From an uncultured bacterium (GTDB lineage: Bacteria; Patescibacteriota; Patescibacteriia; Magasanikbacterales; GWA2-37-8): 64,000 bases of DNA. The notes beneath the pieces are model-generated. The model searched no databases. It was given only the letters and a program-made list of their open reading frames with translations, and was not told where the DNA came from. A program made the translations under genes and the position numbers. Below, piece after piece: positions 1 through 64,000 of this stretch. Location of the stretch: positions 37,982 through 101,981 of the forward strand of contig CALCZC010000007.1 in NCBI GenBank assembly GCA_937903605.1. Direction: 5' to 3'. How positions within the stretch are numbered: the first letter of the stretch is position 1; each line of letters opens with the position of its first letter.

Positions 1-53
1 TTCTCCCAGCTTCCAATATTCCTCCATAATAAACAATAATCAATAAACAATAA

Positions 54-1382
54 TTATCTAACTGTTGTACTAACTTTATTTGTAGTATTAGTCACTGCTG
101 ACATTGTTGTTGTTACGATTATCTCCGTCGTACTCGCCGGTGTGCTTGTAACTATTACTTTTACATCGGTTGTTGTTGTGACACTTTGTCCGGATTCAGT
201 TTTTTCTTTGACAATAGTGACTACCGGTGGCAAAGCCAATTGAACACTACCGACCGCTGTATCAATAATTTTTTCCACTACTTTATTTACCTCATTTACT
301 TCCTTTATTATATTGAGAACTCCAGTCAGATCGTCACTGTCTAACATTGATTGTAATTCATCGGTTTTTTTATCAGAATCTTTTATCACTTCTTGGGTTT
401 GCAGTGCCGCTTGTTTGGTAGTACTAGCGATATTTTCAATTTGTTGTGCCAAATCGGCAGAGCTAGATGCAGAAAATGCTGTAGAAGTGACGCTGTCAAG
501 AACTTTGATTTCTGTTTTAACAGCCTCTACAATATTATTCACACCAATCAAGTTTTCGGTTTTTTGCAAAGTTTCATTAACTGTATTTTTTACAGTGTCA
601 TCTAACATCTTTTTTACTTCTTCTTTAGTGATGGTATTATCACCTTCTAAGTGTTTAATAACTACGACTTCTACAGTTTTCATAGCCACATCTTTGGCTA
701 TATCTTTGGCTTGAGAAATCTCTTCAACTACACTTTTATCAATCGTATTGGTAGCTGTCATAGACAAATCTTCTTTGATTTCACTCAAAACGGTTTTGAT
801 AGATTCGGTATTCTTTTGTACTTCTTTGAGAGTGTTGGCGGCAATACTTACTTGATTTTCATTTTCCAATTTATTGGTTAGATTGTTCATTTCGTTTTTC
901 AAATCTTGTACAGTCTCGGTAACTTTTTCCGCTTTTTTCGGATCTTGACTTGCAGCCACTTTTTTTATTTCATTGGCGCGACGTTTGGCAAACTCAGAAT
1001 GAAGTTTGGTTTCGGTAGTTTTATTTCCCATTACAGAAGCAGTAGTAATCTGGGTTTTTTCTATCACTCTTTTGGCACTATATAATATATCTCCGGGCAA
1101 ACTTTCATAAGCAGCGTCTACTGTCGCAATCCAACCGGAAGTTCCGACCATCGCCACAATCAAAAGAATAGATAATGGTTTAACTACATTTAACATCACT
1201 TTTTCTCCAAAAAACACAGACATTCCAATCCAAAAATTTTCATAAGGGCTATTACTTGAAGTTTTGGCGTTATTTTTAATTTGGGATAACAAAACCTCGC
1301 GGTTTTGCTTTAACCACGCATCATTTGGAGTAACGTCTTTGTGTTTGAGATTTTTGAGTTGTGAAATTAAATTCTTTGACAT
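54..1382 (-). CDS. Membrane-anchored coiled-coil protein with a single TM after a ~60-aa N-terminus and a Ser/Thr-rich C-terminus; putative anti-sigma factor partner of the upstream ECF sigma
   Basis: ORF lies immediately downstream of the ECF sigma gene on the same strand. Hydrophobic TM segment LSILLIVAMVGTSGWIA followed by long heptad-like charged repeats. No recognisable catalytic motifs. Confidence 0.4.
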   Translation of the reverse strand: MSKNLISQLKNLKHKDVTPNDAWLKQNREVLLSQIKNNAKTSSNSPYENFWIGMSVFFGEKVMLNVVKPLSILLIVAMVGTSGWIATVDAAYESLPGDILYSAKRVIEKTQITTASVMGNKTTETKLHSEFAKRRANEIKKVAASQDPKKAEKVTETVQDLKNEMNNLTNKLENENQVSIAANTLKEVQKNTESIKTVLSEIKEDLSMTATNTIDKSVVEEISQAKDIAKDVAMKTVEVVVIKHLEGDNTITKEEVKKMLDDTVKNTVNETLQKTENLIGVNNIVEAVKTEIKVLDSVTSTAFSASSSADLAQQIENIASTTKQAALQTQEVIKDSDKKTDELQSMLDSDDLTGVLNIIKEVNEVNKVVEKIIDTAVGSVQLALPPVVTIVKEKTESGQSVTTTTDVKVIVTSTPASTTEIIVTTTMSAVTNTTNKVSTTVR

Positions 1383-1429
1383 AAACGTTTTTTTGTCATT
1401 CCTGCTTTCGCAGAGATGACATCCACAAT

Positions 1430-1987
1430 TTATTCCGATCCTGATAATTTTTTTAATTTTTTCAAAGCGCGATGAAGAGTGACACGAACTGAGATATTTC
1501 CTTTACCGGTAATTTCCGCGATTTCTTCTATCTGTAATTCATCCACATAACGTAAAGTCAAAACTTCTTGGTATTCTAATTTCAGTTTTTTGATAACCTT
1601 GATCAAATCTTCCGCTTCTAGTTGTGTGTGTAAACCGCCAACAGTTTTTCCACTGTCACCTATTTCCAACCCTTCAGGTAAAGAAGAAATGAGAATTGTC
1701 TCGGCCTTACCAGCCTTATGGCGGTAAAGATCTATCACACAATTTCTAGCTATTTTGTAAAGAAGTCCACTAAAGCTTTCTACTTCTTTGTCGTCGTTGA
1801 TATAGTTCCAAGCTTTTAAAAACACTTCGGAAGTAATATCCTCGGCCTCTTCGTGCGAGCTGACTTTAAAGTACACGAAACGATAAATTCGTTTCACATA
1901 AATATCATAAAGAGCCGCAAAGGCCTCAGGATCTTTGTAAGCTTTGAGTTTATATAACAGTATATTTTCAGAAATACTACTCAACAT
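1430..1987 (-). CDS. RNA polymerase sigma-70 family ECF sigma factor
   Basis: Sigma-70 region 2 (FAALYDIYVKRIYRFVYFKV...EDITSEVFLKAW) and region 4 HTH (LTLRYVDELQIEEIAEITGKGNISVRVTLHRALKKLKK). Size 185 aa, typical of ECF sigma factors. Confidence 0.85.
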   Translation of the reverse strand: MLSSISENILLYKLKAYKDPEAFAALYDIYVKRIYRFVYFKVSSHEEAEDITSEVFLKAWNYINDDKEVESFSGLLYKIARNCVIDLYRHKAGKAETILISSLPEGLEIGDSGKTVGGLHTQLEAEDLIKVIKKLKLEYQEVLTLRYVDELQIEEIAEITGKGNISVRVTLHRALKKLKKLSGSE

Positions 1988-2337
1988 CTTAGTAGACGTA
2001 AATAATGAAGAAATGTTACACTAGATTCTCCCTCTCCCTCCTAACCTCCCTCTCTGGCAGAGGGAGGAACTTCCCCCTCCTTTTATTTAAGAGGAGGGGC
2101 GGGGTGGAGTCTTGAATACAAATTGTATTCAATTTTATTTAATTATAGCAAAAAATTATAGCCGAAACAATCGTCTTTATCAGCCTTTCTAATGCTTAAA
2201 ATAATACCATAAAAACCATTTGTACGTCAATGCGAAAAGGTGTATAATAACCGAGTCTAAAAGTCAAAGGCCCTTAAAGTCCGTTAAGTCGTGACTTTAT
2301 AAACTTTATAGACTTTATAGACTTTATAGACCTTTTT

Positions 2338-4047
2338 ATGAAAATAACTAAATTTTTTAAAAAATACTTTGAAAACAAATATTCTAGTATCTACAAACAT
2401 GCCAAAAAACTATTTGTTTTTGACATAATTTTGCTAATTTTAGCTATTTTTTTATTTGGAAGCGCAATTTTTTGGTTTTTTTGGCAACCAAGCATCTCCA
2501 GTCAAGTTGAGATAAATTTTGCTTATTCTAGCGAAAAAATCATTAGTGGAGAAGATTTGGATATTTTTATCACTTATAAAAATAATAGTAAATTTGATCT
2601 TGAAGAAACTACACTTTCTCTGCATCTTCCAGCTGGTTTTGTGCTAAATAAAGCTAAAAATGATCAACTTTCAGACTCCAATTCTATCAATTTAGGACAA
2701 ATTAAACCTGGTGGAAACGATAAAATAACCATTTCCGGTCAATTGGTCGGCGATGCTACCCAATCTGATAAAATTTTGGCTATATTAAGCTACAAAATAG
2801 GAAAAACTAACAAAATTGACCAGAAAAAGGAACTTGAATTGATAAATTATGATAAAACAGAAATAATGTCTGAAATAAATTTTGAAAAAACCACTTTTCC
2901 AGATAAAGAAGTGCCTTTTTCAATAAAAATATCTAATATTAGCCAAAAAACTATAGAAGGTGTGGATTTAGAGCTTCCGAACTTTTTAAATTTGGAGCAA
3001 CAATCTCCCAATGTTTTATTGCCAAAGCAAGAAATTATTTTGCAAGGTTTAGCCAAAATACCAAAAACTTTGGGTCAACTCCCTTTTTCTTATTCTCTAG
3101 TTCGCAAATTTAACAACCATAATTTCATTCAACAAAAAGAAAATTTGTTTTTTGAAGTGCGCTCTCCGGATATCGGTTTAACCCTTGAACCGCAAACCGT
3201 CTATGCTTATCTAAATTCCGGTGACACTTTGAAGATCCGGGTGGAATTTGATAATTTATCAGGCAATTTGCTACAAGATCAAAAATTGGTTTTGTTTGAT
3301 AAAAATAATGTTCTGGATTTGGAAAACACCGCCAAAATTAATAATCTTAAAATTGATGGCCAAAATCTGATTATTGATCGCTTTACCCGAAATATTTTTC
3401 AGTCCGGCTCTGCGATAAAATCTGACGAGTTTATTTTGACTTTAAAAATAAAAGATGATGCTGGGTCTTTTGCTTCAGCTTTATTTTTGGAGCCGATTTT
3501 TAGCGCCAATCTTTTTGACAGTGAAATTGGTTTTGTTACCAAAGAAAAAGCAATAGAAATTCCACTAGCCAGTCTTTTGCAAACAAAAATTCAGGCTCGC
3601 TATTATACTATAAGTCAAGATCAGATAGGACGCGGTCCCCTACCACCACAAGTAGGACAACCTACTAAATATTGGATTTATTTAGATATTCAAAATGGTG
3701 CCAACGAATTGAAAAATTTCAAATTTATCGCTAACCCCGGTAAAAATGTCATTTTTACCGGCAAACAAAGTGTAAACTACGGTTATGAAATGACCTTTGA
3801 AAACCAAGAAGCAATCTGGAAAAAAGATTCTGTTTTTGCTTCAACTTCTTTTGGTTTATATTTTGAAGTAGAAGTTACTCCGGATCAAAATGATTTGGGT
3901 GATAATTTACAACTACTTAAAAATGCAAAGATTATAGCTGTCGATGCTATGACCGGAAAAAATTATGAAATCAATTTGGGAGAGGTAAATAATAAATTAC
4001 AAGAGAATGATGAGGGAAGTAAGTTTGGGAGCGAAGTAATAAAATAA
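2338..4047 (+). CDS. Hypothetical N-terminally membrane-anchored extracytoplasmic protein
   Basis: N-terminal TM (FVFDIILLILAIFLFGSAIFWFFW), remainder hydrophilic with beta-rich repeats. Preceded by a 4x direct repeat ACTTTATAG. No family recognised. Confidence 0.45.
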   Translation: MKITKFFKKYFENKYSSIYKHAKKLFVFDIILLILAIFLFGSAIFWFFWQPSISSQVEINFAYSSEKIISGEDLDIFITYKNNSKFDLEETTLSLHLPAGFVLNKAKNDQLSDSNSINLGQIKPGGNDKITISGQLVGDATQSDKILAILSYKIGKTNKIDQKKELELINYDKTEIMSEINFEKTTFPDKEVPFSIKISNISQKTIEGVDLELPNFLNLEQQSPNVLLPKQEIILQGLAKIPKTLGQLPFSYSLVRKFNNHNFIQQKENLFFEVRSPDIGLTLEPQTVYAYLNSGDTLKIRVEFDNLSGNLLQDQKLVLFDKNNVLDLENTAKINNLKIDGQNLIIDRFTRNIFQSGSAIKSDEFILTLKIKDDAGSFASALFLEPIFSANLFDSEIGFVTKEKAIEIPLASLLQTKIQARYYTISQDQIGRGPLPPQVGQPTKYWIYLDIQNGANELKNFKFIANPGKNVIFTGKQSVNYGYEMTFENQEAIWKKDSVFASTSFGLYFEVEVTPDQNDLGDNLQLLKNAKIIAVDAMTGKNYEINLGEVNNKLQENDEGSKFGSEVIK

Positions 4048-4110
4048 AAAATAATATTAAAATATTTTAATATTATAATATTAAAAAAAACGGACTTTCG
4101 TCCGTTTTTT

Positions 4111-5286
4111 TTAAAACATTTTGACTACACTATAAATCGCCGTGATACTAAACACTATAAACACCGGAACAATAAATATCCAATAATTTTTCATTCCATA
4201 TCTATCTGCCGGTAAATCCCCTTTTCTCTTGGCAGCGGTATAAATCAAAACCAATAAAATAGATTCTACACTAACAAACAACCCACCGACAATTTCCAAA
4301 ACCCCGATAAATGAACGAGCTCCGAGCGCAAAAATAAGAATCGGCACCAAAATAACGGCAATATCCGCCAAATATTTGTTTATTTTATGATCCCAGATAA
4401 GAGTTTGCTTAAGTGCAGTACCAAAACCCATAAAACAAGTTCCCATAGCAATAGCGGCAAAAATATTCACTAAAAAGGCAAAAAACGGTCCAAATTGAAG
4501 ACTTAGACCAACAGTAGCCACTTCAGTCACGCTTTGCCCATTCATCCCAACTACAGCCAAAACAAACAAAGCATAGACAATCATTGGGATAAGAGAGCCG
4601 ATAATAATGGCTTTTTTGAAATGCTTTTGACTACCCGGTAATAAGGCATGGGCCTCAACTATCGCCGGAGTGGCGTGAAGCGCAAAAAGGACTACACCAA
4701 ACGGCAAGAAAATATTGGCCGGATTAACATAAGACAAGGTTTCAACATTAAATTTTTTAAACAAGAAAAAAGATAAACCGATAATAATAGAGATTACTAT
4801 AAAACTGAGGTATTTTTGAACTTTTTTGAGTACCCCCAAACCAAGCCAAATTACCAAACTGCCAAAAAACCAAAATAAAACACTCCAAAATTCTGGTAAT
4901 CCGCCAAATAAAGCCGATAATACTTCTCCCTCACCAATAACATAGGCTAGGAGCACCCCATAACCGCTAAAGATAATAATAAATGACATGAGGGCCTTGG
5001 CCCAACCGCCTAAATATTTTCCAGCAAACCCCGGCAATTGCAATTCTTGGTTGGTACGAATAGCTATTTCACCGACCATCAAATTCAAAAACATCATTAC
5101 CGTGCCCAAAACCGCAATATAAAATAACCCCGGAATAAGTCCGGACTGAGACACAACATAAGGAATACCTAAAACCCCAGCACCTATTATCATCCCGGTA
5201 ATCATAAAAATAGCTTCTCCTACAGTAGCTTCATATTTATAAATGCCTTTATGTAAAACTATTTTTTGATCGGGATTTTGGTACAT
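4111..5286 (-). CDS. Aromatic/hydroxy amino acid permease family (TyrP/Mtr-like HAAAP) transporter
   Basis: About 11 predicted TM helices. N-terminal motif ITGMIIGAGVLGIPY resembles the TyrP VAGTTIGAGMLAMP box. LLAYVIGEGEVLSAL is similar to the TyrP LTAAYISGAGELL region. Confidence 0.55.
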   Translation of the reverse strand: MYQNPDQKIVLHKGIYKYEATVGEAIFMITGMIIGAGVLGIPYVVSQSGLIPGLFYIAVLGTVMMFLNLMVGEIAIRTNQELQLPGFAGKYLGGWAKALMSFIIIFSGYGVLLAYVIGEGEVLSALFGGLPEFWSVLFWFFGSLVIWLGLGVLKKVQKYLSFIVISIIIGLSFFLFKKFNVETLSYVNPANIFLPFGVVLFALHATPAIVEAHALLPGSQKHFKKAIIIGSLIPMIVYALFVLAVVGMNGQSVTEVATVGLSLQFGPFFAFLVNIFAAIAMGTCFMGFGTALKQTLIWDHKINKYLADIAVILVPILIFALGARSFIGVLEIVGGLFVSVESILLVLIYTAAKRKGDLPADRYGMKNYWIFIVPVFIVFSITAIYSVVKMF

Positions 5287-5430
5287 ACGATAGTTGAGAG
5301 TTTGTAAAGTTATAATTTTAAAAAAATTATGGGCTTAATTTTTTATATTATACCTTATTTTTTGTTTTTTGACAAAGAGAAACAGACCTTGACTTATCTA
5401 AAAAAATATTTTATAATATCAACCAATAAT

Positions 5431-5504
5431 GCACGCCTAGCTCAGTTGGTTAGAGCATCTCGTTTACACCGAGAGGGTCAGGGGTTCGAATCCCTTGGCG
5501 TGCA
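5431..5504 (+). tRNA. tRNA-Val (anticodon TAC)
   Basis: Cloverleaf readable by eye. Acceptor GCACGCC/GGCGTGC, D-arm GCTC..GAGC, anticodon stem TCTCG/CGAGA with loop TTTACAC, T-arm GGGG TTCGAAT CCCT, discriminator A, no encoded CCA. Confidence 0.85.
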
Positions 5505-5510
5505 CAAACA

Positions 5511-5546
5511 TCCCGCCTTTATAATTCAAGGGCGGGATTTTATTTT
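5511..5546 (+). terminator. Rho-independent terminator after tRNA-Val
   Basis: Hairpin CCCGCC...GGCGGG followed by ATTTTATTTT. Confidence 0.6.
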
Positions 5547-5659
5547 ATAATACAAATACAAAACCTCGCCATTTCTGACGAGGTTTTCGTGTTATTTTTT
5601 AGTCTATCTGCTTACAGGCTTACTTGCTTACAAGCTTACCTGCTTACTTGCTTACCAGC

Positions 5660-6061
5660 TTATTTCAATTCAACTTTACCACCTGCTTCTTCAATTTTCT
5701 TTTTCATTTCTTGAGCTTCTTCTTTTTTCACACCTTCTTTAATAGCTTTTGGAGCTCCGTCAACCAAAGCTTTGGCTTCGGCAAGACCCAAACCAGTAAT
5801 TTCTTTTACCACTTTGATAACATTGATTTTGTTATCTCCTGCAGAAGTCAATTCAACATTGAATTCTGTTTTTTCTTCAGCAGCGGCAGCGCCGGCAGCT
5901 GGAGCGGCAGCCATCATCATAGCTGGAGCAGCGGCAGAAACACCAAATTTTTCTTCCAAAACTTTAACCAATTCGGCTAAGTCCAAAACGGACAATTTTT
6001 CAATTTGTTCCACCAAAGATTTAAACTTTTCCGGAACAACTACGTTTTTTTCTTCTGACAT
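5660..6061 (-). CDS. rplL: 50S ribosomal protein L7/L12
   Basis: Ala/Pro-rich hinge [25 protein letters not shown] and C-terminal domain [53 protein letters not shown]. Confidence 0.9.
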
Positions 6062-6103
6062 AATTTTATTATTAGACTTCAGTTTATAAACTGAAAATTT
6101 TAA

Positions 6104-6628
6104 TTAAGCTTTAGACTCTTTAATATTATTTAAAACATTTACTAAAGAGCGTAAATTTCCGGCCAAGACATTAACGAATCCGGAAACCGGAGCGTTGATA
6201 GAGCCGACCAATTTACCCAAAAGTTCTTGCTTACTTGGTAATGAAGCCAAGTTTTTAACATAATCACTGGCAATAAATTTATTTTCCAAAATTCCGCCAT
6301 AAATAAGAACTTTATCGTTTTGTTTGGCAAAATCTGCAACAACTTTGGCTGGGGCTATTTCATCTTTTTCACTTGTGAAAGTAGCAACACCACCTTCAAA
6401 AGTTTTTGGATTAATATCTCCAAAACCTAGCTCTTCGCAAACTTTACGCAATAAGGTTTTTTTGGCCACCATCACATTTACTCCGACATTGCGACATTTT
6501 TTACGCAAATCTTCGGAATCTTTGACAGTTAAACCTTGGAAGTTGGCAAAGACCACGGCTTTCGCTTTTTTGACGTCGTCACCTAAGCTTTCCACGATTA
6601 CCTTTTTTTGTTGTTTTGTTTTTGGCAT
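6104..6628 (-). CDS. rplJ: 50S ribosomal protein L10
   Basis: N-terminal KKAKAVVFANFQGLTVKDSEDLRKKCRNVGVNVMVAKKTLLRK is typical of L10. Immediately upstream of rplL in the conserved order. Confidence 0.9.
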   Translation of the reverse strand: MPKTKQQKKVIVESLGDDVKKAKAVVFANFQGLTVKDSEDLRKKCRNVGVNVMVAKKTLLRKVCEELGFGDINPKTFEGGVATFTSEKDEIAPAKVVADFAKQNDKVLIYGGILENKFIASDYVKNLASLPSKQELLGKLVGSINAPVSGFVNVLAGNLRSLVNVLNNIKESKA

Positions 6629-6899
6629 AATTTTTTAGTTTTTTACTAACACTCCAAAATTTTGGACGTTAATAAAAAATCTGTGGTTATACCACAGACA
6701 AAACGGTCATCTTCGACCTGATCCCAAAAAATTGGGTGAGATTACCTCGGTAGCGTATTTAACCCCAAAGGGGAGCTACTGTCTATGGTGAAACCATTAT
6801 ATCAAAATTAATTTATTTGTCAAGGGGGCAACATACTTAGTCATCGTACAATAAGTAAAGCCTATATAGGATTAACAAATAAAAAGAGGGGGTCTGTGA

Positions 6900-7775
6900 T
6901 CAGAGCACCCCTCTATAAAGAGAAGTCGCGGAAATAATACTGTCCGGCTCCATTCCCTTGATTATCGCGGGAAGCGGGGTTAAATCTGAGCCCACGCTAT
7001 CAGAGCCGATACTAACAAGCATGTGATTTTTTCGACAAAGACGGTACATGAAAATAATCGTTTCTTTGGGAACATCGGGATAATAAACTTCAACACCATC
7101 TACCCCGACTTTCAGAAATGCATTGAAAGTAGCCAGAAAATTTTCTTTAAAATTGCTTTGCCCGAAATTTTCATGGATACTCCGCCACGGATGTGCCCAA
7201 ATTATCAATGCTCCGGCCGCACGCATGGTTTTGAGTAATTGGTAGACACTACTTACCTTACGAGCACAATAAGCCGGTTTGCCGGGTTCCAAGTAACGAC
7301 GATAGAAATCATCGTTGCCAAAAATTTCTTCTTTCAACAATCTTTCCTGGTTTTCAGGATGGTTGCGAACATTTTCTACTACCAAGCGTCTGCCCAAAAA
7401 CTGTCGCGGGATGTTGTTCAGAGAATCAAAATTCACACGCCAGCCCAATTTTTGCAATCGTGCAACAACCTTCATCGCACGTCGATATTTGGCCTTGGCT
7501 TCTTTCTTGAAAAAACCCCTCACCTTCTGGATGTTTTTAAAATTATACACCAGAAAATGATAGATATTGTTTGCATACCTGGCATTAACCTCCACACCAC
7601 GTAAGCAGTTCAAATCATGCTTTTTACAAGCACCTTCAATTTCTGTGATTCGGTCAACACTTTCTTTGTCAATAATAGACAGGGTTTTGATTCCCGATTT
7701 TTTAACATTTTTCAGCAAATTTTCCAAACTATCTCCACCAATGTGCAGGTGGAGATCTTGTCTACACCTGTACAT
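6900..7775 (-). CDS. PHP (polymerase/histidinol-phosphatase) domain metal-dependent phosphoesterase
   Basis: N-terminal DLHLH metal-binding motif, later IIWAHPW and DGVEVYYPD His/Asp motifs typical of the PHP fold. Confidence 0.6.
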   Translation of the reverse strand: MYRCRQDLHLHIGGDSLENLLKNVKKSGIKTLSIIDKESVDRITEIEGACKKHDLNCLRGVEVNARYANNIYHFLVYNFKNIQKVRGFFKKEAKAKYRRAMKVVARLQKLGWRVNFDSLNNIPRQFLGRRLVVENVRNHPENQERLLKEEIFGNDDFYRRYLEPGKPAYCARKVSSVYQLLKTMRAAGALIIWAHPWRSIHENFGQSNFKENFLATFNAFLKVGVDGVEVYYPDVPKETIIFMYRLCRKNHMLVSIGSDSVGSDLTPLPAIIKGMEPDSIISATSLYRGVL

Positions 7776-7886
7776 GTTTTACCTCTCTTGTAAAAGAACT
7801 TAATAGCTTAAATTAGCATATTTTAAAGATTTTGTCAATGGTCTGCTAAATAAAAATCCCCCGCTTTAAAGCGAGGGATTTTGCAT

Positions 7887-8567
7887 TTATGATATTACCG
7901 TTCCCTTGATTTTTTTACCTTCGATAGCTTTTTTAACTTCTTTTAAATCACTTCCTCTAACAAATAAGACTTTCATTTTATTTTTCCGCGCCAAAGCAGT
8001 GGCGATGGGGTCAAACGGCACATTGGCTCCGGGCACCCATTTGATACCGACGATTTTTTGAAATTTTTCCCAATCTACATTTTCCAATTTTTTAGCATCT
8101 TTGTTTGTTCGCGGATCTTTGTCATAAACATAATCTATATTAGAAAGATTGATAACCGTATCGGCACCGTATTTTTTTGCCAACAAAACCGCATCATAAT
8201 CTGTAGAAAATCCCGGCTTCCAACCGGCAGCCAACATAACTTGAGTCGTCCATTTCTGTTTTTTATAAGGATCAACAACCAATTCATTGTGAGCACTTTT
8301 ATCAAACAAAGCTTGCATCAAACGACCGTTAAGTCGTGTAGAATAAATGCCAATCCAATCCAATTCCTCGGTTTTTATTTTATTTACTTCTTTGGCTGCA
8401 CCCTGATAAAGACGGGTGGTATTTCCTCCACCACAAACCAAAATAAACTTATATTTATTTTTAAAACCGATTATCATCTTAACGAAATTCCGTAAAAATT
8501 TCGGATCAAAACCGGTTTTGGGAATAATAATAGAACCACCAAGTGAAATAACAATTGTTTTTTTCAT
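7887..8567 (-). CDS. pyrH: UMP kinase, archaeal-type (amino acid kinase family)
   Basis: MKKTIVISLGGS...VCGGGN...AAGWKPGFSTDYDAVLLA...NIDYVYDKDP matches the amino-acid-kinase fold and the archaeal UMP kinase size of about 226 aa. Confidence 0.6.
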   Translation of the reverse strand: MKKTIVISLGGSIIIPKTGFDPKFLRNFVKMIIGFKNKYKFILVCGGGNTTRLYQGAAKEVNKIKTEELDWIGIYSTRLNGRLMQALFDKSAHNELVVDPYKKQKWTTQVMLAAGWKPGFSTDYDAVLLAKKYGADTVINLSNIDYVYDKDPRTNKDAKKLENVDWEKFQKIVGIKWVPGANVPFDPIATALARKNKMKVLFVRGSDLKEVKKAIEGKKIKGTVIS

Positions 8568-8574
8568 ATATTAA

Positions 8575-9576
8575 TTATTTCGTACTTTCGTACTTAATTA
8601 AATCTATCAAACCTTTTATCCAGACCATGTTCACTGCCATCGCTTCTTGCAACGGTGTAGCACCGGTGGTTTCTACTGTGATACAATATGGCGTACCCAA
8701 ACGATAAAAAAGATCTGGCAAGGTTCCATCATGACGAATCACAAAACCGTTTTTATCCGATAACATCGCTTCTTCCAGACAATGACTGCGATCTCCATCT
8801 TTATTCACTTCGCAAAAACCCGCATCAATCATCCTGTTTTTATAAAGCGGAACTATTTTTTTTATATTTTTTATAATATCTTTGTAAACTCCAAGCTTAC
8901 CAAAAGAATAGTGGTAAGAGAAAGGCAAAGAAACACTACTGATATAATCCTGGTGCAAATCAAGCAAAGCCCTGACCTGGGTAAGCGGTTCTTTTTTGAG
9001 AATCTTGTGCATGATTTTTGTTTCCAGAGGTAAATTTTTGGTAATTTCTGAAGACCAATACCAAGCTTTGTAATTATTACTTTTTTTAATATCGTCTTTG
9101 AAAGTTCCATCGGCCATTTCATAGCGCAAATAATCATTATTGCCGGTTTCTCCTTCATCATCATCAATATTATATCTGGTCATCTGTGAAAAACCACTGG
9201 GATTACAAAGAGGATAAATAATCAATTTAACTTTATTTTTTCGCGCATAGGAAAAAATTTCTTTAAGCTTGTTTAAAATCGTCAAAGGACCGGCGGTTTC
9301 TTCACCGTGAATACCGGCGGCAATAAACAAAATTTTGTCTTTGGGTTTAATATCCGCAGAAGCTAGACGTAAAAAATAAAATTGACCGTTTTTATATTTC
9401 AATTTATAAGAAGAAAATTTGATTTTTTTTAATTTTTTGGTTTTTTCTTTTAGAGCTTTGATATATTCGTCAATATCATGACTATAATATAAGCTAACTT
9501 TCCCTTTGTTTTTTTTCATAATAATTAAAAGAAGACAAAATCTTGTTATTTTTTGTTCTAGATTTAAGATCGGCAA
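8575..9576 (-). CDS. M14-like zinc carboxypeptidase / succinylglutamate desuccinylase-aspartoacylase (AstE_AspA) family protein
   Basis: Zn-binding HxxE motif AAGIHGEETAG and later LDLHQD. True start is probably the internal MKKNKGKV near 9519. Confidence 0.55.
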   Translation of the reverse strand: MPILNLEQKITRFCLLLIIMKKNKGKVSLYYSHDIDEYIKALKEKTKKLKKIKFSSYKLKYKNGQFYFLRLASADIKPKDKILFIAAGIHGEETAGPLTILNKLKEIFSYARKNKVKLIIYPLCNPSGFSQMTRYNIDDDEGETGNNDYLRYEMADGTFKDDIKKSNNYKAWYWSSEITKNLPLETKIMHKILKKEPLTQVRALLDLHQDYISSVSLPFSYHYSFGKLGVYKDIIKNIKKIVPLYKNRMIDAGFCEVNKDGDRSHCLEEAMLSDKNGFVIRHDGTLPDLFYRLGTPYCITVETTGATPLQEAMAVNMVWIKGLIDLIKYESTK

Positions 9577-9677
9577 AATGTTCCGCTTTGTTGGCTTTGA
9601 ACAAACTAGGTGTGCGGTAAGCTGTTTTGCCTTTTTGCGCCCGGTTGCTAGAATAATTCTTCATACCAAGTTATACC

Positions 9678-10016
9678 CTATTTATTTAATAAAACATTGA
9701 TTATCCAACCGACAACAGTCATACAAAGTGCACCCCAAAACGCCGCAATAAAATTGGCTACATAAAAACCCTCTATCAACCAACCCGTTAACCAAAACAT
9801 CAACGCGTTTATAATGAAAGTAAATAAACCTAAGGTCAATAAATTTATTGGCAATGTCAAAAGCAATACTATCGGACGAATCAGTGTATTTATCAAACCC
9901 AAAACCAAAACTACCAATAGTGCCCTACCGAAACCACTCACACTAATTCCGGGTAAATAGTAAGTTAGACCTATCAAGGCAGCGGAATTTAATATCCAAC
10001 TTAAAATAGTTTTCAT
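9678..10016 (-). CDS. DUF360 / phage holin 4-1 superfamily small membrane protein (YvlD-like)
   Basis: 112 aa with 4 predicted TM helices. Sequence pattern LPGISVSGFGRALLVVLVLGLINTLIRPIV...TLGLFTFIINALMFWLTGWL is characteristic of the family. Confidence 0.55.
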   Translation of the reverse strand: MKTILSWILNSAALIGLTYYLPGISVSGFGRALLVVLVLGLINTLIRPIVLLLTLPINLLTLGLFTFIINALMFWLTGWLIEGFYVANFIAAFWGALCMTVVGWIINVLLNK

Positions 10017-10094
10017 ACTTATAAAATTTATTAATAAAAACTAATTATAAATAATTTTTTAAATTTTACAAAAGATCTAATAACCGCTTGTTTA

Positions 10095-10541
10095 TATCTC
10101 AAATCTCAAAACTCAAAAGTCAAAACTACAGCCTTAAGTGTCAAAACTATCTTTTGTTTTTCAAAGTTAAGAGACTTGATCCAAGCATGTTGGCTATTTG
10201 GTTTAGTTCTTCTGTTAATTCTTTGATTTTAGTATTATCCGCTTCTGTGGCGTCTCGTAGTAATCCAAACCAATATTTGCTTTCATTGGCTGATTTCAAA
10301 GCTATTTCATAAAACTTGATAAAGTCTTTTCTTGATGATGAAGATTTGGCTTCTACTATATTAGCTCCGATAGAAGTAGCTGACCGCAGTAGTTGATCAG
10401 CAATTATCCAGTATACTTTCTTTTCAGGTAATGTTTGAAGGAACTTAATAACTTTTATAGAGAAATAATAGCACCTTACTTTAATATCAGTTTTAAGGTT
10501 TTGAGTTGTAGATTTGAGATTTGACATTTGAGTTTTGAGAT
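10095..10541. mobile_element. MITE-like inverted-repeat element carrying the four-helix-bundle gene
   Basis: Left arm ATCTCAAATCTCAAAACTCAAAAGTCAAAACTACAG (10096-10131). Right arm 10497-10541 is its imperfect reverse complement (CTGTAGATTTGAGATTTGACATTTGAGTTTTGAGAT). The same IR family occurs without cargo at three other sites. Confidence 0.45.
10147..10527 (-). CDS. Four-helix-bundle protein (23S rRNA intervening-sequence protein family)
   Basis: Motifs YYFSIKVIKF...ADQLLRSATSIGANIVEAKSSSSRKDFIKFYEIALKSANESKYWFGLL are diagnostic of the TIGR02436-type family. The gene is flanked by about 40-bp inverted repeats. Confidence 0.8.
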   Translation of the reverse strand: MSNLKSTTQNLKTDIKVRCYYFSIKVIKFLQTLPEKKVYWIIADQLLRSATSIGANIVEAKSSSSRKDFIKFYEIALKSANESKYWFGLLRDATEADNTKIKELTEELNQIANMLGSSLLTLKNKR

Positions 10542-10591
10542 AAGAAAGTAGGACTTAGATATTAAGAAAAATTTATATTTTGAGGAATTAT

Positions 10592-11209
10592 TTAAAATCC
10601 CACTAAAAATCTAACCAGGAATTGAATAATAGGGAAAATCAAATTAAAGAGAAAAAATACAAATATTAACAAAATAACAAAACTGTTTTTTTCCAAAAAA
10701 TAAATTATTTTTTCACTTCCTGTCGGTAGCAGAGCGTATAATATTTTAGAACCATCAAGTGGTGGAATCGGTACCAGATTAAAAACCAATAAAAGAATAT
10801 TGGCGTAAACTATGACATATAAAAATTGTGTCAAATTGCTAAAAGGTGTAAATCTGATAAACATAGCAAAAGAAAAAGCTAATAAAAAATTAGCCATCGG
10901 TCCGGCTATCGCCACTAAAGCCGGTCCCCATTTTTGATTTTTCAAATTATAAGGATTGTATGGTACTGGTTTGGCATAAGCAAACAAAAAATTACCCGCG
11001 CTCAAAACAGATAAGATGATTGGCATAAAAATAGTACCCCAAATATCTATGTGGGCTTTAGGGTTAAGTGTCAAACGCCCGGCATAACGAGCTGTCGGGT
11101 CACCCAATTTATCCGCCATAAAACCATGGGCATATTCATGGATAATAGCCGAAGGAACTATAATCAAAAAATAGAATAGAATTGATGTCCACGGCATAAA
11201 TATTGACAA
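10592..11209 (-). CDS. M50 family (site-2 protease-like) membrane metalloprotease
   Basis: HEYAHG HExxH zinc motif within a TM helix, multi-TM, LDGSKIL (LDG motif) near the C-terminus. Confidence 0.7.
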   Translation of the reverse strand: MSIFMPWTSILFYFLIIVPSAIIHEYAHGFMADKLGDPTARYAGRLTLNPKAHIDIWGTIFMPIILSVLSAGNFLFAYAKPVPYNPYNLKNQKWGPALVAIAGPMANFLLAFSFAMFIRFTPFSNLTQFLYVIVYANILLLVFNLVPIPPLDGSKILYALLPTGSEKIIYFLEKNSFVILLIFVFFLFNLIFPIIQFLVRFLVGF

Positions 11210-11278
11210 AGTTTAATAATTTAGTTATAATATTTTTACTTAATTATAAAGCATTTAACTTATTTTAGCAACAAAAAT

Positions 11279-11446
11279 ATGAGTAGAACTTGCGCTTTGT
11301 GTGGAAAAATAGCTACGCGCGCCAACCATGTTTCTCATGCCAAAAACAAAGTTCCCCGTAAACAGAAACCTAATTTGCAAAATATCAAACTATCTGGGAA
11401 TACTGTCAAAGCTTGCACTACATGTCGCCGTACTATCAAAAAATGA
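11279..11446 (+). CDS. rpmB: 50S ribosomal protein L28 (55 aa; below the ORF-track size cutoff)
   Basis: Translated by hand: MSRTCALCGKIATRANHVSHAKNKVPRKQKPNLQNIKLSGNTVKACTTCRRTIKK. MSRxCxxCGK...GNxVSHAxNK...PNLQ is the L28 signature. Followed by a terminator. Confidence 0.8.
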   Translation: MSRTCALCGKIATRANHVSHAKNKVPRKQKPNLQNIKLSGNTVKACTTCRRTIKK

Positions 11447-11461
11447 ACAAAATAAAAAAAA

Positions 11462-11489
11462 TTCTTCGCCAAAAGCGAAGAATTTTTTT
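11462..11489 (+). terminator. Rho-independent terminator after rpmB
   Basis: TTCTTCGCCAAAAGCGAAGAA hairpin plus TTTTTTT. Confidence 0.6.
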
Positions 11490-11682
11490 AGTTCAACCAA
11501 GGGGTTAAAACATGTCCCTATATGTATAGGTGGTAAGTCACATGTTTAACCCACGGGTCAAACAGATATTGACGAACCTTCACATGTTTTTTGTAGAACA
11601 GTTTCACCCCGTTGGTGGAACGTAGGTATTATACCATAAAACTACCGAAGTCAAAAGTCAAAACTTTTGAGTTTTGGGTTTT

Positions 11683-11712
11683 TAAAAAGCACTCCCGAAG
11701 GAGTGCTTTTTT
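11683..11712. terminator. Bidirectional hairpin terminator between rpmB and ndk
   Basis: AAAAAGCACTCCCGAAGGAGTGCTTTTTTT is a perfect stem flanked by A-run and T-run. Confidence 0.55.
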
Positions 11713-12305
11713 TATTCCAATATTCCGTCCAAGTTCACATCATAAAGAATCTCTTCCGCCAATAATCTATAATTGATAATTTCTTCTTTTTTAAACCAAA
11801 TATCTATCTCTCTTTGGGATTCCGCCGGATTATCGGTACAGTGCACCAAATTGCGCACAGCTCTATCATCTGTCCCGGCTAAATTATAGGAATCAAGTGT
11901 TAAATCTCCGCGAATAGTACCTACATCGGAAGTTGCAGGTTCGGTAGAGCCAACCAGTTTTTTTACCACCCCAACAGCTTCATTACCTTCCCATATCATC
12001 ATCACCACCGGACCACAGGTCATAAACTTTACCAAGGCTTTGATGATATCTTTTCCATATTCAATAGCTAATTTTTCCACCGGCAAACCGGCCTTTTGGC
12101 GATTTTCCAAAATTTTGGCACCTTTACTTTCAAACCAAACATCATCTTTATTATAATGAACCCAACATTGATCCTCTGTTGGCACGGCCATTTTTAAAGC
12201 TACCAGTTTTAAACCGGTTCGCTCGATCCTCTTGATAATTTCTCCTATAAGAGATCTCTGAACTCCGTCTGGTTTAACGATGACGAATGTGCGTTCTTTT
12301 TTCAT
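11712..12305 (-). CDS. ndk: Nucleoside diphosphate kinase (elongated, 197 aa)
   Basis: TFVIVKPDGVQR, GPVVMMIWEGNEAV, GTIRGD and NLVHCTD (Ndk active-site His region). Has an internal insertion and C-terminal extension compared with the canonical ~140 aa. Confidence 0.8.
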   Translation of the reverse strand: MKKERTFVIVKPDGVQRSLIGEIIKRIERTGLKLVALKMAVPTEDQCWVHYNKDDVWFESKGAKILENRQKAGLPVEKLAIEYGKDIIKALVKFMTCGPVVMMIWEGNEAVGVVKKLVGSTEPATSDVGTIRGDLTLDSYNLAGTDDRAVRNLVHCTDNPAESQREIDIWFKKEEIINYRLLAEEILYDVNLDGILE

Positions 12306-12449
12306 AGAATAAAAATTTATTAATTATTATTTATTGTTTATTATTTATATTTTACAAATTTATTTAATTTTAATAAACAATAATCAATAAACAATAATTG
12401 TCTTTTGTTAAAAACTTAGCGCTATTTTATAACAAAAACATGCTTTTTG

Positions 12450-12809
12450 TCAATAAATAACATTAAACATAAACTTCGCCGTTTTTTTTAACTTATTCAC
12501 GTAAACAACCAGGGCCGCAGGTATAAGTGCCACGTCTTCCAACTTATTTTTATAAGCATAAACCCTGATACTTTTCAAAAGTTTTTGAGTTTTTTGATAA
12601 GTGATAGCCGCATTATTGGCCAAATCTATATCAACACGAGTTTTTACTTCTACAAAATAATAATCGCCGCTTTTTTTAGCGACGATATCTATTTCACCCC
12701 AAACAGTGTGGAATTGTCTATCAACAACTTCAAAACCGTGCCTACGTAAAAATTCTACCGCTCTTTCTTCTCCCCAATCTCCCAAGTCTTTATTGTGCCT
12801 ACCCTCCAT
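12450..12809 (-). CDS. YraN family (UPF0102) endonuclease-like protein
   Basis: 119 aa. GEIDIVA...YYFVEVKTR restriction-endonuclease-like core typical of YraN. Confidence 0.7.
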   Translation of the reverse strand: MEGRHNKDLGDWGEERAVEFLRRHGFEVVDRQFHTVWGEIDIVAKKSGDYYFVEVKTRVDIDLANNAAITYQKTQKLLKSIRVYAYKNKLEDVALIPAALVVYVNKLKKTAKFMFNVIY

Positions 12810-12815
12810 AAAAAT

Positions 12816-13217
12816 TTAACGCTTAGGCAAGTATTTTTCTCTCATTTGTTTTTCTTCTTCAAATTTACGAATTTCCGGAATTCTTTTGAGCACATAACGC
12901 ATGGTTTTCAAAGCCGAAGAAACGGCAAAAAACAAAGCCAGTAACCACCAGAATCTCCAAGCCAAAAAAGGGATGTGTTGTTGACGAAGAAAAAACCAAA
13001 AAACCAAAAAAATAGACATTCCCGTCAAAACATTTCCGAAACGACGATATATTTCCGATTTTATTTTATCCATGGTTTTATTTTCCAAAAATTTAAAAAC
13101 CGCCGCCACCACGATCAAAACTAAAATAAAACCCCACCAAAACCATTTGTCACCATCATACAAAATATAGGGCTGAGAAAACCAATACTCTATTTTCAAT
13201 AAATTTAATAAGCTCAT
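12816..13217 (-). CDS. Hypothetical membrane protein
   Basis: Three to four predicted TM helices. No recognisable motifs. Confidence 0.35.
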   Translation of the reverse strand: MSLLNLLKIEYWFSQPYILYDGDKWFWWGFILVLIVVAAVFKFLENKTMDKIKSEIYRRFGNVLTGMSIFLVFWFFLRQQHIPFLAWRFWWLLALFFAVSSALKTMRYVLKRIPEIRKFEEEKQMREKYLPKR

Positions 13218-13226
13218 AAAAATTAA

Positions 13227-13787
13227 TTATTCCTCCGATTCTTTTTTAAAAATTAAACAGAAATGATATTCGCCGGCTGGAAAATTTTCTTGCAAAACAA
13301 ATCCGTATTTTTTCCCTATCGCAGCCGTTTCTTCGGGTTTAACCATTAATTTTTCTTCCGGACCAAGTTTATTTTCAATTTTTTTTGTCCAATCCACTAT
13401 AACCAAAGTGCCACCATCCTTGAGTAAACGTGCAGCTTCAATAAAAGCATTGTCTTTATTTTTTAATTGAAAAAATACATTTACAAAAAAACCAACATCA
13501 ATACTTCCTTCCGGTACTCCGGCCGCACCGACTTTTTCCAAATCAGTCCAAACAGTTAAAATATTATGATATCCTTCGAATTGACTACGGCTCTTGATAT
13601 TTTCTAGAACGTCTTTCAAAATATCCATGGCATAAACAGCGCCTTTATCTCCTACTATTTTTGAAGCGGAAAAAGTAAAAATACCGGTACGACCACAACC
13701 AAACTCAGCAACTTTCATCCCTTCATTCAAGCCTACTTTTTTATAGATTATTTCCGGATTCAAAAGAGCTGTTCCTTCGTAAGACAT
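13227..13787 (-). CDS. Class I SAM-dependent methyltransferase
   Basis: Motif I VAEFGCGRTGIFTFSA, motif post-I AMDIL, motif II/III region LVIVDW. Confidence 0.7.
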   Translation of the reverse strand: MSYEGTALLNPEIIYKKVGLNEGMKVAEFGCGRTGIFTFSASKIVGDKGAVYAMDILKDVLENIKSRSQFEGYHNILTVWTDLEKVGAAGVPEGSIDVGFFVNVFFQLKNKDNAFIEAARLLKDGGTLVIVDWTKKIENKLGPEEKLMVKPEETAAIGKKYGFVLQENFPAGEYHFCLIFKKESEE

Positions 13788-13798
13788 ATATTTAAAAT

Positions 13799-14041
13799 TT
13801 AACGAATAAATATTTTACCCAAGGTGGCCATGAGAAATCCTTCCCACATGCCGGTAATCAAAAGAAAACCGATAAAAATCAAAGCTATCCCGATAAGTTT
13901 ATAGGCCATTCGACTACCACCTTCTACATCTAATTTTTCTTCCGCCCAAGCGATACGTCCAAAATTTTCCATAAACCACTCTGTTTTCCAAATAAAAAAG
14001 AAACCAGCGGTTACAAATAAAATTCCAATAAAATATTTCAT
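13799..14041 (-). CDS. Small hypothetical membrane protein (start trimmed from the ORF-track call)
   Basis: The ORF-track N-terminus (MIFCEFYDEQNHEAV...) reads through a tRNA-3'-end-like repeat. The internal start MKYFIGILFVTAGFFFIW gives an ~80-aa two-TM protein. Confidence 0.35.
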   Translation of the reverse strand: MKYFIGILFVTAGFFFIWKTEWFMENFGRIAWAEEKLDVEGGSRMAYKLIGIALIFIGFLLITGMWEGFLMATLGKIFIR

Positions 14042-14288
14042 AAAAATTATTTTTGTACTCAGAAGGAGTAGTGCGCCCTGTACAAATGGTGGGCGGAAAG
14101 AGACTCGGCTTCGCCTCTCATCGCCTTCCGGCTTACTCGGGCTAGCCACCGCCTCGTGATTTTGCTCGTCATAAAACTCGCAAAATATCACTCCGGCGTT
14201 CTCGTCTCCACGAAATGCACATTAGTGCATTTCTATTGCAAACAAAGAATGATTTAAAATTTTAACATCTTGCAACCTAATACTCTGT

Positions 14289-14395
14289 ACAAATGGTGGG
14301 CGGAAAGAGACTCGAACTCTTAAGGCCTTGCGACCGCTACCACCTCAAGGTAGTGCGTCTACCAACCTGCCTGCCGGCAGGCAGGTTTCGCCACC
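14289..14395 (-). tRNA. Atypical tRNA-Leu(GAG)-like gene / possible pseudo-tRNA
   Basis: 3' two-thirds is a good tRNA: anticodon arm CTACC TTGAGGT GGTAG, long variable arm, T-arm AAGAG TTCGAGT CTCTT, acceptor 3' TCCGCCC-A-CCA. A 20-nt perfect palindrome CCTGCCTGCCGGCAGGCAGG sits in the D-loop. No 5' acceptor strand complementary to TCCGCCC could be found. Confidence 0.35.
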
Positions 14396-14422
14396 TCTTT
14401 CTTTATTCAATGATTATAACTA

Positions 14423-14508
14423 GGTGTCCAGAAGAGGACTCGAACCTCCATGGCCTTGCGGCCGCTACCACCTCAAGGTAGTGCGTCTACCAATTTCGCC
14501 ATCTGGAC
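14423..14508 (-). tRNA. tRNA-Leu (anticodon GAG)
   Basis: Acceptor GTCCAGA/TCTGGAC, D-arm GCG AAATTGGTAGA CGC, anticodon arm CTACC TTGAGGT GGTAG, long variable arm CGGCCGCAAGGCCATG, T-arm GGAGG TTCGAGT CCTCT, discriminator A + CC. Confidence 0.8.
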
Positions 14509-14745
14509 TTTTATGTATTCTTTTCCACAACCAGATTTAAGATATTTTTCTCTTTTTCTTGCTTTAATTCTTGATTCGAATTCTTCTGTAAAAATTATTT
14601 TAAATGGTCTATATGGTTTTGTGGTTTTATTTTTTCCCAAATTATGCTGCGTAAATCTTTTTTCTATACAACTTGTAATACCGACATACACATAATTTCT
14701 ACTTAAGCTTTTAAGAACATAAATGTAATACATACTATACATCAA
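14473..14745 (-). CDS. GIY-YIG nuclease family protein (YhbQ-like)
   Basis: YIYVLKS...NYVYVGIT...RFTQHN are the GIY-YIG core motifs. About 90 aa. The last ~12 codons overlap the 5' end of tRNA-Leu. Confidence 0.65.
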   Translation of the reverse strand: MMYSMYYIYVLKSLSRNYVYVGITSCIEKRFTQHNLGKNKTTKPYRPFKIIFTEEFESRIKARKREKYLKSGCGKEYIKVQMAKLVDALP

Positions 14746-15509
14746 AACATGCGATTTTTCCCAACTATCATTTCTATTTTGCTTTTTGCCAATTTGAGCT
14801 TTAAGTTTATTTCTTTTGTTTGACGTCCATCTGTTTCCACCAAAAAAGCTGTCTCCCCTATTATTTCCATTTCTTCAAACGGGAAAATACTCGGCTCTTC
14901 ATATTTATACCCAAACCAACCGTTTTTTGTCAATGGTCGAAGGAATGCTTCCAACTTACCGTCTTGAGGATGAACAACTCTGATTTCTTTGTCTTTTTTG
15001 TCCTTTTTCCAATAAAAAGGCTGGAAATTACAAACAACCACTTCCATTTTATCACTAGCTGTAACTTTAAATTTACGGTCATAAACAACTTGAACCTTGG
15101 AAGGCATGACATGTAGTTGAGAAACAAAAAAACGATTATTAACCAAGCCGATATCCAGTTTTTCTTTTCTTCTTTTGGCCAAAACTTCCACACTTTCTTC
15201 ATTAACCGGAATACCCAAAACAGACGCTACTGTATTATTTTCCGCTCCTATCGGTAAAAAACCAAAAACACAATCGCTACCCGCTCCACGAGACAACACC
15301 AAGCCAAAAGTTTTATCATTTCCAACAATCACAATATTTTTGGCTCCACGTTTTATTTCATCTTCAATGATCGGTTTAGCGTCAATAAAATTGTTTAAAC
15401 GCAAAATCTTGCCGGAAATACCATAATCCGTCAATCTATTTTCTATCTCTTTTATGATGCTTTTATATTTTTTTTGCTCCAAAAAACTATCGTAAAGATA
15501 AACGTACAT
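14742..15509 (-). CDS. Diacylglycerol kinase catalytic-domain family lipid kinase (YegS/DagK-like)
   Basis: MYVYLYDSF N-terminus, NIVIVGNDKTFGLVLSRGAGSD...GFLPIGAENN matches the DAGK_cat GGDG-like glycine-rich region. Confidence 0.65.
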   Translation of the reverse strand: MYVYLYDSFLEQKKYKSIIKEIENRLTDYGISGKILRLNNFIDAKPIIEDEIKRGAKNIVIVGNDKTFGLVLSRGAGSDCVFGFLPIGAENNTVASVLGIPVNEESVEVLAKRRKEKLDIGLVNNRFFVSQLHVMPSKVQVVYDRKFKVTASDKMEVVVCNFQPFYWKKDKKDKEIRVVHPQDGKLEAFLRPLTKNGWFGYKYEEPSIFPFEEMEIIGETAFLVETDGRQTKEINLKLKLAKSKIEMIVGKNRMF

Positions 15510-15519
15510 AGCCTTTTTA

Positions 15520-15999
15520 TTAACCCAAATATTCCTCCTCTGTTACTTCGCTAACTTCTTCTGTTTTACGACTTCGGCGACCGGATTTTATCTCTACTCC
15601 TTCTATACCCGGCATCACGATTTTGCCAAAAATAACAGCTCCCGGTTCTACGGATAAAACTTTAACTTCAATATCTCCGAGAATTCTGGCGGTTGAAGCC
15701 AATTCCAAAGAATCTTTGATCTTCATATTACCACGAACCTCACCGGCAATAATAGCGCTCCCCGCACGCACATTGGCAATAATCTTGGCCCCGGCTTCCA
15801 CACTCAAAATTTTACTGGTATGGACACTACCATTAACCGTACCCTTAACAATGATATTGCCTTCGGAGCTAAAATCTCCCTCCACATTAACCGACGGACC
15901 GACTACGGTATCAATATTGTCTTGGGTTTCTTGTTCGGTTTCTTCGACATAATTGTCATCCATAGCCACGTCTTGTTTTTTAGATTTTTGAAAAATCAT
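15520..15999 (-). CDS. Bactofilin family cytoskeletal protein
   Basis: Repetitive beta-helix motifs VNVEGDFSSEGNIIVKGTVNGSVHTSKILSVEAGAKIIANVRAGSAIIAGEVRGNMKIKDSLELASTARILGDIEV (DUF583/bactofilin), acidic N-terminus. Confidence 0.8.
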   Translation of the reverse strand: MIFQKSKKQDVAMDDNYVEETEQETQDNIDTVVGPSVNVEGDFSSEGNIIVKGTVNGSVHTSKILSVEAGAKIIANVRAGSAIIAGEVRGNMKIKDSLELASTARILGDIEVKVLSVEPGAVIFGKIVMPGIEGVEIKSGRRSRKTEEVSEVTEEEYLG

Positions 16000-16006
16000 A
16001 TATTTT

Positions 16007-16128
16007 AAAAGTCAAAATTCAAAAGTCAAAAGTCAAAACTTTGGTGTCCCGATAAATCGGGACAATTTTTATTATAAATATCGCGAAGCGATACAATAGT
16101 TTTGAAATTTGCGTTTTGAGATTTGAAA
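16007..16128. mobile_element. Cargo-less MITE-like element of the AAAGTCAAAA inverted-repeat family
   Basis: Left arm AAAAGTCAAAATTCAAAAGTCAAAAGTCAAAAC and right arm GTTTTGAAATTTGCGTTTTGAGATTTGAAA flank about 60 bp containing palindromes GTCCCGATAAATCGGGAC and ATCGCGAAGCGAT. Confidence 0.4.
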
Positions 16129-16206
16129 TAAATTATTATTTATATATTTTACTCTATTTTAGGAAATAACTCAAACTATAAATTTTCTCTTTATTTTCAA
16201 TCAAAC

Positions 16207-17910
16207 TTACATCTCTTCCACAGTATCTATAGATAATATGTTTAAGGCATTTTGTAAAACTATCTTAGTAGCTAAACACAGAGACAAGCGCGCGCAACGT
16301 ATTTTTTCATCATCGGTTTTCAAGATGCTTATTTTGGTATAAAAATCATTAAAAACTTTGGCTGTATCAAAACAATATTTGGTAATCACAGAAGGATTGT
16401 AATTTTCAAAAGATTTTTTTACTTCCGAACCAAAAAACGAAAGGGCCTGAATAAGTTTCTTTTCTTCGAAATTTTTCAGAAACGCATAGTCGGCTTTTTG
16501 CGCCGGGCATTTTTTTCCTTTATTCAACAAACTGTTAATTCTTGCCACCGTATAAAGAACGTAGGGTCCGGTAAAACCATCAAAAGAAATAGCATTGTTT
16601 GGATCCAAGATTATGTTTTTTTGAGCTTCGTGTTTCAATAAATCAAACTTAACAGCCCCCAAAGTTATCTTTTTGGTTGTTTCTTCCAGTTTTTTCTTAG
16701 ACCAATCAGCGTGTCTTTTGATAGTTTCTTGATAAACTTTATTAAAAACTTCGTTATAAATATCTTCATACAAAATAACATTTCCTTCGCGAGAAGACAT
16801 TCGGCCTGTCGGCAAAGAAACTAAACCGTATCCGATATGTGTCATCTTGTATTTATAACCGGCCAACTCCAAAATTTTAAACAATTGTTTAAAATAAAGA
16901 TTTTGTTCTATACCGGTAAGATGTATGCTTTCGTTTACTTTATATTTTTTATTTTTAGCAACCGCCAAACCTAAATCCGAAGTTAAGTACAAACCAGCTC
17001 CGTTGCTTTTTCGCAAAAGCGCGACATCCAAACCATATTTATTCAAATCCACTATTATCGCTCCGCCTTCTCCGACTTGTGCAATACCTTTTTGCAATAA
17101 TTTATCTACCATTTTTTGACCGACAAATTTGGTTTCTTTTTCATAAAAAGTATCTTTATGTTTTACTCCCAAATCTTTAAAAAATTTTTCAAAACCTTCT
17201 ATACTCCATTGCTTGGTTTGTAAATACAAAGACCAAATACTTTTATCTTTAGCTTCCATTTTTTGTTGCATTTGAACAACTTCTTCTTGAGCTTCGGGGT
17301 GCTCTTTCAAATATCGACTGGCCTGCGTATAAATTTCTCCCAACCATTTCTGACGATTGCGAGGAGGTTTTTCTTTATCATGAAATTTTTTCAAACCCCA
17401 AAGACATTTGGCTACATGAGCTCCAAAATCATTGAGATAATTCACTCTGGTAACTTTGAAACCATTATTTTCAAAAAGATTGGCCAAAGAATTTCCTAAA
17501 CAGATATTACGTAAATGACCGACATGAAGCTCTTTGTGTGTATTATTGCTCGGATACTCTATCAAAACTTTTTTATTTTTACCGTCCGTATTTATCCCAA
17601 ATTTTTTATTTTTTTTCAAAATTTCATCCAAAACTATTTTGGCATAAATACCTACTTCAAAATAAAAATTCACATACGGTCCGAAAGCCGCAACTTTTTC
17701 CACCGCTTTGACTGAACCAAGTTTGGTTGCCAATTTTTCCGCCAATTCTTTGGCGACTTCTGCCGGATTTTTATTTTCTTTTTTTGCCAATTCAAAACAG
17801 GCAAAAGCCAAATCCCCCATCTCCGGTTTGGGCGGAACGGAGAAGTTTGTAGTTCCTTTTATTCCCAGCTTCTTAAGCAGATTCATTAATTGTTGTTCGA
17901 CTGTTACCAT
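16207..17910 (-). CDS. argS: Arginine--tRNA ligase
   Basis: Class I HIGH motif PSNNTHKELHVGHLRN, ArgRS N-terminal add-1 region, C-terminal DALR anticodon-binding region. 567 aa. Confidence 0.9.
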   Translation of the reverse strand: MVTVEQQLMNLLKKLGIKGTTNFSVPPKPEMGDLAFACFELAKKENKNPAEVAKELAEKLATKLGSVKAVEKVAAFGPYVNFYFEVGIYAKIVLDEILKKNKKFGINTDGKNKKVLIEYPSNNTHKELHVGHLRNICLGNSLANLFENNGFKVTRVNYLNDFGAHVAKCLWGLKKFHDKEKPPRNRQKWLGEIYTQASRYLKEHPEAQEEVVQMQQKMEAKDKSIWSLYLQTKQWSIEGFEKFFKDLGVKHKDTFYEKETKFVGQKMVDKLLQKGIAQVGEGGAIIVDLNKYGLDVALLRKSNGAGLYLTSDLGLAVAKNKKYKVNESIHLTGIEQNLYFKQLFKILELAGYKYKMTHIGYGLVSLPTGRMSSREGNVILYEDIYNEVFNKVYQETIKRHADWSKKKLEETTKKITLGAVKFDLLKHEAQKNIILDPNNAISFDGFTGPYVLYTVARINSLLNKGKKCPAQKADYAFLKNFEEKKLIQALSFFGSEVKKSFENYNPSVITKYCFDTAKVFNDFYTKISILKTDDEKIRCARLSLCLATKIVLQNALNILSIDTVEEM

Positions 17911-17956
17911 AAACGTGTATTATGTATTATGTAGAATGTAGTAAGTATTTTACGAA

Positions 17957-18331
17957 TTAATTATTTTTATAATTATATTTTTTCAAACCATTTATCAATT
18001 TACTCACAACTACTGTTTGATTGGCAAATAAACTAAATTTTTCCTGATTAATATATCCAATATCTTTAACTATTAATAATTGATTCTGCAATTCAGTTAA
18101 AGATCCTAAGGCCATGCTAAAAAAATTATTTTTATCCTTAGAGGTTGACCGACTGAAACCTTCAGCTATATTAGATGTAACAGAAACAACACAACGTCTC
18201 ATTTGACTTACTAAACCAAAGATTTCCTTATCCGGAAAATTTCCAGTTTCTTTATAAATTAATAATACTAATTTATGACCTTCTTTCCAAGCATTCAAAC
18301 CTGTAAACGATTTTATTTTCTTCCCCTCCAT
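17957..18331 (-). CDS. Four-helix-bundle protein (23S rRNA intervening-sequence protein family), second copy
   Basis: LVSQMRRCVVSVTSNIAEGFSRSTSKDKNNFFSMALGSLTELQNQLL matches the family core (IAEG...F...A.GS..E). Flanked by AT-rich inverted-repeat-like sequence. Confidence 0.8.
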   Translation of the reverse strand: MEGKKIKSFTGLNAWKEGHKLVLLIYKETGNFPDKEIFGLVSQMRRCVVSVTSNIAEGFSRSTSKDKNNFFSMALGSLTELQNQLLIVKDIGYINQEKFSLFANQTVVVSKLINGLKKYNYKNN

Positions 18332-18369
18332 ATTTAATACATAATACTTAATACATTATACATGCTACA

Positions 18370-19557
18370 TTATTTAATCTTTACAAAAAACCTACTTCCC
18401 TTTTGGACGATATCTCCTTTCTTAATTTCTGTTTTGATATCTTCTACTTTGATATCGTTTATTTTGACTCCACCTTGAGCGATATTTTGTCTGGCTTCAG
18501 AGGTGCTTTTACAAATTTTACTTTCAACAAGCACGGTAATAATATCATTTTTACTTGGGAGAAGTTCGGGAATATCTGTTGGAATTTCTTTTTTGGAAAA
18601 AGTGCTTATAAAATATTCTTGAGCTTTTTGCGCTTCTTCTTCACTATGATACATTTTTACCAAACTTTGTCCGAGCTTCATCTTGTAATCTCGCGGATTA
18701 GCGCCATTTTTCATTTCTTCTTTATATTTTTCTATTTCTTCCATCGAAGTATCAGTTGCCAATTCAAAATATTTCAAAATTAAAGAATCCGGAATTGACA
18801 TTATTTTACCAAACATCTCTTCCGATTTATCGGTCAAACCGATAAAATTTCCGTAAGTCTTACTCATCTTTTTTTCACCATCCAAACCTTCCAAAATCGG
18901 TACAGTTATAATATCCTGTTCCTCTTGATCGTATTTTTTTTGCAATTTTCTACCCATTAACAAATTAAATTTTTGGTCCGTACCGCCCAATTCTACATCG
19001 GCCTCCAGAGCCACGCTGTCATATCCTTGCAATAGAGGATACATTATTTCTTGCATGGCAATATCGTTTCCTTCCGCCAACCTTTTTTGGAAATCATCGC
19101 GTTCCAAAATTCTCGCCACGGTAATTTTTGAAGATAATTCCATAAATAAACGGGCGGAGTCAGGCTTTCCAAACCATTCGCTATTGTGTCTCAATTCAAT
19201 ATTATTAATATCGATAACTTTGGAAGCTTGCTGTACATAGGTTTCCATATTTTTTTTAACCTGCTCCGGAGTCAAAGGCGGACGTGTTTCATTGCGACCG
19301 CTAGGATCGCCGATCATCGCCGTATAATCGCCTATAAGCAAAATTACCTGGTGACCGGCTTTCTGAAACTGACGCAATTTTTGCAAAGGCACGGCATGGC
19401 CGATATGCAATTGCGAGCCGGTCGGATCAATACCAAACTTAATCCTTAATTTTTTCCCGGATTCTAATTTTTTTTTCAAACTTTCTTTTTCAATAGCCTC
19501 ACTCACTCCGCGAGTCAAAAGTTCGTTGATTGTTTGTTCATCAATTTTGATTTTCAT
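18370..19557 (-). CDS. tyrS: Tyrosine--tRNA ligase
   Basis: HIGH (GSQLHIGHAVP), KMSKS (KKMSKTYGN), C-terminal S4 domain. 395 aa. Confidence 0.9.
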   Translation of the reverse strand: MKIKIDEQTINELLTRGVSEAIEKESLKKKLESGKKLRIKFGIDPTGSQLHIGHAVPLQKLRQFQKAGHQVILLIGDYTAMIGDPSGRNETRPPLTPEQVKKNMETYVQQASKVIDINNIELRHNSEWFGKPDSARLFMELSSKITVARILERDDFQKRLAEGNDIAMQEIMYPLLQGYDSVALEADVELGGTDQKFNLLMGRKLQKKYDQEEQDIITVPILEGLDGEKKMSKTYGNFIGLTDKSEEMFGKIMSIPDSLILKYFELATDTSMEEIEKYKEEMKNGANPRDYKMKLGQSLVKMYHSEEEAQKAQEYFISTFSKKEIPTDIPELLPSKNDIITVLVESKICKSTSEARQNIAQGGVKINDIKVEDIKTEIKKGDIVQKGSRFFVKIK

Positions 19558-19672
19558 ACTTTATAATTATTAAATAATAAGCAGGGTATAAAGTATCAAG
19601 TATGGAAACTTAATCTTAAATCAAAAGACCAAACCTTCCATACTTAATACTAAATACTATATACTAAATACC

Positions 19673-22324
19673 TCACAATTTTTTTAATTGTCCTTTAAGT
19701 TTATTTAATTTCTCTTGTGCTTCAACAAGTTTAGACTTCTCTTTCTCCACCACTACCACTGGAGCGTGAGCCATAAAATCCTGGTTGGCAAGTTTTGTCT
19801 GTAAAGAAACAAAATATTTTTCCGTTTCTTCAATTTCTTTTTCCAATCTGACTTTTTCTTTTTCCAAATCAACACTCCCGAGCACATCCAAAAATATTTC
19901 TACTCCTCCTTGCACAAAACCGACATAATTTTTTGGTTTTTTGGCTATCTTTTTAATAATCAATTCTTCCAATCTCCCCAGTCCTTTGATGATTTCCGAG
20001 TTCTTAGATAATAATTTCTTTTGCTGCCCGGCAGAAATAACGGCTTTGATTTTTTTGGCCGGTTCTATTTTATTATCCGCACGGGTTGCTCGAATTCCGG
20101 TGATAATATCCTTGATATTGCTAAAACTTTCAGTATTTTCTTTAATTTTCATTTTTGGCCAAGATGCAACCATCAACATTTCATTTTCTCCATAAACCTC
20201 CTGCCAAATAGTTTCTGTCACATATGGCATAAACGGATGCCATAATTTCAAGATAGTATTTAAGATATAATTCAAAATTTCAGATTTATCACCCTCAATT
20301 TTGGCGATTTCCAAATACCAATCCGCAAGTTCTCCCCAGGTAAAATCTCGCAATATTTCTCCACTAAAAGAAAAGTTATATTTTTCCAAATTATCCGTAA
20401 CTTGTGCAACTATTTTGTTCAATTCACTCAAAATCCATTTGTCCGCTATTGTTTTACCTTTTGGTTGTTTGATATCTTTTTGAGATTGCGGAATATTGAG
20501 CAACATAAATCGCGAAATATTCCAAAGCTTGTTGGTAAAATTACGAAAACCGGCAATTTTTTCCTCGGATAATTTCAAATCATTTCCCGGAGTATTTCCG
20601 AGCAAGGTAGACAAACGCGTAGCATCTGTGCCATATTTTTCAATCATGTCTAGCGGATCAATAGAGTTACCGAGTGATTTACTCATCTTACGCCCTTGTT
20701 CATCTCTGACCATACCGTGCAGATAAACTTTTTCAAATGGAATATCTCCCAAGGCGTAGGTGGTCATGAGAATCATGCGCGCTACCCAAAAGAAAATAAT
20801 GTCATAGCCTGTTTCCAAAACACTGGTCGGATGGAAATTTTTGAAATCAGCGGTTTTTTCCGGATAGCCTAAGGTGGAAAAAGTCCAAAGTCCGGAACTA
20901 AACCAGGTGTCCAGAGTGTCAGGATCTTGTGTCCAGCCTTCTTCTTTTGGTGCTTCAATGCCGACTTTGATTTTCTTTCCTTTATACCAAACAGGGATCT
21001 GGTGTCCATACCAAATCTGACGAGAAATACACCAATCGTTTAAATTTTTGATCCAATTGAAATATACTTTTTCAAAACGGTCAGGAATAATCTCTATCTG
21101 TTTTTTTTCTACAACTTTAAGCATCAATTCTTTGAGAGTTACTTCACTTCCAGGTTCTATGCCTTTTATTTTTTTGCCTTTAAATTTGAATTTTTTGTTT
21201 ACCGCCACAAACCATTGATCCGATGGCAATGGTTCAATAGGTGTTTCACAGCGATAACAAACGGATAAATTATTGGGAATATCTTTTTCTTCAATCATCA
21301 AACCCTCGGCAATCAAATTCTCAACCACTTTTTTTCTGGCTTCTTTTACGGTCAAACCCGCATATTCTTTGCCGGCCTGCGCGGTCATCTTGCCGTCTTC
21401 GTCAATAATTTTGATTATCGGCAAATCATTTTTTATTGCCATGTCGTAATCAACTTTGCTATGCGCCGGGGTAACACCAAGCGCGCCGGTACCAAAAGTC
21501 ATATCAACTGACTCATCGGCGATAATTTTTATTTTTAAATCACTGCCTTTGGCAAAACTTTTTACTTCAAAAGTTTGACCGATATATTGTTTATATCTAA
21601 CATCTCCGGGATTAACTGCGATAGCCGTGTCGCCTAGCTTGGTTTCCGGACGGGTTGTGGAAATGGCAATCGGAAAAACGGAAGAATATTTGAAAGTATA
21701 AAATTTGGCGCTTTGTTCTTTGTATTCCACTTCATCATCAGCCAAAGTACTATGACATCTCGGACACCAGTTCACAATTCTATACCCGCGATAAATCAAA
21801 TCATCGTCATACATTTTTTTAAATATGGTTTTTACCGCCAAGTTTCTTTTACTATCCAGTGTGAACGCTTCTCTGCTCCAATCTAAACTCGCGCCCATTT
21901 TTTTACTTTGGGTATTTATCGTATCATGAGATTTTTGCGCAAAATCATTTACTTCCGCCAAAAATTTTTCTCTGCCCAACTCTATTTTCGGATCTTTGAT
22001 TCCTTTTTCCATCAAGATTTTTTCTACTTTGGTTTGAGTAGCAATAGCCGCATGATCGGTTCCGGGCAACCAAAGAGTTTTTTCACCTTTCATCCGGTGA
22101 TAGCGCGTGATAGTGTCTTCTATCGCCAACATGGAAGCATGGCCCATGTGCAAAATACCGGTTACATTTGGCGGGGGCAACACCATAGAAAACGGTTTGG
22201 CATTTTTCTTACAAACGCCTTTTTGTACGCAAACATCAGGATTGAATAGACCACTATCTTCCCATTTTTTATAAATATTATCTTCAAACTGTTTTGGCTC
22301 GTAGGCCTTGTATAGTTCATGCAT
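19673..22324 (-). CDS. valS: Valine--tRNA ligase (start moved to the internal Met MHELYKAY; ORF-track start is 22411)
   Basis: PPPNVTGILHMGHA (HIGH), KMSKSLGN, editing domain, C-terminal coiled coil. 884 aa from the chosen start. Confidence 0.9.
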   Translation of the reverse strand: MHELYKAYEPKQFEDNIYKKWEDSGLFNPDVCVQKGVCKKNAKPFSMVLPPPNVTGILHMGHASMLAIEDTITRYHRMKGEKTLWLPGTDHAAIATQTKVEKILMEKGIKDPKIELGREKFLAEVNDFAQKSHDTINTQSKKMGASLDWSREAFTLDSKRNLAVKTIFKKMYDDDLIYRGYRIVNWCPRCHSTLADDEVEYKEQSAKFYTFKYSSVFPIAISTTRPETKLGDTAIAVNPGDVRYKQYIGQTFEVKSFAKGSDLKIKIIADESVDMTFGTGALGVTPAHSKVDYDMAIKNDLPIIKIIDEDGKMTAQAGKEYAGLTVKEARKKVVENLIAEGLMIEEKDIPNNLSVCYRCETPIEPLPSDQWFVAVNKKFKFKGKKIKGIEPGSEVTLKELMLKVVEKKQIEIIPDRFEKVYFNWIKNLNDWCISRQIWYGHQIPVWYKGKKIKVGIEAPKEEGWTQDPDTLDTWFSSGLWTFSTLGYPEKTADFKNFHPTSVLETGYDIIFFWVARMILMTTYALGDIPFEKVYLHGMVRDEQGRKMSKSLGNSIDPLDMIEKYGTDATRLSTLLGNTPGNDLKLSEEKIAGFRNFTNKLWNISRFMLLNIPQSQKDIKQPKGKTIADKWILSELNKIVAQVTDNLEKYNFSFSGEILRDFTWGELADWYLEIAKIEGDKSEILNYILNTILKLWHPFMPYVTETIWQEVYGENEMLMVASWPKMKIKENTESFSNIKDIITGIRATRADNKIEPAKKIKAVISAGQQKKLLSKNSEIIKGLGRLEELIIKKIAKKPKNYVGFVQGGVEIFLDVLGSVDLEKEKVRLEKEIEETEKYFVSLQTKLANQDFMAHAPVVVVEKEKSKLVEAQEKLNKLKGQLKKL

Positions 22325-22556
22325 AAAATACGAAAAATACACAAAAGATTTCCGAGTTAATATCGGAATCTCTTTTTTTGTAATTTTACAGGAAAAAAAA
22401 GAAATTTGCAAGGCAAATTTCGACTTCGGACTATAGACTACAGACTGTAATTAGACTTCAGTCAATCAGACTACGGACTACATATAGACTGGAGTCTGAA
22501 GACCGTAAATTATTGACGTTTTTTATTTAATATTAGCCAAAAAACAGCTTAGACAC

Positions 22557-22585
22557 TTGACAAAATAGTCAAAATATGCTATCAT
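22557..22585 (+). promoter_or_regulatory. Near-consensus sigma-70-type promoter (TTGACA-17-TATCAT)
   Basis: TTGACA at 22557-22562, 17-nt spacer, TATCAT at 22580-22585. Sits inside a repeat-dense 620-bp intergenic region, about 440 nt upstream of the next ORF. Confidence 0.5.
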
Positions 22586-23029
22586 ATATTGTTTAGTGCC
22601 TGGATTTTCGCTAAAATATGTTTAGACTTCGGACTACGGTCTACGGACTTCTCGGTAAGCAGAAGACTGAAGACAGTAGACTGAAGACCAATATCGCTCT
22701 TTACAATAAATGTGTGTGTTTAACCGGACTTCAGACTACAGGCTACAGACTACAAAATCTGGAGGCTGAAGACTGAAGACCGAAGACTAGTGTTAATTGG
22801 ATGAAGAGAGAAAAGTATGAAATAAGCTAGTAAGCAATAAGCTTGTAAGTCTACCTATCGGTAGACAGGCTGATAAGCTAAGAAGTTGACGAGATACAAA
22901 GCCCATGAAATAAATTTTAAAGAGGGCTGTAGTCAGAAGACTGTAGACTGAAGACCGAATTTACTTTTTTCTTTCCATCCAATTAACATATATTTTAAGC
23001 ATTACAAACAACAATACAAGGAGCGTGTC

Positions 23030-23656
23030 ATGAAGAACACCAAGAAAAACGCCTTCGCTTCCGTTTTCATCTCGTGTATCATTTTTATTACCTTTATCAC
23101 TATCACTTCATGTGGCGGTGAAGAACCGAATCTGCCTGACGACGATCAGGACAATGACGAAATCGCTGTTACCGACGATGAGCCGGTTGACAACGAACAG
23201 CCTGATGATGTAGTGGACGAAGAACCGGTTGACGATGATCAGCAGATTGATTGGTGTGGCCGTCTGGACCAGAACTATCGTCTCAGTGGTGAACCGATTT
23301 GGGAAGACCCGGAATTTCATTATGAATATCCGGTTACAATGACCAACAAAAAAGAGGGCTGTAATGTTATTTCGATGAACGAAGAACACGGCCCCTACAT
23401 TGAGTTCACTACTCAAGCTGAAAGTCTTCCGCTGGAAGGTCCTGACACCGCATATAATAACGGTTGTATCTGGTTCCTTTTCAAGCACGATCCGACTCCT
23501 TTTGGAAAAGATCAAGGACTCCTTTGGAGAAGGATTTGTCCAAAAGAACTTTTTGACAAATGGGAAGTTGAATGCCGAGAATTATCGGAAGATATTCCGG
23601 TAAAATACAAAGACGGAAATTGGTGCGCTGACTGGTGGATGGATGTCTACCGATAA
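23030..23656 (+). CDS. Acidic lipoprotein, paralog A (signal peptide + lipobox Cys, D/E-rich linker, Cys-containing C-terminal domain)
   Basis: MKNTKKNAFASVFISCIIFITFITITSCGGEEPNLPDDDQDNDEIAVTDDEPVDNEQPDDVVDEEPVDDD. Signal peptide with lipobox-like TSCGG. The N-terminal 70 aa are paralogous to the 25354 and 27619 genes. RBS AAGGAG. Confidence 0.6.
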   Translation: MKNTKKNAFASVFISCIIFITFITITSCGGEEPNLPDDDQDNDEIAVTDDEPVDNEQPDDVVDEEPVDDDQQIDWCGRLDQNYRLSGEPIWEDPEFHYEYPVTMTNKKEGCNVISMNEEHGPYIEFTTQAESLPLEGPDTAYNNGCIWFLFKHDPTPFGKDQGLLWRRICPKELFDKWEVECRELSEDIPVKYKDGNWCADWWMDVYR

Positions 23657-23671
23657 GCGTCCAAAAATTCA

Positions 23672-23708
23672 AAGAGCCAAGGCTTTCTGCCGAGGCTCTT
23701 TTTTTATT
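23672..23708 (+). terminator. Rho-independent terminator after lipoprotein A
   Basis: AGAGCCAAGGC...GAGGCTCT hairpin + TTTTTTT. Confidence 0.55.
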
Positions 23709-23761
23709 TATCCTGTGAAATTCTAAATATTTTAATATTGTAATATTTTAATATTTTATTT

Positions 23762-23931
23762 CTATTCAACTATCACACTCCCATTATATAGCACCCAGGC
23801 TTTATTTTGAGTTTGAACACAATCGTTTTGATTTACGGAAATTTCAGCATAACACCCGTTCCCCGTATAATTAGGATTCATACCTGTATCACACCTTCCA
23901 CTACACCACCCCCAATTATCCAACACCTGAA
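23762..23931 (-). pseudogene. Orphan start-less copy of the Cys-rich C-terminal module (QVLDNWGWCSGRC...NGSVIVE) found at the C-terminus of the giant protein
   Basis: 217 bp (23715-23931) are identical except for one synonymous base to 25980-26196. Reading frame gives QVLDNWGWCSGRCDTGMNPNYTGNGCYAEISVNQNDCVQTQNKAWVLYNGSVIVE* but is preceded by an in-frame TAA directly after the ATPase stop. No start or signal peptide. Confidence 0.5.
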
Positions 23932-23935
23932 AATT

Positions 23936-25141
23936 TTATATCTGCCAAGGATAAAATAAATTATTTTTATCAATCTGTTTTTCTTTATCCAAAACAACAT
24001 AATTTAAAGCGATTTGAGGATAGTTTTCCAAAAATAATTTATATTTTTCATCATTATAATTACTACTTTTTGTTTTAACTTCAAAAGCTTGTTTTTCTTC
24101 AACAATAAAGTCTACTTCTTTTTTGTCGCGTGTCCGCCAAAATTTCAAATCTTCAGTGTCATACTTATTTAACAATTGACGAAAAGCCCCATTTTCAAGT
24201 AGTTGTCCCTTATCATCACGTTCATAAAAATTATCGAAATTATTTTTGAAGAAATTACGCATACCAGAATCACCAAAATAACATTTGGGCATTTTGATTA
24301 GTTCTTTGCGTATATTTTTATAAAACGGTCGCATTAAAAAAATATGAAAACTTTTTTGCATAACCTTCAAGTATTTATCAATCGTTATTTTGGTAACTCC
24401 AAGAGTCGCAGAAAGCTCGGAAATATTTACCAGCTCCCCTACTTGCCCGCTCAATATTTTCATCAATCGGAAAAAAGTTTCCTCTTGATTTATGTCGGCT
24501 TCGTAAATATCTTTTTTGATATACGAATACGCCAAATCTTTCAAAACCTCTTGTTTCTCCGGAATACTTTTGGCCAATACTACCCGCGGATAACCCCCAT
24601 AAGTTAGATATTCCAAATATAGCGGCATTATTTTTTCTTGAAGTTGTAACGGTAATTCTTTTGATATATCTGTTTTAGACAAATCATCCTCACCTTTAAA
24701 TTTCAAAAACTCTTCAAAAGACAGAGTTAATAAATACAAAATTTTCTTTCTGCCGGCCAATGAATCTTTGAATTTTTTATCCAAATAAAAAGCAGAGGAA
24801 CCGGAAGCGATGATTTTTATTTTCCCTTTATATTCATCATAAAAATATTTCAAAAAATTAGAGGGGTCTTTTAAATATTGAATCTCATCAACAAAAAGAT
24901 AGTTCCTTTTTTCTTTATCAAAAGGAATAATATTAAATAAATTTTTCGGAGAATCATTTAAAAGACGCAAAAAATCAGGATCTTCTAAATTTAAAAAATG
25001 GCATGTATTTCCATTTTGTTTTAAATATTCAAGAGCTTGGCGCATACTGGTAGTTTTGCCAACTTGCCTGGGTCCTATGATCAACACAACTTCGTCGTTT
25101 GATAAATTTTCTTTTATATTAGCCAAAATTTTTCTTTCCAT
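23936..25141 (-). CDS. AAA+ ATPase of the AAA_14/DUF4143 family
   Basis: Walker A LIIGPRQVGKTT, Walker B YLFVDEIQ, C-terminal DUF4143-like region (YFGDSGMRN, WRTRDKKEVDFIVE). Confidence 0.75.
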   Translation of the reverse strand: MERKILANIKENLSNDEVVLIIGPRQVGKTTSMRQALEYLKQNGNTCHFLNLEDPDFLRLLNDSPKNLFNIIPFDKEKRNYLFVDEIQYLKDPSNFLKYFYDEYKGKIKIIASGSSAFYLDKKFKDSLAGRKKILYLLTLSFEEFLKFKGEDDLSKTDISKELPLQLQEKIMPLYLEYLTYGGYPRVVLAKSIPEKQEVLKDLAYSYIKKDIYEADINQEETFFRLMKILSGQVGELVNISELSATLGVTKITIDKYLKVMQKSFHIFLMRPFYKNIRKELIKMPKCYFGDSGMRNFFKNNFDNFYERDDKGQLLENGAFRQLLNKYDTEDLKFWRTRDKKEVDFIVEEKQAFEVKTKSSNYNDEKYKLFLENYPQIALNYVVLDKEKQIDKNNLFYPWQI

Positions 25142-25223
25142 ATAGTTATTTTAGATAATTTATATACTACAATATATAATATATCAGACTATTTATATTT
25201 TGTCAATATAAAAAAGATATTTT

Positions 25224-25370
25224 TCTCTTGACAATCCCTCTGTTTTATGTCAATATACGTTGTTTAGTCTCAATATCTGCGCTAAAATAAAAAATATAAA
25301 TAGCTCTTTAATAATTTTTTAATGTGTTATAAACTTTTTGCAAGGAGAGTGTCATGAAAAAGAACGCTTT
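25224..25370 (+). repeat. About 147-bp promoter/leader repeat (copy 1), identical to 27489-27635
   Basis: TCTCTTGACAATCCCTCTGTTTTATGTCAATATACGTTG...TTTTTGCAAGGAGAGTGTCATGAAAAAGAAC is shared verbatim upstream of lipoprotein genes B and C and includes a TTGACA box. Confidence 0.7.
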
Positions 25371-25851
25371 CACGGTCACGGTTGTGGCCATCGCCTTTGC
25401 CTTCATTTTCATCGCCTGTGGCGGTGAGGAACCGGAACATCCGGATGACGATCAGAACAATGACGAGATTGCTGTTACCGACGATGAGCCGGACAACGAA
25501 CAGCCCGATGATGTTATCGATGAAGAAAATCCTGATGAAGATCAAGTAGTTATCGCAAATTGCGAAAAATTACTTGACATTGTCGGAGATTGGACTAGTA
25601 TCAATATTGAAGGGTATGATATTACGGTAACAGTCACACCCAAAGAAAAAAATTGTGAAGTAGCAGTGGAATGGACCAAAGGATATTCCGGAGTACAAAA
25701 ATGGTATGGATTAGAGCTCCCCCTGACTTATTGGGAAGAGGAAGCTTATAGAAACTACACCCTGAAAAAAACCGGAGAAAATCTGGTTCGAGAAGATACT
25801 CTTAAAACTGGAGGATTTGATAATGAGTGGGTCTTCAAAAAAATTCAGTAA
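25354..25851 (+). CDS. Acidic lipoprotein, paralog B
   Basis: MKKNAFTVTVVAIAFAFIFIACGGEEPEHPDDDQNNDEIAVTDDEPDNEQPDDVIDEENPDEDQ. Lipobox FIACGG. C-terminal ~90-aa domain with 2 Cys, similar to paralog C. Confidence 0.6.
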   Translation: MKKNAFTVTVVAIAFAFIFIACGGEEPEHPDDDQNNDEIAVTDDEPDNEQPDDVIDEENPDEDQVVIANCEKLLDIVGDWTSINIEGYDITVTVTPKEKNCEVAVEWTKGYSGVQKWYGLELPLTYWEEEAYRNYTLKKTGENLVREDTLKTGGFDNEWVFKKIQ

Positions 25852-25918
25852 TTCGGATACAGGAGTCCGAATTCTGAATTTAGAGGGTAGGAAAAAAAAC
25901 ACACCCTCAAAACTTCAA

Positions 25919-25946
25919 AGCCCAGGCATTGCCTGGGCTCTTTTTT
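25919..25946 (+). terminator. Rho-independent terminator after lipoprotein B
   Basis: AGCCCAGGC ATT GCCTGGGCT + TTTTTT. Confidence 0.6.
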
Positions 25947-26026
25947 ATCCAATTTTTCTTTTCTTAATATCTTCACCCCGTGAAATTCTAAATATTTTAA
26001 TATTGTAATATTTTAATATTTTATTT

Positions 26027-26263
26027 CTATTCTACTATCACACTCCCATTATATAGCACCCAGGCTTTATTTTGAGTTTGAACACAATCGTTTTGATTTA
26101 CGGAAATTTCAGCATAACACCCGTTCCCCGTATAATTAGGATTCATACCTGTATCACACCTTCCACTACACCACCCCCAATTATCCAACACCTGAACTCG
26201 CGGGAATCTGGCGTTAATAGGACCTGAATAATAAATACTTAAATAAAATATAATATTCTTCAC
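26027..26263 (-). CDS. Orphan Cys-rich C-terminal module ORF (78 aa, no signal peptide), paralogous to the giant-protein C-terminus
   Basis: MKNIIFYLSIYYSGPINARFPRVQVLDNWGWCSGRCDTGMNPNYTGNGCYAEISVNQNDCVQTQNKAWVLYNGSVIVE. The 3' 217 bp is identical to 23715-23931. Lies directly downstream of the ATPase gene. Confidence 0.45.
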   Translation of the reverse strand: MKNIIFYLSIYYSGPINARFPRVQVLDNWGWCSGRCDTGMNPNYTGNGCYAEISVNQNDCVQTQNKAWVLYNGSVIVE

Positions 26264-26271
26264 TACAAACT

Positions 26272-27396
26272 TTAAACCAAAAACTCTAAATAATTTTCTC
26301 TATTGATCACTTTGTATTCACTCTCTGAATATGTTTTTTTCCAGTCTTTTGGTGCGTCTTTTTTAAAATTTTGCGACCATTTTATTTCAAAGGCTCGAAG
26401 CTGTCCGTCTTTATCCTCAATCAAATCTATTTCTTGTCCGGCATATGTTCGCCAAAAATAAAGATTACCATAACTTTCTTTATATTCATCTTTTTTTATT
26501 TTTTCCATTACTACAAAATTTTCAAATAATCTTCCGACATCATCTCTATCATTTAAATCATTAAATTGTGAAATTACTGCATTTCTGATACCGTTGTCTA
26601 AAAAATAATATTTAGCTTTAGTCGTAATTTCTTGGCGTAAATTGCGAGAAAAACCACCCATCCTTTTTATTACAAAACCTTTTTCCAAAATATCCAGATA
26701 TTTAGCCACCGTTTTTACATCCATTTTTATCTGCGTTGCCAATTCACTCAAAGAAACCTCATTACCAACTTGAAAAGCCAATAACTTTAACAAATTTAAA
26801 AGCTGAAAAGAGCCACGAATTTTTTCAATATTCAAAACATCTTTTAATAAATAAGAAGATACCAATTCATTGAGTATCGCAATCTTTTCTTTTTTTGTTT
26901 TTGCTAAAAATACTTCTGGATAAGAGCCAAAAATCAAAAACTCTGTAAGCTTTTCTTGTAACTCTTGTTTATTATAAACATTCAATAACTCAATTTGAGA
27001 AAAAGGATATAAAATCAAAGTTTTCTTTCTTCCGGTAAGTGGTTCCCCTATTTTTTGTTCTAAATCAAAAGAAGACGACCCTGTAACCACCACATAAATC
27101 CCTGGAATTTGGTCAACTAAAATTTTCAACGCCATACCAATGTTTGGAATATTTTGTGCTTCGTCTATGGTAATCAATTCATACCCCTCTGCATAGGCTA
27201 AAATTTTGGAAAAATCTTGAGAAGCCAGTATTTCTTGGGTTTTGATATTATCCCCAGAATCAATTTTATATTTTAATTCAGTTTTAGCCAAAAAATCGTT
27301 TAAAAGAGTTGTTTTCCCTACTCTTCTAGGCCCATAAACAACTAAAACTTTGTTTTTTTGTTTAATATTAGCCAAATTATAATATCTTGGTAACAT
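26272..27396 (-). CDS. AAA+ ATPase of the AAA_14/DUF4143 family (divergent paralog of 23936-25141)
   Basis: Walker A VVYGPRRVGKTT, Walker B LITIDEAQ, C-terminal DUF4143-like region (YFLDNGIRN, WRTYAGQEIDLIE). Confidence 0.75.
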   Translation of the reverse strand: MLPRYYNLANIKQKNKVLVVYGPRRVGKTTLLNDFLAKTELKYKIDSGDNIKTQEILASQDFSKILAYAEGYELITIDEAQNIPNIGMALKILVDQIPGIYVVVTGSSSFDLEQKIGEPLTGRKKTLILYPFSQIELLNVYNKQELQEKLTEFLIFGSYPEVFLAKTKKEKIAILNELVSSYLLKDVLNIEKIRGSFQLLNLLKLLAFQVGNEVSLSELATQIKMDVKTVAKYLDILEKGFVIKRMGGFSRNLRQEITTKAKYYFLDNGIRNAVISQFNDLNDRDDVGRLFENFVVMEKIKKDEYKESYGNLYFWRTYAGQEIDLIEDKDGQLRAFEIKWSQNFKKDAPKDWKKTYSESEYKVINRENYLEFLV

Positions 27397-27488
27397 ATAT
27401 AATCATTACTTTTTAATTAAATATAAGGATTTCTATTCCTTATATTTATTATAAAATAAAGGAATAGAAATGTCAAGAGAGAAAAATG

Positions 27489-27635
27489 TCTCTTGACAAT
27501 CCCTCTGTTTTATGTCAATATACGTTGTTTAGTCTCAATATCTGCGCTAAAATAAAAAATATAAATAGCTCTTTAATAATTTTTTAATGTGTTATAAACT
27601 TTTTGCAAGGAGAGTGTCATGAAAAAGAACATCTT
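27489..27635 (+). repeat. About 147-bp promoter/leader repeat (copy 2)
   Basis: Identical to 25224-25370. Confidence 0.7.
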
Positions 27636-28143
27636 TTCGGTCACGGTTGTAACCATTGCCTTTACCTTCATTTTCATCGCCTGTGGCGGTGAGGAACCGA
27701 ACCTTCCTGATGATGATCAAGACAACGATGAAATCGTTGTTGTCGACGATGAGCCGGACAATGAACAACCCGATGATATCGTGGACGAAGAGCCGGTTGA
27801 CGATGACCAGCTTCCGCTGGAGGAAGTTTGCAAGAATTTCCTTGACTATGCCGGAAATTGGACTATCGTTGATATGAGTTTTACCGGTGATTTCAGTGTG
27901 ACCCTCTCAGTTGAAGGAGAGGAATGCAAGATATCTGTTGTTGGCACAACGGAATTGGCATGGATTTTTGCCTGGAAAGGGAAAGAGATGCCTCTTGCAT
28001 GCGCTGAATTTGCGCCTATGACTTATTTTTTTTACCTTGTGGGGAAAAATGAAGCTGGGAGAATGATCTGGATAAAAGGTTGGGATGAAGAAAGTTGTAA
28101 AGATGCTGAAGCGGCAATGGTTATAACGCTTGAGAAAAAATAG
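27619..28143 (+). CDS. Acidic lipoprotein, paralog C
   Basis: MKKNIFSVTVVTIAFTFIFIACGGEEPNLPDDDQDNDEIVVVDDEPDNEQPDDIVDEEPVDDDQ. C-terminal domain (CKNFLDYAGNWTIVDM...ECKISVVGT) resembles paralog B (CEKLLDIVGDWTSINI...NCEVAVEWT). Confidence 0.6.
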   Translation: MKKNIFSVTVVTIAFTFIFIACGGEEPNLPDDDQDNDEIVVVDDEPDNEQPDDIVDEEPVDDDQLPLEEVCKNFLDYAGNWTIVDMSFTGDFSVTLSVEGEECKISVVGTTELAWIFAWKGKEMPLACAEFAPMTYFFYLVGKNEAGRMIWIKGWDEESCKDAEAAMVITLEKK

Positions 28144-28177
28144 CAGGAGGTAAAAATGCACACAAATACAAGCTAAA

Positions 28178-28206
28178 AGCCAGGGTAAAACCCTGGCTCT
28201 TTTTTA
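28178..28206 (+). terminator. Rho-independent terminator after lipoprotein C
   Basis: AGCCAGGG TAAAA CCCTGGCT + TTTTTTT. Confidence 0.6.
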
Positions 28207-28256
28207 TTCTTTATATCAACTTTATATACTTAATACTAAATACTTAATACTTTATA

Positions 28257-31200
28257 CTATTCTACTATTACATTTCCATTATATTCTATCCAGGGATACA
28301 TTGGAGAAGCAGGATTACCATTTTCAGGTACACAATCGCTTGCCGCACCATCTGCATAACACCCATAATTCCTTGTTCCATAAGGATTATTCGTAGTGCA
28401 TCTCCCACTACACCACCCCCAATTATCCAAAACCTGGACTCGCGGAGTACTAGTACTTGGAGTACTGGTATAAGTAAAGTGAAATTCGTATGGCGTGTTT
28501 TTGCAACCAGTACCATCTGTACCGCTCTTATTTCCAAAACTTCCCGGATCATTGTCTCCTTCTACAAAAGTAACACAGCGAGATGTTTGAACTGTCATCT
28601 TACCTCCAGCTTTCTTTTTTGCATCATAAAATACACAGTCTTCAGCTTTGTTACAAGGAATTTGATATTGATAGTTTGCTGGTTCATATTCACACCATCC
28701 AACGTGAGTACAAAGCGGTTTGCGGTTAGCAATACTGCGAGCTTCCAAAACTATTGCGGGGTCTTCGGTTTTTGTTTGATACATTATCCGACGTACCGGC
28801 ATTTGTGCCGGGTCAGCCCAAGCATAAAATTCCAGAGCCACATCGGAATTAGGACTTACGGTACAATTACCACCACTTAACAATTCATCACTACAATTTG
28901 ACTTATTAACCACTACTGTATTTAAAGCAAATGTTTTACAATCAGGTTTTCCACCTGCGGCTTTATAAGCCTCGCAATCCGCAGATCCGGGAGATAGTTG
29001 TATAGGCGCAGCAATCACTGGTGGTTTGATATTAACGTCACAACTCGAAGCCCTTTCAGGACTGGCACAATCTATTGGGGATTTAAAAGTTAATTTGGTT
29101 GGCTCCTTGAATTCATTTACCGAGCTGGTTGGGAAGACCCTGACAAACATATTTTTTAACATTTCCCCATATTTAAGGTCTTCTAAACTATAAATTCCAA
29201 ATCTAGGAAAACTAATTTCTGTTTCTATGTCATTTCTATTTTCATAAGAAATCAAGGGACTACGTACACGTTCACGTTCATCCAAATAAAAACCAAATTC
29301 ATTTGTTTTTCCCCCATAATATGTAGTCAAGAAAGGATTTGTCAAATCGGGAAAGGTAAAGTAGCCTGTCATATCCAACTTCGGTTCCTTGATGCCCTGA
29401 AAATAAGATCTATTTAAAGTATACGAATTGGTAGCAAAACGAGTGCTAGCCGTTTCATCTTTTGGAATATTGTAAACCGTATATGTTTGATCAGGATATA
29501 GCGTATCACCCATATTGGTTTTTCCTTTGATTAATCTCCAAGTAACTGGTTTGGCGTCAATGGCAATTTCAGCTGCTTGGGCACTTGCCCCTGGAGGACG
29601 ACTATTTTTTGAAACTTTGGCAAACTCTGTACAAGAACCATCAGAAAAATGTATGACAAAGAAAAAATTAATACCTGCTGTATGACCAGCATTATCATGT
29701 AAATCCAGTTGCGCACCGAGTAATTGATCATCGCTCCCCCAAATAATCCTTGCACCAAAACCATCAAAATCGGTTTCATATGAATTAGCTTCAAATTTTG
29801 TAGGACTTGTCGGCAAACCAAAAGTATCTTCTGTTTCGCTATAAAAAAACATTTTTTTCTTGTCCTTTGATTCAAAATAATCATACTCCTCACCTTCTCC
29901 TTTATTAGCCATAACCTTAACTTCCCAAATAGTTTTTCCATCCTTCTTGTAAGTACTTTTTCTTATTAATTGTTCTCTGTTATTACCATCTTTTAGCGGT
30001 ACTCCGAGTTTAGATTGCTTAATACAAACATCTTCCAAATCGTTTTCGCAATCATAACTTTTTTTATCGGTCGAATTTTTTTCTTTGGGCGAACAATCTA
30101 CTCCCTCTGTCAAATAACAACCGGTAATCTCTTTATTTTCAAAAGTAATAATGTTGTTGTTGAAAAATTGTTCTGTTGCTATTGGATTATCTGTACCATT
30201 CGCGACTATCCAGCCGGGAGACTCTCCTATACCAAAAAAATTAACCACGCCCTTTTTCTTCAATTCTTGGTAAGTTTTCCCCAAAACTAAATCTATTTTG
30301 ACCACATCTGTTTTCTTGATTTTTCCATTATTGTAAAAAGACGGTTCTGTAGCAGGAGTAAAAACACCAGTGAGTCTATCTTGAAATTCGCTGACTTTAT
30401 TATTATCAAGACTTAATGGACAATATACTCGAGTGTTATCTTTTTTTAGACTTTCAATAACTCCTTGTCTTAGAACAGGAAAAACCTTATTATCCATATC
30501 ATTGAAACATTTCAGTATATGAGCATTCGGTGGTAAATTATAAACCATGGCCGAAGAAACGTAGTTATGGTATGTAATCGTCTGAGAAGCTTGAACCATC
30601 CAATCAACTACCACACCTAGAGCTGCCACCCAACCGAATATAGAACTTACCGAAGCTGCAACAGCTGCCGCAATAGAGGCTGCAACCGCTCCGCCTATGG
30701 CTCCCGCTATACCTGTAATAAGGGCTGTCGTTCCAGCTACCATGCCAAAAGTTAAGGGGAACGAGCCACCATCAACCCAAGCAACACCTACGGCCGCATA
30801 TTTTTCCTCGTTGTTTATTGCTAATGCAGCATCTGTCATTTCTTGTGTTGAAGTAGAAAAACAAACATATTCTTCATCAATCTCATCTACGAGATATACT
30901 TCGCCAATCTTTCCTCCTGGTGTAGTTGTACAATACCCAGCATCACTCATTTGTTGAGTACATTTCAATGTATCCACTTGCATGTATGGCTTTGTACATC
31001 CTCCCCTAGTTAAATAAGCTGTTTCACACACACATCCTTTTTCCCATACCACCTGTTTGCTTGTAAAAAACTTATCACTTTTTACCATATTTATAGAAAA
31101 AGCATTGGCACCAGCTCCACCCAGATCAACGCAATTATCATTATCACCACCTAGATCACAATATTTGAAAACATCCACAGTGGTTGTCCTGCTTTCAACT

Positions 31201-34200
31201 TCTACATTTTTGGCATTATCGATCTCTCCTGCGCTAACAGGGTTACCTGCGTTAAAATAAAATTCTAAATTTGGCAAGGGTTTCAATTTTAACGGCTGAT
31301 TGGCAATACACATATATCTATCCTTGGTATCATTTCCTTCATAAGCGGCTTTTTTATCAATTATCCAAATATCCGGCGCACCAGGAGGAACCTCCACCGG
31401 CCACCAAGTCAAACAAGGATTTTGTTCTGGTTCCCCATAAAGCTTATACTTGGGATTTTTTTCTACACAATAACCTTGCCAACCTCTAACCTCGTTTACA
31501 CTTTTTTTATTAGCGCAAATTCCTCCTCCACATTGTTCGCTATTAACACACGGTGTTCCTTCGGTTTCAAGCGAACCGCCAATACAAATACTTTGGGATT
31601 CCCTTTCTGTCCCTAAAGGAAAATAAACAAACTGGTTATTATATTCTACTTTTTTATAACTACAATCACAGGAATCCTCTTTATTTACAGTGGTACAAAT
31701 TTCTAAAGCCTTATTTTTAACAAGATATGCGTAAGCACTCCTAGAAACAGGTGTCACTCCTTCGATTGTTTCAATAATACCCCATGGATCAAATGGACTG
31801 TTTTCTTCCGGATAACCACGACAAGAAAGTTCACCGGAAGTCCTGAGTTTGCCACGATTTCTTATCATATTATTTTCTATTCCACCGGTAATAGGATATA
31901 TACACTCTCCACCTAAACACAAACCTTCTTTATTTAAACCACAAGACTTTGTCATGGTATTATCAAACTTGTTACATTCCTGAACATTTCCTTGACCAGG
32001 GACAAAAATATTTCCACTATTTTCCCAATGGACCAAGCGCGGTTCAAAATAAACACCTTCTTCTCCACTACTTTGCACCAAATTACCCACATTATATGGT
32101 TCAACATCGTTCATACGAATATACCTTACTCCCAAAGACGGAATCTGATAAGAATTGTGTAAAGTATAACCACTTAATTCCGGATCTGCCCAATTAACAC
32201 CTCTGCTTCTATAATTACTGGTGGTTATTTTTGAATTTCTCCAAGCCCAGCTATCCAAAGTAACATTTTGATCGCAATTTCCTTCTGAAAACATACCTGG
32301 GAGAGATTTACTACACAAACCAAAGCTATAGCATCTGGCTTTATCATCTTCTACTTGATAATTGTTACAATACATCCAAAGATTGCATTCGCGATCACGG
32401 GCAACTTTTACCAAAATATTGGCGTCTCTAGTCTCTGTTTCTACCGGTGGCACCGGAGCTCCTTTGACCGCGTTGGAAGCCTCATAAGTAGCTTCTGTGT
32501 TATATTTTTTATTTGGATTATTTACTTGATCAAGTAATACACAACCATAATTCACACTCGCGCCATTGGGACATTCTTCGTTTATTTTTTCACTCAATTT
32601 CCCATTATCAATGAGATAGTAAGAATTGGCAGCCGGAATACAAGTATCCCCTTGTTGAGAGCTGCAATCTTTATCGTATTCACATTTCATCCCTGATATG
32701 CTGCATTTTTTAACCGAAACATCGTTATGATCGTCAAATCTAGAACAACCATCTTGAGAAGAAGGGCACTCGCCTACATAGCCTCTGTAGCTTGTCGTAT
32801 TACCAAACGGTGGCAAAGAAATGCCAAGACCGGTAGCACAAACCTGTGTTTCATCATCTTTTAACACCCATTTACCGATTTTGGAATTACCAACGGTTTC
32901 CTCTTTATAAACACAAACTTTTTTACCAATGTTTTCCGGATCTTTAAAATAATAATTTCCTGAACCGGAACGCCAAACATCACACCCTTCAGCTTCTTTG
33001 GTACAGAGAATTCCACGATTATTACTACCTGACGATTCATAGCGAGTAGGATCGTTGATAATATAGGCATCTTCAAAAACGTATGTATTGGTGACATTTT
33101 TATATCCTTTACCCATCAAAGTACAGCCAACATTGTCTTTGTTACAAAAATTATTTACATTATCATTTTTTCTAATTGTCAAATAAATAGGCGAACTTGT
33201 TGGAGAAGTCTGTTTATAAACCAAAACCGTTGAAGTGGTAAACGCAGCACCGGTTAAAGAGCTTTGTCCGATACCGGAAGCATTTACATAACAACCGCCT
33301 TCGCCATCGGGCACAATACAATCATAATTTATACCGTTGATTTGAATAGTTGGTTTATTGCCAACCTCCGGTTTTTGTAAACCTAGATTAAATATCTGCC
33401 AAGTGGTGCTGGCGATATTACTACCTTTATTGTAAGTATCAACCAAACGAGTACAACCAATAGCCCCATCTCTGCAAAGATAACTGAAATTGTGTAAATA
33501 AATATTATCTTTACTAAGCGGAGATTTGTAAGCACGACAACCCAAGGCAGAACCTGGGAGGTTATCTTTTTGATCAAGATCGCATGATGCAGGAACCGAA
33601 AGTTTATCTTTTACCAGATAAACTGTGTCGTCTATACTTTTTAACGAAACATTATCCAAGAAGATAACTCCTCCAGCTCTATTATAATCTAAAAATATTA
33701 TATGAGCCCCTTCACCAGATGGCACACTCCCGCTAATAGCGGGATTACTTATTACGAATTCATAACGACGCCAATTGTCTGTCAAATTAACAGTTCCAAC
33801 ATTGTAGGTAAAGCCATTACCCAAAGTGATATCCCATCTTTTTGTACCTTTGGCTAAGAAAGAAAGTGAATAAACTCCGGTATTTTTTATATCCGTATTA
33901 TAATGTCTAAAACCTCGAGTAGCAGTACCGCTATTTGCCGCCACTGTAACTTTCAAAGATTTACCAAAATTGGATAACGTTTCTTCTGACAAAGAGATGG
34001 TAGTACCATTGTCAGCACTTTCGCTTGTCTTCCACCAGCCCCTTTTTGTATTGGAAACCATATTAGTCAAACCGATACCAGAGTCAAAACTATATGTAGG
34101 GAAAATATCTCTTATATTATTACCAGTGTTACCTTGATATTTGCGACATGATACTTTGTCTTGAGAACAAATTTTACTTTCAGCCCCACCAGCAACCACA

Positions 34201-37187
34201 ATATTTTGAGGTAAACCGTTGTAAATACAAAAACCTGTTGCCGTATCATAAAAAACAACATTGTCATTGCTGGCTGCGTTTTTCAAACCATCAAAACCAC
34301 CTAGACAATTTGTTTTGTTGCCGGAAATATCATAAAATTCAGATTTTACCGCTCTATACGGCGTACATTTATCCGATACTACCACTGTCTTGCTAAAATA
34401 AGCGTGATAAACTATACCTTGATCATCACGAAAAGCCCGACAATCTCCGGAAATGTCTGTTGCAGCAGTAGTAGAATTACAAGGAGCCATACCTGATTTT
34501 TCCGCTGGATCACGAAAATATTGAGCCGGCTGTTCACCGTTTTTGAGCAAAGTATAACTCTTGAGTTTATAACCTCCCCCTTCTCTTCCTTCGTAAGTAT
34601 AAAAATTCTTTTGTCTATTTTGATCCGGAGTCATGCACAGCCGCAAATCGCTGTAATATTCTGTCTGCACATTGCCGCCGGCAGTCACATTGAGATTTAC
34701 AAAAGCACTACAACCCTCTTCCTCCGAATCACATGTTGCTTCAACTTTGGGAATAATATAAACCAAGTCGTTGCCGTTACTATATTTGGTTTTCATTTCT
34801 TTATAAGAATTGTACCCTTCGCAAACAGATGGACATTCATCGTTCATAACAATTCCCCCGCTAACGTTTGCACGTCTAATAAACTTACCAACTATAGTTT
34901 CTTCTTTTGAACCTTCAAAAACAGCTAGAGGTAACTTGGTATACTGATTACAGCCTTCTTCTTCCGGTAAACAAATTCCGGCGTAATTAGCACATTCTGC
35001 CGGATTAACCGGTTTGATTTGATTAAGTTCTGATAAAGTTCTCGGCCATTGGATACCATTGTCCGGATTACTGTCTTTATCATAACAGCGTAAATAGTCC
35101 GGGGCTTTTTTGATAAATAATTCCTGACCAATTTCTTTGGTATTGGAAGCGTTGGTAATAACTGAAAATACTCGACTACAGCCGGCATTCTCGGCTTTGC
35201 ATGTCAAAACTTGATTATTAAAAAAATAAGAATAATTATTGCGAAAAGCACCGATTCCATCGGGAGTAGTGCTTGACAAAGCAGTAATATTTATTGTTGG
35301 AGAATATTTTTCTTGCCATTGTCCTACATTATTTTTATAAGCGGTGAAAAAGGTACAGCCAGCATTTTGTTCACTACACCAAGTATTGTCCAAGGTCTTC
35401 TGTAAATAAGTGACATTTTTACCTTTGGAAGAAGTAAATGATTTGCATGTATCATATTGACTGTCGCAATAATCAGCATTAAAGCGCCAAATATTTTTTT
35501 CTTCTAAACAATAACCATAAGCATTACAATTTCCTTTACTGTCATAGCCTACGCAACTCTGTAAATCCGCGCATTCTTCTTGTCTTATGGATATATCATC
35601 GTCAATTGTTCGTCCAGTATAAACAATCGCTTTACATCTAGTTTTTGGCATTTTCAATATCCAGTTGGGATTTACCATTTTATAATACTTAGAAGATGGA
35701 TTGTGAAAACCAGCCAAAACCTCAGAAAGTTTTGGTGGTGTTCCGGTTGCAGTTGCGGCTAAAATTTCCATACCTAACGGCCAGACTCTGGCTTTGCGCA
35801 ATACTTTGATATTGTCATAACAATAGGCTGATTCATAACATCTATCCCCTTTTGAAGCTATGCTTTCATCGGTTTGAAGACCTATTATTTGATGATCATC
35901 TATTTTTTCATATTGCAACGCTTCAGCAATTGTTAGAGGTCGCCCGTTCATATCAACCTCGCGTAAATAATCAGCAAATTTTTCATCCAAAATACAATTT
36001 TCCGCTGTATCACTACTATCATGATTACAAGTTCTAAAAAGAGCGAGTAAATCGTAATTATCATCGGATTTATTTTTAGCAATCAAAAGATCAGCAAAAA
36101 TCATTGCTGCTTCTTGTCGGAAAGTAGAAGCTCTAGCATCTTCATAATATCCTTCGGCAGTATATTTACTCTCTACACAAGTATCTATAGCTAGACCACC
36201 TATTTTCAAATAACTCGGGACACATTTGATTTTTCCTAAACCAAACGGGAACATCCCTTTATTAACAAAATTATCCACCATGGTACCGGCAAAAGTATTG
36301 ATGAAAGTGGCTGCAGCATTTTTCAGAACCTGGATACTTCCTTTTGTCAAAGCCGCTCCCATATAGACAGCGGTAGTTTGTTTTTCCGATTCGGCTTTTG
36401 CCGCCGGACCCGAACCGCGCAGTGTATCTCTATTAACTTCTGCCGGAGTCAAAACATCTTTGGAAATCAAAGAACTGAGAGCCTTGGTTCCTCCGTCTGA
36501 AGTACGCTCAGCTTTGGCTGCTTCCTCGGCTTTGAGAGTATAATCATCAATTTTACCTTTAGCTGCCAATCCTATACCCATATCAGTATCTGTAATATCC
36601 AAAGAAGCATTAAAAGTTTTGGAAAAATTTTCTCCATTGGCTCCCCAATATTTACTCTTGATGCCTTCAGCACTATAATTATCACGTAATTGTTGCCAGG
36701 TACAAGACGGTTTTTCTAAATCTGAATAACCCAAGTGCAAACCCATTTTCAAAGCCAAATCTAACTTCACATCCGGTAAGGCGCAAAGATTGAAGCCTAT
36801 ACCCTGTCCAAAACTATCTAATGCCGTTCCCAAAGCATCGCTGGCCACACCGGCAAAATAATTTCCTACGCTTTTCCTGTGAAACAACGGTGATTGCCCC
36901 CAATTTCCCGAAGCCAAAGAAACCGCCAAATCATAAGAAACTTTATTCAACATATAATCAACTCCTTTTACCACACCCAGCATTACCGCATCTAGAAGAT
37001 TATTCTTTATTTTGGTTAAGTTTTTTTCCAATTGTTCTCTGATAGTTTGTCCGGCTTGTTGGCTTTCAACCCCAGGAGCCGCGACCGTAAGCTGAGCTTT
37101 GGCTGAAGAAAAAGGTATAAGAGAAAAACAAAAAATAAGCAGAAGAAAAATTGCTATCAGCTTATTTATATTATTAAAAAATTTCAT
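28257..37187 (-). CDS. Giant secreted Cys-rich surface protein (2976 aa) with an internal Gly/Ala-rich two-TM hairpin and the conserved C-terminal NWGWC module
   Basis: Signal peptide MKFFNNINKLIAIFLLLIFCFSLIPFSSAKA. Many Cys throughout. Hydrophobic GSFPLTFGMVAGTTALITGIAGAIGGAVAASIAAAVAASVSSIFGWVAALGVVVDW (about nt 30600-30770). C-terminus PRVQVLDNWGWCSGRCTTNNPYGTRNYGCYADGAASDCVPENGNPASPMYPWIEYNGNVIVE. Confidence 0.7.
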   Translation of the reverse strand: MKFFNNINKLIAIFLLLIFCFSLIPFSSAKAQLTVAAPGVESQQAGQTIREQLEKNLTKIKNNLLDAVMLGVVKGVDYMLNKVSYDLAVSLASGNWGQSPLFHRKSVGNYFAGVASDALGTALDSFGQGIGFNLCALPDVKLDLALKMGLHLGYSDLEKPSCTWQQLRDNYSAEGIKSKYWGANGENFSKTFNASLDITDTDMGIGLAAKGKIDDYTLKAEEAAKAERTSDGGTKALSSLISKDVLTPAEVNRDTLRGSGPAAKAESEKQTTAVYMGAALTKGSIQVLKNAAATFINTFAGTMVDNFVNKGMFPFGLGKIKCVPSYLKIGGLAIDTCVESKYTAEGYYEDARASTFRQEAAMIFADLLIAKNKSDDNYDLLALFRTCNHDSSDTAENCILDEKFADYLREVDMNGRPLTIAEALQYEKIDDHQIIGLQTDESIASKGDRCYESAYCYDNIKVLRKARVWPLGMEILAATATGTPPKLSEVLAGFHNPSSKYYKMVNPNWILKMPKTRCKAIVYTGRTIDDDISIRQEECADLQSCVGYDSKGNCNAYGYCLEEKNIWRFNADYCDSQYDTCKSFTSSKGKNVTYLQKTLDNTWCSEQNAGCTFFTAYKNNVGQWQEKYSPTINITALSSTTPDGIGAFRNNYSYFFNNQVLTCKAENAGCSRVFSVITNASNTKEIGQELFIKKAPDYLRCYDKDSNPDNGIQWPRTLSELNQIKPVNPAECANYAGICLPEEEGCNQYTKLPLAVFEGSKEETIVGKFIRRANVSGGIVMNDECPSVCEGYNSYKEMKTKYSNGNDLVYIIPKVEATCDSEEEGCSAFVNLNVTAGGNVQTEYYSDLRLCMTPDQNRQKNFYTYEGREGGGYKLKSYTLLKNGEQPAQYFRDPAEKSGMAPCNSTTAATDISGDCRAFRDDQGIVYHAYFSKTVVVSDKCTPYRAVKSEFYDISGNKTNCLGGFDGLKNAASNDNVVFYDTATGFCIYNGLPQNIVVAGGAESKICSQDKVSCRKYQGNTGNNIRDIFPTYSFDSGIGLTNMVSNTKRGWWKTSESADNGTTISLSEETLSNFGKSLKVTVAANSGTATRGFRHYNTDIKNTGVYSLSFLAKGTKRWDITLGNGFTYNVGTVNLTDNWRRYEFVISNPAISGSVPSGEGAHIIFLDYNRAGGVIFLDNVSLKSIDDTVYLVKDKLSVPASCDLDQKDNLPGSALGCRAYKSPLSKDNIYLHNFSYLCRDGAIGCTRLVDTYNKGSNIASTTWQIFNLGLQKPEVGNKPTIQINGINYDCIVPDGEGGCYVNASGIGQSSLTGAAFTTSTVLVYKQTSPTSSPIYLTIRKNDNVNNFCNKDNVGCTLMGKGYKNVTNTYVFEDAYIINDPTRYESSGSNNRGILCTKEAEGCDVWRSGSGNYYFKDPENIGKKVCVYKEETVGNSKIGKWVLKDDETQVCATGLGISLPPFGNTTSYRGYVGECPSSQDGCSRFDDHNDVSVKKCSISGMKCEYDKDCSSQQGDTCIPAANSYYLIDNGKLSEKINEECPNGASVNYGCVLLDQVNNPNKKYNTEATYEASNAVKGAPVPPVETETRDANILVKVARDRECNLWMYCNNYQVEDDKARCYSFGLCSKSLPGMFSEGNCDQNVTLDSWAWRNSKITTSNYRSRGVNWADPELSGYTLHNSYQIPSLGVRYIRMNDVEPYNVGNLVQSSGEEGVYFEPRLVHWENSGNIFVPGQGNVQECNKFDNTMTKSCGLNKEGLCLGGECIYPITGGIENNMIRNRGKLRTSGELSCRGYPEENSPFDPWGIIETIEGVTPVSRSAYAYLVKNKALEICTTVNKEDSCDCSYKKVEYNNQFVYFPLGTERESQSICIGGSLETEGTPCVNSEQCGGGICANKKSVNEVRGWQGYCVEKNPKYKLYGEPEQNPCLTWWPVEVPPGAPDIWIIDKKAAYEGNDTKDRYMCIANQPLKLKPLPNLEFYFNAGNPVSAGEIDNAKNVEVESRTTTVDVFKYCDLGGDNDNCVDLGGAGANAFSINMVKSDKFFTSKQVVWEKGCVCETAYLTRGGCTKPYMQVDTLKCTQQMSDAGYCTTTPGGKIGEVYLVDEIDEEYVCFSTSTQEMTDAALAINNEEKYAAVGVAWVDGGSFPLTFGMVAGTTALITGIAGAIGGAVAASIAAAVAASVSSIFGWVAALGVVVDWMVQASQTITYHNYVSSAMVYNLPPNAHILKCFNDMDNKVFPVLRQGVIESLKKDNTRVYCPLSLDNNKVSEFQDRLTGVFTPATEPSFYNNGKIKKTDVVKIDLVLGKTYQELKKKGVVNFFGIGESPGWIVANGTDNPIATEQFFNNNIITFENKEITGCYLTEGVDCSPKEKNSTDKKSYDCENDLEDVCIKQSKLGVPLKDGNNREQLIRKSTYKKDGKTIWEVKVMANKGEGEEYDYFESKDKKKMFFYSETEDTFGLPTSPTKFEANSYETDFDGFGARIIWGSDDQLLGAQLDLHDNAGHTAGINFFFVIHFSDGSCTEFAKVSKNSRPPGASAQAAEIAIDAKPVTWRLIKGKTNMGDTLYPDQTYTVYNIPKDETASTRFATNSYTLNRSYFQGIKEPKLDMTGYFTFPDLTNPFLTTYYGGKTNEFGFYLDERERVRSPLISYENRNDIETEISFPRFGIYSLEDLKYGEMLKNMFVRVFPTSSVNEFKEPTKLTFKSPIDCASPERASSCDVNIKPPVIAAPIQLSPGSADCEAYKAAGGKPDCKTFALNTVVVNKSNCSDELLSGGNCTVSPNSDVALEFYAWADPAQMPVRRIMYQTKTEDPAIVLEARSIANRKPLCTHVGWCEYEPANYQYQIPCNKAEDCVFYDAKKKAGGKMTVQTSRCVTFVEGDNDPGSFGNKSGTDGTGCKNTPYEFHFTYTSTPSTSTPRVQVLDNWGWCSGRCTTNNPYGTRNYGCYADGAASDCVPENGNPASPMYPWIEYNGNVIVE

Positions 37188-37284
37188 ACTTTAAAGCAGA
37201 ACGAATTATTAATTATTGTTTATTGTTTATTAAAAAACTTTTATGTTTTTAAAAAATAAACAATAATCAATACGCAATAATTTT

Positions 37285-38268
37285 TTATATTCCCCATTCA
37301 AACTTCTCCGTCGCTTCATTGTAATAATACAGTTCTTTGATTTTGGAATCTCCATATTTATCCGCGGTTTTTTCTAATACTTCAAAGACGCCTTCTGTGT
37401 CTATAATCTCACCTGTTTCATCTTTGGGAAAAAATTGAAGTATTTTGGATTTGATTTCAGAGTAAGATGGTGGGTTTTGAGTCATAGGTTTTGTCTCAGT
37501 TTTCGGAAGGTTGTTTTCCGACTTTTTTTCAATTTTTGGTTTTATTTTTTTTATCAACGGATCGATTTTTTCTTGAAGTAAAATATGATATTCTTCTACG
37601 GTTTTTAAACTATCGGCAACTTCCGGGTGAAACGCTTTGTCCAACTCTTTGAGCACCATCTCTTTTTCCACGGTCAAAATATTTTTGATAAATATTATAT
37701 AATTTTGTAAAATTTTATCTCTATCAAAAACATAATATTTATCCAAAAGTTCAATGTCGGGACAGAAAATAACAGGCTTGAGTAAAATTTTCAACCCCTC
37801 TACATCGCTTTCATTTTTGATTTTATCTTTACAAATATCCAAAATATCGGAAAAAAAATAGTTTTTACTTCCCATCTTGGCAATTATGGCTTTGGAGTCT
37901 CGTAGCGCTTGTTTGGTTTTTTCATATACTTCTACTTTTTCTATCAAATCATAAACCGGAGAAGATAAAAACATCAATAAATCAAACCATGTATCATTAC
38001 CGAGAAGCAAAGCGATATGGAAATGGTTAGAAAAAATCTTTATAAACTCCTCTGTTTTATAACCACCGAGTTTTTGCCAAACCAAAAAAGTATACCAACG
38101 TTGATAACTGGCCAAATCTTCAAATTGCGTTTGCGCGTCAACTTGCACCTTCCCCAACATTGTTTCCAAGAAAATTTCCTTATCTTCAGGGTTATTCAAA
38201 AATTCGTCGAATTTTTTCTCAATCTCCGCAATACCTTCTTCAGTTAATTTGTTTGGATCGTCAATCAT
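37285..38268 (-). CDS. Hypothetical soluble protein (327 aa), co-oriented between the multi-TM protein and the giant protein
   Basis: Uninterrupted ORF with no TM and no recognisable motifs. The 17-nt gap to the upstream gene suggests an operon. Confidence 0.45.
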   Translation of the reverse strand: MIDDPNKLTEEGIAEIEKKFDEFLNNPEDKEIFLETMLGKVQVDAQTQFEDLASYQRWYTFLVWQKLGGYKTEEFIKIFSNHFHIALLLGNDTWFDLLMFLSSPVYDLIEKVEVYEKTKQALRDSKAIIAKMGSKNYFFSDILDICKDKIKNESDVEGLKILLKPVIFCPDIELLDKYYVFDRDKILQNYIIFIKNILTVEKEMVLKELDKAFHPEVADSLKTVEEYHILLQEKIDPLIKKIKPKIEKKSENNLPKTETKPMTQNPPSYSEIKSKILQFFPKDETGEIIDTEGVFEVLEKTADKYGDSKIKELYYYNEATEKFEWGI

Positions 38269-38285
38269 AAAAATAGTTAGAAAAA

Positions 38286-41200
38286 TTATGATCTTTTAGC
38301 TTTATCTATTTTGTCTGTCAAGATTTTAATTCTTTGTTCTAGGACCTTTTTACCATCGCCTTCTTTTACTGATTTTAAGAGAGTATTAACGAGTTTTTCA
38401 AATTGATTAACATTACTTTTATTGACAGCGGCTTCGTTTATAGAGGCAAAGATAGTGGTAAAATCTTTATTACCCAGAGCCTGACCACTTTTTCCTTTAA
38501 ATATAGAATCTACATATTTTAAAACTTCATCCCCTATACCACACATTATACCGTCTGCATTTACACTCCCCAACGTAGTTAATTTATCGGCTTTTCCTCT
38601 TTCTATAGCGTAAGAAAAATCATTACTCGGTTTTTCTCGCCAAGCATATATAAGTTTACCGGTGGCTCTATCAATTTCCTCTGATATTAAACCAACACCG
38701 GTAAAATCACCGCTCATAGAGGCCTTTTTAAAATTATTAGCAAGTGTACCCAAAAAAGATTGGTATTCTCCTTCGCTAGAAAATCTATCTCTCAGCTTAT
38801 CTTTTCCTTCTTCTTCCTTACCTTTCTCAACATAGCTTCCTAACAGTTGTGTGAGTACTGCCCTATCCCTGTTTTCCATATTTATTTCTCCTTCTTTCGC
38901 AAAAAACCCGGTTTCATTTAAACAGGCCACTCTAGTATCACGAGAATTTTCTCCACCAACACTGGCATTATATGAAGCCAAAGCTGCCTTTCCTCTGTAT
39001 AATTTAGCAAGCTCCTTTTTTAAATCTTTATAGCCTTGAGTGTTAATATCTGTCGCTTTACTTATCGCCATTTCAACTTTTGCTATCGCTTTAACTTGTC
39101 CTTTTTCTGCTGCTTCTAGTTGTTTAGGGGTCAGGTTACTTAAAATTTCAGCATCTTTTTTAATAGCAAGATTATTAGCTGACGCTTCCATGGCATCCCC
39201 ACGAACTGGGTCTCCTGAACGTCTATAAGCGTCTCCTGTGTCCTTAAGAGCAATTTGTTGCTTCTTTATTTCTTCGTCGCTTAATTCTATACCTTTACCC
39301 GCTATATCTCTTATCCTGGCAAATTCTTTATCTCCTGCAGCAATATCTTTATCCACTTTTTCCTTCCCTTCAATTCTAACATTTCCGGCTTGGGCTTTAA
39401 GACTTTCTATTTCGACTTCCAATTTTTCAGCTCCTTCTATTTTATCTATAGATAATTTTTCTAACCCTTTTAATTCGTCTTTATAATCTCTTAAAAAACC
39501 TTCACTCATTGCTCTACCTTCGTCGGTTATGGTAGGATCTTTTAAAAAATCTTCTAACTCTTTAATTTGCTCTTTCTTTTTTCCTATCTGATTGTCAATA
39601 TTATTATATTCTTCTTGGACACCGGACAATTCTCCTTCTTTTTTTCCTGCTTCCTCCTCGAGTCTTTTGGCTTCTTTTTCTATTGGAACCATTCCTTCGG
39701 TTCTTTGTTTTTCTATTCCTTCTCTCCACTTTTTTTCTGACTCGTCTTGTTCGCCTTTGACTAACTGTTCTCGCTGTTTGTTGATTTGATTCGCCTCACG
39801 TTGTTTGGTGTTTAATTCATCAATAATTATTTTATGAGCATCATTTTGTCTAAATTTACCTTCAACTTCTTGAAGGATAGCCGGCATACCGGCTTCTTTT
39901 AATTTTTCTCTTTGCTGTAAATTATATTTTAGCAATTCTGTTTCTTTTTTAGCTTCAAAAGTAGCTAGAGTACCGACTTGACTATCAAAAATTCCTTTTC
40001 TTGTGTCTAATTGTTTTTTTCTAGCCGCTCTCAATTTTTCACGTTCCATATATTTATCCGCTCTATTGGCCCAGAAACCTTTCTCGCCTGTTAATTTTTC
40101 TTTATCGTAACTTCTTTCCAAAAAAGCCAGTCCCCTTAGTTGAGCCATATCTTTTAGATCACCCCCTATATTAACGGCTTCGTTTTTGATTCCGCCCCAA
40201 GTTTTTTTAACTCCCCAACCAAGAGCAGCAACGCCGGACGCTGTCATCGCTACTTTCTTGGCAGTGCTCATCGCCGAGCTCAAAGCTCCGGCACCACGTA
40301 CGCCAAGTTGTTGAGTTTTTTCAACACCAACCATGAGTAAAGCTATGGCAATAGCAAAGGAAGCCATAGTCGGCCATTCTAACATTTCATTGATGCCAGA
40401 GCTAGCTCCCTCAACAGAAAAAACTTGTGTTACAGCACCTTCGTCTCTGGTAAAATTTTTATTTTCAAATTCTTCATTATATATTTCTCCGCTACCGGCG
40501 ACAGCAAACGATAACCAAAAGAAAAAAGCTAAAATCGGCCCGGCTAAAACGTGGTTGTTAAATTCTTTCCACCACTCAGTAGCATATTTTTGGGTTGCTG
40601 GTAAAACACTACTGATAAAAGCTACAGGAGATAATATGATAAGCACCCACAATACCACCACCCTGTACAACATGATAACCATATAGGCTCCCAAAACAAA
40701 AAAACTGATAACACTAAAAAATACAGTTGCTACTGCAGCTATCAAATAACTGATATCATTTATTTTTTCAGCTTCAGCTTGTGTTGATAACAACCAACCT
40801 TTTTGCAATTTCAAGGCATTTATAACATTACCTCCAGCAGTAGCCGCAAAACCATTGACAAAAGTCATGGTAAAAACCTGAGCCGCATCTATAATTACCC
40901 CGCAAATCAAGCGGCTAAAATTTACCAATACGGCAGCAAAAACTAATTTAACTAAAAGTTTTTTCCATTCATATTGTTCCAAACCAAGTACTGTGCCAAA
41001 AGCAATAACCAATAAAATCAAAACAAAAAACATATTTACCACATCACGCACTAATACCCATCCTAAAATAACTGTTTTTGAATTTATAAAATCATTATAA
41101 CTGGCAATAGTAATAAAAAAATTGGTAGCAAATATAGTCAAGCCGATAAACAGCTTGGCCATAGCCCAACAAATCAAAGTGATAAGCGAACCAATTCCCG

Positions 41201-41363
41201 CCGCAACCGTATCTGTTACCCAACCAAAAGCAGCGCTAGCTTCATTAGTGTTGATTACAAAAAATAATAAAAAGAATAACAAAAACAATGAGAGAAACTT
41301 TCTTCTATCCCCTCTTGTTTTAAAATTCAAAATATTCTTAATTTTTCCCAAAAAAGACGACAT
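38286..41363 (-). CDS. Multi-pass membrane protein (signal peptide + about 6-7 TM) with an about 700-aa charged coiled-coil C-terminal region. VirB6/TrbL-like architecture (hypothesis only)
   Basis: N-terminal hydrophobic helices (GIGSLITLICWAMAKLFIGLTIFATNFFITIA, FVLILLVIAFGTVLGL, LVFAAVLVNFSRLICGVIIDAAQVF, YLIAAVATVFFSVISFFVLGAYMVIMLYRVVVLWVLIILSPVAFI, GPILAFFFWLSFAVAG). Then E/K/R-rich heptad repeats to the C-terminus. Confidence 0.55.
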   Translation of the reverse strand: MSSFLGKIKNILNFKTRGDRRKFLSLFLLFFLLFFVINTNEASAAFGWVTDTVAAGIGSLITLICWAMAKLFIGLTIFATNFFITIASYNDFINSKTVILGWVLVRDVVNMFFVLILLVIAFGTVLGLEQYEWKKLLVKLVFAAVLVNFSRLICGVIIDAAQVFTMTFVNGFAATAGGNVINALKLQKGWLLSTQAEAEKINDISYLIAAVATVFFSVISFFVLGAYMVIMLYRVVVLWVLIILSPVAFISSVLPATQKYATEWWKEFNNHVLAGPILAFFFWLSFAVAGSGEIYNEEFENKNFTRDEGAVTQVFSVEGASSGINEMLEWPTMASFAIAIALLMVGVEKTQQLGVRGAGALSSAMSTAKKVAMTASGVAALGWGVKKTWGGIKNEAVNIGGDLKDMAQLRGLAFLERSYDKEKLTGEKGFWANRADKYMEREKLRAARKKQLDTRKGIFDSQVGTLATFEAKKETELLKYNLQQREKLKEAGMPAILQEVEGKFRQNDAHKIIIDELNTKQREANQINKQREQLVKGEQDESEKKWREGIEKQRTEGMVPIEKEAKRLEEEAGKKEGELSGVQEEYNNIDNQIGKKKEQIKELEDFLKDPTITDEGRAMSEGFLRDYKDELKGLEKLSIDKIEGAEKLEVEIESLKAQAGNVRIEGKEKVDKDIAAGDKEFARIRDIAGKGIELSDEEIKKQQIALKDTGDAYRRSGDPVRGDAMEASANNLAIKKDAEILSNLTPKQLEAAEKGQVKAIAKVEMAISKATDINTQGYKDLKKELAKLYRGKAALASYNASVGGENSRDTRVACLNETGFFAKEGEINMENRDRAVLTQLLGSYVEKGKEEEGKDKLRDRFSSEGEYQSFLGTLANNFKKASMSGDFTGVGLISEEIDRATGKLIYAWREKPSNDFSYAIERGKADKLTTLGSVNADGIMCGIGDEVLKYVDSIFKGKSGQALGNKDFTTIFASINEAAVNKSNVNQFEKLVNTLLKSVKEGDGKKVLEQRIKILTDKIDKAKRS

Positions 41364-41645
41364 GGTATATGAAAATTAGTCGCCTAAACCACTTCCAAAA
41401 ACAAAATTTTGAAAGTCATTTTGGACAAATATATTATAACACCTTTTGGCTAAAATTACAAAATAAAAACTATCCACAGGGCACTAGAAGCTTCGCTTGC
41501 GTACCCTGCAGGCAGGCCATAAATTATTATAATAGTTAGAAAATAAAAAAATTACAGAGATTTAAATTTATTTAAAAATCAAAATAGCAAAATTAATACT
41601 ACTTAATACAAGATATTTTTGGCTAATATCAGCAAAAATAGACTA

Positions 41646-41674
41646 TTGACAAAAATGACGAAATATGATATAAT
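41646..41674 (+). promoter_or_regulatory. Consensus sigma-70-type promoter TTGACA-17-TATAAT
   Basis: TTGACA 41646-41651, 17-nt spacer, TATAAT 41669-41674, then AAGGAG RBS and ATG at 41708. Confidence 0.6.
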
Positions 41675-41707
41675 ACTTTGTTCTTTAACAATTTAAAGGA
41701 GTTTAAC

Positions 41708-42154
41708 ATGGTAGCCGAGTTTATTAATAAAACCAGGATAGTGATTCTCAGACACAAAGAAGTATTTGAAACAAATCAAACCTATTTGGATATAACCAAA
41801 AGATTTGATGAGTTGGTTGATTTGTATTATACAAAGGACCAGAAAAAAGCCGTGTCAGACGCAAAACTGGAAGAAATGGCTAGAGAATTGCTTATGGAAT
41901 ATTATGCCTTTGAGTCTAACCACAGAAAGAATCGCTTTTTGTTGAGACAAAAAATGAAAAAGGAAGAAATAAAGAAAAAAGCCAGTTATATAGAAAATGT
42001 TGGCAATGCAAAAGCCAAGAGTAACCAAATTACCCTCTTCGTTGCAATTTTTGTCATTCTGGGTTTAATTTCAATATTTTCAGTTTCTTCTCCGTGGTTT
42101 TTTGGTATACTTTTTATAGTTGGTATTTATATCTTTTATAATGAAACACTTTGA
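41708..42154 (+). CDS. Small membrane protein with an ~85-aa soluble N-domain and C-terminal TM, paralog 1 (start trimmed to the MVAEF after the RBS)
   Basis: VAEFINKTRIVILRHKEVFETNQTYLDITKRFDELVDLYYTKDQKKAVSDAKLEEMARELLMEYYAFES is paralogous to the N-terminus of the next gene. C-terminal TM LFVAIFVILGLISIF. Confidence 0.5.
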   Translation: MVAEFINKTRIVILRHKEVFETNQTYLDITKRFDELVDLYYTKDQKKAVSDAKLEEMARELLMEYYAFESNHRKNRFLLRQKMKKEEIKKKASYIENVGNAKAKSNQITLFVAIFVILGLISIFSVSSPWFFGILFIVGIYIFYNETL

Positions 42155-42172
42155 ACTTAAGAGGAGGCTGAC

Positions 42173-42799
42173 ATGGTAGCACAATTACTCTCTGAAGCCA
42201 GAGAAATAATCACCAAGCACCAGAAGGTGTTTGAAAACAATGAGGAATATTACGAAATAGTGGAAGAATTTGACAGGCTGGTTGATTTATATTATCACGA
42301 CAACCCGATGAAAGAGGTTTCCGAAGAAGAACTAAAAAAAATGACCTCAGCGCTAATAAACAAATATTTTAGCTTTGAGTCAAAATATGCTTATGCAAAA
42401 TTTTCTTCGGACAAGAAAGACTTTGCTTTATTGGCCAGAACACTTTCCTATATCGCTGTTATTGTGAGTATTATCCTGGCTTTTCTCGCTGACTTCTTTA
42501 TCATTTTTGCACTAAGCACAGTGACCGTTTTCTTGATCTTGCGCGAATGCAGGTTTGACGAAAGATTCTTTTTCGTTCCACGCAACATAAATTCCTATCC
42601 TTTCGGTTATATAGAATATTCTATAGTCGCCGGAGCGATTACTATCTTCTGTTTCATTTACCTGCTTTTGCAAAACCATGTCGCTGTTGGCTGGATATTT
42701 TTGGCGATGATGGCGGTAGAGATTTCAATCCTATTAGCCTATCAAAGAGAGATCAATGAATTAAAGCTTAGACAAAAATATCCTAAACCGAAGAAATAA
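42173..42799 (+). CDS. Small membrane protein, paralog 2 (shared N-domain plus 3-4 TM)
   Basis: VAQLLSEAREIITKHQKVFENNEEYYEIVEEFDRLVDLYYHDNPMKEVSEEELKKMTSALINKYFSFES. RBS GAGGAGG. 19-nt gap from the previous gene. Confidence 0.5.
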   Translation: MVAQLLSEAREIITKHQKVFENNEEYYEIVEEFDRLVDLYYHDNPMKEVSEEELKKMTSALINKYFSFESKYAYAKFSSDKKDFALLARTLSYIAVIVSIILAFLADFFIIFALSTVTVFLILRECRFDERFFFVPRNINSYPFGYIEYSIVAGAITIFCFIYLLLQNHVAVGWIFLAMMAVEISILLAYQREINELKLRQKYPKPKK

Positions 42800-42812
42800 C
42801 AAAAGGGGGTGA

Positions 42813-43067
42813 TTGATGAAAATAGAAAAGATATCCCAGCCTCCCCAAAAAGGAGATAATGATAAAGAAGAGATTAAAAATCGAGAATCTTTGATCGCGG
42901 AACAAAAGACAAAGAAACAAGCTGTCATTCTCTTGATCATTTTGGTAATAGCCTGGATTTTGATGGCTGTAATTATTCTTACCGTTCCCGCTTTGACTGA
43001 TATTATCAAATTTTTCAGTATCGTCGTGGCAATTTTTTTTGTGGACACGATAAAAAAACTCCTTTAG
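42813..43067 (+). CDS. Small single-TM protein (84 aa)
   Basis: RBS GGGGGTG, charged N-terminus, TM AVILLIILVIAWILMAVIILTV. Followed by a terminator. Confidence 0.4.
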   Translation: MMKIEKISQPPQKGDNDKEEIKNRESLIAEQKTKKQAVILLIILVIAWILMAVIILTVPALTDIIKFFSIVVAIFFVDTIKKLL

Positions 43068-43075
43068 ACAGTATT

Positions 43076-43102
43076 ACAAGGCTCTACGGAGCCTTGTTTT
43101 TT
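43076..43102 (+). terminator. Rho-independent terminator
   Basis: CAAGGCTC TACG GAGCCTTG + TTTTTT. Confidence 0.6.
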
Positions 43103-43216
43103 ATTATTTTTTAACTTAATTTCAAACAGACTTCTTACACTTGACCAAATCTAAAAATTGGGATAATCTAACATGATTGGTTCATTGACAATAAACACAA
43201 CATAAAGGAGATTATC

Positions 43217-44434
43217 ATGGAAGATTGGCAAAAAAACGGAATGATCAAATGGGATGCTTGGCAGTACATGTTTGTAGGCGACGCTTTGAAGCTACAGACT
43301 AGTACTATGAACGAATCATTGAACAAACATCGTGAACTGGTTTGTCGGGAATATTTACGCAACACCGACCGACTCATTGCCAGCCAGGAAACTATTTACG
43401 AAATCATTGACGGGATCGTAGAAAAAATTTCAAAAAAACAGAACCCCTCAACTGTCGTTGTAGCCGACAATAGTAATTTATTGTCGGAATCATTTATCCG
43501 AGGCACCAGTCAAGTTTTATCAAGTCTGTCCTATCTGCAAGCAGATATCAACGCTGGATTTAACGATATCAATGAAAAGCTCGAGGATATCACTGAAGCA
43601 ATTGATAATTTGGGAGCTTCGTTCAATTGGGGCGTAGATAGGCTGGTCTGGCACTTAAATGACATCAAAAATGTTATTCAAATGCCGATTGACAACAAAG
43701 CACTGAACTATCGCATGCGCGGTATCAACGCTTATCAAAATGGTTGGTTTGAAGAAGCTCTTAAAGAATTTACCCATGCCAACTCTTTTTATGAGTACGA
43801 TTTTATTACTCATCAGTACTTGGGAGATCTTTATCTTTATTACAAAAAGGATTTGAGCAAAGCTCTTGAACATTTTAGTCGCGCCGCGAAGTATTCAATG
43901 GTGCGAAACGCTTCAAAAGAACACAAAAAAATAAGCAGTTGGGCGGAATTACATGTCGGTCTTGTGTTCTACAAAAGAAATAGTTTTGAAGAAGCGGCCC
44001 AAGCCGCTTATCGTGCCTCAACCAAAAATCCGAGTCCTGAAGCCATGTATCAGCTAGGGCATTATCTTTCCTTAACCAAAAAGAGAGATGAGAGATTGAA
44101 GCAAATTATCAGTGCCTTTGAACAGGCTATTCGTGAAGATCCGGTTTATTTTCTAAAAATAGATATGGACCATAATCTTTTTGAAAGGGATCTTCATGTA
44201 GTAAAAAATGAGATGCGGGCACTGAAAGAATCTCTTTTTGCAGAAGAGAAAGAAAAAGCTCGTCGGAAAATATCCGCACTAAAAAAACTTTTTGAATCAA
44301 ACAACTGGCACTACAACTACAACACCAAAAGTAAAATAGAAAAGTTCCGAGAAGACTTGAATTTGGTAGAAAAAATGTATAAAGAACGTCAAAGTTATTT
44401 GGATTTTCGAATCATCCAAGAGATATGCGGTTGA
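43217..44434 (+). CDS. Hypothetical protein with a TPR-like helical repeat C-terminal half
   Basis: NAYQNGWFEEALKEFTHANSFYEYDFITHQYLGDLYLYYKKDLSKALEHFSRAAKY and AYRASTKNPSPEAMYQLGHYL fit TPR consensus positions. Own promoter (TTGACC-17-TAATCT) and terminator. Confidence 0.45.
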   Translation: MEDWQKNGMIKWDAWQYMFVGDALKLQTSTMNESLNKHRELVCREYLRNTDRLIASQETIYEIIDGIVEKISKKQNPSTVVVADNSNLLSESFIRGTSQVLSSLSYLQADINAGFNDINEKLEDITEAIDNLGASFNWGVDRLVWHLNDIKNVIQMPIDNKALNYRMRGINAYQNGWFEEALKEFTHANSFYEYDFITHQYLGDLYLYYKKDLSKALEHFSRAAKYSMVRNASKEHKKISSWAELHVGLVFYKRNSFEEAAQAAYRASTKNPSPEAMYQLGHYLSLTKKRDERLKQIISAFEQAIREDPVYFLKIDMDHNLFERDLHVVKNEMRALKESLFAEEKEKARRKISALKKLFESNNWHYNYNTKSKIEKFREDLNLVEKMYKERQSYLDFRIIQEICG

Positions 44435-44474
44435 TATTATTAAAATCTATTTGAAATGTTGTGTAATCTTATCA

Positions 44475-44500
44475 AGCGGACTAACTAGTCCGCTTTTTTA
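44475..44500 (+). terminator. Rho-independent terminator
   Basis: AGCGGACT AACT AGTCCGCT + TTTTTT. Confidence 0.6.
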
Positions 44501-44598
44501 TTTGATATTTTATTATTCTTTACTCTTGACTAAATTTGAAATTTAAGTTAATCTAATATGATTAGTTATTTAACAATTTAAACAAGAGGAGAAGAAAA

Positions 44599-45219
44599 AT
44601 GAAAAAACCGGAAAGTCTTTCTGATCAACTTGAAAAACTCACAAAATTATCAGACGCTGAACGCGAAGAAGACAAAAAACGAGCTTTAGAGAGAGAAAAA
44701 AAGGCCAAAGAAGAAGAGGCGGCTCGAAAACTAGCCAGGGAAAGAGAGGACCAACGAAAACAAAAAATGATTCGGGACAAACAGGAGGAAGAAAGAAGAG
44801 AAAGAGAGCGTGAACAATGGAAAAAAGAAGAAAAGAAGAGAGAGAAAGAAAGAGAGAGAGAAATAGAGAGAGCGGAAGAAGAAAGGCGGTTAAAAGAAGA
44901 AATAGAAACGACTTTATTATTTAGAAATATTATTGCGATTATTTTAACCATATTGGCAATAATTGTAGCTCTGGTAAACGCAGAAATTAGTAATAATAAA
45001 GAGTTGGAAGAAGCGCTTAGTATGGTAGTCGTAGGAGGTCTTATCTCTTTATTTTTTCCTCCAACTATATTCTTCGTGGGAGTCGGTATAATTATTCTTT
45101 TAGACTCCTTTATTGCGATAGTTATACCGGTCGCTGTTTGTACGGTCGTTATCGTCTTTGTTTTATCGGAAATATTTCTACGATTAGTTTATGGTTTTAA
45201 CTTTCGTGACAAAATTTGA
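44599..45219 (+). CDS. Membrane protein with a highly charged E/R/K-repeat N-terminal half and 2-3 C-terminal TM helices
   Basis: REREREQWKKEEKKREKEREREIERAEEERR low-complexity charged region, then IIAIILTILAIIVALV and GVGIIILLDSFIAIVIPVAVCTVVIVFVL. Confidence 0.45.
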   Translation: MKKPESLSDQLEKLTKLSDAEREEDKKRALEREKKAKEEEAARKLAREREDQRKQKMIRDKQEEERREREREQWKKEEKKREKEREREIERAEEERRLKEEIETTLLFRNIIAIILTILAIIVALVNAEISNNKELEEALSMVVVGGLISLFFPPTIFFVGVGIIILLDSFIAIVIPVAVCTVVIVFVLSEIFLRLVYGFNFRDKI

Positions 45220-45239
45220 TCTTTCCAAAACCCCAACAA

Positions 45240-45265
45240 ACGAGTCTAATGACTCGTTTTTTTTA
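45240..45265 (+). terminator. Rho-independent terminator
   Basis: ACGAGTC TAAT GACTCGT + TTTTTTTT. Confidence 0.6.
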
Positions 45266-45289
45266 TCTAGATAGTAATGTTTTCCTCTC

Positions 45290-45318
45290 TTGACACGATT
45301 TTACAAATATAATATAAT
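45290..45318 (+). promoter_or_regulatory. Consensus promoter TTGACA-17-TATAAT for the DHH-like gene
   Basis: TTGACA 45290-45295, TATAAT 45313-45318. Same architecture as the promoters at 43141 and 44526. Confidence 0.55.
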
Positions 45319-45364
45319 GATTGGTTCCTGGATAAACGGAGAGAGACAGGGCGAAACGAACGAT

Positions 45365-46495
45365 ATGCTCAATACTTACGAACAATTTAAAAAGCTAATA
45401 GATAACAGCAAAAGCGTGCTGGTTATTTTTGCTAACAAAAATAACGAAGATTGCGCCGCCGGAGCGTTGGCTTTGAAAAAATACATCAAAAAAATGAATA
45501 AGTTTGCTGAGGTTGTGGCTGAAGATTTTCAAGCGCCGCGACAATTGGGTTTTTTGAGTGAATTGGAAAAAATAAAACCCGCCATCACCAATTTACAAAA
45601 AATGATCATCAAAGTTGATATTTCTCGCACCAAGTTGGAAACTATTTCCTATGATGTCAAAGACAGCACATTATCTATTTTCCTAACACCCAAAGAAGGT
45701 TTTATCACCAAAAATGATTTGCGTACCGCTCAGTCAACTTATAAATATGATTTGATAATTACTGTCGGGGTGGCTGATTTGGAATCTCTTGGTTCTGTTT
45801 TTTTCAACAACACCGATCTATTTTATCGCACTCCGATAGTTAATTTTGATTATCATGCGGGAAATGAAAATTTCGGCCAATTAAATTTCAACGAAGTTAC
45901 CGCCACTTCCAATTGCGAACTTATTTTTACCACTTTGACAAAAATAAACGAACCTTTGATAGACAAAGATATTGCCACCGCTTTGCTCACAGGGATGATT
46001 TCTCAAACCAAAAGTTTCAAAACTCAAAATGTCACCCCGCATACTCTCAATCTGGCCAGTAAATTGATGAATTTGGGAGCTGATCGCGAGCTCATAGTTC
46101 AAAATCTTTATCGCACCAAAACCATAGCGGTTTTGAAGCTCTGGGGTAAAGCTCTGACTAATTTACAAAATGATATTAATGCCGGTCTTTTTTGGACAAC
46201 CATAACTTCGGAAGATTTTGCCAAAACCGGTGCGCAAGAAGAAGAACTCAAAGATATTATTAATGAGCTTATCGGCAACTCTCCCGAGGCCAAAGCCGTA
46301 CTCTTGCTTTATGAAACAAAAAATAAAAGCATTCAGGGGATTTTAAATGCGGAAAAAGAATTTGACGCCATGCATTTGTTAAATAAATTTTCTCCTGTTG
46401 GCAATCGTAAACAAGCGATTTTCAAAATAACAAACAAAAATTTAAAACAGGCGGAGGAAGAAGTGATAAGCGAGTTGAAAATAAAAATGAGATAA
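45365..46495 (+). CDS. DHH-family phosphoesterase-like protein (NrnA-like fold; catalytic DHH replaced by DYH, possibly inactive). Start trimmed to downstream of the promoter
   Basis: VLVIFANKNNEDCAAGALAL (compare the DHH motif I-II region), LIITVGVADLESLG (motif III), NFDYHAGNENFG (motif IV, DHH changed to DYH). No clear GGGH DHHA1 motif. Confidence 0.45.
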   Translation: MLNTYEQFKKLIDNSKSVLVIFANKNNEDCAAGALALKKYIKKMNKFAEVVAEDFQAPRQLGFLSELEKIKPAITNLQKMIIKVDISRTKLETISYDVKDSTLSIFLTPKEGFITKNDLRTAQSTYKYDLIITVGVADLESLGSVFFNNTDLFYRTPIVNFDYHAGNENFGQLNFNEVTATSNCELIFTTLTKINEPLIDKDIATALLTGMISQTKSFKTQNVTPHTLNLASKLMNLGADRELIVQNLYRTKTIAVLKLWGKALTNLQNDINAGLFWTTITSEDFAKTGAQEEELKDIINELIGNSPEAKAVLLLYETKNKSIQGILNAEKEFDAMHLLNKFSPVGNRKQAIFKITNKNLKQAEEEVISELKIKMR

Positions 46496-46622
46496 ACAGT
46501 AAAAAGTTGAAAGTTAAAAGTTGTAAAGTTATAAGTCAAAAAATTCACCCGAGAGTGAATTTTTTTTATTATTAATATTTTAATCCGATACTTTCTACTT
46601 TTAACTTTTCACTTTTAACTTA
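46496..46622. mobile_element. Cargo-less MITE-like element of the AAAGTYAAAA inverted-repeat family (contains the terminator of the upstream gene)
   Basis: Left arm AAAAGTTGAAAGTTAAAAGTTGTAAAGTTATAAGTCAAAA. Right arm CTTTCTACTTTTAACTTTTCACTTTTAACTT is its imperfect reverse complement. Internal hairpin AATTCACCCGAGAGTGAATTTTTTTT. Confidence 0.4.
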
Positions 46623-48215
46623 TATCAGACTTCTCCCATTCATCTCTTCCGGTTGCGACAATCCCAACAAAGCCAGCACTGTCGGCGCTACATCAGCCAG
46701 CATGCCAACCGGTGAAAGCAGACTTAAATCCCCTTCCGGCGGATCTCCGGCCGGACCGGCTTGACCCAAGAAATCATTACTGACTATGTAAAGCGGCACC
46801 GGATTGGTAGAATGTTCTTTGTCCATCCCGCCGGTTTGCAAATTAAAAACTTCCTCGGCGTTACCATGATCGGCAGTCATCACCAAAACTCCGTTTTTCA
46901 ATAAAATTTTATCTACGATACTACCTAGACATTTATCAATGGTTTCCACGGCTTTTATGGTGGCTTCCAAATTACCGGTATGTCCAACCATATCGCCATT
47001 GGCAAAATTTACCGCAATAAAATCATGTTTTCCTTCATCTATCACTTCTAAAATCTTTTTAGTAATTTCATAAGCCGCCATTTCCGGTACATCCTCAAAC
47101 GAAGAAACTTTGGGAGACGGAGCGATAAACCTATCTTCCCCAGGATAGGGTTCTTCCACCATTCCGTTTAGAAAAAAGGTGATGTGAGCATATTTTGTTG
47201 TTTCTGCAATATGATATTGTTTTAGACCAGCTCGACTGACCACTTCCGCCAAGACATTACGCAATACTATCGGTTTATAAGCTATTTCTACTGGTAGTTC
47301 TTTTTCATATTCGGTCATGGTCGCAAAAAACAAATTATTTATTTTTTTTCTGGGAAATTTATCAAAACTCGGCAGAACAAAAGCTTTGGTCAATTGTCTG
47401 GCTCGGTCAGGACGAAAATTATAAAAAATGACTGCATCGTTATCTTCTATCAACGCTACTGGTTTTTCTTTTTCTGTAATCAAAGTAGGAATAAATTCTT
47501 CATCGTAATTTTTTTCAACATAAGAAGATTCAATTGCTTCAAGCGGATCTTTGTTTTTCCTTTGGGCCACACCCTCAACCAGCATCTTATAAGTTTTTTC
47601 AGTTCTATCCCATTGATTATCTCTATCCATAGCATAATAGCGACCGCTCAAACTGGCGATTTTACCTATTTTAAATTCTTTTATTTTTTCTTGCAATTGT
47701 TGTGTAAAAACCTTGCCGGAATTATAGATAGAATCTCGCCCGTCCAAAAAAGTTTGAATAAAGACATTATTTTTCAAGCCGTTTTCTTTTGCCATTTTCA
47801 AAAGAGCATATAAATGATCCGGACTACTATGGGTTTTACCGCCAATGAGCCCCATCAAATGCAGTTTTGAATTATGTTTTTTCACATGTTCTATCGCTTG
47901 TAAAAAAACCGGATTTTGAAAAAACCTGCCGCTCTCTATCTCATTATCAATACGCGGCAAAGTTTGATAATAAACTCGACCAGCTCCAATATTTAAATGT
48001 CCAACCTCGGAATTTCCCATTTCACCAAAACTCAAACCAACATCCGTGCCGGAGGCTTGTAAAGTAGAAACGGGATATGATTTGCAAAGTTGATCTAGAG
48101 TTGGAGTTTTGGCCAAAGCAATAGCATTACCCGGACCCTTCGGCGCCACTCCCCAGCCGTCTAATATCACTAATACTACTGGTCGATATTTATACATAGA
48201 AAATTTAAAATTCAA
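46620..48215 (-). CDS. gpmI: 2,3-bisphosphoglycerate-independent phosphoglycerate mutase (copy 1)
   Basis: VVLVILDGWG, catalytic-Ser region MGNSEVGHLNIGAGRV, ADHGN metal site, size about 525 aa. Start probably the internal MYKYRPVV. Confidence 0.85.
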   Translation of the reverse strand: MNFKFSMYKYRPVVLVILDGWGVAPKGPGNAIALAKTPTLDQLCKSYPVSTLQASGTDVGLSFGEMGNSEVGHLNIGAGRVYYQTLPRIDNEIESGRFFQNPVFLQAIEHVKKHNSKLHLMGLIGGKTHSSPDHLYALLKMAKENGLKNNVFIQTFLDGRDSIYNSGKVFTQQLQEKIKEFKIGKIASLSGRYYAMDRDNQWDRTEKTYKMLVEGVAQRKNKDPLEAIESSYVEKNYDEEFIPTLITEKEKPVALIEDNDAVIFYNFRPDRARQLTKAFVLPSFDKFPRKKINNLFFATMTEYEKELPVEIAYKPIVLRNVLAEVVSRAGLKQYHIAETTKYAHITFFLNGMVEEPYPGEDRFIAPSPKVSSFEDVPEMAAYEITKKILEVIDEGKHDFIAVNFANGDMVGHTGNLEATIKAVETIDKCLGSIVDKILLKNGVLVMTADHGNAEEVFNLQTGGMDKEHSTNPVPLYIVSNDFLGQAGPAGDPPEGDLSLLSPVGMLADVAPTVLALLGLSQPEEMNGRSLI

Positions 48216-48225
48216 AATTCAAAAT

Positions 48226-49788
48226 TTATAACAGACTTTTTCCTGTCATTTCTTTGGGTTTTTTGAGACCCATCAATTTCAAAATTGTTGGAGCAACATC
48301 AGCCAATTTACCTTTTGATAATCTTTTTTTCTTTTTATAATATTCTTTTCCGGCAATGATAAATGGTACGGGATTGTTGGAATGCTCTGTATCAATTTCT
48401 CCGGTTTTGATATTTATCATTTCTTCCACATTACCGTGATCGGCGGTGATCAAAACAGTTATTTTATTTTTTTCCGCCGCTTTTAATAATCTGTTTACTT
48501 CTTCGTCAATATTTTTAACCGCCAAAATTCCAGCCTGTAAATCCCCAGTATGGGCCACCATGTCTGGATTGGGATAATTGACACAAATAAAATTATATTC
48601 TTTTTTTTCTATTTCTTTGATTATAACGTCGGTCATTTCTTTGGAGCTCATTTGAGGACAAGTGGCATAATTATCCACTACCTTACTTTCTATTTTGATC
48701 CAACGTTCATCACAAAAATGTCTGGCATAACCGCCATTAAAAAAATAAGTAACATGAGCATATTTTTCAGTCTCGGAAATATATAGTTGTTTGAGCGGAC
48801 ACAAAACCTGCGGTAAACTATTTATCACATCGCGAGACGGAAAAGCGGTCAAAACTCCTGGTAGATCCGGCCCAAAATCAGACATAGCCACAAAACGAAT
48901 ATTTTTGGGAATTCTGGTACGACGAAAAGCGTTGGGGTTTATTTTTTCAAAATCAGGTTGGACGAAAGCTTTAGTCAGTTGTCGCGCCCTATCACTTCTC
49001 AAATTAAAAAAGAAGATGGCATCATTATCATTAATTTTGGCAATGGGTTTACCTTTTTCTAAAATCACGGTCGGTTTAATAAATTCGTCGGTTTCTCCGG
49101 AATTATAAGCCTGGGTCAGTGCATCTGTAGGTGAATTTGCTGTTCGACAACTTCGACATTCTACCAAAGCATCGTAGGCCTTTTTGATTCTCTCCCAATT
49201 TTTACCTCTATCCATGCCATAAAAACGACCGAGAATAGTGGCAATTTTTTCATTTCCATGAAATCTTTCTTTCAAAAGTTTTAGGTGTTGAGGGGCGTTA
49301 TGTTGTCCAGAATCGCGCCCATCAGTAAAAAGGTGTAAATAAACTTTTTGAATTTTTTCTTGATGAAAATAATCAAGCAATGCATATAAATGTTCGGGAC
49401 AAGAATGAGCGCTGTTATGATTGGAAAGTAAACCGACAAGGTGAACAGCAGTATTATATTTTCTGACATGATGTAGGACTTGGTCAAAAGCCGGATTTTT
49501 GAAAAAGGTACCGTCATCAATAGCGTCACTGATATAGACCGCGTCTTGTTTTACTACTCGACCGGCACCCAAATTCATGTGTCCGGCTTCACTGTTCCCG
49601 TCTTCATTTTTAAAAAGACCCACAGCTTCTCCACTAGCTTCAAGTTTTGTATTTGGATAATCTTTTAACCAACGAAAATAATTCGGGGCATTCTCAGGCG
49701 TCACCGGATTTCCTTTGTTTTTTAATTCGGCAATTCCCCATCCATCCATTATAACCAACATTACCGAATTTTTATTATTCTTTTGCAT
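48226..49788 (-). CDS. gpmI: 2,3-bisphosphoglycerate-independent phosphoglycerate mutase (copy 2, tandem paralog)
   Basis: [32 protein letters not shown]. 520 aa. About 35-40% identical to copy 1 by eye. Confidence 0.85.
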
Positions 49789-51043
49789 ACTTCTTCAAAT
49801 TTTTTAACTCACTCTCTATCTCCATCAATCTGTTATATTTTTCAACCCTTTCCGAACGCGATAATGACCCGGTCTTTATTCCGTTGGCGTTTACCGCTAC
49901 TGCCAAATCCGCTATGAAAGTATCCGCAGTCTCGCCGCTGCGATGGGAAATTATCGTTTTATAACCGGCGTCTTTGGCCATTTGTATTGTTTTCATGGTT
50001 TCGGAAAGAGTTCCAATTTGATTAACTTTTATCAAAATACTGTTGGCCACTCCTTGTCTGATACCTTCGGAGAAAATTTCCGGATTGGTGACAAAAATAT
50101 CATCTCCGACCAAAGCCATTTTTTCGTCAAATTTAACGGTTAAAACTTTCCAACCTTGCCAATCTTTTTCGCTCAAACCGTCTTCTATCAATCTTAAAGC
50201 CGGATATTTTCTAATCCAAGTTTCATAAACTTTTATCATTTGGTCGGAATTTAAGGTTTTGCCTTTTTCAAAATAATATTTATCATTTTCAAAAAATTCC
50301 GAAGCGGCCACATCCATACCCAAATAAACATCCTCCCCCGGTTTGTATCCGGATTTTTTGACAGCTTCCAAAATTATTTTTAAAGCCGCTTCATTATTTG
50401 GCAACTGCGGAGCAAATCCGCCTTCATCTCCTACCGAAGTAACATATTTTTTTTCTTTGAGTATTTTCTTCAATGTATGGAATATTTCCGCACCCATTCT
50501 GACAGTCTCGCTAAATCTTTTATTCTTCGGCCCGATCATAAATTCTTGAATAGACAAACCGCTGTCCGCGTGGGCTCCGCCGTTGATTATATTCATTATC
50601 GGCTGAGGCATAATAAAATTTTGCTCTGTAATTTTGTATATTTTACGCAAATATTTATAAAGCGGCATTTTGGCATTTAAAGCTCCGGCCCTAGCGCAAG
50701 CCAAAGAAACCGACAAAATAGCGTTGGCCCCAAGACGACTTTTGTTTTTGGTTCCATCAAGCTTAATCATCTTGGCATCTATTTCTTGAATTTTATCAAT
50801 TTCCATTCCGACAACCGCTTTGGCAATTTTTTCATTAACGTTTTTTACAGCCTTGAGAACACCCTTACCTGCGTATCGTTTACCACCATCACGCAGTTCC
50901 AAAGCCTCCCGAGTACCTGTAGAAGCACCGGATGGAACCGCTGCCACAGCTTCTAAACCGTTTTGTAAAATAACTTTGGTTTCCACAGTTGGGTTGCCGC
51001 GAGAATCCAAGATTTCTCTAGCTATAATTTTTTTAATTTTCAT
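49775..51043 (-). CDS. eno: Enolase
   Basis: [27 protein letters not shown]-equivalent [26 protein letters not shown]. 422 aa. Confidence 0.9.
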
Positions 51044-51229
51044 AATTTCTAGGTATGAATAAAGAAATAAAATGTATTTTATTTTTTATGAAGTCTGACG
51101 AATTTTCAAGCTTTGCTTACAAAAATATTCAATATTTAATACTCAATATTAACCTATCAATTATACCACATTTTTACCAAAATAAAAGACCTCCGCTTTT
51201 TACGGAGATCTTTTTTATTTTTAATTTTT

Positions 51230-52123
51230 TTATCTCACTATTTCGTAAGTTACATTTACATTCATAACCACATCTTTACTACCACCAGCAGTAACTTCCG
51301 GTGCGTAGCCACCACCGATTCCACCGCCTTCAGCTCCCATGAAACTGCGAGAATAATAGGCATCATTGGTTGCTTCGTATTCGCTATAATACATTACACT
51401 ACCCAATTTTAATCCTAAATTATTGGCTAAAATTTGAGCTTTTTCTTTAGCATCGCTCAAAGCTTTTTCTCTGGCTTCTTTCTTGAGATTTTCAGGATCA
51501 TCAATGGTAAAGTTCAAACCACTTACTTCATTAGCGCCATATTTACCGGCTAAATTTAAAACTTCATTTACTTTGGATAAATCGCGAATTTTAACGGTAA
51601 TATTATGAGTCACTTTATAACCTTTTAGTACAGAGCCTTTATCTTGAGTATAATTATATTCAGGATAAATCATGTAATTACTTTGTAAATCTTTGTCTTC
51701 GATACCCAGCTGATTTAAATCGGCCATTACTTTGTCCATTACTTTTTTATTTTCACTTTGGGCAATACTGACTTCTTTGTCGGTATTACTAAAACCGATA
51801 GTGGTCACGGCGATATCGTTGCGACCGGTAACTTTACCATAACCATTGATAGAAATACTACGTTCATTTTGCGGAGCTTTACCGATAAATTGATAAGATT
51901 TAAAGGTGTTGCGACTAAGCGCTCCAACATAAAAAATACCGTAAAGTAAAAAGACGGCCAAAAAAATCATAATGATTTTTTTACCATATACATACCCGCA
52001 AGATTTGCAGGAATACGAACAATCCGCTCCGCAGCCGGCTTTTTTGATTGCAAGCGCGACCGGTGTCGTAATCTTTGGGTTAATAGGCATAAAACCTCCT
52101 ATTTTCTTTTTATCGGGCGACAA
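51230..52123 (-). CDS. SIMPL domain (DUF541) secreted protein
   Basis: ISINGYGKVTG...GYKVTHNITVKIRDLSKVNEVLN...GLNFTIDDPENLKKEAREKALSDAKEKAQILA is the typical SIMPL/DUF541 pattern. N-terminal TM or signal anchor. Confidence 0.7.
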   Translation of the reverse strand: MSPDKKKIGGFMPINPKITTPVALAIKKAGCGADCSYSCKSCGYVYGKKIIMIFLAVFLLYGIFYVGALSRNTFKSYQFIGKAPQNERSISINGYGKVTGRNDIAVTTIGFSNTDKEVSIAQSENKKVMDKVMADLNQLGIEDKDLQSNYMIYPEYNYTQDKGSVLKGYKVTHNITVKIRDLSKVNEVLNLAGKYGANEVSGLNFTIDDPENLKKEAREKALSDAKEKAQILANNLGLKLGSVMYYSEYEATNDAYYSRSFMGAEGGGIGGGYAPEVTAGGSKDVVMNVNVTYEIVR

Positions 52124-52208
52124 AAAGAAAAATAAATTAAATAAATTATTTATGTTTTAATTATAACACTATTTTATTTTTTTGTCATCAAGGTTCGGGT
52201 AATAATCT

Positions 52209-54320
52209 TTATTTAGACTCTTTCAAAAACTCCACTTCTCCAACTTTTTCCCAATTTTTCTCGTCATATACCGTAATCTTTTCATCGCTGATAATATAAA
52301 GATAATCTTCCAAGTATATAGCTCTTTTCACATTTGTCGCACTAAGAGACTTTTTTAGAACCAAATTATTGTTTTCGTAGCTAAAGACATAACCACCTTT
52401 TGAAGCCGGGATAAAGAATATTTTATGTTTATCATCTTGCAAGAAAGCACGGTGGTTATTTAGAGCTTCCGACCAATATTCGTTTAACGTATATTTGGAA
52501 ACTTCTGTGGGATTTTCAGGACTACTGGCATCAAAAATAGAAATTTTAACTTTACTGTCTTCACGACCTATACCCAAAACTTTGTGATTACCAAGCGGAT
52601 GTAAATAAGATGAATATCCTGGAATCTTCAATTCTCCCTTTAAAGCCGGGTTCCTGGGGTCAGCCAAATTTAACACATAAAAAGGATCAGTTTCGCGAAA
52701 GGTTACTACATATCCCCTGTCTTCTACAAAACGAACTGAATAAATTCTTTCTGTTTCGCCTAAATCTTTTACAGATCCTTGGACTTTCAAATTTTCATCC
52801 AAAACATAAACATCACTGACGGTTTTGGTGCTGTTTCTAAAACCGGCAAACCATTGTTCTCCGATGGTTGTCGCTATCCTCAAACTTCCTTTATATTCGT
52901 CCATGGAAAATTGATTTAACGGATGTCCGGCCACCACACCGGTTTTTGCTACAAAATCTTTTAAACCTATTTTAACTATACCGGTCTTATCAAATTCACG
53001 ACGATTTTTCAAATAATACTTTTCCGCTCTATTACCAACTTCGTTCTCAAAAGTTAAAGCTTCGTCTTTGGATAAAGATTCCATAAATTTTGTAGCCAAA
53101 TAACTAAGCTCGGTTGTTTTGGCAGATTGACTCAGGTCATATCCGCGAACTTTTTCCAATTTTTCAATCAACCAAGTCGGTGCCAAATCTTTATTTTCCA
53201 TGATAAAATCAAAGGCCATTTCAAAATAATCAAGAGGTATTCTATAAGTCAAATACATAGCGTTCTCTGACATATAAAAAACAGAATCACTCGAAGAACC
53301 AACAAAAGAAGTTTTCTTTTCAACTTTACCTGTCGCAGTATCCAAAACTACAAAATTGAACACTGTGTCTGATGAATCAGAAACTGTAGGATAATAAATA
53401 TCGGTACAATTTATTATTACTTCTTCTTGACCGACAGTTAACGGCTTGATTGGACAAGGAGTGTTACGTGAAACATAATTATTGGTAATGAGATATATTT
53501 TACCATTCAACAACCTGGCGTCTTTAAATTGTTCATCCTCTGATAGTTTGGCTTGCCACTTTTCTTTGGGATTTGTCTTATCAGAAACGTCATAGGCGGT
53601 TATCAAACTATAACCACGCCAATCCCAATATTTTTCTTCCGGATAGGAAAAAACTATCAAAGTATTGTTGGTCAAAAGTAGGTCTCCATTCTTATTAATT
53701 TTAGAATCATTTTTTAGATTATTCAAAGGAAAAGCGTTTACTAAAAAAGTGCCGCCAGAAACTCTATACGACATATCACGATAAAAACCGGCATCTGCAT
53801 CCCAAACATTGTTATAGGCATAGGAACCTTCTTTTGAAAAAAATATTTCTTTTCCATCGGTTTTTACAATATCCGGTTCATCAATGCCCGCAACCTGCAC
53901 ATTTGTTTCTGAAAAACGCCCGGCGGACTGACTGCTTTCTGAAGAAGACAATCCTGTTTTTTCACTCAAACCCAAAGCATCTGATGCTCCGCCCATATCC
54001 ATAGCGGCCGTTGGCATAAAACTCTCATTTCTTGAACCAAAACTAATTCCGCCATAATAACTTTGATTTTCTTGTTGTTTGGTCAAATATTGTTTGAATT
54101 CTTCCGCTGAAGCGAATTTTTTAATCTCGGCTTTTTCAGATATTTTAGTATTTTCCGTTTGTTCTATCTGTTTTGTTTTTTTATTTTCTTCGGTTATTTT
54201 TTCATCAACCGGTCTAAATTTTGTTGTGTATAACAAAACGAGACTACCTGCGATACAAACGGTAGTTATAACTCCCAAAATTATAAAGCCGGTCTTGAGA
54301 CTTATATCTTTTTGAAACAT
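52209..54320 (-). CDS. Secreted beta-propeller domain protein (N-terminal TM anchor)
   Basis: N-terminal TM GFIILGVITTVCIAGSLVLLY. Long beta-rich body with recurring aromatic/Gly motifs. Architecture matches the Beta_propel-type family. No catalytic motif recognised. Confidence 0.5.
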   Translation of the reverse strand: MFQKDISLKTGFIILGVITTVCIAGSLVLLYTTKFRPVDEKITEENKKTKQIEQTENTKISEKAEIKKFASAEEFKQYLTKQQENQSYYGGISFGSRNESFMPTAAMDMGGASDALGLSEKTGLSSSESSQSAGRFSETNVQVAGIDEPDIVKTDGKEIFFSKEGSYAYNNVWDADAGFYRDMSYRVSGGTFLVNAFPLNNLKNDSKINKNGDLLLTNNTLIVFSYPEEKYWDWRGYSLITAYDVSDKTNPKEKWQAKLSEDEQFKDARLLNGKIYLITNNYVSRNTPCPIKPLTVGQEEVIINCTDIYYPTVSDSSDTVFNFVVLDTATGKVEKKTSFVGSSSDSVFYMSENAMYLTYRIPLDYFEMAFDFIMENKDLAPTWLIEKLEKVRGYDLSQSAKTTELSYLATKFMESLSKDEALTFENEVGNRAEKYYLKNRREFDKTGIVKIGLKDFVAKTGVVAGHPLNQFSMDEYKGSLRIATTIGEQWFAGFRNSTKTVSDVYVLDENLKVQGSVKDLGETERIYSVRFVEDRGYVVTFRETDPFYVLNLADPRNPALKGELKIPGYSSYLHPLGNHKVLGIGREDSKVKISIFDASSPENPTEVSKYTLNEYWSEALNNHRAFLQDDKHKIFFIPASKGGYVFSYENNNLVLKKSLSATNVKRAIYLEDYLYIISDEKITVYDEKNWEKVGEVEFLKESK

Positions 54321-54334
54321 ATTTTTAAAATTAC

Positions 54335-55540
54335 TTATTTAGTTACGATTTTAACTCCGGGTAATTTTTTACCGCTAAGGTATTCCAACATCGCTCCCCC
54401 GCCGGTGCTGACCAAATCTATATCATCCATTAATTCAAGTTTTTTCAAAACTTCTACAGTTTCTCCCCCGCCACAAACTCCGAAAGCCGGGCCTTTGGAT
54501 TTGGCGGCAAATAAACGAGCCATCGCATAGGTACCATATTCATAAGGATGTTGTTCAAAATATCCCATAGCACCATTCCAGACAAGCGTTTTGGCTTTTT
54601 TGATAATTTGTGCAAAATGACTGACGGTCTTAGGACCAATATCAAAAATGGCTTCTGTTTTTTTAAGTATAATTTTTTTATCAGTATCTACAATACTGCA
54701 TTTTTCTCCCTTATTTGTGCCAACTATAAAATCAAGTGGCATGATAACATTTTTCTTTTTACCATAAAAAAGAGCTTCCTTTTTATGATCTTTGTCAAAA
54801 AGCGAATTGCCAATTTGGGCGCCCTTGGCAAAGTAATACGTATTGGCTATTCCTCCCCCTACCAAGATATAATGCGCAGAACTGCCAAATTGTTTCAAAA
54901 GAGGTATTTTGGTTTCCATCTTTGCCCCACCCAACACAACCACGAAGGGTTTTTTGGGTTTTTTTATAATTCGTTCCAAGCCCGAAACTTCCTCTTCCAT
55001 CAGTAAACCGGCCACAGACGACAAATGTTTGGCAATACCGGTAACAGTCGCTGCGTCACGATGAGCAACGGCAAAACCATCCAAAACAAAAATGTCTCCC
55101 AGAGCGGCAAACTTTTTTGCGACAACTTTATCGTTTTTTTCTTCGCCTTTGACAAAGCGGACATTTTCCAAAACCAGCACTTCGCCGTTTTCCAGCTTAG
55201 CAGTCAAATTTTGCGCTTCCGACCAATAATTTTCCGGGGTTTTTTTGATCTTATTAAAATCGCTAATTTTAACTTCTTTTTTCAAAATTTCTGACAATGC
55301 TTTGGCTACCGGTTTCAAGCTCAGATTTTTATCCACCCCATCCGGACGACCCAAGTGACTTAATAAAATAACTTTAGCACCTTTGTTAATCAAAAAATTT
55401 ATTGTGGGTAAACTTTTTTCTATTTTATACAGTTCTTTGATTTTCCCGTTTTTGATAGGAACGTTAAAATCGGCGCGGACCAAAACGCGCTTGCCTTTGA
55501 AATTTTTGATTGATTTGAGAGTTTTGATTTGCATAGACAA
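54335..55540 (-). CDS. pgk: Phosphoglycerate kinase
   Basis: KRVLVRADFNVP, ILLSHLGRP, C-terminal GGGA...TGGGA nucleotide-binding loops. 401 aa. Confidence 0.9.
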   Translation of the reverse strand: MSMQIKTLKSIKNFKGKRVLVRADFNVPIKNGKIKELYKIEKSLPTINFLINKGAKVILLSHLGRPDGVDKNLSLKPVAKALSEILKKEVKISDFNKIKKTPENYWSEAQNLTAKLENGEVLVLENVRFVKGEEKNDKVVAKKFAALGDIFVLDGFAVAHRDAATVTGIAKHLSSVAGLLMEEEVSGLERIIKKPKKPFVVVLGGAKMETKIPLLKQFGSSAHYILVGGGIANTYYFAKGAQIGNSLFDKDHKKEALFYGKKKNVIMPLDFIVGTNKGEKCSIVDTDKKIILKKTEAIFDIGPKTVSHFAQIIKKAKTLVWNGAMGYFEQHPYEYGTYAMARLFAAKSKGPAFGVCGGGETVEVLKKLELMDDIDLVSTGGGAMLEYLSGKKLPGVKIVTK

Positions 55541-55660
55541 AAATATTGAATATTAAATATTGGATATTACTTTTCTTAAAAAACAATATTCAATATCCAG
55601 TATTCAATATTAAATCAGGCTTTTTAAAAGTATACCACAAATAAACAAACTAGACCAAAG

Positions 55661-56680
55661 TTATCTAATCAATTCAACGTAGCCTTCTTCATCCGGCCAA
55701 AGATAGTTGTCAAAAATCCAATCCGCCAGATCGCGGGCTTCAGAAAACCTAGCCTCACTATTTTGCGCTCCCAAAACTACCACAATAATTTGGTGGTCTT
55801 TTTTATCTGCCAAGCGTACAACAAAATTATAACCGGAATCATAAATAAAACCTGTTTTACCGACAATTTTATCCATTGGAAATTCATTTGGCATCCATTT
55901 GGTCAAAAGCCAATTGGTGCTATATACTTGTCGCGGTTTTTCATTATTGAGCGGCTTGGTGGTGTATTGTCCGATTTGCAGACTTTTCAATATTTTTTCC
56001 GATTTTAGAGCTTCTTTAAGCAACCCCGCCACATCTTTGGCATTACCGACATTACCCGATCCCAAACCAGTCGGTTCAGTAAAAAACAAAGAACTTAGGT
56101 TCAATTCTTTGGCTTTGTTATTCATCATTTCTACAAATTTTTCTGGGGTTACGCCACTGTTTCTAACTAAAGCTTTTATAGCACTGTTGGCAGAACTTAC
56201 CAAAGCCACATTCCAAAGATCGCTTAGTTTTAAATTATCTCCCGGTTTTAACTGGTGAGAAGAAGAATCACAATCTGCATCCAAAATCAGAGTAGAAGAA
56301 TTCCAATCTATCGGCAAATCCAGTAACACCATCATCGTCATCAGTTTGGTAATACTGGCCAAAGACCGAACATTCTGACTGTTTTTTTCAAAAAGTTGTT
56401 TATCACTTTGTACATCAACAATCAAAATTGAAGCTGCCGTACTAGTGCCGGTAAACAAAAGTTCGTTTTTAACCAAAGGCCAAGCCGGCTTACTAAGAGG
56501 AAATTTATCCAGGGATTTTTCTAAAAAATTTGTTTCTTTTCTAATATCAGAAGCGGGAAATAATTTTTTTTCTATATTATTTTCTATTGTAACAGAAAAA
56601 ATAAACAATAAAAAAAGACCGATAAACATCAGACCAAAAGAAAAAAAGAAGTCTATAAATTTTTGTGGTATTTTTATCAC
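55661..56680 (-). CDS. D-alanyl-D-alanine carboxypeptidase (S11 family penicillin-binding protein)
   Basis: SxxK LASITKLMT, SxN SSANSA, KTG GKTGFIYDSG. N-terminal TM anchor. Confidence 0.75.
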   Translation of the reverse strand: MIKIPQKFIDFFFSFGLMFIGLFLLFIFSVTIENNIEKKLFPASDIRKETNFLEKSLDKFPLSKPAWPLVKNELLFTGTSTAASILIVDVQSDKQLFEKNSQNVRSLASITKLMTMMVLLDLPIDWNSSTLILDADCDSSSHQLKPGDNLKLSDLWNVALVSSANSAIKALVRNSGVTPEKFVEMMNNKAKELNLSSLFFTEPTGLGSGNVGNAKDVAGLLKEALKSEKILKSLQIGQYTTKPLNNEKPRQVYSTNWLLTKWMPNEFPMDKIVGKTGFIYDSGYNFVVRLADKKDHQIIVVVLGAQNSEARFSEARDLADWIFDNYLWPDEEGYVELIR

Positions 56681-56719
56681 GATTTTGTATCTTTATTTTT
56701 TACAACGCTACACGTTGTA

Positions 56720-57271
56720 TTAAGCACGTTCGGTTTCTTCGTTGGATAGGGCTTTCAACATATACTCATGATTGTGTAACATTTCAAAATCAGGCAAATC
56801 TCTAATATCGTTTATTCCCAAGTGTCGCAAATATTCTACTGTAACCTCGTATTTTGGTAAAAGTCCGGTGGGGTCTGCGTGTTCTTTGACCAAACCTCGT
56901 ATCAAGAGGTTGCGTAAAATCAAACTGCAATTAACTCCTCTGATTTGTTCGATTTCCGGTTTAGTGAGTGGTCCACGATAAGAAATCACTGTCAGTGTTT
57001 CCAGTTGTGGCCTGGTCAACTCTCCGCCGATTTCCGCTTTAACAAATTTTTCCGCCGCTTCTTTATTTTCTGCATTACTCACCATCTGACAATCGCCGTT
57101 ATTATTGATAATCACCACTCCTGATTCGGGTGTATTATATTTATTAATCAAATTTTCCAAAGCATTTTGCGCTTCTTTTTCATCGCAGTTTAAAACTTTG
57201 GCGATTTTTTTGGCGTTTAATGGTTTACCGGCTACGAATAAAATAGATTCGATTTGAGAAATTATGGACAT
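56720..57271 (-). CDS. scpB: Segregation and condensation protein B
   Basis: ESILFVAGKPLNAKKIAKVL and tandem winged-helix pattern (EIQIRGVN). 183 aa. Directly downstream of scpA. Confidence 0.8.
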   Translation of the reverse strand: MSIISQIESILFVAGKPLNAKKIAKVLNCDEKEAQNALENLINKYNTPESGVVIINNNGDCQMVSNAENKEAAEKFVKAEIGGELTRPQLETLTVISYRGPLTKPEIEQIRGVNCSLILRNLLIRGLVKEHADPTGLLPKYEVTVEYLRHLGINDIRDLPDFEMLHNHEYMLKALSNEETERA

Positions 57272-57272
57272 A

Positions 57273-57962
57273 TTATATTTTGTTTATTTCTATATCTTCA
57301 AAACTGTTATTTTGAGTAATAAAAATTTTTTCCGCTTTTAACAATTCCAAAATAGCTAAAAAATTTACAATAACTTCGGTGCGGGAGCCGGCGGTTTTGA
57401 CTATTTCCGAAAAACTGACTTTTTTGGTGGATTTCAATAAATTATAAATACTATCAATTTGGCGTTTAACCGAAATAGATCTGTCTATTTTGATTTGAGG
57501 CAACGGATCTACCGGTTTCAATCTTTTGAGCAATTGTAAATAAGCTGTTTTCAAATCTTCCAGACCGGCATTTTGAGGTAAAACAAAATCTTTGGGAATT
57601 AATGGTGGTTCAAAGCGACCATAAGCCTGTTTTTCTTCATTCCACATTTTATTTATTTTACCACTGGCTTCCAAAAACATTTTATACAAACGCAATTGAT
57701 CGGCCAAATTCGGACCTTCATCTTCTTCGGGCATCAAATAAGGCAATAGTGTTTTTGATTTGAGATAAACTAAACGTGTAGCCACTACCAAAAAATCCGC
57801 CAATTCTTCCGGACATTTTTCTTCCAATTTATTCAAATAATTAAAAAATTGTTCGGTAACTTGAGAAATGGATATTTCACTAATCTCCATTTTTTCTTCT
57901 TCGATCAAACCCAAGAGTAAATCAAGCGGACCGGTAAATTTTTCAAGAATTACTTCTTTCAT
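57273..57962 (-). CDS. scpA: Segregation and condensation protein A
   Basis: LEKFTGPLDLLLGLIEEEKMEISEISISQVTEQF is the ScpA N-terminal signature. 229 aa. Confidence 0.8.
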   Translation of the reverse strand: MKEVILEKFTGPLDLLLGLIEEEKMEISEISISQVTEQFFNYLNKLEEKCPEELADFLVVATRLVYLKSKTLLPYLMPEEDEGPNLADQLRLYKMFLEASGKINKMWNEEKQAYGRFEPPLIPKDFVLPQNAGLEDLKTAYLQLLKRLKPVDPLPQIKIDRSISVKRQIDSIYNLLKSTKKVSFSEIVKTAGSRTEVIVNFLAILELLKAEKIFITQNNSFEDIEINKI

Positions 57963-59353
57963 TATTTTAATTTTATATTTACCTCTTCCAAAGATTTGGA
58001 AGGCAGTGTTGATGGCGCACCCATCATCAAGTCGCGAGCATCACTAGTTTTTGGAAAAGCCATGACTTCGCGAATATTTTCTTCTCCTTGAAGCAACATT
58101 ACTAATCTATCCAGACCCAAAGCCAAACCACCGTGCGGTGGCGGAGAAAAAGTAAAAGCTTCCAAAATATGTCCGAAACGAGATTCTATCTCTTCTTTGT
58201 TCAAACCTAGTATTTCAAAAATTTTATTTTGCAAGTCACGTTCGTGTATTCTCATGCTACCGCCACCGACTTCAAAGCCGTTGAGGACCAAATCATAAGC
58301 TATAGCTCTGGCCTTTAGGGGGTCTTTTTCCAAAATTTCCAAATCTTCATTTTGCGGACGAGTAAAGGGGTGGTGCACAGCTACCAGCTTTTGTTCTTCT
58401 TCGCTTTTTTCAAACATTGGAAAATCAACAACCCAGGCAAAAGCAAGCTCGTTTTTGTCGTTTTTATCTTTTCTTAAATCTGGTTTATCGTTGCCATATT
58501 TTTCCATCGCCTCTTTATAAGTCAAACGAGGAAAAGGTTTTTGCATTATATTTTTTTCTCCGTATTGTTCTTCCACTAATTTTATCATCGCCTCTTCCAT
58601 TAAATTTAGAATTTCTTCTTGATCAGTAAAAGACATTTCCAAATCAAATTGAGTAAACTCTGGCTGTCTGTCACCACGTTGATCCTCATCACGAAAACAA
58701 CGAACTATCTGAAAATACCTCTCCAATCCGGCAACCATCAAAAGCTGTTTGAATTGTTGCGGAGATTGCGGTAAAACGTAAAATTCACCTTTAAAAAGAC
58801 GAGAGGGAACCAAAAATTCTCGCGCACCCTCGGGTGTGCCTTTGGTCAAATACGGTGTTTCTATTTCTGTAAATCCCTTACCCGAAAAATAATTACGCAA
58901 AAATAAATTTATTTTATGACGATTGATCAAGTTTTTTTTCATTCTTTCGCTACGCAAATCCAAATAGCGATATTTCATGCGAAGCGGTTCAGAAAATTCT
59001 CTGGTATCCCCGCTAACTTCAAAAGGTAGTGCAACTGTTTCGTTGATAACTTTGATTTCTTTGGCTAAAATCTCCACCGTACCGGTTGGCATATCCGGAT
59101 TTATCTGTTTAGCCCCACGAGCTTGGACAACACCACGCAACTCAATCAAATCTTCCAAACGAATTTTTTTGAGTTCTTCGTTGGATTTTTCATCTAATTC
59201 GGAAGGAACACCGACAACTTGCAAAATACCGTCTTTGTCACGCAAATCAAAAAACGCAATCTTACCCATATCACGACGGGCGTTAATCCATCCTTTTAAC
59301 AATACTTCCTCCCCCACTTTATTTACCGTTTCGGTAGAAAAAATTCTATTCAT
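57962..59353 (-). CDS. aspS: Aspartate--tRNA ligase (short form without the GAD insertion domain)
   Basis: N-terminal OB fold. Class II motif 2 FRDED. GGGSMRIHERDLQNKIFEILG and PHGGLALGLDRLVMLLQGEENIREVMAFPKT are near-identical to bacterial AspRS motif 3. Only 463 aa. Confidence 0.85.
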   Translation of the reverse strand: MNRIFSTETVNKVGEEVLLKGWINARRDMGKIAFFDLRDKDGILQVVGVPSELDEKSNEELKKIRLEDLIELRGVVQARGAKQINPDMPTGTVEILAKEIKVINETVALPFEVSGDTREFSEPLRMKYRYLDLRSERMKKNLINRHKINLFLRNYFSGKGFTEIETPYLTKGTPEGAREFLVPSRLFKGEFYVLPQSPQQFKQLLMVAGLERYFQIVRCFRDEDQRGDRQPEFTQFDLEMSFTDQEEILNLMEEAMIKLVEEQYGEKNIMQKPFPRLTYKEAMEKYGNDKPDLRKDKNDKNELAFAWVVDFPMFEKSEEEQKLVAVHHPFTRPQNEDLEILEKDPLKARAIAYDLVLNGFEVGGGSMRIHERDLQNKIFEILGLNKEEIESRFGHILEAFTFSPPPHGGLALGLDRLVMLLQGEENIREVMAFPKTSDARDLMMGAPSTLPSKSLEEVNIKLK

Positions 59354-59357
59354 ATTT

Positions 59358-59636
59358 TTATATTTCTTTTATTGTTATCTCGTATCCATGTCCTTTGTTT
59401 ATTTTTTTAACAACAATCTTTTTATTATTTAATAATATCTGATTTTGTTCACCATCTTGAAGATGTTCAATCCTTTCTTTAATATCTCTTTCTCGACTGG
59501 CTATCATCGCCGGAAGATTTTCTTCCGCCCATGATTTTTTTATTCTTTCCATAATCTCATTTATATCCGAAATAACCTCTGAATCTGCAGAACTATCTTT
59601 TTGAACAAAAGAACCTCCCTTTTCAATAGAATTCAT
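59358..59636 (-). CDS. Hypothetical small protein
   Basis: 92-aa ORF co-oriented with its neighbours. No motifs. Confidence 0.3.
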   Translation of the reverse strand: MNSIEKGGSFVQKDSSADSEVISDINEIMERIKKSWAEENLPAMIASRERDIKERIEHLQDGEQNQILLNNKKIVVKKINKGHGYEITIKEI

Positions 59637-59665
59637 ATGGATTGTTTTAAAAAATTTATTTGATA

Positions 59666-60670
59666 TTATTTACTTGAACCAAACAATTCCGCCATTTCCA
59701 CCAATCGACTAGCATAACCGTATTCATTGTCATACCAAGCTACTATTTTTACCAAATCTCCGCCTACTACATTGGTCAAGTTCAAATCAACAATAGAAGA
59801 ATAAGGATTTCCGATAAAATCAGCGGAGACCAATTCTTCATAAGTGGCGTCAAGAACACCCTCAAATCTATCGGTTTTACTGGCTTTGACAAAAGCCTCA
59901 TTAATTTCTTCTTTGGTGGTTTTCTTTTTTAATACTACGGTAATATCTGATAATGAAACGGTCACCACCGGCACGCGAAGCGCAATACCGTCAAAAATAC
60001 CTTTTACCGCCGGAATAGTTTCTGCCACAGCTTTGGCCGCACCGGTTGTGGTCGGCACAATACTTTCCGCGGCTGCGCGAGCGCGACGAAGATCTTTGTG
60101 CGGTCCGTCTTGAATATTTTGATCTGCAGTATAGGCATGAACTGTACTCATCATCGCTTTTTCAATTCCAAAATTTTCTTCAAGCACCGCCATTACCGGA
60201 GCAATACAATTGGTAGTACAAGAAGCATTACTAATAACCTTTGATTCTTCATCTTTTACTTTGCCGCAATTAACTCCACGTACATAGGTCGGGATATCTC
60301 CACCTTTACCGGGAGCGGAAATAACTACTTTTTTAGCTCCGGCTTTTATATGAAGTTCGGCACCGTCTTTTTTGGTAAAATGTCCGGTGCATTCCAAAAC
60401 AACATCGATTTCCATATCTTTCCAGGGTAGCGCGGAAGGATCTTTTTCCGCAAAAACCGGAATCTTTACTCCGTCAACAATAATATTTTTTTCATCATAA
60501 CCGATTTCTTTATCATAGGTCGGATAAGCAGTGTCATATTTGAGCAGATGTGCCAAAGTCTTGGTATCGGTCAAATCATTGATAGCGACGATATTAAAAT
60601 TTTTCCTCCCAAAACCAGCCTTGAAAGAATGGCGGCCGATACGGCCAAAACCGTTGATTGCAATACGCAT
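59666..60670 (-). CDS. gap: Glyceraldehyde-3-phosphate dehydrogenase
   Basis: MRIAINGFGRIGR (NAD-binding), active site SNASCTTNC, WYDNEYGY C-terminal motif. Confidence 0.9.
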   Translation of the reverse strand: MRIAINGFGRIGRHSFKAGFGRKNFNIVAINDLTDTKTLAHLLKYDTAYPTYDKEIGYDEKNIIVDGVKIPVFAEKDPSALPWKDMEIDVVLECTGHFTKKDGAELHIKAGAKKVVISAPGKGGDIPTYVRGVNCGKVKDEESKVISNASCTTNCIAPVMAVLEENFGIEKAMMSTVHAYTADQNIQDGPHKDLRRARAAAESIVPTTTGAAKAVAETIPAVKGIFDGIALRVPVVTVSLSDITVVLKKKTTKEEINEAFVKASKTDRFEGVLDATYEELVSADFIGNPYSSIVDLNLTNVVGGDLVKIVAWYDNEYGYASRLVEMAELFGSSK

Positions 60671-60678
60671 AAAATAAA

Positions 60679-61008
60679 TTATTTTAAATTAATTATTGAT
60701 AAAATTAGTAAGAAAAAAATAAAAGCCGCAGCAAACCAAAATACAGTATAGCCTAAAAATGCTAGTGCTTCTTTTTTTTGATTATCCAAGTACAATTGTA
60801 TCGGACGACCGAAAAACAAAATAGCCATAATCGCAGCCGATAATACGAGTAACATCAATGCGATGACTGGTGAGAAAAAATTATCCGCTTTGCCCAAGAG
60901 AAACTCGGCGACTTGAAAAAAGGCAGCAACACAAAAAATATATATAGTTGCTAAAAAAACATGTAAAAATGATTGTTTTAATAATTTTTTATCCATATTA
61001 TTGTTCAC
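60679..61008 (-). CDS. Hypothetical membrane protein (3 TM)
   Basis: Hydrophobic helices only. Confidence 0.3.
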   Translation of the reverse strand: MNNNMDKKLLKQSFLHVFLATIYIFCVAAFFQVAEFLLGKADNFFSPVIALMLLVLSAAIMAILFFGRPIQLYLDNQKKEALAFLGYTVFWFAAAFIFFLLILSIINLK

Positions 61009-61315
61009 TTTTATATCCTTGTTTAATAAAATCTGCAGACTCGCCTTTTAGAAAAAATCTGGCCTGACCGACTTTAAAACTAAACATATTTTCTTTTTCA
61101 TCATATTTCAAAGAATGAATGATGACATTTTGTTTTTGATCGGATACTTTTTCAAACTCATCTTTATTTCTGGTAGAAAAAGTAACTGCAGGTAATTCTT
61201 TACCTCCCGCCCAATCTTTCAAAAAATCTTGTATTGAATCCCCGTATTTTTGAAGCAACTCATAAGACTCTTTTTCCATTTCCGCCTCAGGATTAAATTG
61301 GTTGTGTTCTGACAT
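60998..61315 (-). CDS. Hypothetical small protein
   Basis: 105 aa. No motifs. Confidence 0.3.
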   Translation of the reverse strand: MSEHNQFNPEAEMEKESYELLQKYGDSIQDFLKDWAGGKELPAVTFSTRNKDEFEKVSDQKQNVIIHSLKYDEKENMFSFKVGQARFFLKGESADFIKQGYKSEQ

Positions 61316-61374
61316 ATAAATTAAGCTTAAATTTCTTTATTTATTTGCTTTAAGCGTAAATTATCATACCATTT

Positions 61375-62559
61375 TTAAGTCACTTTCGCAAATATTACTT
61401 TGAGATATTCCCCTTCTGTATAAGAAGCCAGTTCCGGATGATCAAGACCATGAGTAAAAGTTTCCAAAATTTGTAAATTTCTACCTACTCGACCGGCAGA
61501 ATTGGCTAACATATGGCGAAAATCGTTCAAACTCAGATGGGCTGAGCAAGAAGCGCTCACCAAAATACCGCCCTGAGGTAAAATTTTCATCGCCGCTTCG
61601 TTTATCCTTTTATAACCAACCAAACCCTCTTTTATTTTGTGACGATTTTTGATAAAAGCCGGGGGGTCTAAAATGATAACATCAAATTTTTCCATCACGA
61701 CTTCACTGCGAACCAAAAACTCCTTGACATCACCGACTTCAAATTCGTTTTTTTTTAAATCCAATTTATTTAATTTGAAATTTTCTTTTGCCAATTCAAT
61801 AGCTCCTTGCGAGGCGTCCACACTGACTGTTTTTTTTGCTCCGGCAACGGCTGCATAAACACTAAATCCTCCGGTGTATGAAAAACAATTCAAAACTTTT
61901 TTATCTTTGACATATTTTTGCAAAGCTAGTCTTTTGTCACGCTGATCCAGGAAAAAACCAGTTTTTTGGCCAGTCATAATATCCACCCAAAACTTCAAGC
62001 CGTTTTCTTTTATTTCCACTTTTTCCGGTACTTTGCCATATAGTAAACCACTCTTACTTTCGGCGCCCTCAATCCCACGGGCTTTCATATCCGAACGTTC
62101 ATAAACACCTTTTGGTTTGATAATTTTCACCAAAGCGGAAATTATCTGCTCTTTCCAAAACTCAATTCCGCGATTATGAAATTGTATAGATAAATAATCG
62201 GCATATTTATCAACTATCAAACCCGGTAAAAAATCGTTTTCACCGTAAACCAAACGACAAGAATCGGTATTTTTACTGAGTACAAATTGTTCGCGAATTT
62301 CCAAAGCATTTTTAATCCTATTGTCAAAAAACTTCTGATCAACTATTTCTGTTTCATCAAAACCCCAAAGACGAACCGCGATTTGCGAATAAGAATTGAA
62401 GTAACCCTGTGCAATAAAACGATTATTTTCATCATAAATAGCTACCGGCATACCACAATCCAAACCCTCCGGGATTTGTTTAAAAGCACCGGAAAAAATC
62501 CAAGGATGGCGTGCCAAAACCGGTCCCAAACGCTTTGTATTGATAGTCAATTTGATCAT
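61375..62559 (-). CDS. rlmI: 23S rRNA (cytosine-C5)-methyltransferase RlmI-like (PUA + class I SAM MTase)
   Basis: N-terminal PUA-like region LARHPWIFSGAF, SAM motif I VLNCFSYTGGFS, DPPAF motif IV. 394 aa. Confidence 0.7.
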   Translation of the reverse strand: MIKLTINTKRLGPVLARHPWIFSGAFKQIPEGLDCGMPVAIYDENNRFIAQGYFNSYSQIAVRLWGFDETEIVDQKFFDNRIKNALEIREQFVLSKNTDSCRLVYGENDFLPGLIVDKYADYLSIQFHNRGIEFWKEQIISALVKIIKPKGVYERSDMKARGIEGAESKSGLLYGKVPEKVEIKENGLKFWVDIMTGQKTGFFLDQRDKRLALQKYVKDKKVLNCFSYTGGFSVYAAVAGAKKTVSVDASQGAIELAKENFKLNKLDLKKNEFEVGDVKEFLVRSEVVMEKFDVIILDPPAFIKNRHKIKEGLVGYKRINEAAMKILPQGGILVSASCSAHLSLNDFRHMLANSAGRVGRNLQILETFTHGLDHPELASYTEGEYLKVIFAKVT

Positions 62560-62646
62560 AAAAAATTATAGTTTAAGTCCCTTTATTTTAAAGCAAAAAC
62601 AAAATAAAAACAACCCCGGATAAAATAGGGGCTGTTTTTAAAAAAC

Positions 62647-63171
62647 TTATTTATTTAAAATTCCCAATATGACCTCATCACACCATTTTCCTTCAAACTT
62701 TATCGCTTCTTTTTTAATACCTTCAATAGTAAAACCCAATTTCTTACATAATTTTATAGATGCAATATTTTTACTATTAATTTCTAATGTTAAACGTCTT
62801 AATTTCATTTTTTTGAAAGCATGTTCTATTATTTTATGCGATGCTTCCAAACCATATCCTTGTCTCCAAAATTTTTTACTAATTATAATTAAAAATTCCG
62901 CACTTTTATATTCACGATTAATACTGTAGAGGTTAACTTCGCCTATTGGCTGTTCTTTATTTTCCAAAACAACCGCAAGATGTACTGATTCTCCATTTTT
63001 CATCTTTTTTTTAAATTTTCTAAAAATTTTTTTATATTGTTCAAAGCTTATTTTTCCGCCAAACCATTTATTTATTTCGGGTTCGCAATATATTTTATAT
63101 AACGCTTTTAAATCCTTATACACAATAGCCTTTAAATATACTTTATTCTTATTGTTTTGATTTTTTAACAT
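62647..63171 (-). CDS. GNAT family N-acetyltransferase
   Basis: Acetyl-CoA binding motif A RQGYGLEASHKIIEHAF and the surrounding GNAT fold pattern. Confidence 0.75.
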   Translation of the reverse strand: MLKNQNNKNKVYLKAIVYKDLKALYKIYCEPEINKWFGGKISFEQYKKIFRKFKKKMKNGESVHLAVVLENKEQPIGEVNLYSINREYKSAEFLIIISKKFWRQGYGLEASHKIIEHAFKKMKLRRLTLEINSKNIASIKLCKKLGFTIEGIKKEAIKFEGKWCDEVILGILNK

Positions 63172-63267
63172 AAGATTAAAAAATATAATAATATAAATAT
63201 TATAACAGAAAAAAATATTTTACAAAAAAATCGCCTTTAAAGGCGATTTTTTATTCTTCATAAAAAC

Positions 63268-64000
63268 TTATTTATTCATTTGCTCCGCTACTTCCGCGGC
63301 AAAATCATTTGATTTTTTAGCCAATCCTTCGCCCAATTCAAAACGAACAAATTTTTCCACTTTTATATCAGCGCCTTTTTCCGCCAAATAAGCAGTAACA
63401 GATTTTTCTTCATCTTTGATAAAAGGTTGTTCCAACAAACAAACTTCACTATAAAATTTATCCATTTTTCCTTTGAGAATGTTTTCAATGATATTTTCCG
63501 GTTTTCCTTGAGCGCGTAATTGTTCGGCATAAATCTCTCTTTCTTTATCAAGTGTCCCGCTATCAACCATTTCACGATTCAAAAATTTTGGATTAGCGGC
63601 CGCCACTTGCATGGAAATATCACGAGCCAAAGATTCGTCGTTAGTATTGTTCAAAAGAGTAAGTACGGAGATTTTTCCACCCATATGCAAATATGGTCCA
63701 AAAACATCGCTATCTTTTTTCTCCAAAATTTCAAAACGACGTAAGGATATTTTTTCTCCGATAGTTGCAGATTTGTTAACAATATAATCGTTCAAAACAA
63801 CATCTCCGATTTTTTCCGCCAAAGCATTTTCCAAAGAAGACGGTTTTTTATCAAGTAAAAAATTGGCAATTTCATCAACCATTTTCTTAAATTCTTCATT
63901 TTTGGCGACAAAGTCAGTTTCGGAATTAACTTCCAAAACTACACCAAAATTTCCAACTGTTTTTACTTCGGTCAAACCCTCAGCTGCAATTTTATTTTCA
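63268..64000 (-). CDS. tsf: Elongation factor Ts (N-terminus lies beyond the window end)
   Basis: VVLEVNSETDFVAKNEEF is the EF-Ts signature. The reading frame remains open to the window edge, so the UBA-like N-terminus is missing from this window. Confidence 0.8.
   Translation of the reverse strand, partial: ENKIAAEGLTEVKTVGNFGVVLEVNSETDFVAKNEEFKKMVDEIANFLLDKKPSSLENALAEKIGDVVLNDYIVNKSATIGEKISLRRFEILEKKDSDVFGPYLHMGGKISVLTLLNNTNDESLARDISMQVAAANPKFLNREMVDSGTLDKEREIYAEQLRAQGKPENIIENILKGKMDKFYSEVCLLEQPFIKDEEKSVTAYLAEKGADIKVEKFVRFELGEGLAKKSNDFAAEVAEQMNK

What the first reader, a model, noticed from the sequence alone, without database searches (positions are those of the whole stretch)
25224..27635. 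Identical ~147-bp promoter/leader blocks upstream of two lipoprotein paralogs, and a shared lipoprotein N-terminal cassette
25224-25370 and 27489-27635 are identical: TCTCTTGACAATCCCTCTG...GCAAGGAGAGTGTCATGAAAAAGAAC. All three lipoproteins (23030, 25354, 27619) then share the signal peptide + lipobox (FIACGG / TSCGG) and the D/E-rich linker DDDQ.NDEI.V.DDEP.DNEQPDDV.DEE. They diverge into unrelated C-terminal domains. This is modular shuffling of a conserved export/tether part onto variable heads. Each lipoprotein is convergent with one NWGWC module copy, which could be a cognate partner or chaperone relationship.
Basis: seen in the sequence. Interest (0 to 1): 0.6.

Follow-up and report, generated by a model that had tools for sequence, protein, structure and literature searches.

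The report
Swappable lipoprotein–giant-protein-tip cassette array
Downstream of a giant secreted protein gene in an uncultured Magasanikbacteria (CPR) genome lie three repeated units. Each pairs a tethered surface lipoprotein gene with a copy of the giant protein's last ~55 codons, and the two variable parts are exchanged together by recombination. The gene pair is conserved across that lineage and I found no description of it.

Summary
The repeat is real, with corrections. The exact identity is 142 nt (25224-25365 = 27489-27630), not 147. It runs from 4 nt upstream of a TTGACA -35 box to codon 4, covering promoter, 5'UTR and start codon. All three proteins have a lipobox signal peptide and a conserved ~45-aa acidic linker. 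The heads are not all unrelated: lipo2 and lipo3 share one predicted 8-stranded beta-barrel family, and lipo1 is at best a remote relative.

Each lipoprotein gene is convergent with a copy of the giant protein's C-terminal 'VLDNWGWC' domain. One copy is the live end of the 2976-aa gene; two are start-less orphans. PDC-S01-type AAA_14/DUF4143 ATPase genes separate the units.

This gene pair is conserved in Magasanikbacteria: 51/70 and 31/48 modules have a convergent lipoprotein, against 11% for control ORFs. Orphan units recur in 18 other loci.

Among close relatives, head type tracks module-core type in 13 of 15 clearly typed units. Signal peptide and ATPase types assort independently.

Best reading: a recombination-driven cassette array for two co-varying, probably interacting, surface parts. 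It resembles orphan toxin/immunity arrays, but no toxin is recognisable. Binding, expression and lipidation are untested. No family, structure or paper matches.

The parts
22557..22585 (+). Promoter of lipo1: TTGACA, 17-nt spacer, TGc-TATCAT (extended -10). It is the homologue of the promoter inside the identical blocks.
   Evidence: 11/12 match with TG; repeat family D7; conserved at 84-89% in relatives L017, L021, L092, L151, L153.
22592..23029 (+). Long lipo1 leader (~440 nt), inferred from the promoter position. It carries AGACTGAAGAC-type repeats and a 27-nt inverted repeat (22791-22817 / 22962-22988). Units 2 and 3 lack it.
   Evidence: 8 motif matches, all within 22493-22955, 0.5 expected. 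Parts of it align to leaders in L018 (91% over 22577-23010), L092 (89% over 22792-22990) and L151 (84% over 22696-22991).
23030..23656 (+). lipo1: SP1-type signal peptide with lipobox ITSC, acidic linker, and the Cys-rich C-type head.
   Evidence: The head has only 2 homologues in 5.8 billion proteins. In L012, L151 and L153 this head is paired with gamma-type modules.
23672..23705 (.). Hairpin plus T-run between the lipo1 stop and the orphan module 1 stop; a terminator-like element.
   Evidence: Read from the sequence: AGAGCC...GGCTCT followed by TTTTTTT. The scan did not call it.
23762..23926 (-). Orphan module 1: alpha-type copy of the giant protein's last ~54 codons. It abuts the ATPase1 stop in frame, with no start codon or ribosome-binding site.
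   Evidence: The tract 23715-23931 has 1 mismatch against 25980-26196.
23936..25141 (-). ATPase1, AAA_14 + DUF4143; matches the PADLOC defence candidate PDC-S01.
   Evidence: E 3.6e-93. Orthologues in L021 (86.5%) and L151 (85%) sit next to beta-type modules.
25178..25206 (-). Promoter of ATPase1, divergent from the lipo2 promoter.
   Evidence: TTGACA-17-TATATT, 11/12, with TG.
25224..25365 (+). Identical block, copy 1. It holds a -35 box TTGACA (25228-25233), 17-nt spacer, TGt-CAATAT (25251-25256), a ~90-nt AT-rich 5'UTR, the ribosome-binding site AAGGAGAG, ATG at 25354 and codons 1-4.
   Evidence: It is homologous to the lipo1 promoter (D7). The -10 box is weak and was not called by the scan. 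The leader shows no RNA structure signal (z 0.23) and no Rfam match.
25354..25851 (+). lipo2: SP2-type signal peptide, acidic linker, B-type beta-barrel head.
25919..25948 (.). Intrinsic terminator hairpin between lipo2 and orphan module 2.
26027..26211 (-). Orphan module 2 (alpha-type). Homology to the giant gene starts at ...PRVQVLDNWGWC. The ORF (26027-26263) begins 8 nt after the ATPase2 stop, with a GTG start and no Shine-Dalgarno sequence.
   Evidence: (D4, D8).
26272..27396 (-). ATPase2, AAA_14 + DUF4143 (PDC-S01). It is 32% identical to ATPase1.
   Evidence: E 7.7e-141. Its orthologue in L091 (88%) sits next to a beta-type module.
27448..27476 (-). Promoter of ATPase2. Its -35 box forms a palindrome (27471-27498) with the -35 box of the lipo3 promoter.
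   Evidence: 12/12 match; hairpin 27498-27471.
27489..27630 (+). Identical block, copy 2: promoter, 5'UTR and start of lipo3.
27619..28143 (+). lipo3: SP2-type signal peptide, acidic disordered linker, A-type head modelled as a helix plus 8-stranded barrel.
28178..28207 (.). Bidirectional terminator between lipo3 and the giant gene. It lies in a stretch that is 95-100% identical to relative L011 (sliding 60-nt windows starting 28160-28220), although both flanks are 53-80% identical.
28257..28445 (-). Live beta-type NWGWC module: the last 62 codons of the giant gene.
28257..37187 (-). Giant ORF, 2976 aa, Cys-rich. The N-terminus (MKFFNNINKLIAIFLLLIFCFSLIPFSSAKAQ) looks like a signal peptide by eye. 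No Pfam, NCBIfam or PDB match.
   Evidence: The C-terminal family is confined to Magasanikbacteria and related Patescibacteria MAGs.

Best explanation
The finding is the 5' end of a repeated unit in a cassette array downstream of a giant secreted protein gene in a Candidatus Magasanikbacteria genome.

Each unit has four parts. First, a strong sigma-70-type promoter with a short leader. Second, a lipoprotein gene encoding a signal peptide with lipobox, a ~45-aa acidic disordered tether, and a ~100-aa beta-barrel head. Third, a terminator. Fourth, on the opposite strand, the last ~55 codons of the giant gene: a disulfide-rich scaffold, VQVLDNWGWCxGxC...GCY...C...W.Y.G.V.V, with variable loops. 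Only the copy fused to the giant gene can be expressed; the other two are silent orphans. Candidate defence ATPase genes fill the gaps between units.

Because the genes are convergent, the two variable parts (lipoprotein head and giant-protein tip) lie about 110-180 bp apart. They are bracketed by conserved DNA: the promoter, signal peptide and linker on one side, the terminator in the middle, and the NWGWC-coding stretch on the other side. Homologous recombination in these conserved stretches can therefore move head and tip together. It can also homogenise the conserved parts within a genome. The 142-nt identity is one such recent conversion or duplication tract.

Shown here: the anatomy, the lineage-wide synteny, recurrent orphan units, head-tip co-variation with free assortment of signal peptide and ATPase, purifying selection on the linker, and allelic replacement between near-conspecific strains.

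Inferred: the head binds the giant protein's tip, as a membrane-tethered dock or partner; the orphans arose when incoming units displaced older tips; the promoter is active; the proteins are lipidated.
For: Repeat anatomy.

Promoter: the block starts 4 nt before TTGACA. It is homologous to the 11/12 lipo1 promoter and to a 97%-conserved promoter pair in the unrelated 45%-GC locus L027.

Synteny: 51/70 (metagenome set) and 31/48 (GTDB set) NWGWC modules have a convergent lipoprotein gene within 700 nt, against 23/215 control ORFs. Fisher p is 8e-23 and 4e-14.

Taxonomy: the 59 genome hits are MAGs titled almost entirely Magasanikbacteria or Patescibacteria, or carry a generic pipeline label; one is a Falkowbacteria MAG and one an Uhrbacteria MAG.

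Orphan units: 18 interior short-ORF modules in 18 other loci. Of the 12 with enough downstream sequence, 8 have a convergent lipoprotein. Independent multi-unit arrays are L027, L046 (units 100% identical), L013, L151 and L017. Each module type occurs as the live end in one genome and as an orphan in another: alpha in L092 and L093 versus the window; beta in the window and L011 versus L021 and L151; gamma in L012 and L151 versus L153.

Co-variation: head-module Rand index 0.84, p about 1e-4; head-signal peptide p 0.96.

Selection: paralogue linkers have pN 0.05-0.15 against pS 0.5-0.7. The leader has 0 of 142 differences, so it comes from a separate and much more recent event. ValRS of L017 versus the window has pS 0.09, yet the lipoprotein at the same position carries a different head type. 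Against L011, identity is 100% in the linker and terminator but 53-80% in the head and tip.

L092 has a single unit next to ValRS, which is probably the ancestral state.

The lipo3 head is a confident beta-barrel model on a disordered tether.
Against: No experiment or co-folding shows that head and tip bind. The AF2 model of the giant C-terminus was unusable (pLDDT 52).

Co-variation could reflect tight physical linkage and shared ancestry of the units, and the 17 units scored are not phylogenetically independent.

In this window the pairing fails once: modules 1 and 2 are identical, but the lipo1 and lipo2 heads differ. I explain this by a 217-nt conversion tract, which is a post-hoc argument. 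L017 carries a hybrid module.

About 30% of modules have no detectable convergent lipoprotein.

The -10 box in the identical block is weak (CAATAT) and was not called by the promoter scan. No transcript data exist.

Some recombinant evidence rests on short contigs that could be assembly bubbles (L010, L002).

The equal 2265-bp offset of both identical tracts is unexplained.
Confidence: 0.6

Rival explanations
1. Polymorphic effector and immunity system. The giant protein's variable Cys-knot tip is a toxic or membrane-active effector used against neighbours or hosts. The tethered beta-barrel lipoproteins are cognate immunity proteins that sequester it. Orphan tip and lipoprotein units would be displaced older pairs, with their immunity genes kept expressed.
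Confidence: 0.22
2. Ordinary tandem paralogue family. The lipoprotein genes duplicated together with neighbouring DNA, and the identical leader is simply the youngest piece. On this view the NWGWC fragments are pseudogene debris and adjacency to the giant gene has no functional meaning.
For: The units are direct repeats. The orphan modules lack starts. L046 shows a plain 100% tandem duplication.
Against: The convergent pairing is conserved across lineages with 32-57% GC, at about 6 times the control rate. Orphan reading frames are intact through to the conserved C-terminus in all cases scored. Head and tip co-vary while the signal peptide, equally adjacent to the head, does not. Divergence is mosaic, which simple duplication and decay does not predict: 0% in the leader, saturated synonymous sites in the linker, and unalignable heads.
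Confidence: 0.12
3. Assembly artefact. Strain variants of a single unit were concatenated through shared repeats by the metagenome assembler, creating a false three-unit array with 'identical' blocks.
For: Both identical tracts sit at exactly the same 2265-bp offset although the DNA between them is non-homologous. L002 joins lipo1 and its module directly to ATPase2. Strain heterogeneity exists in these samples.
Against: Four independent assemblies reproduce the junctions at 99.5-100% (L001-L004). L010, from another study, spans ATPase1, leader, lipo2 and terminator. Related species on separate contigs show the same multi-unit order with ATPases between units (L017, L018, L021, L091, L151, L153).
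Confidence: 0.04

Closest known systems
Orphan toxin/immunity arrays of polymorphic toxin systems (CdiA-CT/CdiI, Rhs-CT/RhsI). Cited from my own knowledge of Poole et al. 2011 and Zhang et al. 2012, not checked here.
   Same: A very large secreted protein has a variable C-terminus set off by an invariant junction motif (VENN or PxxxxDPxGL there, VQVLDNWGWC here). Downstream are start-less C-terminal fragments that keep the motif, each with its own small partner gene. Partner and tip types co-vary. Each tip type is live in some genomes and orphan in others. Defence and toxin-antitoxin genes are interspersed.
   Different: No toxin fold is present, only ~40 variable residues on a conserved 4-Cys scaffold. 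The partner is a lipoprotein, is convergent, and has its own strong promoter. The host is a monoderm-like CPR bacterium with no T5SS or T6SS context. Toxicity has not been shown.
Variable surface lipoprotein families of Mycoplasma (Vlp, Vsp, Vsa). Cited from my own knowledge.
   Same: Clustered paralogous lipoprotein genes share a near-identical promoter, 5'UTR and signal-peptide block but carry divergent mature regions. Recombination shuffles them. The organisms have small genomes and depend on hosts.
   Different: There is no homopolymer or invertible promoter switch: the longest runs in the leader are A6 and T6. No site-specific recombinase is nearby. The variable part is a folded barrel, not tandem repeats. 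Each gene is paired with a giant-protein tip.
Silent-cassette gene conversion systems (Neisseria pilE/pilS, Borrelia vlsE). Cited from my own knowledge.
   Same: Promoterless partial copies of the 3' variable region of an expressed surface gene lie nearby. Conserved segments flank them and could guide conversion.
   Different: There are only two cassettes, and they are identical to each other. No switching was seen among the four assemblies of this species. Each cassette carries a separately expressed partner gene.
Small beta-barrel binding or inhibitor lipoproteins (lipocalin Blc, MliC/PliC, potempins).

Membership tests
Bacterial lipoproteins (signal peptidase II substrates) | N-terminal signal peptide with a positive n-region, a hydrophobic h-region and a lipobox [LVI][ASTVI][GAS]C (PROSITE PS51257 pattern) | tested here: met
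   All three match a PS51257-type regex (ITSC, FIAC, FIAC) with 2-3 K/R residues in the n-region. SignalP and LipoP were not available.
Bacterial lipoproteins (signal peptidase II substrates) | The genome encodes Lgt and LspA | not tested
   Neither appeared among the ~30 window ORFs scanned against Pfam. The rest of the 301-kb contig and genome was not examined.
Polymorphic toxin systems (CDI/Rhs type) | A conserved junction motif separates a constant N-terminal body from a variable C-terminus | tested here: met
   P.VQVLDNWGWC.G.C is invariant across 13 aligned sequences, and the variable core follows it.
Polymorphic toxin systems (CDI/Rhs type) | The C-terminal region is a recognisable toxin domain (nuclease, deaminase, pore-former and so on), with alternative folds between alleles | tested here: not met
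   No Pfam, NCBIfam or PDB sequence match. Alleles share one 4-Cys scaffold and differ only in the loops.
Polymorphic toxin systems (CDI/Rhs type) | The immunity gene lies immediately downstream on the same strand | tested here: not met
   The partner gene is convergent in the window and in 82 module-partner pairs elsewhere.
Polymorphic toxin systems (CDI/Rhs type) | Orphan C-terminus and partner modules lie downstream of the main gene | tested here: met
   Two are in the window. A further 18 orphan-like modules occur in 18 other loci.
Phase-variable lipoprotein families (Mycoplasma Vlp/Vsp/Vsa type) | A conserved 5' block (promoter, UTR and signal peptide) is shared by clustered paralogues | tested here: met
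   142 nt are identical and 300 nt are 90% identical. The same pattern occurs in L013, L027 and L046.
Phase-variable lipoprotein families (Mycoplasma Vlp/Vsp/Vsa type) | An on/off switch: a homopolymer tract in the promoter, or an invertible segment with a recombinase | tested here: not met
   The longest runs in the block are A6 and T6. The only inverted repeat near the promoter is the divergent -35 palindrome. No recombinase was found among neighbouring genes.
PADLOC candidate defence system PDC-S01 (AAA_14 + DUF4143 ATPase); applies to the spacer genes only | Full-length match to a PDC-S01 profile | tested here: met
   E 3.6e-93 and 7.7e-141, covering nearly the whole profile. Pfam finds AAA_14 + DUF4143. 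A defence function is not shown.

The most novel reading that the evidence does not exclude
The unit of tip, lipoprotein and defence gene is a mobile exchange cassette. It integrates by homology at the NWGWC junction of a giant host-interaction protein. The lipoproteins are specific blockers (immunity or exclusion factors) of the matching tip. On this view the array records successive acquisitions in an arms race between these epibiotic CPR cells and their competitors or hosts. The stand-alone copy on a 54%-GC plasmid-like replicon would then be a target organism's captured antidote.
Probability: 0.2. Interest if true: 0.85.

Novelty: new variant of a known kind. Interest (0 to 1): 0.6.

Why it matters
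Almost nothing is known about how most CPR/Patescibacteria lineages touch, recognise or fight other cells. This analysis finds a gene pair conserved across Magasanikbacteria: a ~2300-3000-aa Cys-rich secreted protein, and a membrane-tethered barrel lipoprotein encoded tail-to-tail with it. Only the two facing ends are hypervariable. They co-vary, and they are stockpiled as cassettes.

That pattern is typical of a specific protein-protein interface under diversifying pressure, such as recognition, immunity or anchoring. It offers a concrete and small experimental handle: a ~100-aa head against a ~60-180-aa tip, with cognate and non-cognate pairs already available from nature.

It also suggests why convergent gene order might be selected. 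That order places two interacting variable regions inside a single recombination patch.

Tried and rejected
1. RNA element in the identical leader. There was no Rfam match at E up to 1, and folding was no better than shuffles (z 0.23). Rejected.

2. Foreign origin of the lipoprotein genes judged from GC content. GC3 of the N-terminal cassettes is 0.53-0.55, against 0.25-0.36 for other genes. This is real but ambiguous. L017 and L011 show that the conserved cassette reflects close relatedness and that the heads are the outliers. I therefore dropped the idea that the linker block was recently transferred.

3. Fold of the giant C-terminus. The AF2 model had pLDDT 52 and was unusable.

4. The afdb50 fold library was unavailable.

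5. Origin of the L005 replicon. There was no plasmid match, and the signal-peptide DNA pattern had no hit in viral contigs.

6. Literature. Searches for NWGWC, Magasanikbacteria plus lipoprotein, CPR plus polymorphic toxin, and Patescibacteria hypervariable surface proteins found nothing relevant.

7. Homology of the lipo1 head to the A/B heads. The profile hit was only marginal, so this is left open.

8. The first dN/dS partition for L009 and L011 was mis-set by a regex and was redone. One search was an empty script.
Full report
**Observation.** The window is a 35.6%-GC chromosomal stretch of a 301-kb metagenome contig (ENA ERZ724087 NODE_28). At the stated place there is a direct repeat with a 2265-bp offset.

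- The exact run is 142 nt, 25224-25365 = 27489-27630.
- Similarity continues to 25509/27774, 300 nt at 90%, and then collapses to background.
- All three ORFs (23030, 25354, 27619) match a PS51257-type lipobox. They share GGEEP plus a ~45-aa linker with 47% D+E and net charge -21.
- Each is convergent with a copy of the motif VLDNWGWC. One copy is the true C-terminus of a 2976-aa ORF (28257-37187). Two are short fragments without starts (23762-23926, 26027-26263).
The lipo2 and lipo3 heads are homologous. The lipo1 head is at best a remote relative.

**What the identical block is.**

- It begins 4 nt upstream of a perfect -35 box (TTGACA, 25228). This is followed by a 17-nt spacer, TGt-CAATAT, a ~90-nt AT-rich 5'UTR, AAGGAGAG, the ATG and four codons.
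- It is homologous to the stronger lipo1 promoter at 22557 (TTGACA-17-TGcTATCAT).
- The same promoter type is 97% conserved between two lipoprotein paralogues in an unrelated 45%-GC relative (L027).
- The -35 boxes of the lipoprotein promoters sit back to back with those of the divergent ATPase promoters.
- The leader has no Rfam match and no folding signal.
- Between lipo2 and lipo3, divergence rises from 0 of 142 in the leader, to pS 0.28 in the signal peptide, to pS 0.71 in the linker, to unalignable heads. The leader identity is therefore a separate and recent conversion or duplication tract.
- The linker's protein sequence is held by purifying selection: pN 0.05-0.15 against pS 0.5-0.7.
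- A second near-identical tract joins orphan modules 1 and 2 (23715-23931, 1 mismatch).

**Surroundings.** The array reads as follows: ValRS; long leader and lipo1; orphan module 1; ATPase1; leader and lipo2; orphan module 2; ATPase2; leader and lipo3; giant gene.

- The two ATPases are AAA_14 + DUF4143 proteins, 32% identical to each other. They match the PADLOC candidate PDC-S01.
- Four independent assemblies reproduce the junctions.

**Wider evidence.** The giant C-terminus defines a family, P.VQVLDNWGWC.G.C...GCY...C...W.Y.G.V.V.

- Distribution: scans found 79 metagenome loci and 59 loci in GTDB species genomes. The GTDB hits are almost entirely MAGs titled Candidatus Magasanikbacteria or Patescibacteria, or MAGs with a generic pipeline label.
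- Synteny: a convergent lipoprotein gene lies within 700 nt of the module stop in 51/70 and 31/48 cases, against 23/215 for other ORFs in the same loci. Fisher p is 8e-23 and 4e-14.
- Partner architecture: partners share the same plan (lipobox, acidic or polar low-complexity tether, Cys-containing head), but their sequences differ between lineages.
- Orphan modules: these are interior copies with short ORFs. They recur in 18 other loci and are usually preceded by AAA_14/DUF4143, HEPN/MNT (HepT) or HicB genes.
- Ancestral state: L092, on a 906-kb Magasanikbacteria contig, has a single unit next to ValRS. This is probably the ancestral state.

**Shuffling and co-variation.** In the close clade I could type heads (A, B, C, D), module cores (alpha, beta, gamma and others) and signal peptides.

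| Head | Usual module core | Count | Exception |
|---|---|---|---|
| A | beta | 6/6 | — |
| B | alpha | 4 of 5 | L017 has a hybrid module |
| C | gamma | 3 of 4 | window lipo1 sits next to an alpha copy |

- The lipo1 exception is explained by the 217-nt conversion tract.
- The head-module Rand index is 0.84 with permutation p about 1e-4. Head versus signal peptide shows no association (p 0.96).
- The lipo1-type signal peptide occurs with C heads (window, L153) and with a B head (L017). The lipo2/3-type occurs with A, B and C heads (window, L151).
- ATPase1 and ATPase2 orthologues sit next to beta modules elsewhere (L021, L151, L091), whereas here they sit next to alpha modules.
- L017 is nearly conspecific (ValRS pS 0.09), yet it carries a different head at the same position.
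- Against L011, the linker and the terminator are 100% identical, while head and tip are 53-80% identical.
- Paralogues within one genome share their N-terminal cassette also in L013, L027 and L046.
- Caveat: the units are not phylogenetically independent. Some short contigs (L010, L002) could be assembly choices.

**Mechanism.** I commit to a cassette array.

- The convergent order puts the two variable ends about 110-180 bp apart.
- Three conserved stretches bracket them: promoter, signal peptide and linker; the terminator; and the NWGWC junction.
- One recombination patch can therefore exchange head and tip together.
- Conversion keeps the conserved parts uniform within a genome.
- Orphans are most simply explained as older tips displaced when a new unit recombined at the NWGWC junction, as in CDI and Rhs loci.
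- That the head binds the tip is inferred from synteny and co-variation. It is not shown.
- Whether the head is a dock or anchor, or an immunity protein, is open. I rate the immunity reading at about 0.2.

**Comparison and novelty.** The array works most like the orphan toxin/immunity arrays of polymorphic toxin systems. It fails two of their defining features, because there is no toxin domain and the partner is not co-directional. It shares the conserved 5' block of Mycoplasma variable lipoproteins but lacks their switch. No Pfam, NCBIfam, PDB or literature record matches. I class it as a new variant of a known kind.

**Unexplained.**

- Both near-identical tracts share exactly the same 2265-bp offset, even though the 1279 bp between them are non-homologous.
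- A stand-alone A-type lipoprotein sits on a 54%-GC plasmid-like replicon (L005). Its ribosome-binding site and signal peptide are 93% identical at the nucleotide level to lipo3. It lies in a low-GC pocket flanked by direct repeats.

Noticed in passing
window 23715-23931 / 25980-26196 and 25224-25365 / 27489-27630: Both near-identical tracts sit at exactly the same 2265-bp offset. The 1279 bp between them (the ATPase1 and ATPase2 segments) cannot be aligned as DNA, and the two proteins are only 32% identical with 52 gap positions. Equal length of two non-homologous segments is either a coincidence or the trace of an in-register event.
   Followed up: partly
L005 9900-10900 (also L006-L008): A 54%-GC plasmid- or ICE-like contig (ParA, RepA/RPA, RadC, ThiF-E2, DUF4942) carries an A-type lipoprotein, P0007. 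Its ribosome-binding site and signal peptide are ~93% nt-identical to window lipo3. Its GC3 is 0.52, against 0.65-0.83 for neighbouring genes. It lies in a ~1-kb low-GC pocket flanked by direct repeats GAGACAT..GATATGCGAAnTGGAAACT (9959, 10597). No NWGWC module is nearby, and the host is unknown.
   Followed up: partly
window 22418-22990: The lipo1 leader is packed with AGACTGAAGAC / GACTACAGACT-type short repeats (8 matches, all within 22493-22955, 0.5 expected). It also has a 27-nt inverted repeat (22791-22817 / 22962-22988). Parts of the leader align at 84-91% to leaders in relatives (L018, L092, L151). Its function is unknown and it has no Rfam match.
   Followed up: partly
L009 ~240-330, L011 ~110-200, L153 942-987 and 1247-1292: A GC-rich hairpin element (…CATTGCGAACCCGAAGGGTGAAGCAATCCCACGAAG…GCAGTGGGATCGCCACG…) is inserted in the lipoprotein leaders of relatives. 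It occurs twice in L153 at 98% identity and is absent from the window's leaders. It looks like a small mobile repeat.
   Followed up: no
L002 (ERZ724083, 7150 nt) vs window 23135-32505: This contig joins lipo1 and its module directly to ATPase2, skipping ATPase1 and lipo2, which is exactly one 2265-bp unit. It is either a real deletion variant produced by recombination between the module copies, or an assembler jump across the repeat.
   Followed up: partly
L010 (Logan SRR3330209) vs window 25064-26009: This is the lipo2 locus carrying the lipo3-type signal-peptide codons. Its 9 differences from the window fit the lipo3-type signal peptide of its product P0006, between exact repeats of 142 and 33 nt. 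It is either a short gene-conversion patch or a de Bruijn bubble choice.
   Followed up: partly
window 27471-27498 and 25201-25233: The -35 boxes of the divergent ATPase and lipoprotein promoters lie back to back. At 27471-27498 they form a 28-nt palindrome (TGTCAAGAGA…TCTCTTGACA). This could be a shared regulator site.
   Followed up: no
window 23936-25141 and 26272-27396; L017, L037, L151, L153: AAA_14/DUF4143 ATPases (PADLOC candidate PDC-S01) repeatedly sit immediately upstream of orphan modules. In ATPase1 the stop codon is in frame with, and directly abuts, ...QVLDNWGWC. Elsewhere, HEPN/MNT and HicB genes take the same position. The 3' end of the giant gene behaves as an insertion hot spot for defence and toxin-antitoxin genes.
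   Followed up: partly
window 46620-48215 and 48226-49788: Two tandem paralogues of cofactor-independent phosphoglycerate mutase (iPGM_N + Metalloenzyme) lie next to enolase, with phosphoglycerate kinase further along the same strand.
   Followed up: no
window 17957-18331: A 23S rRNA intervening-sequence protein homologue (PF05635, four-helix bundle) is encoded between ArgRS and TyrRS. The homologous stretch differs between the window and L017.
   Followed up: no
L150 758-8661: In one relative the giant gene is called as two ORFs, of 2304 aa and 431 aa. This is either a frameshift or stop, or a sequencing error. In L151, from a sister sample, it is continuous.
   Followed up: no

Follow-up and report, generated by a model that had tools for sequence, protein, structure and literature searches.

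The stretch of DNA analysed here, 64,000 nucleotides long and hereafter called the window, contains an open reading frame (ORF) of 8.9 kb, and the question it raises is whether such a giant is one genuine gene and what a CPR bacterium would do with its product. The initial annotation had read it as a single gene of a CPR bacterium for an exported, Cys-rich protein, and this reading holds (Table 1), the named relatives being Ca. Magasanikbacteria. The ORF is real and intact. As eight contigs from several assemblies, ENA ERZ724087 NODE_28 (301 kb) and Logan SRR3330210 among them, encode an identical 2,976-aa product, the giant is not a mis-assembly of several genes, a possibility that the initial annotation had raised. 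In addition, a homologue of 2,978 aa (59% identity) and ~58 complete homologues of 2,500-3,200 aa are collinear with it. The chance that the ORF is an artefact of assembly or annotation, whether of fused genes or of a frameshifted pseudogene, is practically negligible, since the contigs with the identical product come from independent assemblies, the collinearity covers full-length homologues and an invariant Cys pattern spans the whole protein, while no support was found for it and the sole caution is a repeat array starting just past the 3' end of the gene.

Table 1 Features of the giant gene and its surroundings, in window coordinates
Feature	Position	Strand	Remarks
Giant gene	28257..37187	minus	ATG start, 2,976 aa plus stop codon
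Signal peptide, aa 1-31	37095..37187	minus	AxA type; predicted cleavage after AKA; dG -2.55 kcal/mol; PAxAQ motif conserved
N-terminal conserved domain, aa 32-520	35628..37094	minus	Cys-poor, Ala-rich, predicted mostly helical; best-conserved part of the family
Conserved Cys-rich core, aa 521-1960	31308..35627	minus	at least 11 C-x6-C staples, typically x-G-C-[ST]-x-aromatic
CBM4/9-like beta-jelly-roll domain, aa ~1030-1190	33618..34100	minus	predicted from profile, AF2 and Foldseek
Orphan hypervariable region, aa 1961-2500	29688..31307	minus	blastp matches only in the window and L002/P0001
Gly/Ala/Val-rich hydrophobic segment, aa 2146-2200	30588..30752	minus	candidate helical hairpin
Conserved C-terminal Cys-rich domain, aa 2720-2976	28260..29030	minus	motifs FYAWADPAQMP and VQVLDNWGWC
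327-aa gene between VirB6-like gene and giant	37285..38268	minus	no TM segment, no family match
VirB6-like gene, 1,025 aa	38286..41363	minus	polytopic membrane protein with long C-terminal coiled-coil region; divergent 'extended' VirB6/TrbL type
Promoter-like site upstream of the three-gene operon	41433..41461	minus	10/12 match, extended TG; consensus match only
Bidirectional terminator-like hairpin	28175..28201		12-bp stem; between giant stop and convergent lipoprotein gene
Convergent 174-aa lipoprotein	27619..28143	plus	lipobox FIAC, polyacidic linker, 4-Cys domain

The species-level genomes with a homologue of the giant number at least 286 and belong almost exclusively to Ca. Magasanikbacteria. 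As judged by sequence searches, the family is specific to this group and its close relatives within the CPR/Patescibacteria, and a second homology search with a nine-sequence profile returned no further members. No Pfam or NCBIfam model covers the family beyond a diverged CBM4/9-like domain.

Architecture of the giant protein

Both the classical signal peptide and the very high Cys content that had been ascribed to the giant were confirmed. The signal peptide, called by inspection together with a hydrophobicity/dG calculation (-2.6 kcal/mol), is made up of the n-region MKFFNNINK, the h-region LIAIFLLLIFCFSLIPF and the c-region SSAKA, with QL following the predicted cleavage point, and the P-A-x-A-Q cleavage motif is almost invariant among homologues. 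Cysteine accounts for 3.6% of the giant (107 residues) compared to 0.72% across the window's remaining 42 ORFs, a five-fold difference (binomial P ~3e-40), and the 106 Cys of the mature protein are an even number. In the core, most Cys are identical in 88-100% of 58 homologues (the majority in 95-100%) despite an overall identity of ~30%. Less conserved are C961 (72%) and four Cys (aa 1495-1516; 5-7%) inside a clade-specific insert.

The N-terminal domain gave blastp matches in 85 of 85 sources (84 fetched loci and the window itself) and the C-terminal domain in 59, the window counted. No PDB relative came up in profile searches with either the N-terminal domain (36 sequences) or the C-terminal domain (35 sequences), and the N-terminal helices are of low confidence in the AlphaFold2 (AF2) model. 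The model of aa 1-1200 had a mean pLDDT of 41 and was usable only in the CBM region and at aa 400-510; that of aa 1901-2976 (mean pLDDT 34.5) was left out of the fold search. In Pfam/NCBIfam scans at E <= 0.1, a stray Med30 match was all that the giant, the 327-aa protein and the VirB6-like protein returned. Of the Ig-like, lectin or peptidase modules for which a domain scan had been suggested, none was found in the giant except a CBM-like domain.

This diverged CBM4/9-type jelly roll, putatively sugar-binding, is by profile and predicted structure the only recognisable domain of the giant. The family profile of the region matches PDB 1gui (CBM4; E 6e-5), and Pfam CBM_4_9 (PF02018) matches the homologous segment in 6 of 16 relatives (best E 8e-8); the window giant itself has no CBM_4_9 match at E <= 0.1. 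In addition, the region is the only confidently modelled part of the giant (pLDDT 65-85 in AF2). The predicted fold is a beta-sandwich/jelly roll, with CBM4, CBM16, CBM29 and BT_4411 as best Foldseek matches (E 3e-7 to 5e-5; TM-score to target 0.5-0.68). The role in host attachment that was initially proposed is plausible, the sole recognisable domain being of a type that binds sugars.

A conserved T4SS neighbourhood

What the initial annotation overlooked is the membership of the giant in a conserved gene cluster of the Patescibacterial type IV secretion system (T4SS). In most genomes this cluster is fixed and comprises, in this order, genes for a small membrane-anchored TSP3-repeat protein, the giant, an 'extended' VirB6/TrbL protein, PrgI (VirB3), a TraC/TrsD-like protein and VirB4. 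The TSP3 gene lies directly upstream of the giant in 68 of 78 loci, and of the 50 loci whose flank reaches 5 kb or more, 39 have the VirB6-like gene downstream in the same orientation. Among the 27 loci with a flank of at least 9.5 kb, PrgI was present in 18, a TraC-like gene in 17 and VirB4 in 13; of the 29 loci in which the downstream flank extends for at least 8 kb, 7 show no VirB6-like gene. The arrangement is retained even around a homologue with 23% identity (P0009/L004).

In the clade of the window the cluster has been rearranged, with the VirB6-like and 327-aa genes now upstream of the giant and PrgI/VirB4 no longer adjacent. PrgI, TraC-like and VirB4 genes are absent from the window and the 10 kb past its left edge. 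An HMM of the TSP3 partner likewise found nothing in six-frame translations of the window, the left extension, L001, L002, L005 and L007, the positive control L013 being found. The linkage of the giant to the VirB6-like and 327-aa genes has outlasted this rearrangement, and homologues of the 327-aa protein are elsewhere encoded after the VirB6-like gene, within the T4SS cluster.

The VirB6-like protein of the window has six to eight TM segments within aa 20-350 (dG -3.9 to +0.3 kcal/mol), hence at least five helices, and is homologous (E 1e-102 and 5e-46) to proteins preceding PrgI/TraC/VirB4 in L003 and L004. It is assigned by transitive homology to Pfam TrbL: a search with its N-domain retrieved relatives of which P0053 reaches 28.0 bits for Pfam TrbL, where the gathering score is 25.9, P0040 reaches 25.5 bits and P0042 matches TrbL_4, and precomputed PF19590 occurs in 8 of 49 such relatives. 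Orthologues adjoin VirB3/VirB4 in L003, L004, L013, L017 and others, but not in the window, L001, L002 and L007. Like extended VirB6/TrbL proteins (for the concept see PMC12857230), it combines an N-terminal polytopic domain with a large hydrophilic C-terminal extension. It differs from them in standing apart from VirB3/VirB4 in the window and in matching no TrbL/VirB6 model itself, as neither it nor four orthologues hit the profiles (PF04610, TrbL_3/4) at E <= 1.

A candidate host-contact component

Because its family adjoins T4SS genes, the giant is a candidate host-contact part, a link that is drawn from genome context alone. With moderate confidence we regard it as a Sec-exported, disulfide-stapled extracellular protein of ~330 kDa whose family is part of a chromosomal T4SS cluster and which may be a surface or host-contact component of this system. 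The giant would be exported by Sec and its signal peptide cleaved, upon which oxidation would give a rigid structure with up to 53 disulfides. It would then be retained at the surface beside the T4SS membrane complex (extended VirB6-like, VirB3/PrgI, TrsD/TraC-like and VirB4 proteins) and could serve there as the arm for adhesion or host contact that the T4SSs of monoderms require. The CBM4/9-like domain would bind a glycan of the host envelope, and the hypervariable region (aa 1960-2500) would vary among lineages. Retention at the surface would probably be mediated by partners, for which the upstream membrane-anchored TSP3-repeat protein (in most genomes) and the downstream lipoprotein are candidates.

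Patescibacterial T4SSs are kin to the monoderm MPF-FATA systems and lack relaxases, and no PrgB-like adhesin has been found in them (PMC12102498); published surveys found no adhesin for these systems (PMC12102498, PMC10633639, PMC11665869). In Southlakia epibionticum, the one species tested, the T4SS is essential, with a function that is unexplained (PMC10633639, PMC11665869, PMC12857230). The giant resembles PrgB of pCF10 in that its gene lies among T4SS genes. Each is a large Sec-exported surface protein that carries a module for binding polymers or glycans (putatively so in the giant) and presumably takes part in contact between cells. This likeness is confined to function, as there is no similarity in sequence or domains and the giant is 2-3 times larger and built of Cys-stapled modules. 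Beyond the diverged CBM no adhesin domain, including the polymer-adhesin domain of PrgB, was found in the giant, and its C-terminus (...EYNGNVIVE) bears no LPXTG/sortase anchor of the PrgB type. The Patescibacterial T4SS is widespread, and here a conserved, unannotated and presumably exported family is linked to its cluster in hundreds of Magasanikbacteria genomes. The giant thus offers a concrete candidate for the host-contact component together with three possible partners, namely the TSP3 membrane protein, the extended VirB6-like protein and the downstream lipoprotein.

Alternatively, the giant could work independently of the T4SS as an envelope or adhesion protein, either S-layer-like or a fibre for host attachment in general, and its neighbourhood would then reflect inherited Magasanikbacteria synteny. 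Large Cys-rich exported proteins with no reported T4SS link are found in other CPR bacteria: by description, those of Peribacteria (PMC4736985) and the 'giant proteins' of Vampirococcus (PMC8080830) are alike in having a signal peptide, more than 1,000 aa, several per cent Cys, variability among strains and a proposed role in attachment, whereas in the giant family the architecture is fixed and each locus has a single copy. The absence of VirB3/VirB4 genes from the window and the 11 of 50 loci (at least 5 kb of downstream flank) with no detectable VirB6-like neighbour would also fit, and part of the co-location with T4SS genes could be synteny inherited within one phylum-level lineage. However, the linkage to the VirB6-like and 327-aa genes was kept both after the rearrangement and around the 23%-identical homologue, although the outer flanking genes differ, and in the window these two genes and the giant follow each other on the same strand with gaps of only 17 and 97 nt. 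An independent envelope protein therefore seems unlikely.

The hydrophobic segment in the hypervariable region

The candidate contact protein contains a hypervariable region whose alignment occupancy is 0.05-0.4. A phmmer search with aa 1961-2520 found no match among 1.84 billion representative proteins, and two scans of JGI metagenome contigs returned only the contig of P0001. As a target of a diversity-generating retroelement the region was rejected, there being no RT and no TR/VR repeat: none of the 37 window ORFs scanned (at least 150 aa; 45 in total) contains an RT domain, and no direct repeat ties the variable region to another site.

Within this region lies the hydrophobic Gly/Ala stretch of ~55 aa that had been noted about two-thirds along the protein, and its presence was substantiated. 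The sequence originally quoted is located at aa 2151-2194, Kyte-Doolittle values exceed 1.5 across aa 2146-2200 (72-74% along the giant), and the longest run free of D/E/K/R is 55 aa (2140-2194). When the mature sequence was shuffled 2,000 times, a run of 55 aa or more arose only 3 times. No tandem repeat is present in the DNA at this place, which rules out such an origin. Helices were modelled by AF2 at aa 2147-2161, 2166-2180 and 2188-2199, all with pLDDT <50. The segment is present only in the window giant and P0001, which keeps its hydrophobicity at 46% identity, and ~60 other complete homologues are without it; L035 has one unrelated hydrophobic insert at the equivalent place, likewise inside an orphan hypervariable region. 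Sequence comparison thus indicates that the segment is not a family feature but a lineage-specific add-on, and since it is confined to two known lineages it is of lesser importance. Loss of the TSP3 partner does not correlate cleanly with the hairpin, as L001, L005 and L007 have neither.

Most likely, the segment would fold into a helical hairpin whose two flanks are both extracellular. The conserved Cys that flank it within the variable region are even in number on both sides (8 before, 6 after), and the C-terminal domain is common to relatives without any internal hydrophobic segment; from these Cys pairs and this homology both flanks are expected outside, and the segment would therefore be a hairpin or not membrane-embedded. 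A single TM span was rejected, as it would place in the cytoplasm a Cys-rich domain that is extracellular in relatives. On a translocon-based dG scale, with parameters checked against internal controls only, the halves of the window segment are borderline at about 0.0 (aa 2154-2184) and +1.2 kcal/mol (aa 2174-2198), those of P0001 are at -1.6 and +1.35 kcal/mol, and the signal peptide is at -2.6 kcal/mol. The putative turn reads GGAVAAS in the window giant and PVVSAGAS in P0001, and a positive-inside signal is missing, with no K/R between aa 2140 and 2225. In view of the borderline dG and the lack of positive charge in the turn, a classical Sec-inserted TM hairpin is not assured. Of the two-helix hairpin or fusion-peptide-like element that was first suggested, the topology with both flanks outside stands, being alone in fitting the sequence.

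Perhaps the segment is an accessory anchor in the producer's own membrane, for which we see a little less than an even chance. It is possible, if less probable, that it is exported with the rest of the giant and then inserts into the host membrane, and rather doubtful that it is a buried, non-membrane element. Its interpretation as a host-directed insertion element, akin to fusion peptides or the translocation hairpins of toxins, has a low probability. In this case the segment would be exported and shielded until contact and would then enter the host membrane, forming a bridge or pore where the T4SS meets the host. Such an element would agree with the borderline hydrophobicity and missing positive-inside signal, the Gly/Ala-rich composition with its many small-xxx-small motifs, the location in a hypervariable region and the second, unrelated insert of L035. 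Toxin hairpins (TcdA/TcdB, colicin, diphtheria toxin) and Gly/Ala-rich viral fusion peptides are likewise uncharged, rich in small residues, ~40-60 aa long and inside large secreted proteins, and remain soluble until they meet a target membrane; the likeness is one of composition alone, and the giant has no evident shielding domain or trigger. A Pfam scan (E <= 10) of aa 2101-2260 and the equivalents in P0001 and L035 gave TcdA_TcdB_pore at E 0.056, with 12.2 bits far under the cut-off of 27, and holin families at E 0.05-1.2, all of which are compositional, sub-threshold matches; VirB2/TrbC-type pilin families (PF04956, PF18895) were not among the results. Against a host-directed element, moreover, no fusion or pore-forming family is significantly similar, the sequence on either side is not predicted to form amphipathic shielding helices (in a model that is unusable here, its pLDDT being too low), and most family members have no such element. 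At least one half of the segment has a dG <= 0 in P0001 and L035, so that the Sec translocon would probably retain it.

Variable tail, repeat array and lipoprotein

The C-terminal tail of the giant (~46 aa) is variable, and its start is marked by the conserved motif PRVQVLDNWGWC. Displaced orphan copies of the motif and tail occur downstream of the gene, each beside a paralogous small gene, in a repeat array of 2,265 nt that is interleaved with DUF4143 ATPase genes. This layout recalls the orphan C-terminal/immunity cassettes of CdiA/Rhs, in which a motif also opens the variable tail and orphan copies of motif and tail stand downstream beside a small gene. It differs from them in the short tail with no toxin domain, in the small gene being a convergent lipoprotein and in the interleaved ATPase genes. 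A far-reaching and quite improbable extension would make the giant the missing extracellular arm of the T4SS, made rigid by disulfides, with the CBM docking on host glycan, the Gly/Ala hairpin of this lineage driven into the host membrane as a conduit for exchange between epibiont and host, and the orphan tail/lipoprotein cassettes serving as a recombination system that swaps the part by which the arm is fastened.

For the giant as a surface component of the T4SS cluster, the 174-aa lipoprotein is a possible membrane tether or partner of its C-terminus. Orthologues of this lipoprotein, which is one of three paralogues, hold the same position in L001 and L007, and a convergent lipoprotein-like ORF lies <500 nt from the giant stop in about 27-30 of 51 loci. 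As a separate observation, 23S_rRNA_IVP (Avd-like) genes occur near the giant locus in L001 and L087.

Linkage of the giant protein to a type IV secretion locus

Gene order among relatives places the giant, the 2,976-aa Cys-rich exported protein of the window, beside genes of a type IV secretion system (T4SS). At the loci of two more distant relatives of the giant (P0006/L003 and P0009/L004), precomputed Pfam tags mark PrgI (VirB3 family), TraC-like and DUF87/AAA_10/P-loop_TraG (VirB4) genes a few genes downstream, and the large membrane protein encoded before them is homologous to the 1,025-aa neighbour of the window giant (E 1e-102 and 5e-46). Relatives occur in at least 286 genomes (scan with one genome per species); loci were fetched for the best 80 of these, yielding 78 usable ones. 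Their canonical order is TSP3 protein, giant, often a convergent lipoprotein gene, VirB6-like gene, 327-aa family, 372-aa family, PrgI, TraC/TrsD-like, VirB4 and a 197-aa protein. The TSP3 gene lies immediately upstream of the giant in 68 of 78 loci, and a VirB6-like gene lies downstream in 39 of the 50 loci with a flank of at least 5 kb. PrgI, TraC-like and VirB4 genes were found downstream in 18, 17 and 13, respectively, of the 27 loci with at least 9.5 kb of flank. With VirB4 8-10 kb downstream, flank length caps these three counts.

The window giant comes third in an apparent operon, after the 1,025-aa protein (6-8 TM helices, then a long coiled-coil region) and a soluble 327-aa protein, with intergenic gaps of 17 and 97 nt. 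The window belongs to a rearranged clade, together with L001/L006, L002, L005 and L007, in which the VirB6-like and 327-aa genes are now upstream of the giant. In this clade, window included, the locus lacks the TSP3 gene (HMM against six-frame translations), and neither PrgI nor VirB4 occurs near its giants. The adjacency of giant, VirB6-like and 327-aa genes nevertheless survived the rearrangement and is also retained with a homologue at only 23% identity, and both points argue for functional coupling rather than mere synteny. Three small genes, two of them N-terminally paralogous, are transcribed divergently from the operon; their place next to it is conserved in L001 and L007, and no family matches them.

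The 1,025-aa protein and four orthologues matched no Pfam model even at E <= 1. Relatives found with its N-terminal domain reach TrbL/VirB6 (P0053 with 28.0 bits, gathering score 25.9; P0040 with 25.5), a further relative (P0042) matches TrbL_4, and 8 of 49 relatives carry a precomputed PF19590 tag. Its architecture agrees with the "extended VirB6" type of PMC12857230, a label that needs a caveat as the protein has no Pfam match of its own.

Most VirB4 proteins of Patescibacteria fall into one clade with affinity to the monoderm MPF-FATA class, and Patescibacterial T4SS clusters contain TrsD, VirB3/PrgI, VirB6 and often VirB2-like pilins, with relaxases nearly absent (Quinonero-Coronel et al., PMC12102498). 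Term searches of PMC12102498 and PMC11665869, with targeted look-ups in the other T4SS literature cited, gave no mention of a giant Cys-rich protein in such a cluster, and a literature search with Magasanikbacteria and related terms found no giant T4SS-linked protein. Other CPR are also reported to have large Cys-rich exported proteins, for which a role in attachment was proposed (PMC4736985, PMC8080830), so this kind of protein is already known. Judged by gene order, this unannotated family is an integral part of the Patescibacterial T4SS locus in Magasanikbacteria, and, because it sits within that locus, the giant is a candidate for a surface or host-contact component of the system. The initial annotation had proposed a giant surface protein for host attachment; a carbohydrate-binding module (CBM)-like domain makes this plausible, while the role itself, like all functional statements on the giant, is derived from sequence and gene order.

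Distribution and architecture of the family

The window is housekeeping chromosome of ~35% G+C (ValRS, TyrRS, enolase, two iPGM, PGK, GAPDH, ScpAB). Nearly all relatives of the giant are from MAGs of Ca. Magasanikbacteria/Magasanikiibacteriota or the "Patescibacteria group". Many records carry the title "uncultured Gammaproteobacteria", apparently a labelling artefact, judging by their gene content and their resemblance to Magasanikbacteria records.

The single 8.9-kb reading frame proposed initially proved intact. It starts with ATG and is collinear with a 2,978-aa homologue (59% identity) and ~58 complete homologues, and several independent assemblies encode the identical product, on 8 contigs in all (a 301-kb ENA contig and one from Logan among them); it is not a mis-assembly of several genes. 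The proposed signal peptide and high Cys content were likewise borne out. A basic n-region, a 17-residue h-region and AKA/Q form a standard signal-peptide layout, in which a P-A-x-A-Q motif is nearly invariant among relatives. Cysteine accounts for 107 residues (3.6%, against a mean of 0.72% in the other 42 window ORFs; binomial P ~3e-40), one of them within the signal peptide, leaving an even number of 106 in the mature protein.

The architecture is constant across 58 complete homologues (Table). Although overall identity is no more than ~30%, the majority of core Cys are shared by 88-100% of homologues (most of these Cys by 95-100%); conservation is lower for C961 (72%) and for the four Cys that a clade-specific insert carries at aa 1495-1516 (5-7%). 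A C-x6-C staple, usually x-G-C-[ST]-x-aromatic, recurs in at least 11 Cys pairs of the giant. Such a pattern is that expected for structural disulfides in an extracytoplasmic protein.

Pfam and NCBIfam scans of the window giant matched no model. At aa ~1030-1190, the only region in which AlphaFold2 is confident (pLDDT 65-85), the family profile matches 1gui, a CBM4 structure (E 6e-5); Foldseek places this model among CBM4/16/29 and other sugar-binding jelly rolls, and in 6 of 16 relatives the homologous segment is recognised by Pfam CBM_4_9 (best E 8e-8). It is the family's only recognisable domain. Of the modules named earlier for a domain check, the only lectin-type one is this CBM4/9-like jelly roll, and no Ig or peptidase modules, nor PKD or toxin modules, were found in 16 diverse members.

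In most genomes the giant gene lies between genes for two small membrane-tethered proteins. In the TSP3 protein (200-275 aa), an N-terminal TM anchor is combined with D-x-D-x-D Ca-binding repeats of TSP3-like type, a C-x6-C pair and an acidic tail; its gene often overlaps the giant start (by 4 nt in L004). Downstream, a convergent gene for a lipoprotein with an acidic linker is present in ~27-30 of 51 loci. The giant may be held at the cell surface by these two proteins.

Table. Positions of features of the window, of loci with giant relatives (L-numbers) and of the left extension of the window (L087)
Feature	Position	Remark
Giant ORF	28257-37187	minus strand
Signal peptide	giant N-terminus	first element of family architecture
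N-terminal domain	aa 32-520	Cys-poor, Ala-rich, probably helical; best-conserved part
Cys-rich core	N-terminal domain to aa ~1960	long
Variable region	between core and C-terminal domain	
C-terminal Cys-rich domain	last ~260 aa	conserved; motifs FYAWADPAQMP, VQVLDNWGWC
Hydrophobic segment, window giant	aa 2146-2200	
part of it	aa 2154-2184	estimated dG ~0.0 kcal/mol
part of it	aa 2174-2198	estimated dG +1.2 kcal/mol
Hydrophobic segment, P0001/L002	aa 2143-2201	46% identity; hydrophobicity and lack of charge kept; estimated dG first half +1.35, second half -1.6 kcal/mol
Hydrophobic segment, L035		unrelated 34-aa sequence, single, Pro-broken; estimated dG -0.9 kcal/mol
Promoter-like site	41433-41461	upstream end of apparent operon
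Terminator-like site	28175-28201	strong, bidirectional; end of apparent operon
Small divergent genes	41678-42154; 42173-42799; 44599-45219	soluble N-terminal part, C-terminal TM segments
TSP3 protein	L003:9325-9987; L004:9177-10004	immediately upstream of giant
Array lipoprotein paralogues	27619-28143; 25354-25851; 23030-23656	one per unit
Array AAA_14/DUF4143 ATPases	26272-27396; 23936-25141	two of three units; 32% identity to each other
Array orphan tails	26027-26209; 23762-23932	minus; last ~59 codons of giant-type gene; two of three units
Orphan C-terminal fragments	L022:22721-23293; L050:18606-19070; L056:~9670-9900	150-190 aa, DNWGWC motif
23S_rRNA_IVP genes	L001:149-499; L001:9580-9954; L087:11356-11739	PF05635, Avd-like four-helix bundle
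Large exported-looking proteins	L087:12081-15509; L087:16923-20168	1,142 and 1,081 aa
Phosphoglycerate mutase paralogues	46620-48215; 48226-49788	tandem, cofactor-independent
71-nt direct repeats	14295-14365; 14423-14493	83% identity, 128 nt apart

A cassette array behind the giant gene

The 5.4 kb past the giant stop (window 23000-28450) form a three-unit array with 2,265-nt spacing. Its lipoproteins share a conserved N-terminus and acidic linker, with diverged C-terminal domains (43-50% identity). Both orphan tail copies start exactly at the conserved PRVQVLDNWGWC motif and are 99% identical to each other, their protein being only ~58% identical to the resident giant tail. L001 and L007 carry one lipoprotein and no ATPase at this position. 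In L022, L050 and L056, orphan fragments lie 2-7 kb downstream of complete giant genes with unrelated genes between. Because of these orphan tails, the 3' end of the giant gene looks like a recombination or insertion hot spot that displaces tail-plus-lipoprotein cassettes. Formally, such cassettes resemble the orphan CT/immunity modules of CdiA and Rhs loci, but the giant tail is just ~46 aa and has no toxin domain. The array would be in keeping with tail and lipoprotein binding each other and co-varying as a pair. Over 32-48 nt, the VQVLDNWGWC-coding DNA (~40-48 nt, window 28399-28445 and many loci) shows 88-100% identity between lineages, against only ~30% for their giant proteins; it may be codon-constrained or the recombination core of the array.

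The hydrophobic segment

The ~55-aa hydrophobic Gly/Ala segment reported initially is present as quoted, with Kyte-Doolittle values >1.5 throughout. The longest D/E/K/R-free run in the giant is 55 aa (2140-2194), a length attained in just 3 of 2,000 shuffles; no tandem DNA repeat underlies the segment. Among ~60 complete homologues, just three have an internal hydrophobic stretch in the C-terminal third, each directly after a conserved W-x-P-[VI] motif within the variable region. By this comparison the segment is lineage-specific and no family trait. For aa 1961-2500, blastp matched L002 only, phmmer against 1.84 billion representative proteins found nothing and two scans of JGI metagenome contigs recovered the P0001 contig alone; by these searches it is an orphan region.

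Conserved Cys flank the segment within the variable region (8 before, 6 after) and the C-terminal domain is common to relatives without such a stretch, so both flanks would have to be outside. A single span is excluded, as it would place the C-terminal domain in the cytoplasm. Insertion propensity was estimated with a published translocon-based dG predictor whose parameters were checked against internal controls only (signal peptides -2.6 to -3.3, TM helices of the neighbour -3.9 to +0.3 kcal/mol). As K/R are lacking throughout aa 2140-2225, a putative cytoplasmic turn would be without the usual positive charge. For this part the AF2 model cannot be used (mean pLDDT 34.5). A Pfam scan of the segment at E <= 10 gave no VirB2 pilin; its matches, to the TcdA/TcdB pore region (E 0.056) and to holins, all stay below threshold and reflect composition.

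Our reading of the segment is a helical hairpin, or a re-entrant element, whose two ends lie outside. On the whole, what was noticed initially is confirmed, and its interpretation is right in part; of the proposed two-helix hairpin and fusion-peptide-like element, a hairpin is compatible with the sequence, and borderline dG values leave a classical Sec-inserted TM hairpin uncertain. At least one half is hydrophobic enough for the translocon to hold, and on that basis we tentatively lean towards an accessory anchor in the producer's own membrane. Insertion into a host membrane after export, suggested by a borderline, uncharged and small-residue-rich segment in the variable region, is a somewhat less probable alternative. 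That it is neither of these seems unlikely. Almost all members are without the segment, so it cannot be what keeps the family as a whole at the surface. We regard the hairpin as a lineage-specific curiosity whose topology is uncertain; the chief finding is the giant's place in a T4SS locus.

Other features of the window and its edges

Small 23S_rRNA_IVP genes adjoin the giant in L001 and occur beside other large genes past the window's left edge; within the window, neither a reverse transcriptase nor a template repeat was seen. The two large exported-looking proteins past this edge are Cys-poor (0.2-0.3%), have no Pfam match and are unrelated to the T4SS queries. The tandem phosphoglycerate mutase paralogues are also found in L002. 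The 71-nt direct repeats have a tRNA-like sequence (...GGTAGTGCGTCTACCA) and would probably be two neighbouring minus-strand tRNA genes.

What the first reader, a model, noticed from the sequence alone, without database searches (positions are those of the whole stretch)
37285..41363. Multi-TM protein with a 700-aa coiled-coil tail in an operon with the giant protein
The 1025-aa protein has a signal peptide, about 6 TM helices and a long E/K/R-rich coiled coil. The next gene starts 17 nt after it, and the giant gene follows 97 nt after that. The TM-domain-plus-extended-tail architecture recalls VirB6/TrbL-type channel proteins of type IV systems. Saccharibacteria use these for host interaction. 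No VirB4/VirD4 ATPase is present in the window.
Basis: inference. Interest (0 to 1): 0.5.

Follow-up and report, generated by a model that had tools for sequence, protein, structure and literature searches.

The report
Extended VirB6-like secretion channel gene
[quoted passage not shown] It sits in a three-gene module with two conserved partners, a 327-aa protein and a 2976-aa cysteine-rich secreted giant, that here lies apart from the usual VirB3/VirB4 genes.

Summary
The ORFs, the 17-nt and 97-nt gaps and the absence of VirB4/VirD4 from the window are confirmed.

The 1025-aa protein gets no Pfam hit itself, but four independent lines place it in VirB6/TrbL:
- 8 of 38 family members hit Pfam TrbL.
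- A profile-profile comparison against proteobacterial VirB6 gives 86% probability, P 4.7e-6.
- The five best PDB fold matches of its AlphaFold model are all TrwI/VirB6 chains of R388.
- In 49 of 51 related loci with enough flank, a PrgI(VirB3), TraC-like and VirB4 block lies 5.6-11 kb downstream.

The '700-aa coiled coil' is overstated. The tail is a lineage-specific charged linker (aa ~376-695) plus a conserved ~320-aa C-terminal domain that is a separate gene in some relatives.

The 327-aa protein and the giant (secreted, 3.6% Cys) are conserved members of the same locus in Magasanikbacteria-like genomes. The giant normally lies just upstream of virB6. The window and its closest relatives have a rearranged, VirB4-less trio.

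The organism is not a Saccharibacterium. Whether VirB4 exists elsewhere in this genome could not be tested. VirB6 in Patescibacteria is published. I found no report of the giant partner in the papers searched.

The parts
41433..41461 (-). Promoter-like site (TTGTAA-17-TATAAT, extended -10 TG), about 70 nt upstream of the virB6-like start codon
   Evidence: Consensus scan; sequence read. A consensus match only; function not shown.
38286..41363 (-). Extended VirB6/TrbL-like gene, 1025 aa
   Evidence: ORF. Homologs and their Pfam TrbL hits. HHalign against VirB6. Fold match to TrwI/VirB6. Synteny with VirB3/VirB4 in relatives.
41232..41363 (-). aa 1-44: basic N-terminus, hydrophobic core and A-S-A motif (probable signal peptide or first membrane helix)
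   Evidence: Sequence. AxA is conserved in the family consensus. Hydropathy. Cleavage is inferred.
40239..41231 (-). aa 45-375: polytopic VirB6/TrbL core of about 7 helices. Invariant positions include R234, P246 and the N148-F149-S150 motif.
   Evidence: AF2 model with pLDDT mostly 80-97 here. Invariant columns. Region aligned to TrbL and TrwI.
39279..40238 (-). aa 376-695: highly charged, helix-prone linker specific to this lineage
   Evidence: Composition and heptad score. Iterated HMM search found no homolog outside near-identical contigs.
38316..39278 (-). aa 696-1016: conserved C-terminal domain of extended VirB6 proteins, encoded as a separate gene in some relatives
   Evidence: Iterated HMM search. 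The domain ends about 22 VirB6-like proteins of 920-1300 aa. It is a stand-alone ORF in L005 (9376-10503) and L006 (11706-12317). tblastn.
37285..38268 (-). 327-aa soluble partner protein ('W327' family). No TM segment. Mostly helical, with a small, highly conserved C-terminal alpha/beta domain.
28257..37187 (-). Giant 2976-aa secreted or surface protein with an N-terminal signal-like segment and 3.6% Cys
   Evidence: Sequence and hydropathy. About 32% identical over ~2000 aa to giants next to virB6-like genes in other genomes. The family has 1324 cluster representatives, 983 at E<=1e-30, mostly 2500-3250 aa. No Pfam hit, even when scanned in pieces.
28263..28646 (-). aa 2848-2975 of the giant: conserved Cys-rich C-terminal domain (motif PRVQVLDNWGWCSGRC ... 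YNGxVIVE)
   Evidence: The HMM hits the C-terminus of every giant found beside virB6-like genes.
28175..28201 (-). Terminator-like hairpin (12 bp stem, 6 GC pairs) followed by a T-rich tail, about 55 nt after the giant's stop codon
   Evidence: Consensus scan only.

Best explanation
The 1025-aa protein is an 'extended VirB6'. It is the polytopic membrane-platform or channel subunit of the Gram-positive-like (MPF_FATA-related) type IV secretion system that is widespread in Patescibacteria.

Architecture:
- A probable signal peptide.
- A ~330-aa VirB6/TrbL helical core, which in solved systems forms the pentameric base of the translocation stalk in the cytoplasmic membrane.
- A ~650-aa tail made of a fast-evolving charged spacer and a conserved ~320-aa terminal domain. 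The tail is predicted to be cytoplasmic.

It is co-transcribed with two proteins that belong to the same conserved locus in Magasanikbacteria-like genomes. One is a soluble 327-aa protein, likely a cytoplasmic partner of the tail or of the ATPase complex. The other is a Sec-exported, cysteine-rich ~3000-aa giant, which I propose is the extracellular host-contact or adhesin part of the machine.

The usual gene order is giant, virB6, W327, X, PrgI/VirB3, TraC-like, VirB4. In this lineage it has been rearranged to virB6, W327, giant, and the trio is separated from the VirB3/VirB4 block. That block is presumably encoded elsewhere in the genome.

Shown: homology, fold, synteny and locus membership. 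Inferred: tail topology, the roles of W327 and the giant, and the existence of VirB4 elsewhere.
For: Sequence family:
- 49 homologs were found, all from Patescibacteria.
- 8 of 38 hit Pfam TrbL and 2 hit TrbL_4, the only recurrent families.
- HHalign against VirB6 gives Prob 86.4%, P 4.7e-6, with a reversed control at 0.43.

Structure:
- The AF2 model's top five PDB matches are all TrwI/VirB6 chains: E 5e-3 to 1e-2, probability 0.98-1.0, target-normalised TM-score 0.32-0.47.

Context:
- Gene calls in L001, L004 and L005 show PrgI (PF12666), TraC-like (PF26593) and VirB4 (DUF87/AAA_10/P-loop_TraG) downstream of orthologs.
- 49 of 51 loci have VirB4 downstream, at a median 7.9 kb from the virB6 start. 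28 of 45 have the giant upstream. 44 of 64 have a W327-family ORF downstream.
- L036 shows the full order with a 1083-aa VirB6-like protein. L021 has a 1643-aa one.

Operon signals.

Tail topology: the N-terminus has 7 K/R, the last loop is acidic (8 D/E) and 8 K/R follow the last TM helix.

Literature:
- VirB6 homologs occur in Patescibacteria T4SS; 304 of 480 lie near virB4, and the gene is essential in Ca. Southlakia epibionticum (PMC12102498, PMC10633639).
- 'Extended VirB6' is a recognised architecture (PMC12857230, PMC7648143).
Against: - The window protein does not reach any Pfam or NCBIfam threshold on its own.
- The fold match is modest (TM 0.27-0.47, Foldseek E ~5e-3), and the HHalign match covers only 93 columns.
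- No VirB4, VirB3, TraC-like or pilin gene lies in the 64-kb window or in 10 kb on either side. The two closest relatives with long flanks also lack them nearby (L014, L015). A functional link to a T4SS ATPase in this genome is therefore unproven.
- The roles proposed for W327 and the giant rest on gene neighbourhood only. Neither has a recognisable domain or fold.
Confidence: 0.75

Rival explanations
1. Autonomous module. The VirB6-like protein, W327 and the giant have been uncoupled from the T4SS in this lineage. They work without VirB4, for example as a membrane platform that anchors or assembles the giant surface protein.
For: - The window, L012, L014 and L015 share the rearranged order virB6, W327, giant, with no VirB3/VirB4 within reach.
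- The arrangement and intact ORFs are kept across relatives only ~58% identical. This suggests selection on the trio as a unit.
- The giant has its own Sec-type signal, so it does not need a T4SS for export.
Against: - VirB4 is extremely conserved and near-universal in this group: about 8000 hits at E<=1e-100, and the 120 listed are 77-83% identical to the query. Loss would be unusual.
- Published data show many Patescibacteria virB6 genes lie away from virB4: 176 of 480 (PMC12102498).
- Only 84 kb of a contig of at least 301 kb was inspected.
Confidence: 0.15
2. The protein is a generic polytopic membrane protein with a coiled-coil tail, such as a cytoskeleton- or division-associated scaffold. 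Its resemblance to VirB6 is fortuitous.
For: - The protein has no direct Pfam hit.
- The tail is charged and helix-prone.
- A profile search of PDB sequences returned only coiled-coil noise.
- A bactofilin gene and the ScpAB genes occur elsewhere in the window.
Against: Four independent lines point to VirB6. Synteny with VirB3/VirB4 in 49 of 51 related loci cannot be chance.
Confidence: 0.03
3. The module is a decaying remnant of a disrupted T4SS locus and is no longer functional.
For: - The locus is rearranged.
- A 78-aa remnant of a giant-gene 3' end lies 2 kb downstream, next to AAA_14/DUF4143 ATPase genes.
Against: - All three ORFs are intact, at 1025, 327 and 2976 aa.
- They are identical on several independent contigs and samples.
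- Invariant family residues are retained.
- The same order is kept in relatives at ~58% identity.
Confidence: 0.05

Closest known systems
VirB6/TrbL family (Pfam PF04610, TrbL_3 PF19590, TrbL_4 PF19597); solved example TrwI of plasmid R388 (PDB 7O3V, 8RT9, 8RTD)
   Same: - Polytopic helical membrane core.
- Shared signature region: window aa ~204-296 aligns with TrwI 139-231.
- Same fold by Foldseek.
- Orthologs are encoded with VirB3 and VirB4.
   Different: - Sequence identity to TrwI is only 12-17%, and there is no direct Pfam hit.
- It has a probable cleaved signal peptide and a ~650-aa C-terminal extension.
- It belongs to a monoderm system without VirB7/9/10.
- In this genome it is not next to VirB4.
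Patescibacteria (CPR) T4SS related to MPF_FATA (Quinonero-Coronel et al. 2025, PMC12102498; Wang et al. 2023, PMC10633639)
   Same: Orthologous loci carry exactly the published core: VirB6, PrgI/VirB3, a TrsD/TraC-like protein and VirB4. No relaxase or coupling protein lies nearby.
   Different: - That survey reports no adhesins and does not mention giant proteins. Here a ~2500-3200-aa Cys-rich secreted protein and a 327-aa protein are conserved locus members.
- The window represents a lineage in which this trio is detached from VirB3/VirB4.
'Extended VirB6' proteins: Rickettsiales VirB6 paralogs such as Anaplasma VirB6-4 (PMC7648143, PMC12857230). From my own knowledge, also TcpH of Clostridium perfringens pCW3 and F-plasmid TraG.
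   Same: A VirB6 transmembrane core followed by a large hydrophilic C-terminal region of variable length. Relatives here range from ~530 to 1643 aa.
   Different: - The tail sequence is unrelated to those extensions.
- It has a modular linker-plus-domain build, and the terminal domain occurs as a separate gene in some genomes.
- Its predicted cytoplasmic location is inferred only.
Giant genes next to secretion systems in Omnitrophota (West-Roberts et al. 2023 preprint, 10.1101/2023.11.21.568195) and giant surface proteins of Vampirococcus (PMC8080830)
   Same: A very large, exported protein encoded beside a secretion or pilus machine in a putative episymbiont or predator.
   Different: - A different phylum and a different secretion system (T2SS/T4P-like there).
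- No sequence relationship was tested.
- The giant here has no recognisable domains.

Membership tests
VirB6/TrbL | Polytopic inner-membrane protein with at least 5 hydrophobic helices | tested here: met
   Hydropathy finds 8 hydrophobic segments in aa 23-347. AF2 helices have pLDDT 80-97.
VirB6/TrbL | The protein itself scores above the family HMM threshold (Pfam PF04610, PF19590 or PF19597) | tested here: not met
   The full protein has no TrbL hit at E<=1. Residues 1-460 have no hit at E<=0.01. NCBIfam gives none.
VirB6/TrbL | Family-level (transitive or profile-profile) homology to VirB6/TrbL | tested here: met
   8 of 38 homologs hit TrbL (best E 2.3e-6; P0044 scores 28.0 bits against the gathering threshold of 25.9) and 2 hit TrbL_4. 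HHalign against a 9-sequence VirB6 alignment gives Prob 86.4%, P 4.7e-6, with a reversed control at P 0.43.
VirB6/TrbL | Fold similarity to a solved VirB6 (TrwI) | tested here: met
   Foldseek ranks 1-5 are all TrwI/VirB6 chains: E 4.7e-3 to 1.2e-2, probability 0.98-1.0, target-normalised TM-score 0.32-0.47, ~290 aligned columns. The match is moderate in strength but specific.
VirB6/TrbL | Encoded with the T4SS signature ATPase VirB4 (and VirB3) | tested here: not met
   Not met for this window: none in 64 kb plus 10 kb on each side. Met for orthologs: 49 of 51 loci. The rest of this genome could not be searched.
Extended VirB6 (architecture class) | VirB6 core plus a large hydrophilic C-proximal domain | tested here: met
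   The tail spans aa ~376-1025 and includes a conserved domain at aa 696-1016. Class definition taken from PMC12857230.
Patescibacteria MPF_FATA-like T4SS | VirB4 of the Patescibacteria clade together with PrgI/VirB3 and TrsD/TraC-like in the same genome | not testable with these tools
   Only 84 kb of the source contig could be read. A VirB4 homolog search listed just the top 120 of ~8000 hits, and none could be assigned to this genome.
Coiled-coil protein | Long continuous heptad-repeat region | tested here: inconclusive
   A crude heptad score lies ~4 SD above shuffles, but it is patchy, strongest at aa ~550-600 and 750-800. No dedicated predictor and no structure model of the tail were available.

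The most novel reading that the evidence does not exclude
The ~3000-aa cysteine-rich secreted giant is a genuine extracellular component of the Patescibacteria T4SS. Its family has at least 1300 clusters and no known domain. It would serve as the adhesin or host-contact structure that surveys have failed to find, docking on the VirB6 platform. VirB6, W327 and the giant would then form a separable sub-assembly that can be encoded apart from the VirB3/VirB4 motor, as in this window.
Probability: 0.35. Interest if true: 0.7.

Novelty: new variant of a known kind. Interest (0 to 1): 0.45.

Why it matters
The T4SS is essential for epibiotic growth in the one genetically tractable Patescibacterium. 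Its function, and the way it contacts the host, are unknown. This locus shows three things:
- Many CPR VirB6 proteins are too divergent for standard HMMs, yet can be recognised by profile, fold and synteny.
- In a large CPR clade the virB6 gene is consistently accompanied by a conserved soluble protein and by a giant Cys-rich exported protein. These are concrete candidates for the missing adhesin or extracellular part of the machine.
- This trio can be separated genomically from the ATPase block, which hints at a modular assembly.

The VirB6 assignment itself is not surprising to a specialist. The candidate partners are a useful, testable lead.

Tried and rejected
- A profile of the full-length family alignment against PDB sequences returned only coiled-coil noise from the tails.
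- Alignment A1 was too diverse for the search for related loci. It was redone with 14 closer sequences.
- I tried to locate this genome's VirB4 by matching 'longest_contig' values in a VirB4 homolog search. Only the top 120 of ~8000 hits are listed, and none came from the 301,463-, 562,946- or 906,154-bp contigs. The one near-match, P0184 (301,125 bp), belongs to an unrelated genome.
- Pfam at E<=10 on four pieces of the giant found nothing, including a stretch that looked like a carbohydrate-binding module by eye. That idea was dropped.
- The afdb50 fold library was unavailable.
- R388 was not found under accession BR000038 but was found as NC_028464.
- The 154-aa ORFs upstream of virB6 in L005 and L035 first looked like stand-alone copies of the giant's C-terminal domain. 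They lack a signal peptide and start at TTG, so they are more likely remnants of truncated giant genes.
- The internal hydrophobic hairpin of the giant (aa ~2150-2198) is not conserved in the family, so it is not treated as a defining feature.
Full report
**The observation**

The finding spans two minus-strand ORFs, 38286..41363 (1025 aa) and 37285..38268 (327 aa). A 2976-aa ORF follows at 28257..37187. The gaps are 17 and 97 nt, as stated.

A promoter-like site with an extended -10 element lies about 70 nt upstream of the first gene. The only strong hairpin-plus-T-run on that strand lies just after the giant's stop codon. A three-gene operon is therefore the simplest reading.

The surrounding genes are housekeeping: glycolysis, aminoacyl-tRNA synthetases, ScpAB, EF-Ts and ribosomal proteins. 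None encodes a VirB4/VirD4-type ATPase. tblastn with VirB4, PrgI and TraC-like queries finds only noise. The same holds for 10 kb beyond each end of the window, read on the 301-kb source contig.

**Anatomy of the 1025-aa protein**

The N-terminus is basic (7 K/R in 22 residues). A 19-residue hydrophobic core and an A-S-A motif follow. An AxA motif is conserved at this position in the family consensus. A cleaved signal peptide is plausible, but this is inferred.

Residues ~47-375 hold about seven membrane helices, modelled by AlphaFold2 at pLDDT 80-97.

The tail is about 650 residues and 37% D/E/K/R. Its heptad signal exceeds shuffles by ~4 SD but is patchy. Iterated HMM searches over all fetched loci split the tail into two parts:
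- A linker (aa ~376-695) with no homolog outside near-identical contigs.
- A conserved ~320-aa domain (aa 696-1016). It ends about 22 other VirB6-like proteins of 920-1300 aa. In L005 and L006 it is a separate gene directly after a shorter VirB6-like gene.

'A 700-aa coiled coil' is therefore an over-simplification.

The charge distribution is an acidic last loop followed by a K/R-rich stretch after the last helix. It suggests that the tail is cytoplasmic (inference).

**Identity of the membrane domain**

The protein has no Pfam or NCBIfam hit. A search with residues 1-442 found 49 homologs, all 'hypothetical' proteins of Patescibacteria. Four independent lines tie this family to VirB6/TrbL:
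- Eight of 38 members individually hit Pfam TrbL and two hit TrbL_4. These are the only recurrent families. The matched regions map to window residues ~135-344.
- I fetched TrwI of R388 and eight other annotated MPF_T VirB6 proteins from plasmids. HHalign of the 38-sequence CPR profile against this alignment gives 86.4% probability, P 4.7e-6 over 93 columns (window ~204-296 against TrwI 139-231). The reversed control gives P 0.43.
- Foldseek of the AF2 model against 350,542 PDB chains puts five TrwI/VirB6 chains of the R388 T4SS at ranks 1-5, with E 5e-3 to 1e-2 and target-normalised TM-score 0.32-0.47. The match is modest but specific.
- The gene neighbourhood, described next.

**Neighbourhood in relatives**

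Gene calls around three homologs show PrgI/VirB3 (PF12666), a TraC-like protein (PF26593) and a VirB4 ATPase (DUF87/AAA_10/P-loop_TraG) a few genes downstream.

A scan of GTDB representative genomes found 575 relatives. The best 80 are almost all Magasanikbacteria-like. Among them:
- 49 of 51 loci with at least 10.5 kb of downstream sequence carry VirB4, at a median 7.9 kb from the virB6-like start.
- 28 of 45 loci with at least 8 kb upstream carry a homolog of the window's giant immediately upstream on the same strand.
- 44 of 64 carry a homolog of the 327-aa protein downstream, in most cases directly after virB6.

L036 shows the canonical order: giant (2536 aa), VirB6-like (1083 aa), W327 (326 aa), a 396-aa protein, PrgI, TraC-like, VirB4. 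L021 has a 1643-aa VirB6-like protein.

Long tails are thus normal in this clade, and their length varies from about 530 to 1643 aa.

**What is special about the window**

The window and its three closest relatives (L012, L014, L015; ~58% identity) have the order virB6-like, W327, giant, with no PrgI/TraC-like/VirB4 within reach. L014 and L015 are the only 2 exceptions among the 51 loci. L015 also shares the window's upstream eno-pgm-pgm neighbourhood.

Of all genes in the canonical loci, only three families have counterparts in the window, plus one remnant.

The trio has therefore been rearranged and detached from the VirB3/VirB4 block in this lineage. The ORFs are intact, and their order is conserved across relatives that are only ~58% identical.

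I could not determine whether VirB4 is encoded elsewhere in this genome. Published data show that about a third of detected Patescibacteria virB6 genes lie away from virB4 (PMC12102498). I therefore consider a split system the most likely case.

**The partners**

The giant has an N-terminal signal-like segment and 3.6% Cys. It has no Pfam domain, even when scanned in pieces. Its conserved ~130-aa Cys-rich C-terminal domain ends every giant next to virB6.

A full-library search with the giant's first 1200 residues finds 1324 cluster representatives, 983 at E<=1e-30. Nearly all are 2500-3250 aa long and colinear with the query. This is a large, unannotated family.

The giant carries its own Sec-type signal and is rich in cysteine. 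I propose that it is an extracellular host-contact or adhesin component associated with the T4SS. This rests on gene neighbourhood only.

**Comparison with what is known**

T4SS of the MPF_FATA type, including VirB6 homologs, are documented across Patescibacteria. They are essential in Ca. Southlakia epibionticum (PMC12102498, PMC10633639, PMC11665869).

'Extended VirB6' proteins are a recognised class whose extra domains have no known role (PMC12857230, PMC7648143).

The 2025 survey reports no adhesins and does not mention giant proteins. A search for Magasanikbacteria together with type IV secretion returned no papers. Giant genes next to secretion systems have been described in Omnitrophota. 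Giant surface proteins have been described in Vampirococcus, without a T4SS link.

The organism here is Magasanikbacteria-like, not a Saccharibacterium.

**Verdict**

The protein is a divergent extended VirB6, that is, a member of a known kind. The conserved association with W327 and a giant Cys-rich exported protein, and the detachment of this trio from VirB3/VirB4, make the locus a new variant with a testable lead. Interest is moderate.

Noticed in passing
window 26027-26263 (-): A 78-aa ORF matches the last ~60 residues of the giant (PRVQVLDNWGWCSGRC ... YNGSVIVE; HMM E 3e-22). It starts right after the stop codon of an AAA_14/DUF4143 ATPase gene. It looks like the 3' remnant of a second or ancestral giant gene and may mark the rearrangement that split the locus.
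   Followed up: partly
window 26272-27396 (-) and 23936-25141 (-): Two paralogous AAA_14 + DUF4143 ATPase genes lie immediately downstream of the giant gene. Short plus-strand ORFs of unknown function are interspersed (27619-28143, 25354-25851, 23030-23656). They may be linked to the rearrangement.
   Followed up: no
L005 6679-7143 and L035 9188-9652: Identical 154-aa ORFs directly upstream of virB6-like genes match only the giant's C-terminal domain. They lack a signal peptide, so they are probably remnants of truncated giant genes. Giant genes next to virB6 appear to be disrupted repeatedly.
   Followed up: partly
L005 9376-10503; L006 11706-12317: The conserved C-terminal domain of the extended VirB6 tail is encoded as a separate gene right after a shorter VirB6-like gene. 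This is gene fission or fusion within the family.
   Followed up: partly
window 46620-48215 (-) and 48226-49788 (-): Two tandem paralogs of cofactor-independent phosphoglycerate mutase (iPGM_N + Metalloenzyme) lie next to the enolase gene. The same tandem appears to be present in relative L015, by ORF size and order.
   Followed up: no
window 17957-18331 (-); also L010 11356-11739: Genes for '23S rRNA intervening sequence protein' (PF05635) occur as free-standing genes. One lies between tyrS and argS; a second lies just outside the window. Another sits next to the T4SS locus in L001.
   Followed up: no
L010 12081-15509 and 16923-20168 (just beyond the window's low-coordinate end on the source contig): Two more large ORFs (1142 aa and 1081 aa) have no Pfam hit on record.
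   Followed up: no
canonical loci, e.g. L036 14048-15238, L004 5823-7025, L005 12441-13823: A conserved 396-460-aa protein of unknown function always sits between W327 and PrgI in the T4SS loci. It has no counterpart in the window. It could be the VirB8-like component that surveys have failed to find.
   Followed up: no
(VirB4 homologs): VirB4 of this clade is remarkably conserved: about 8000 hits at E<=1e-100, and the 120 listed are 77-83% identical to the query. The neighbouring VirB6-like proteins share only 40-50% identity in the core and have unalignable tails.
   Followed up: no
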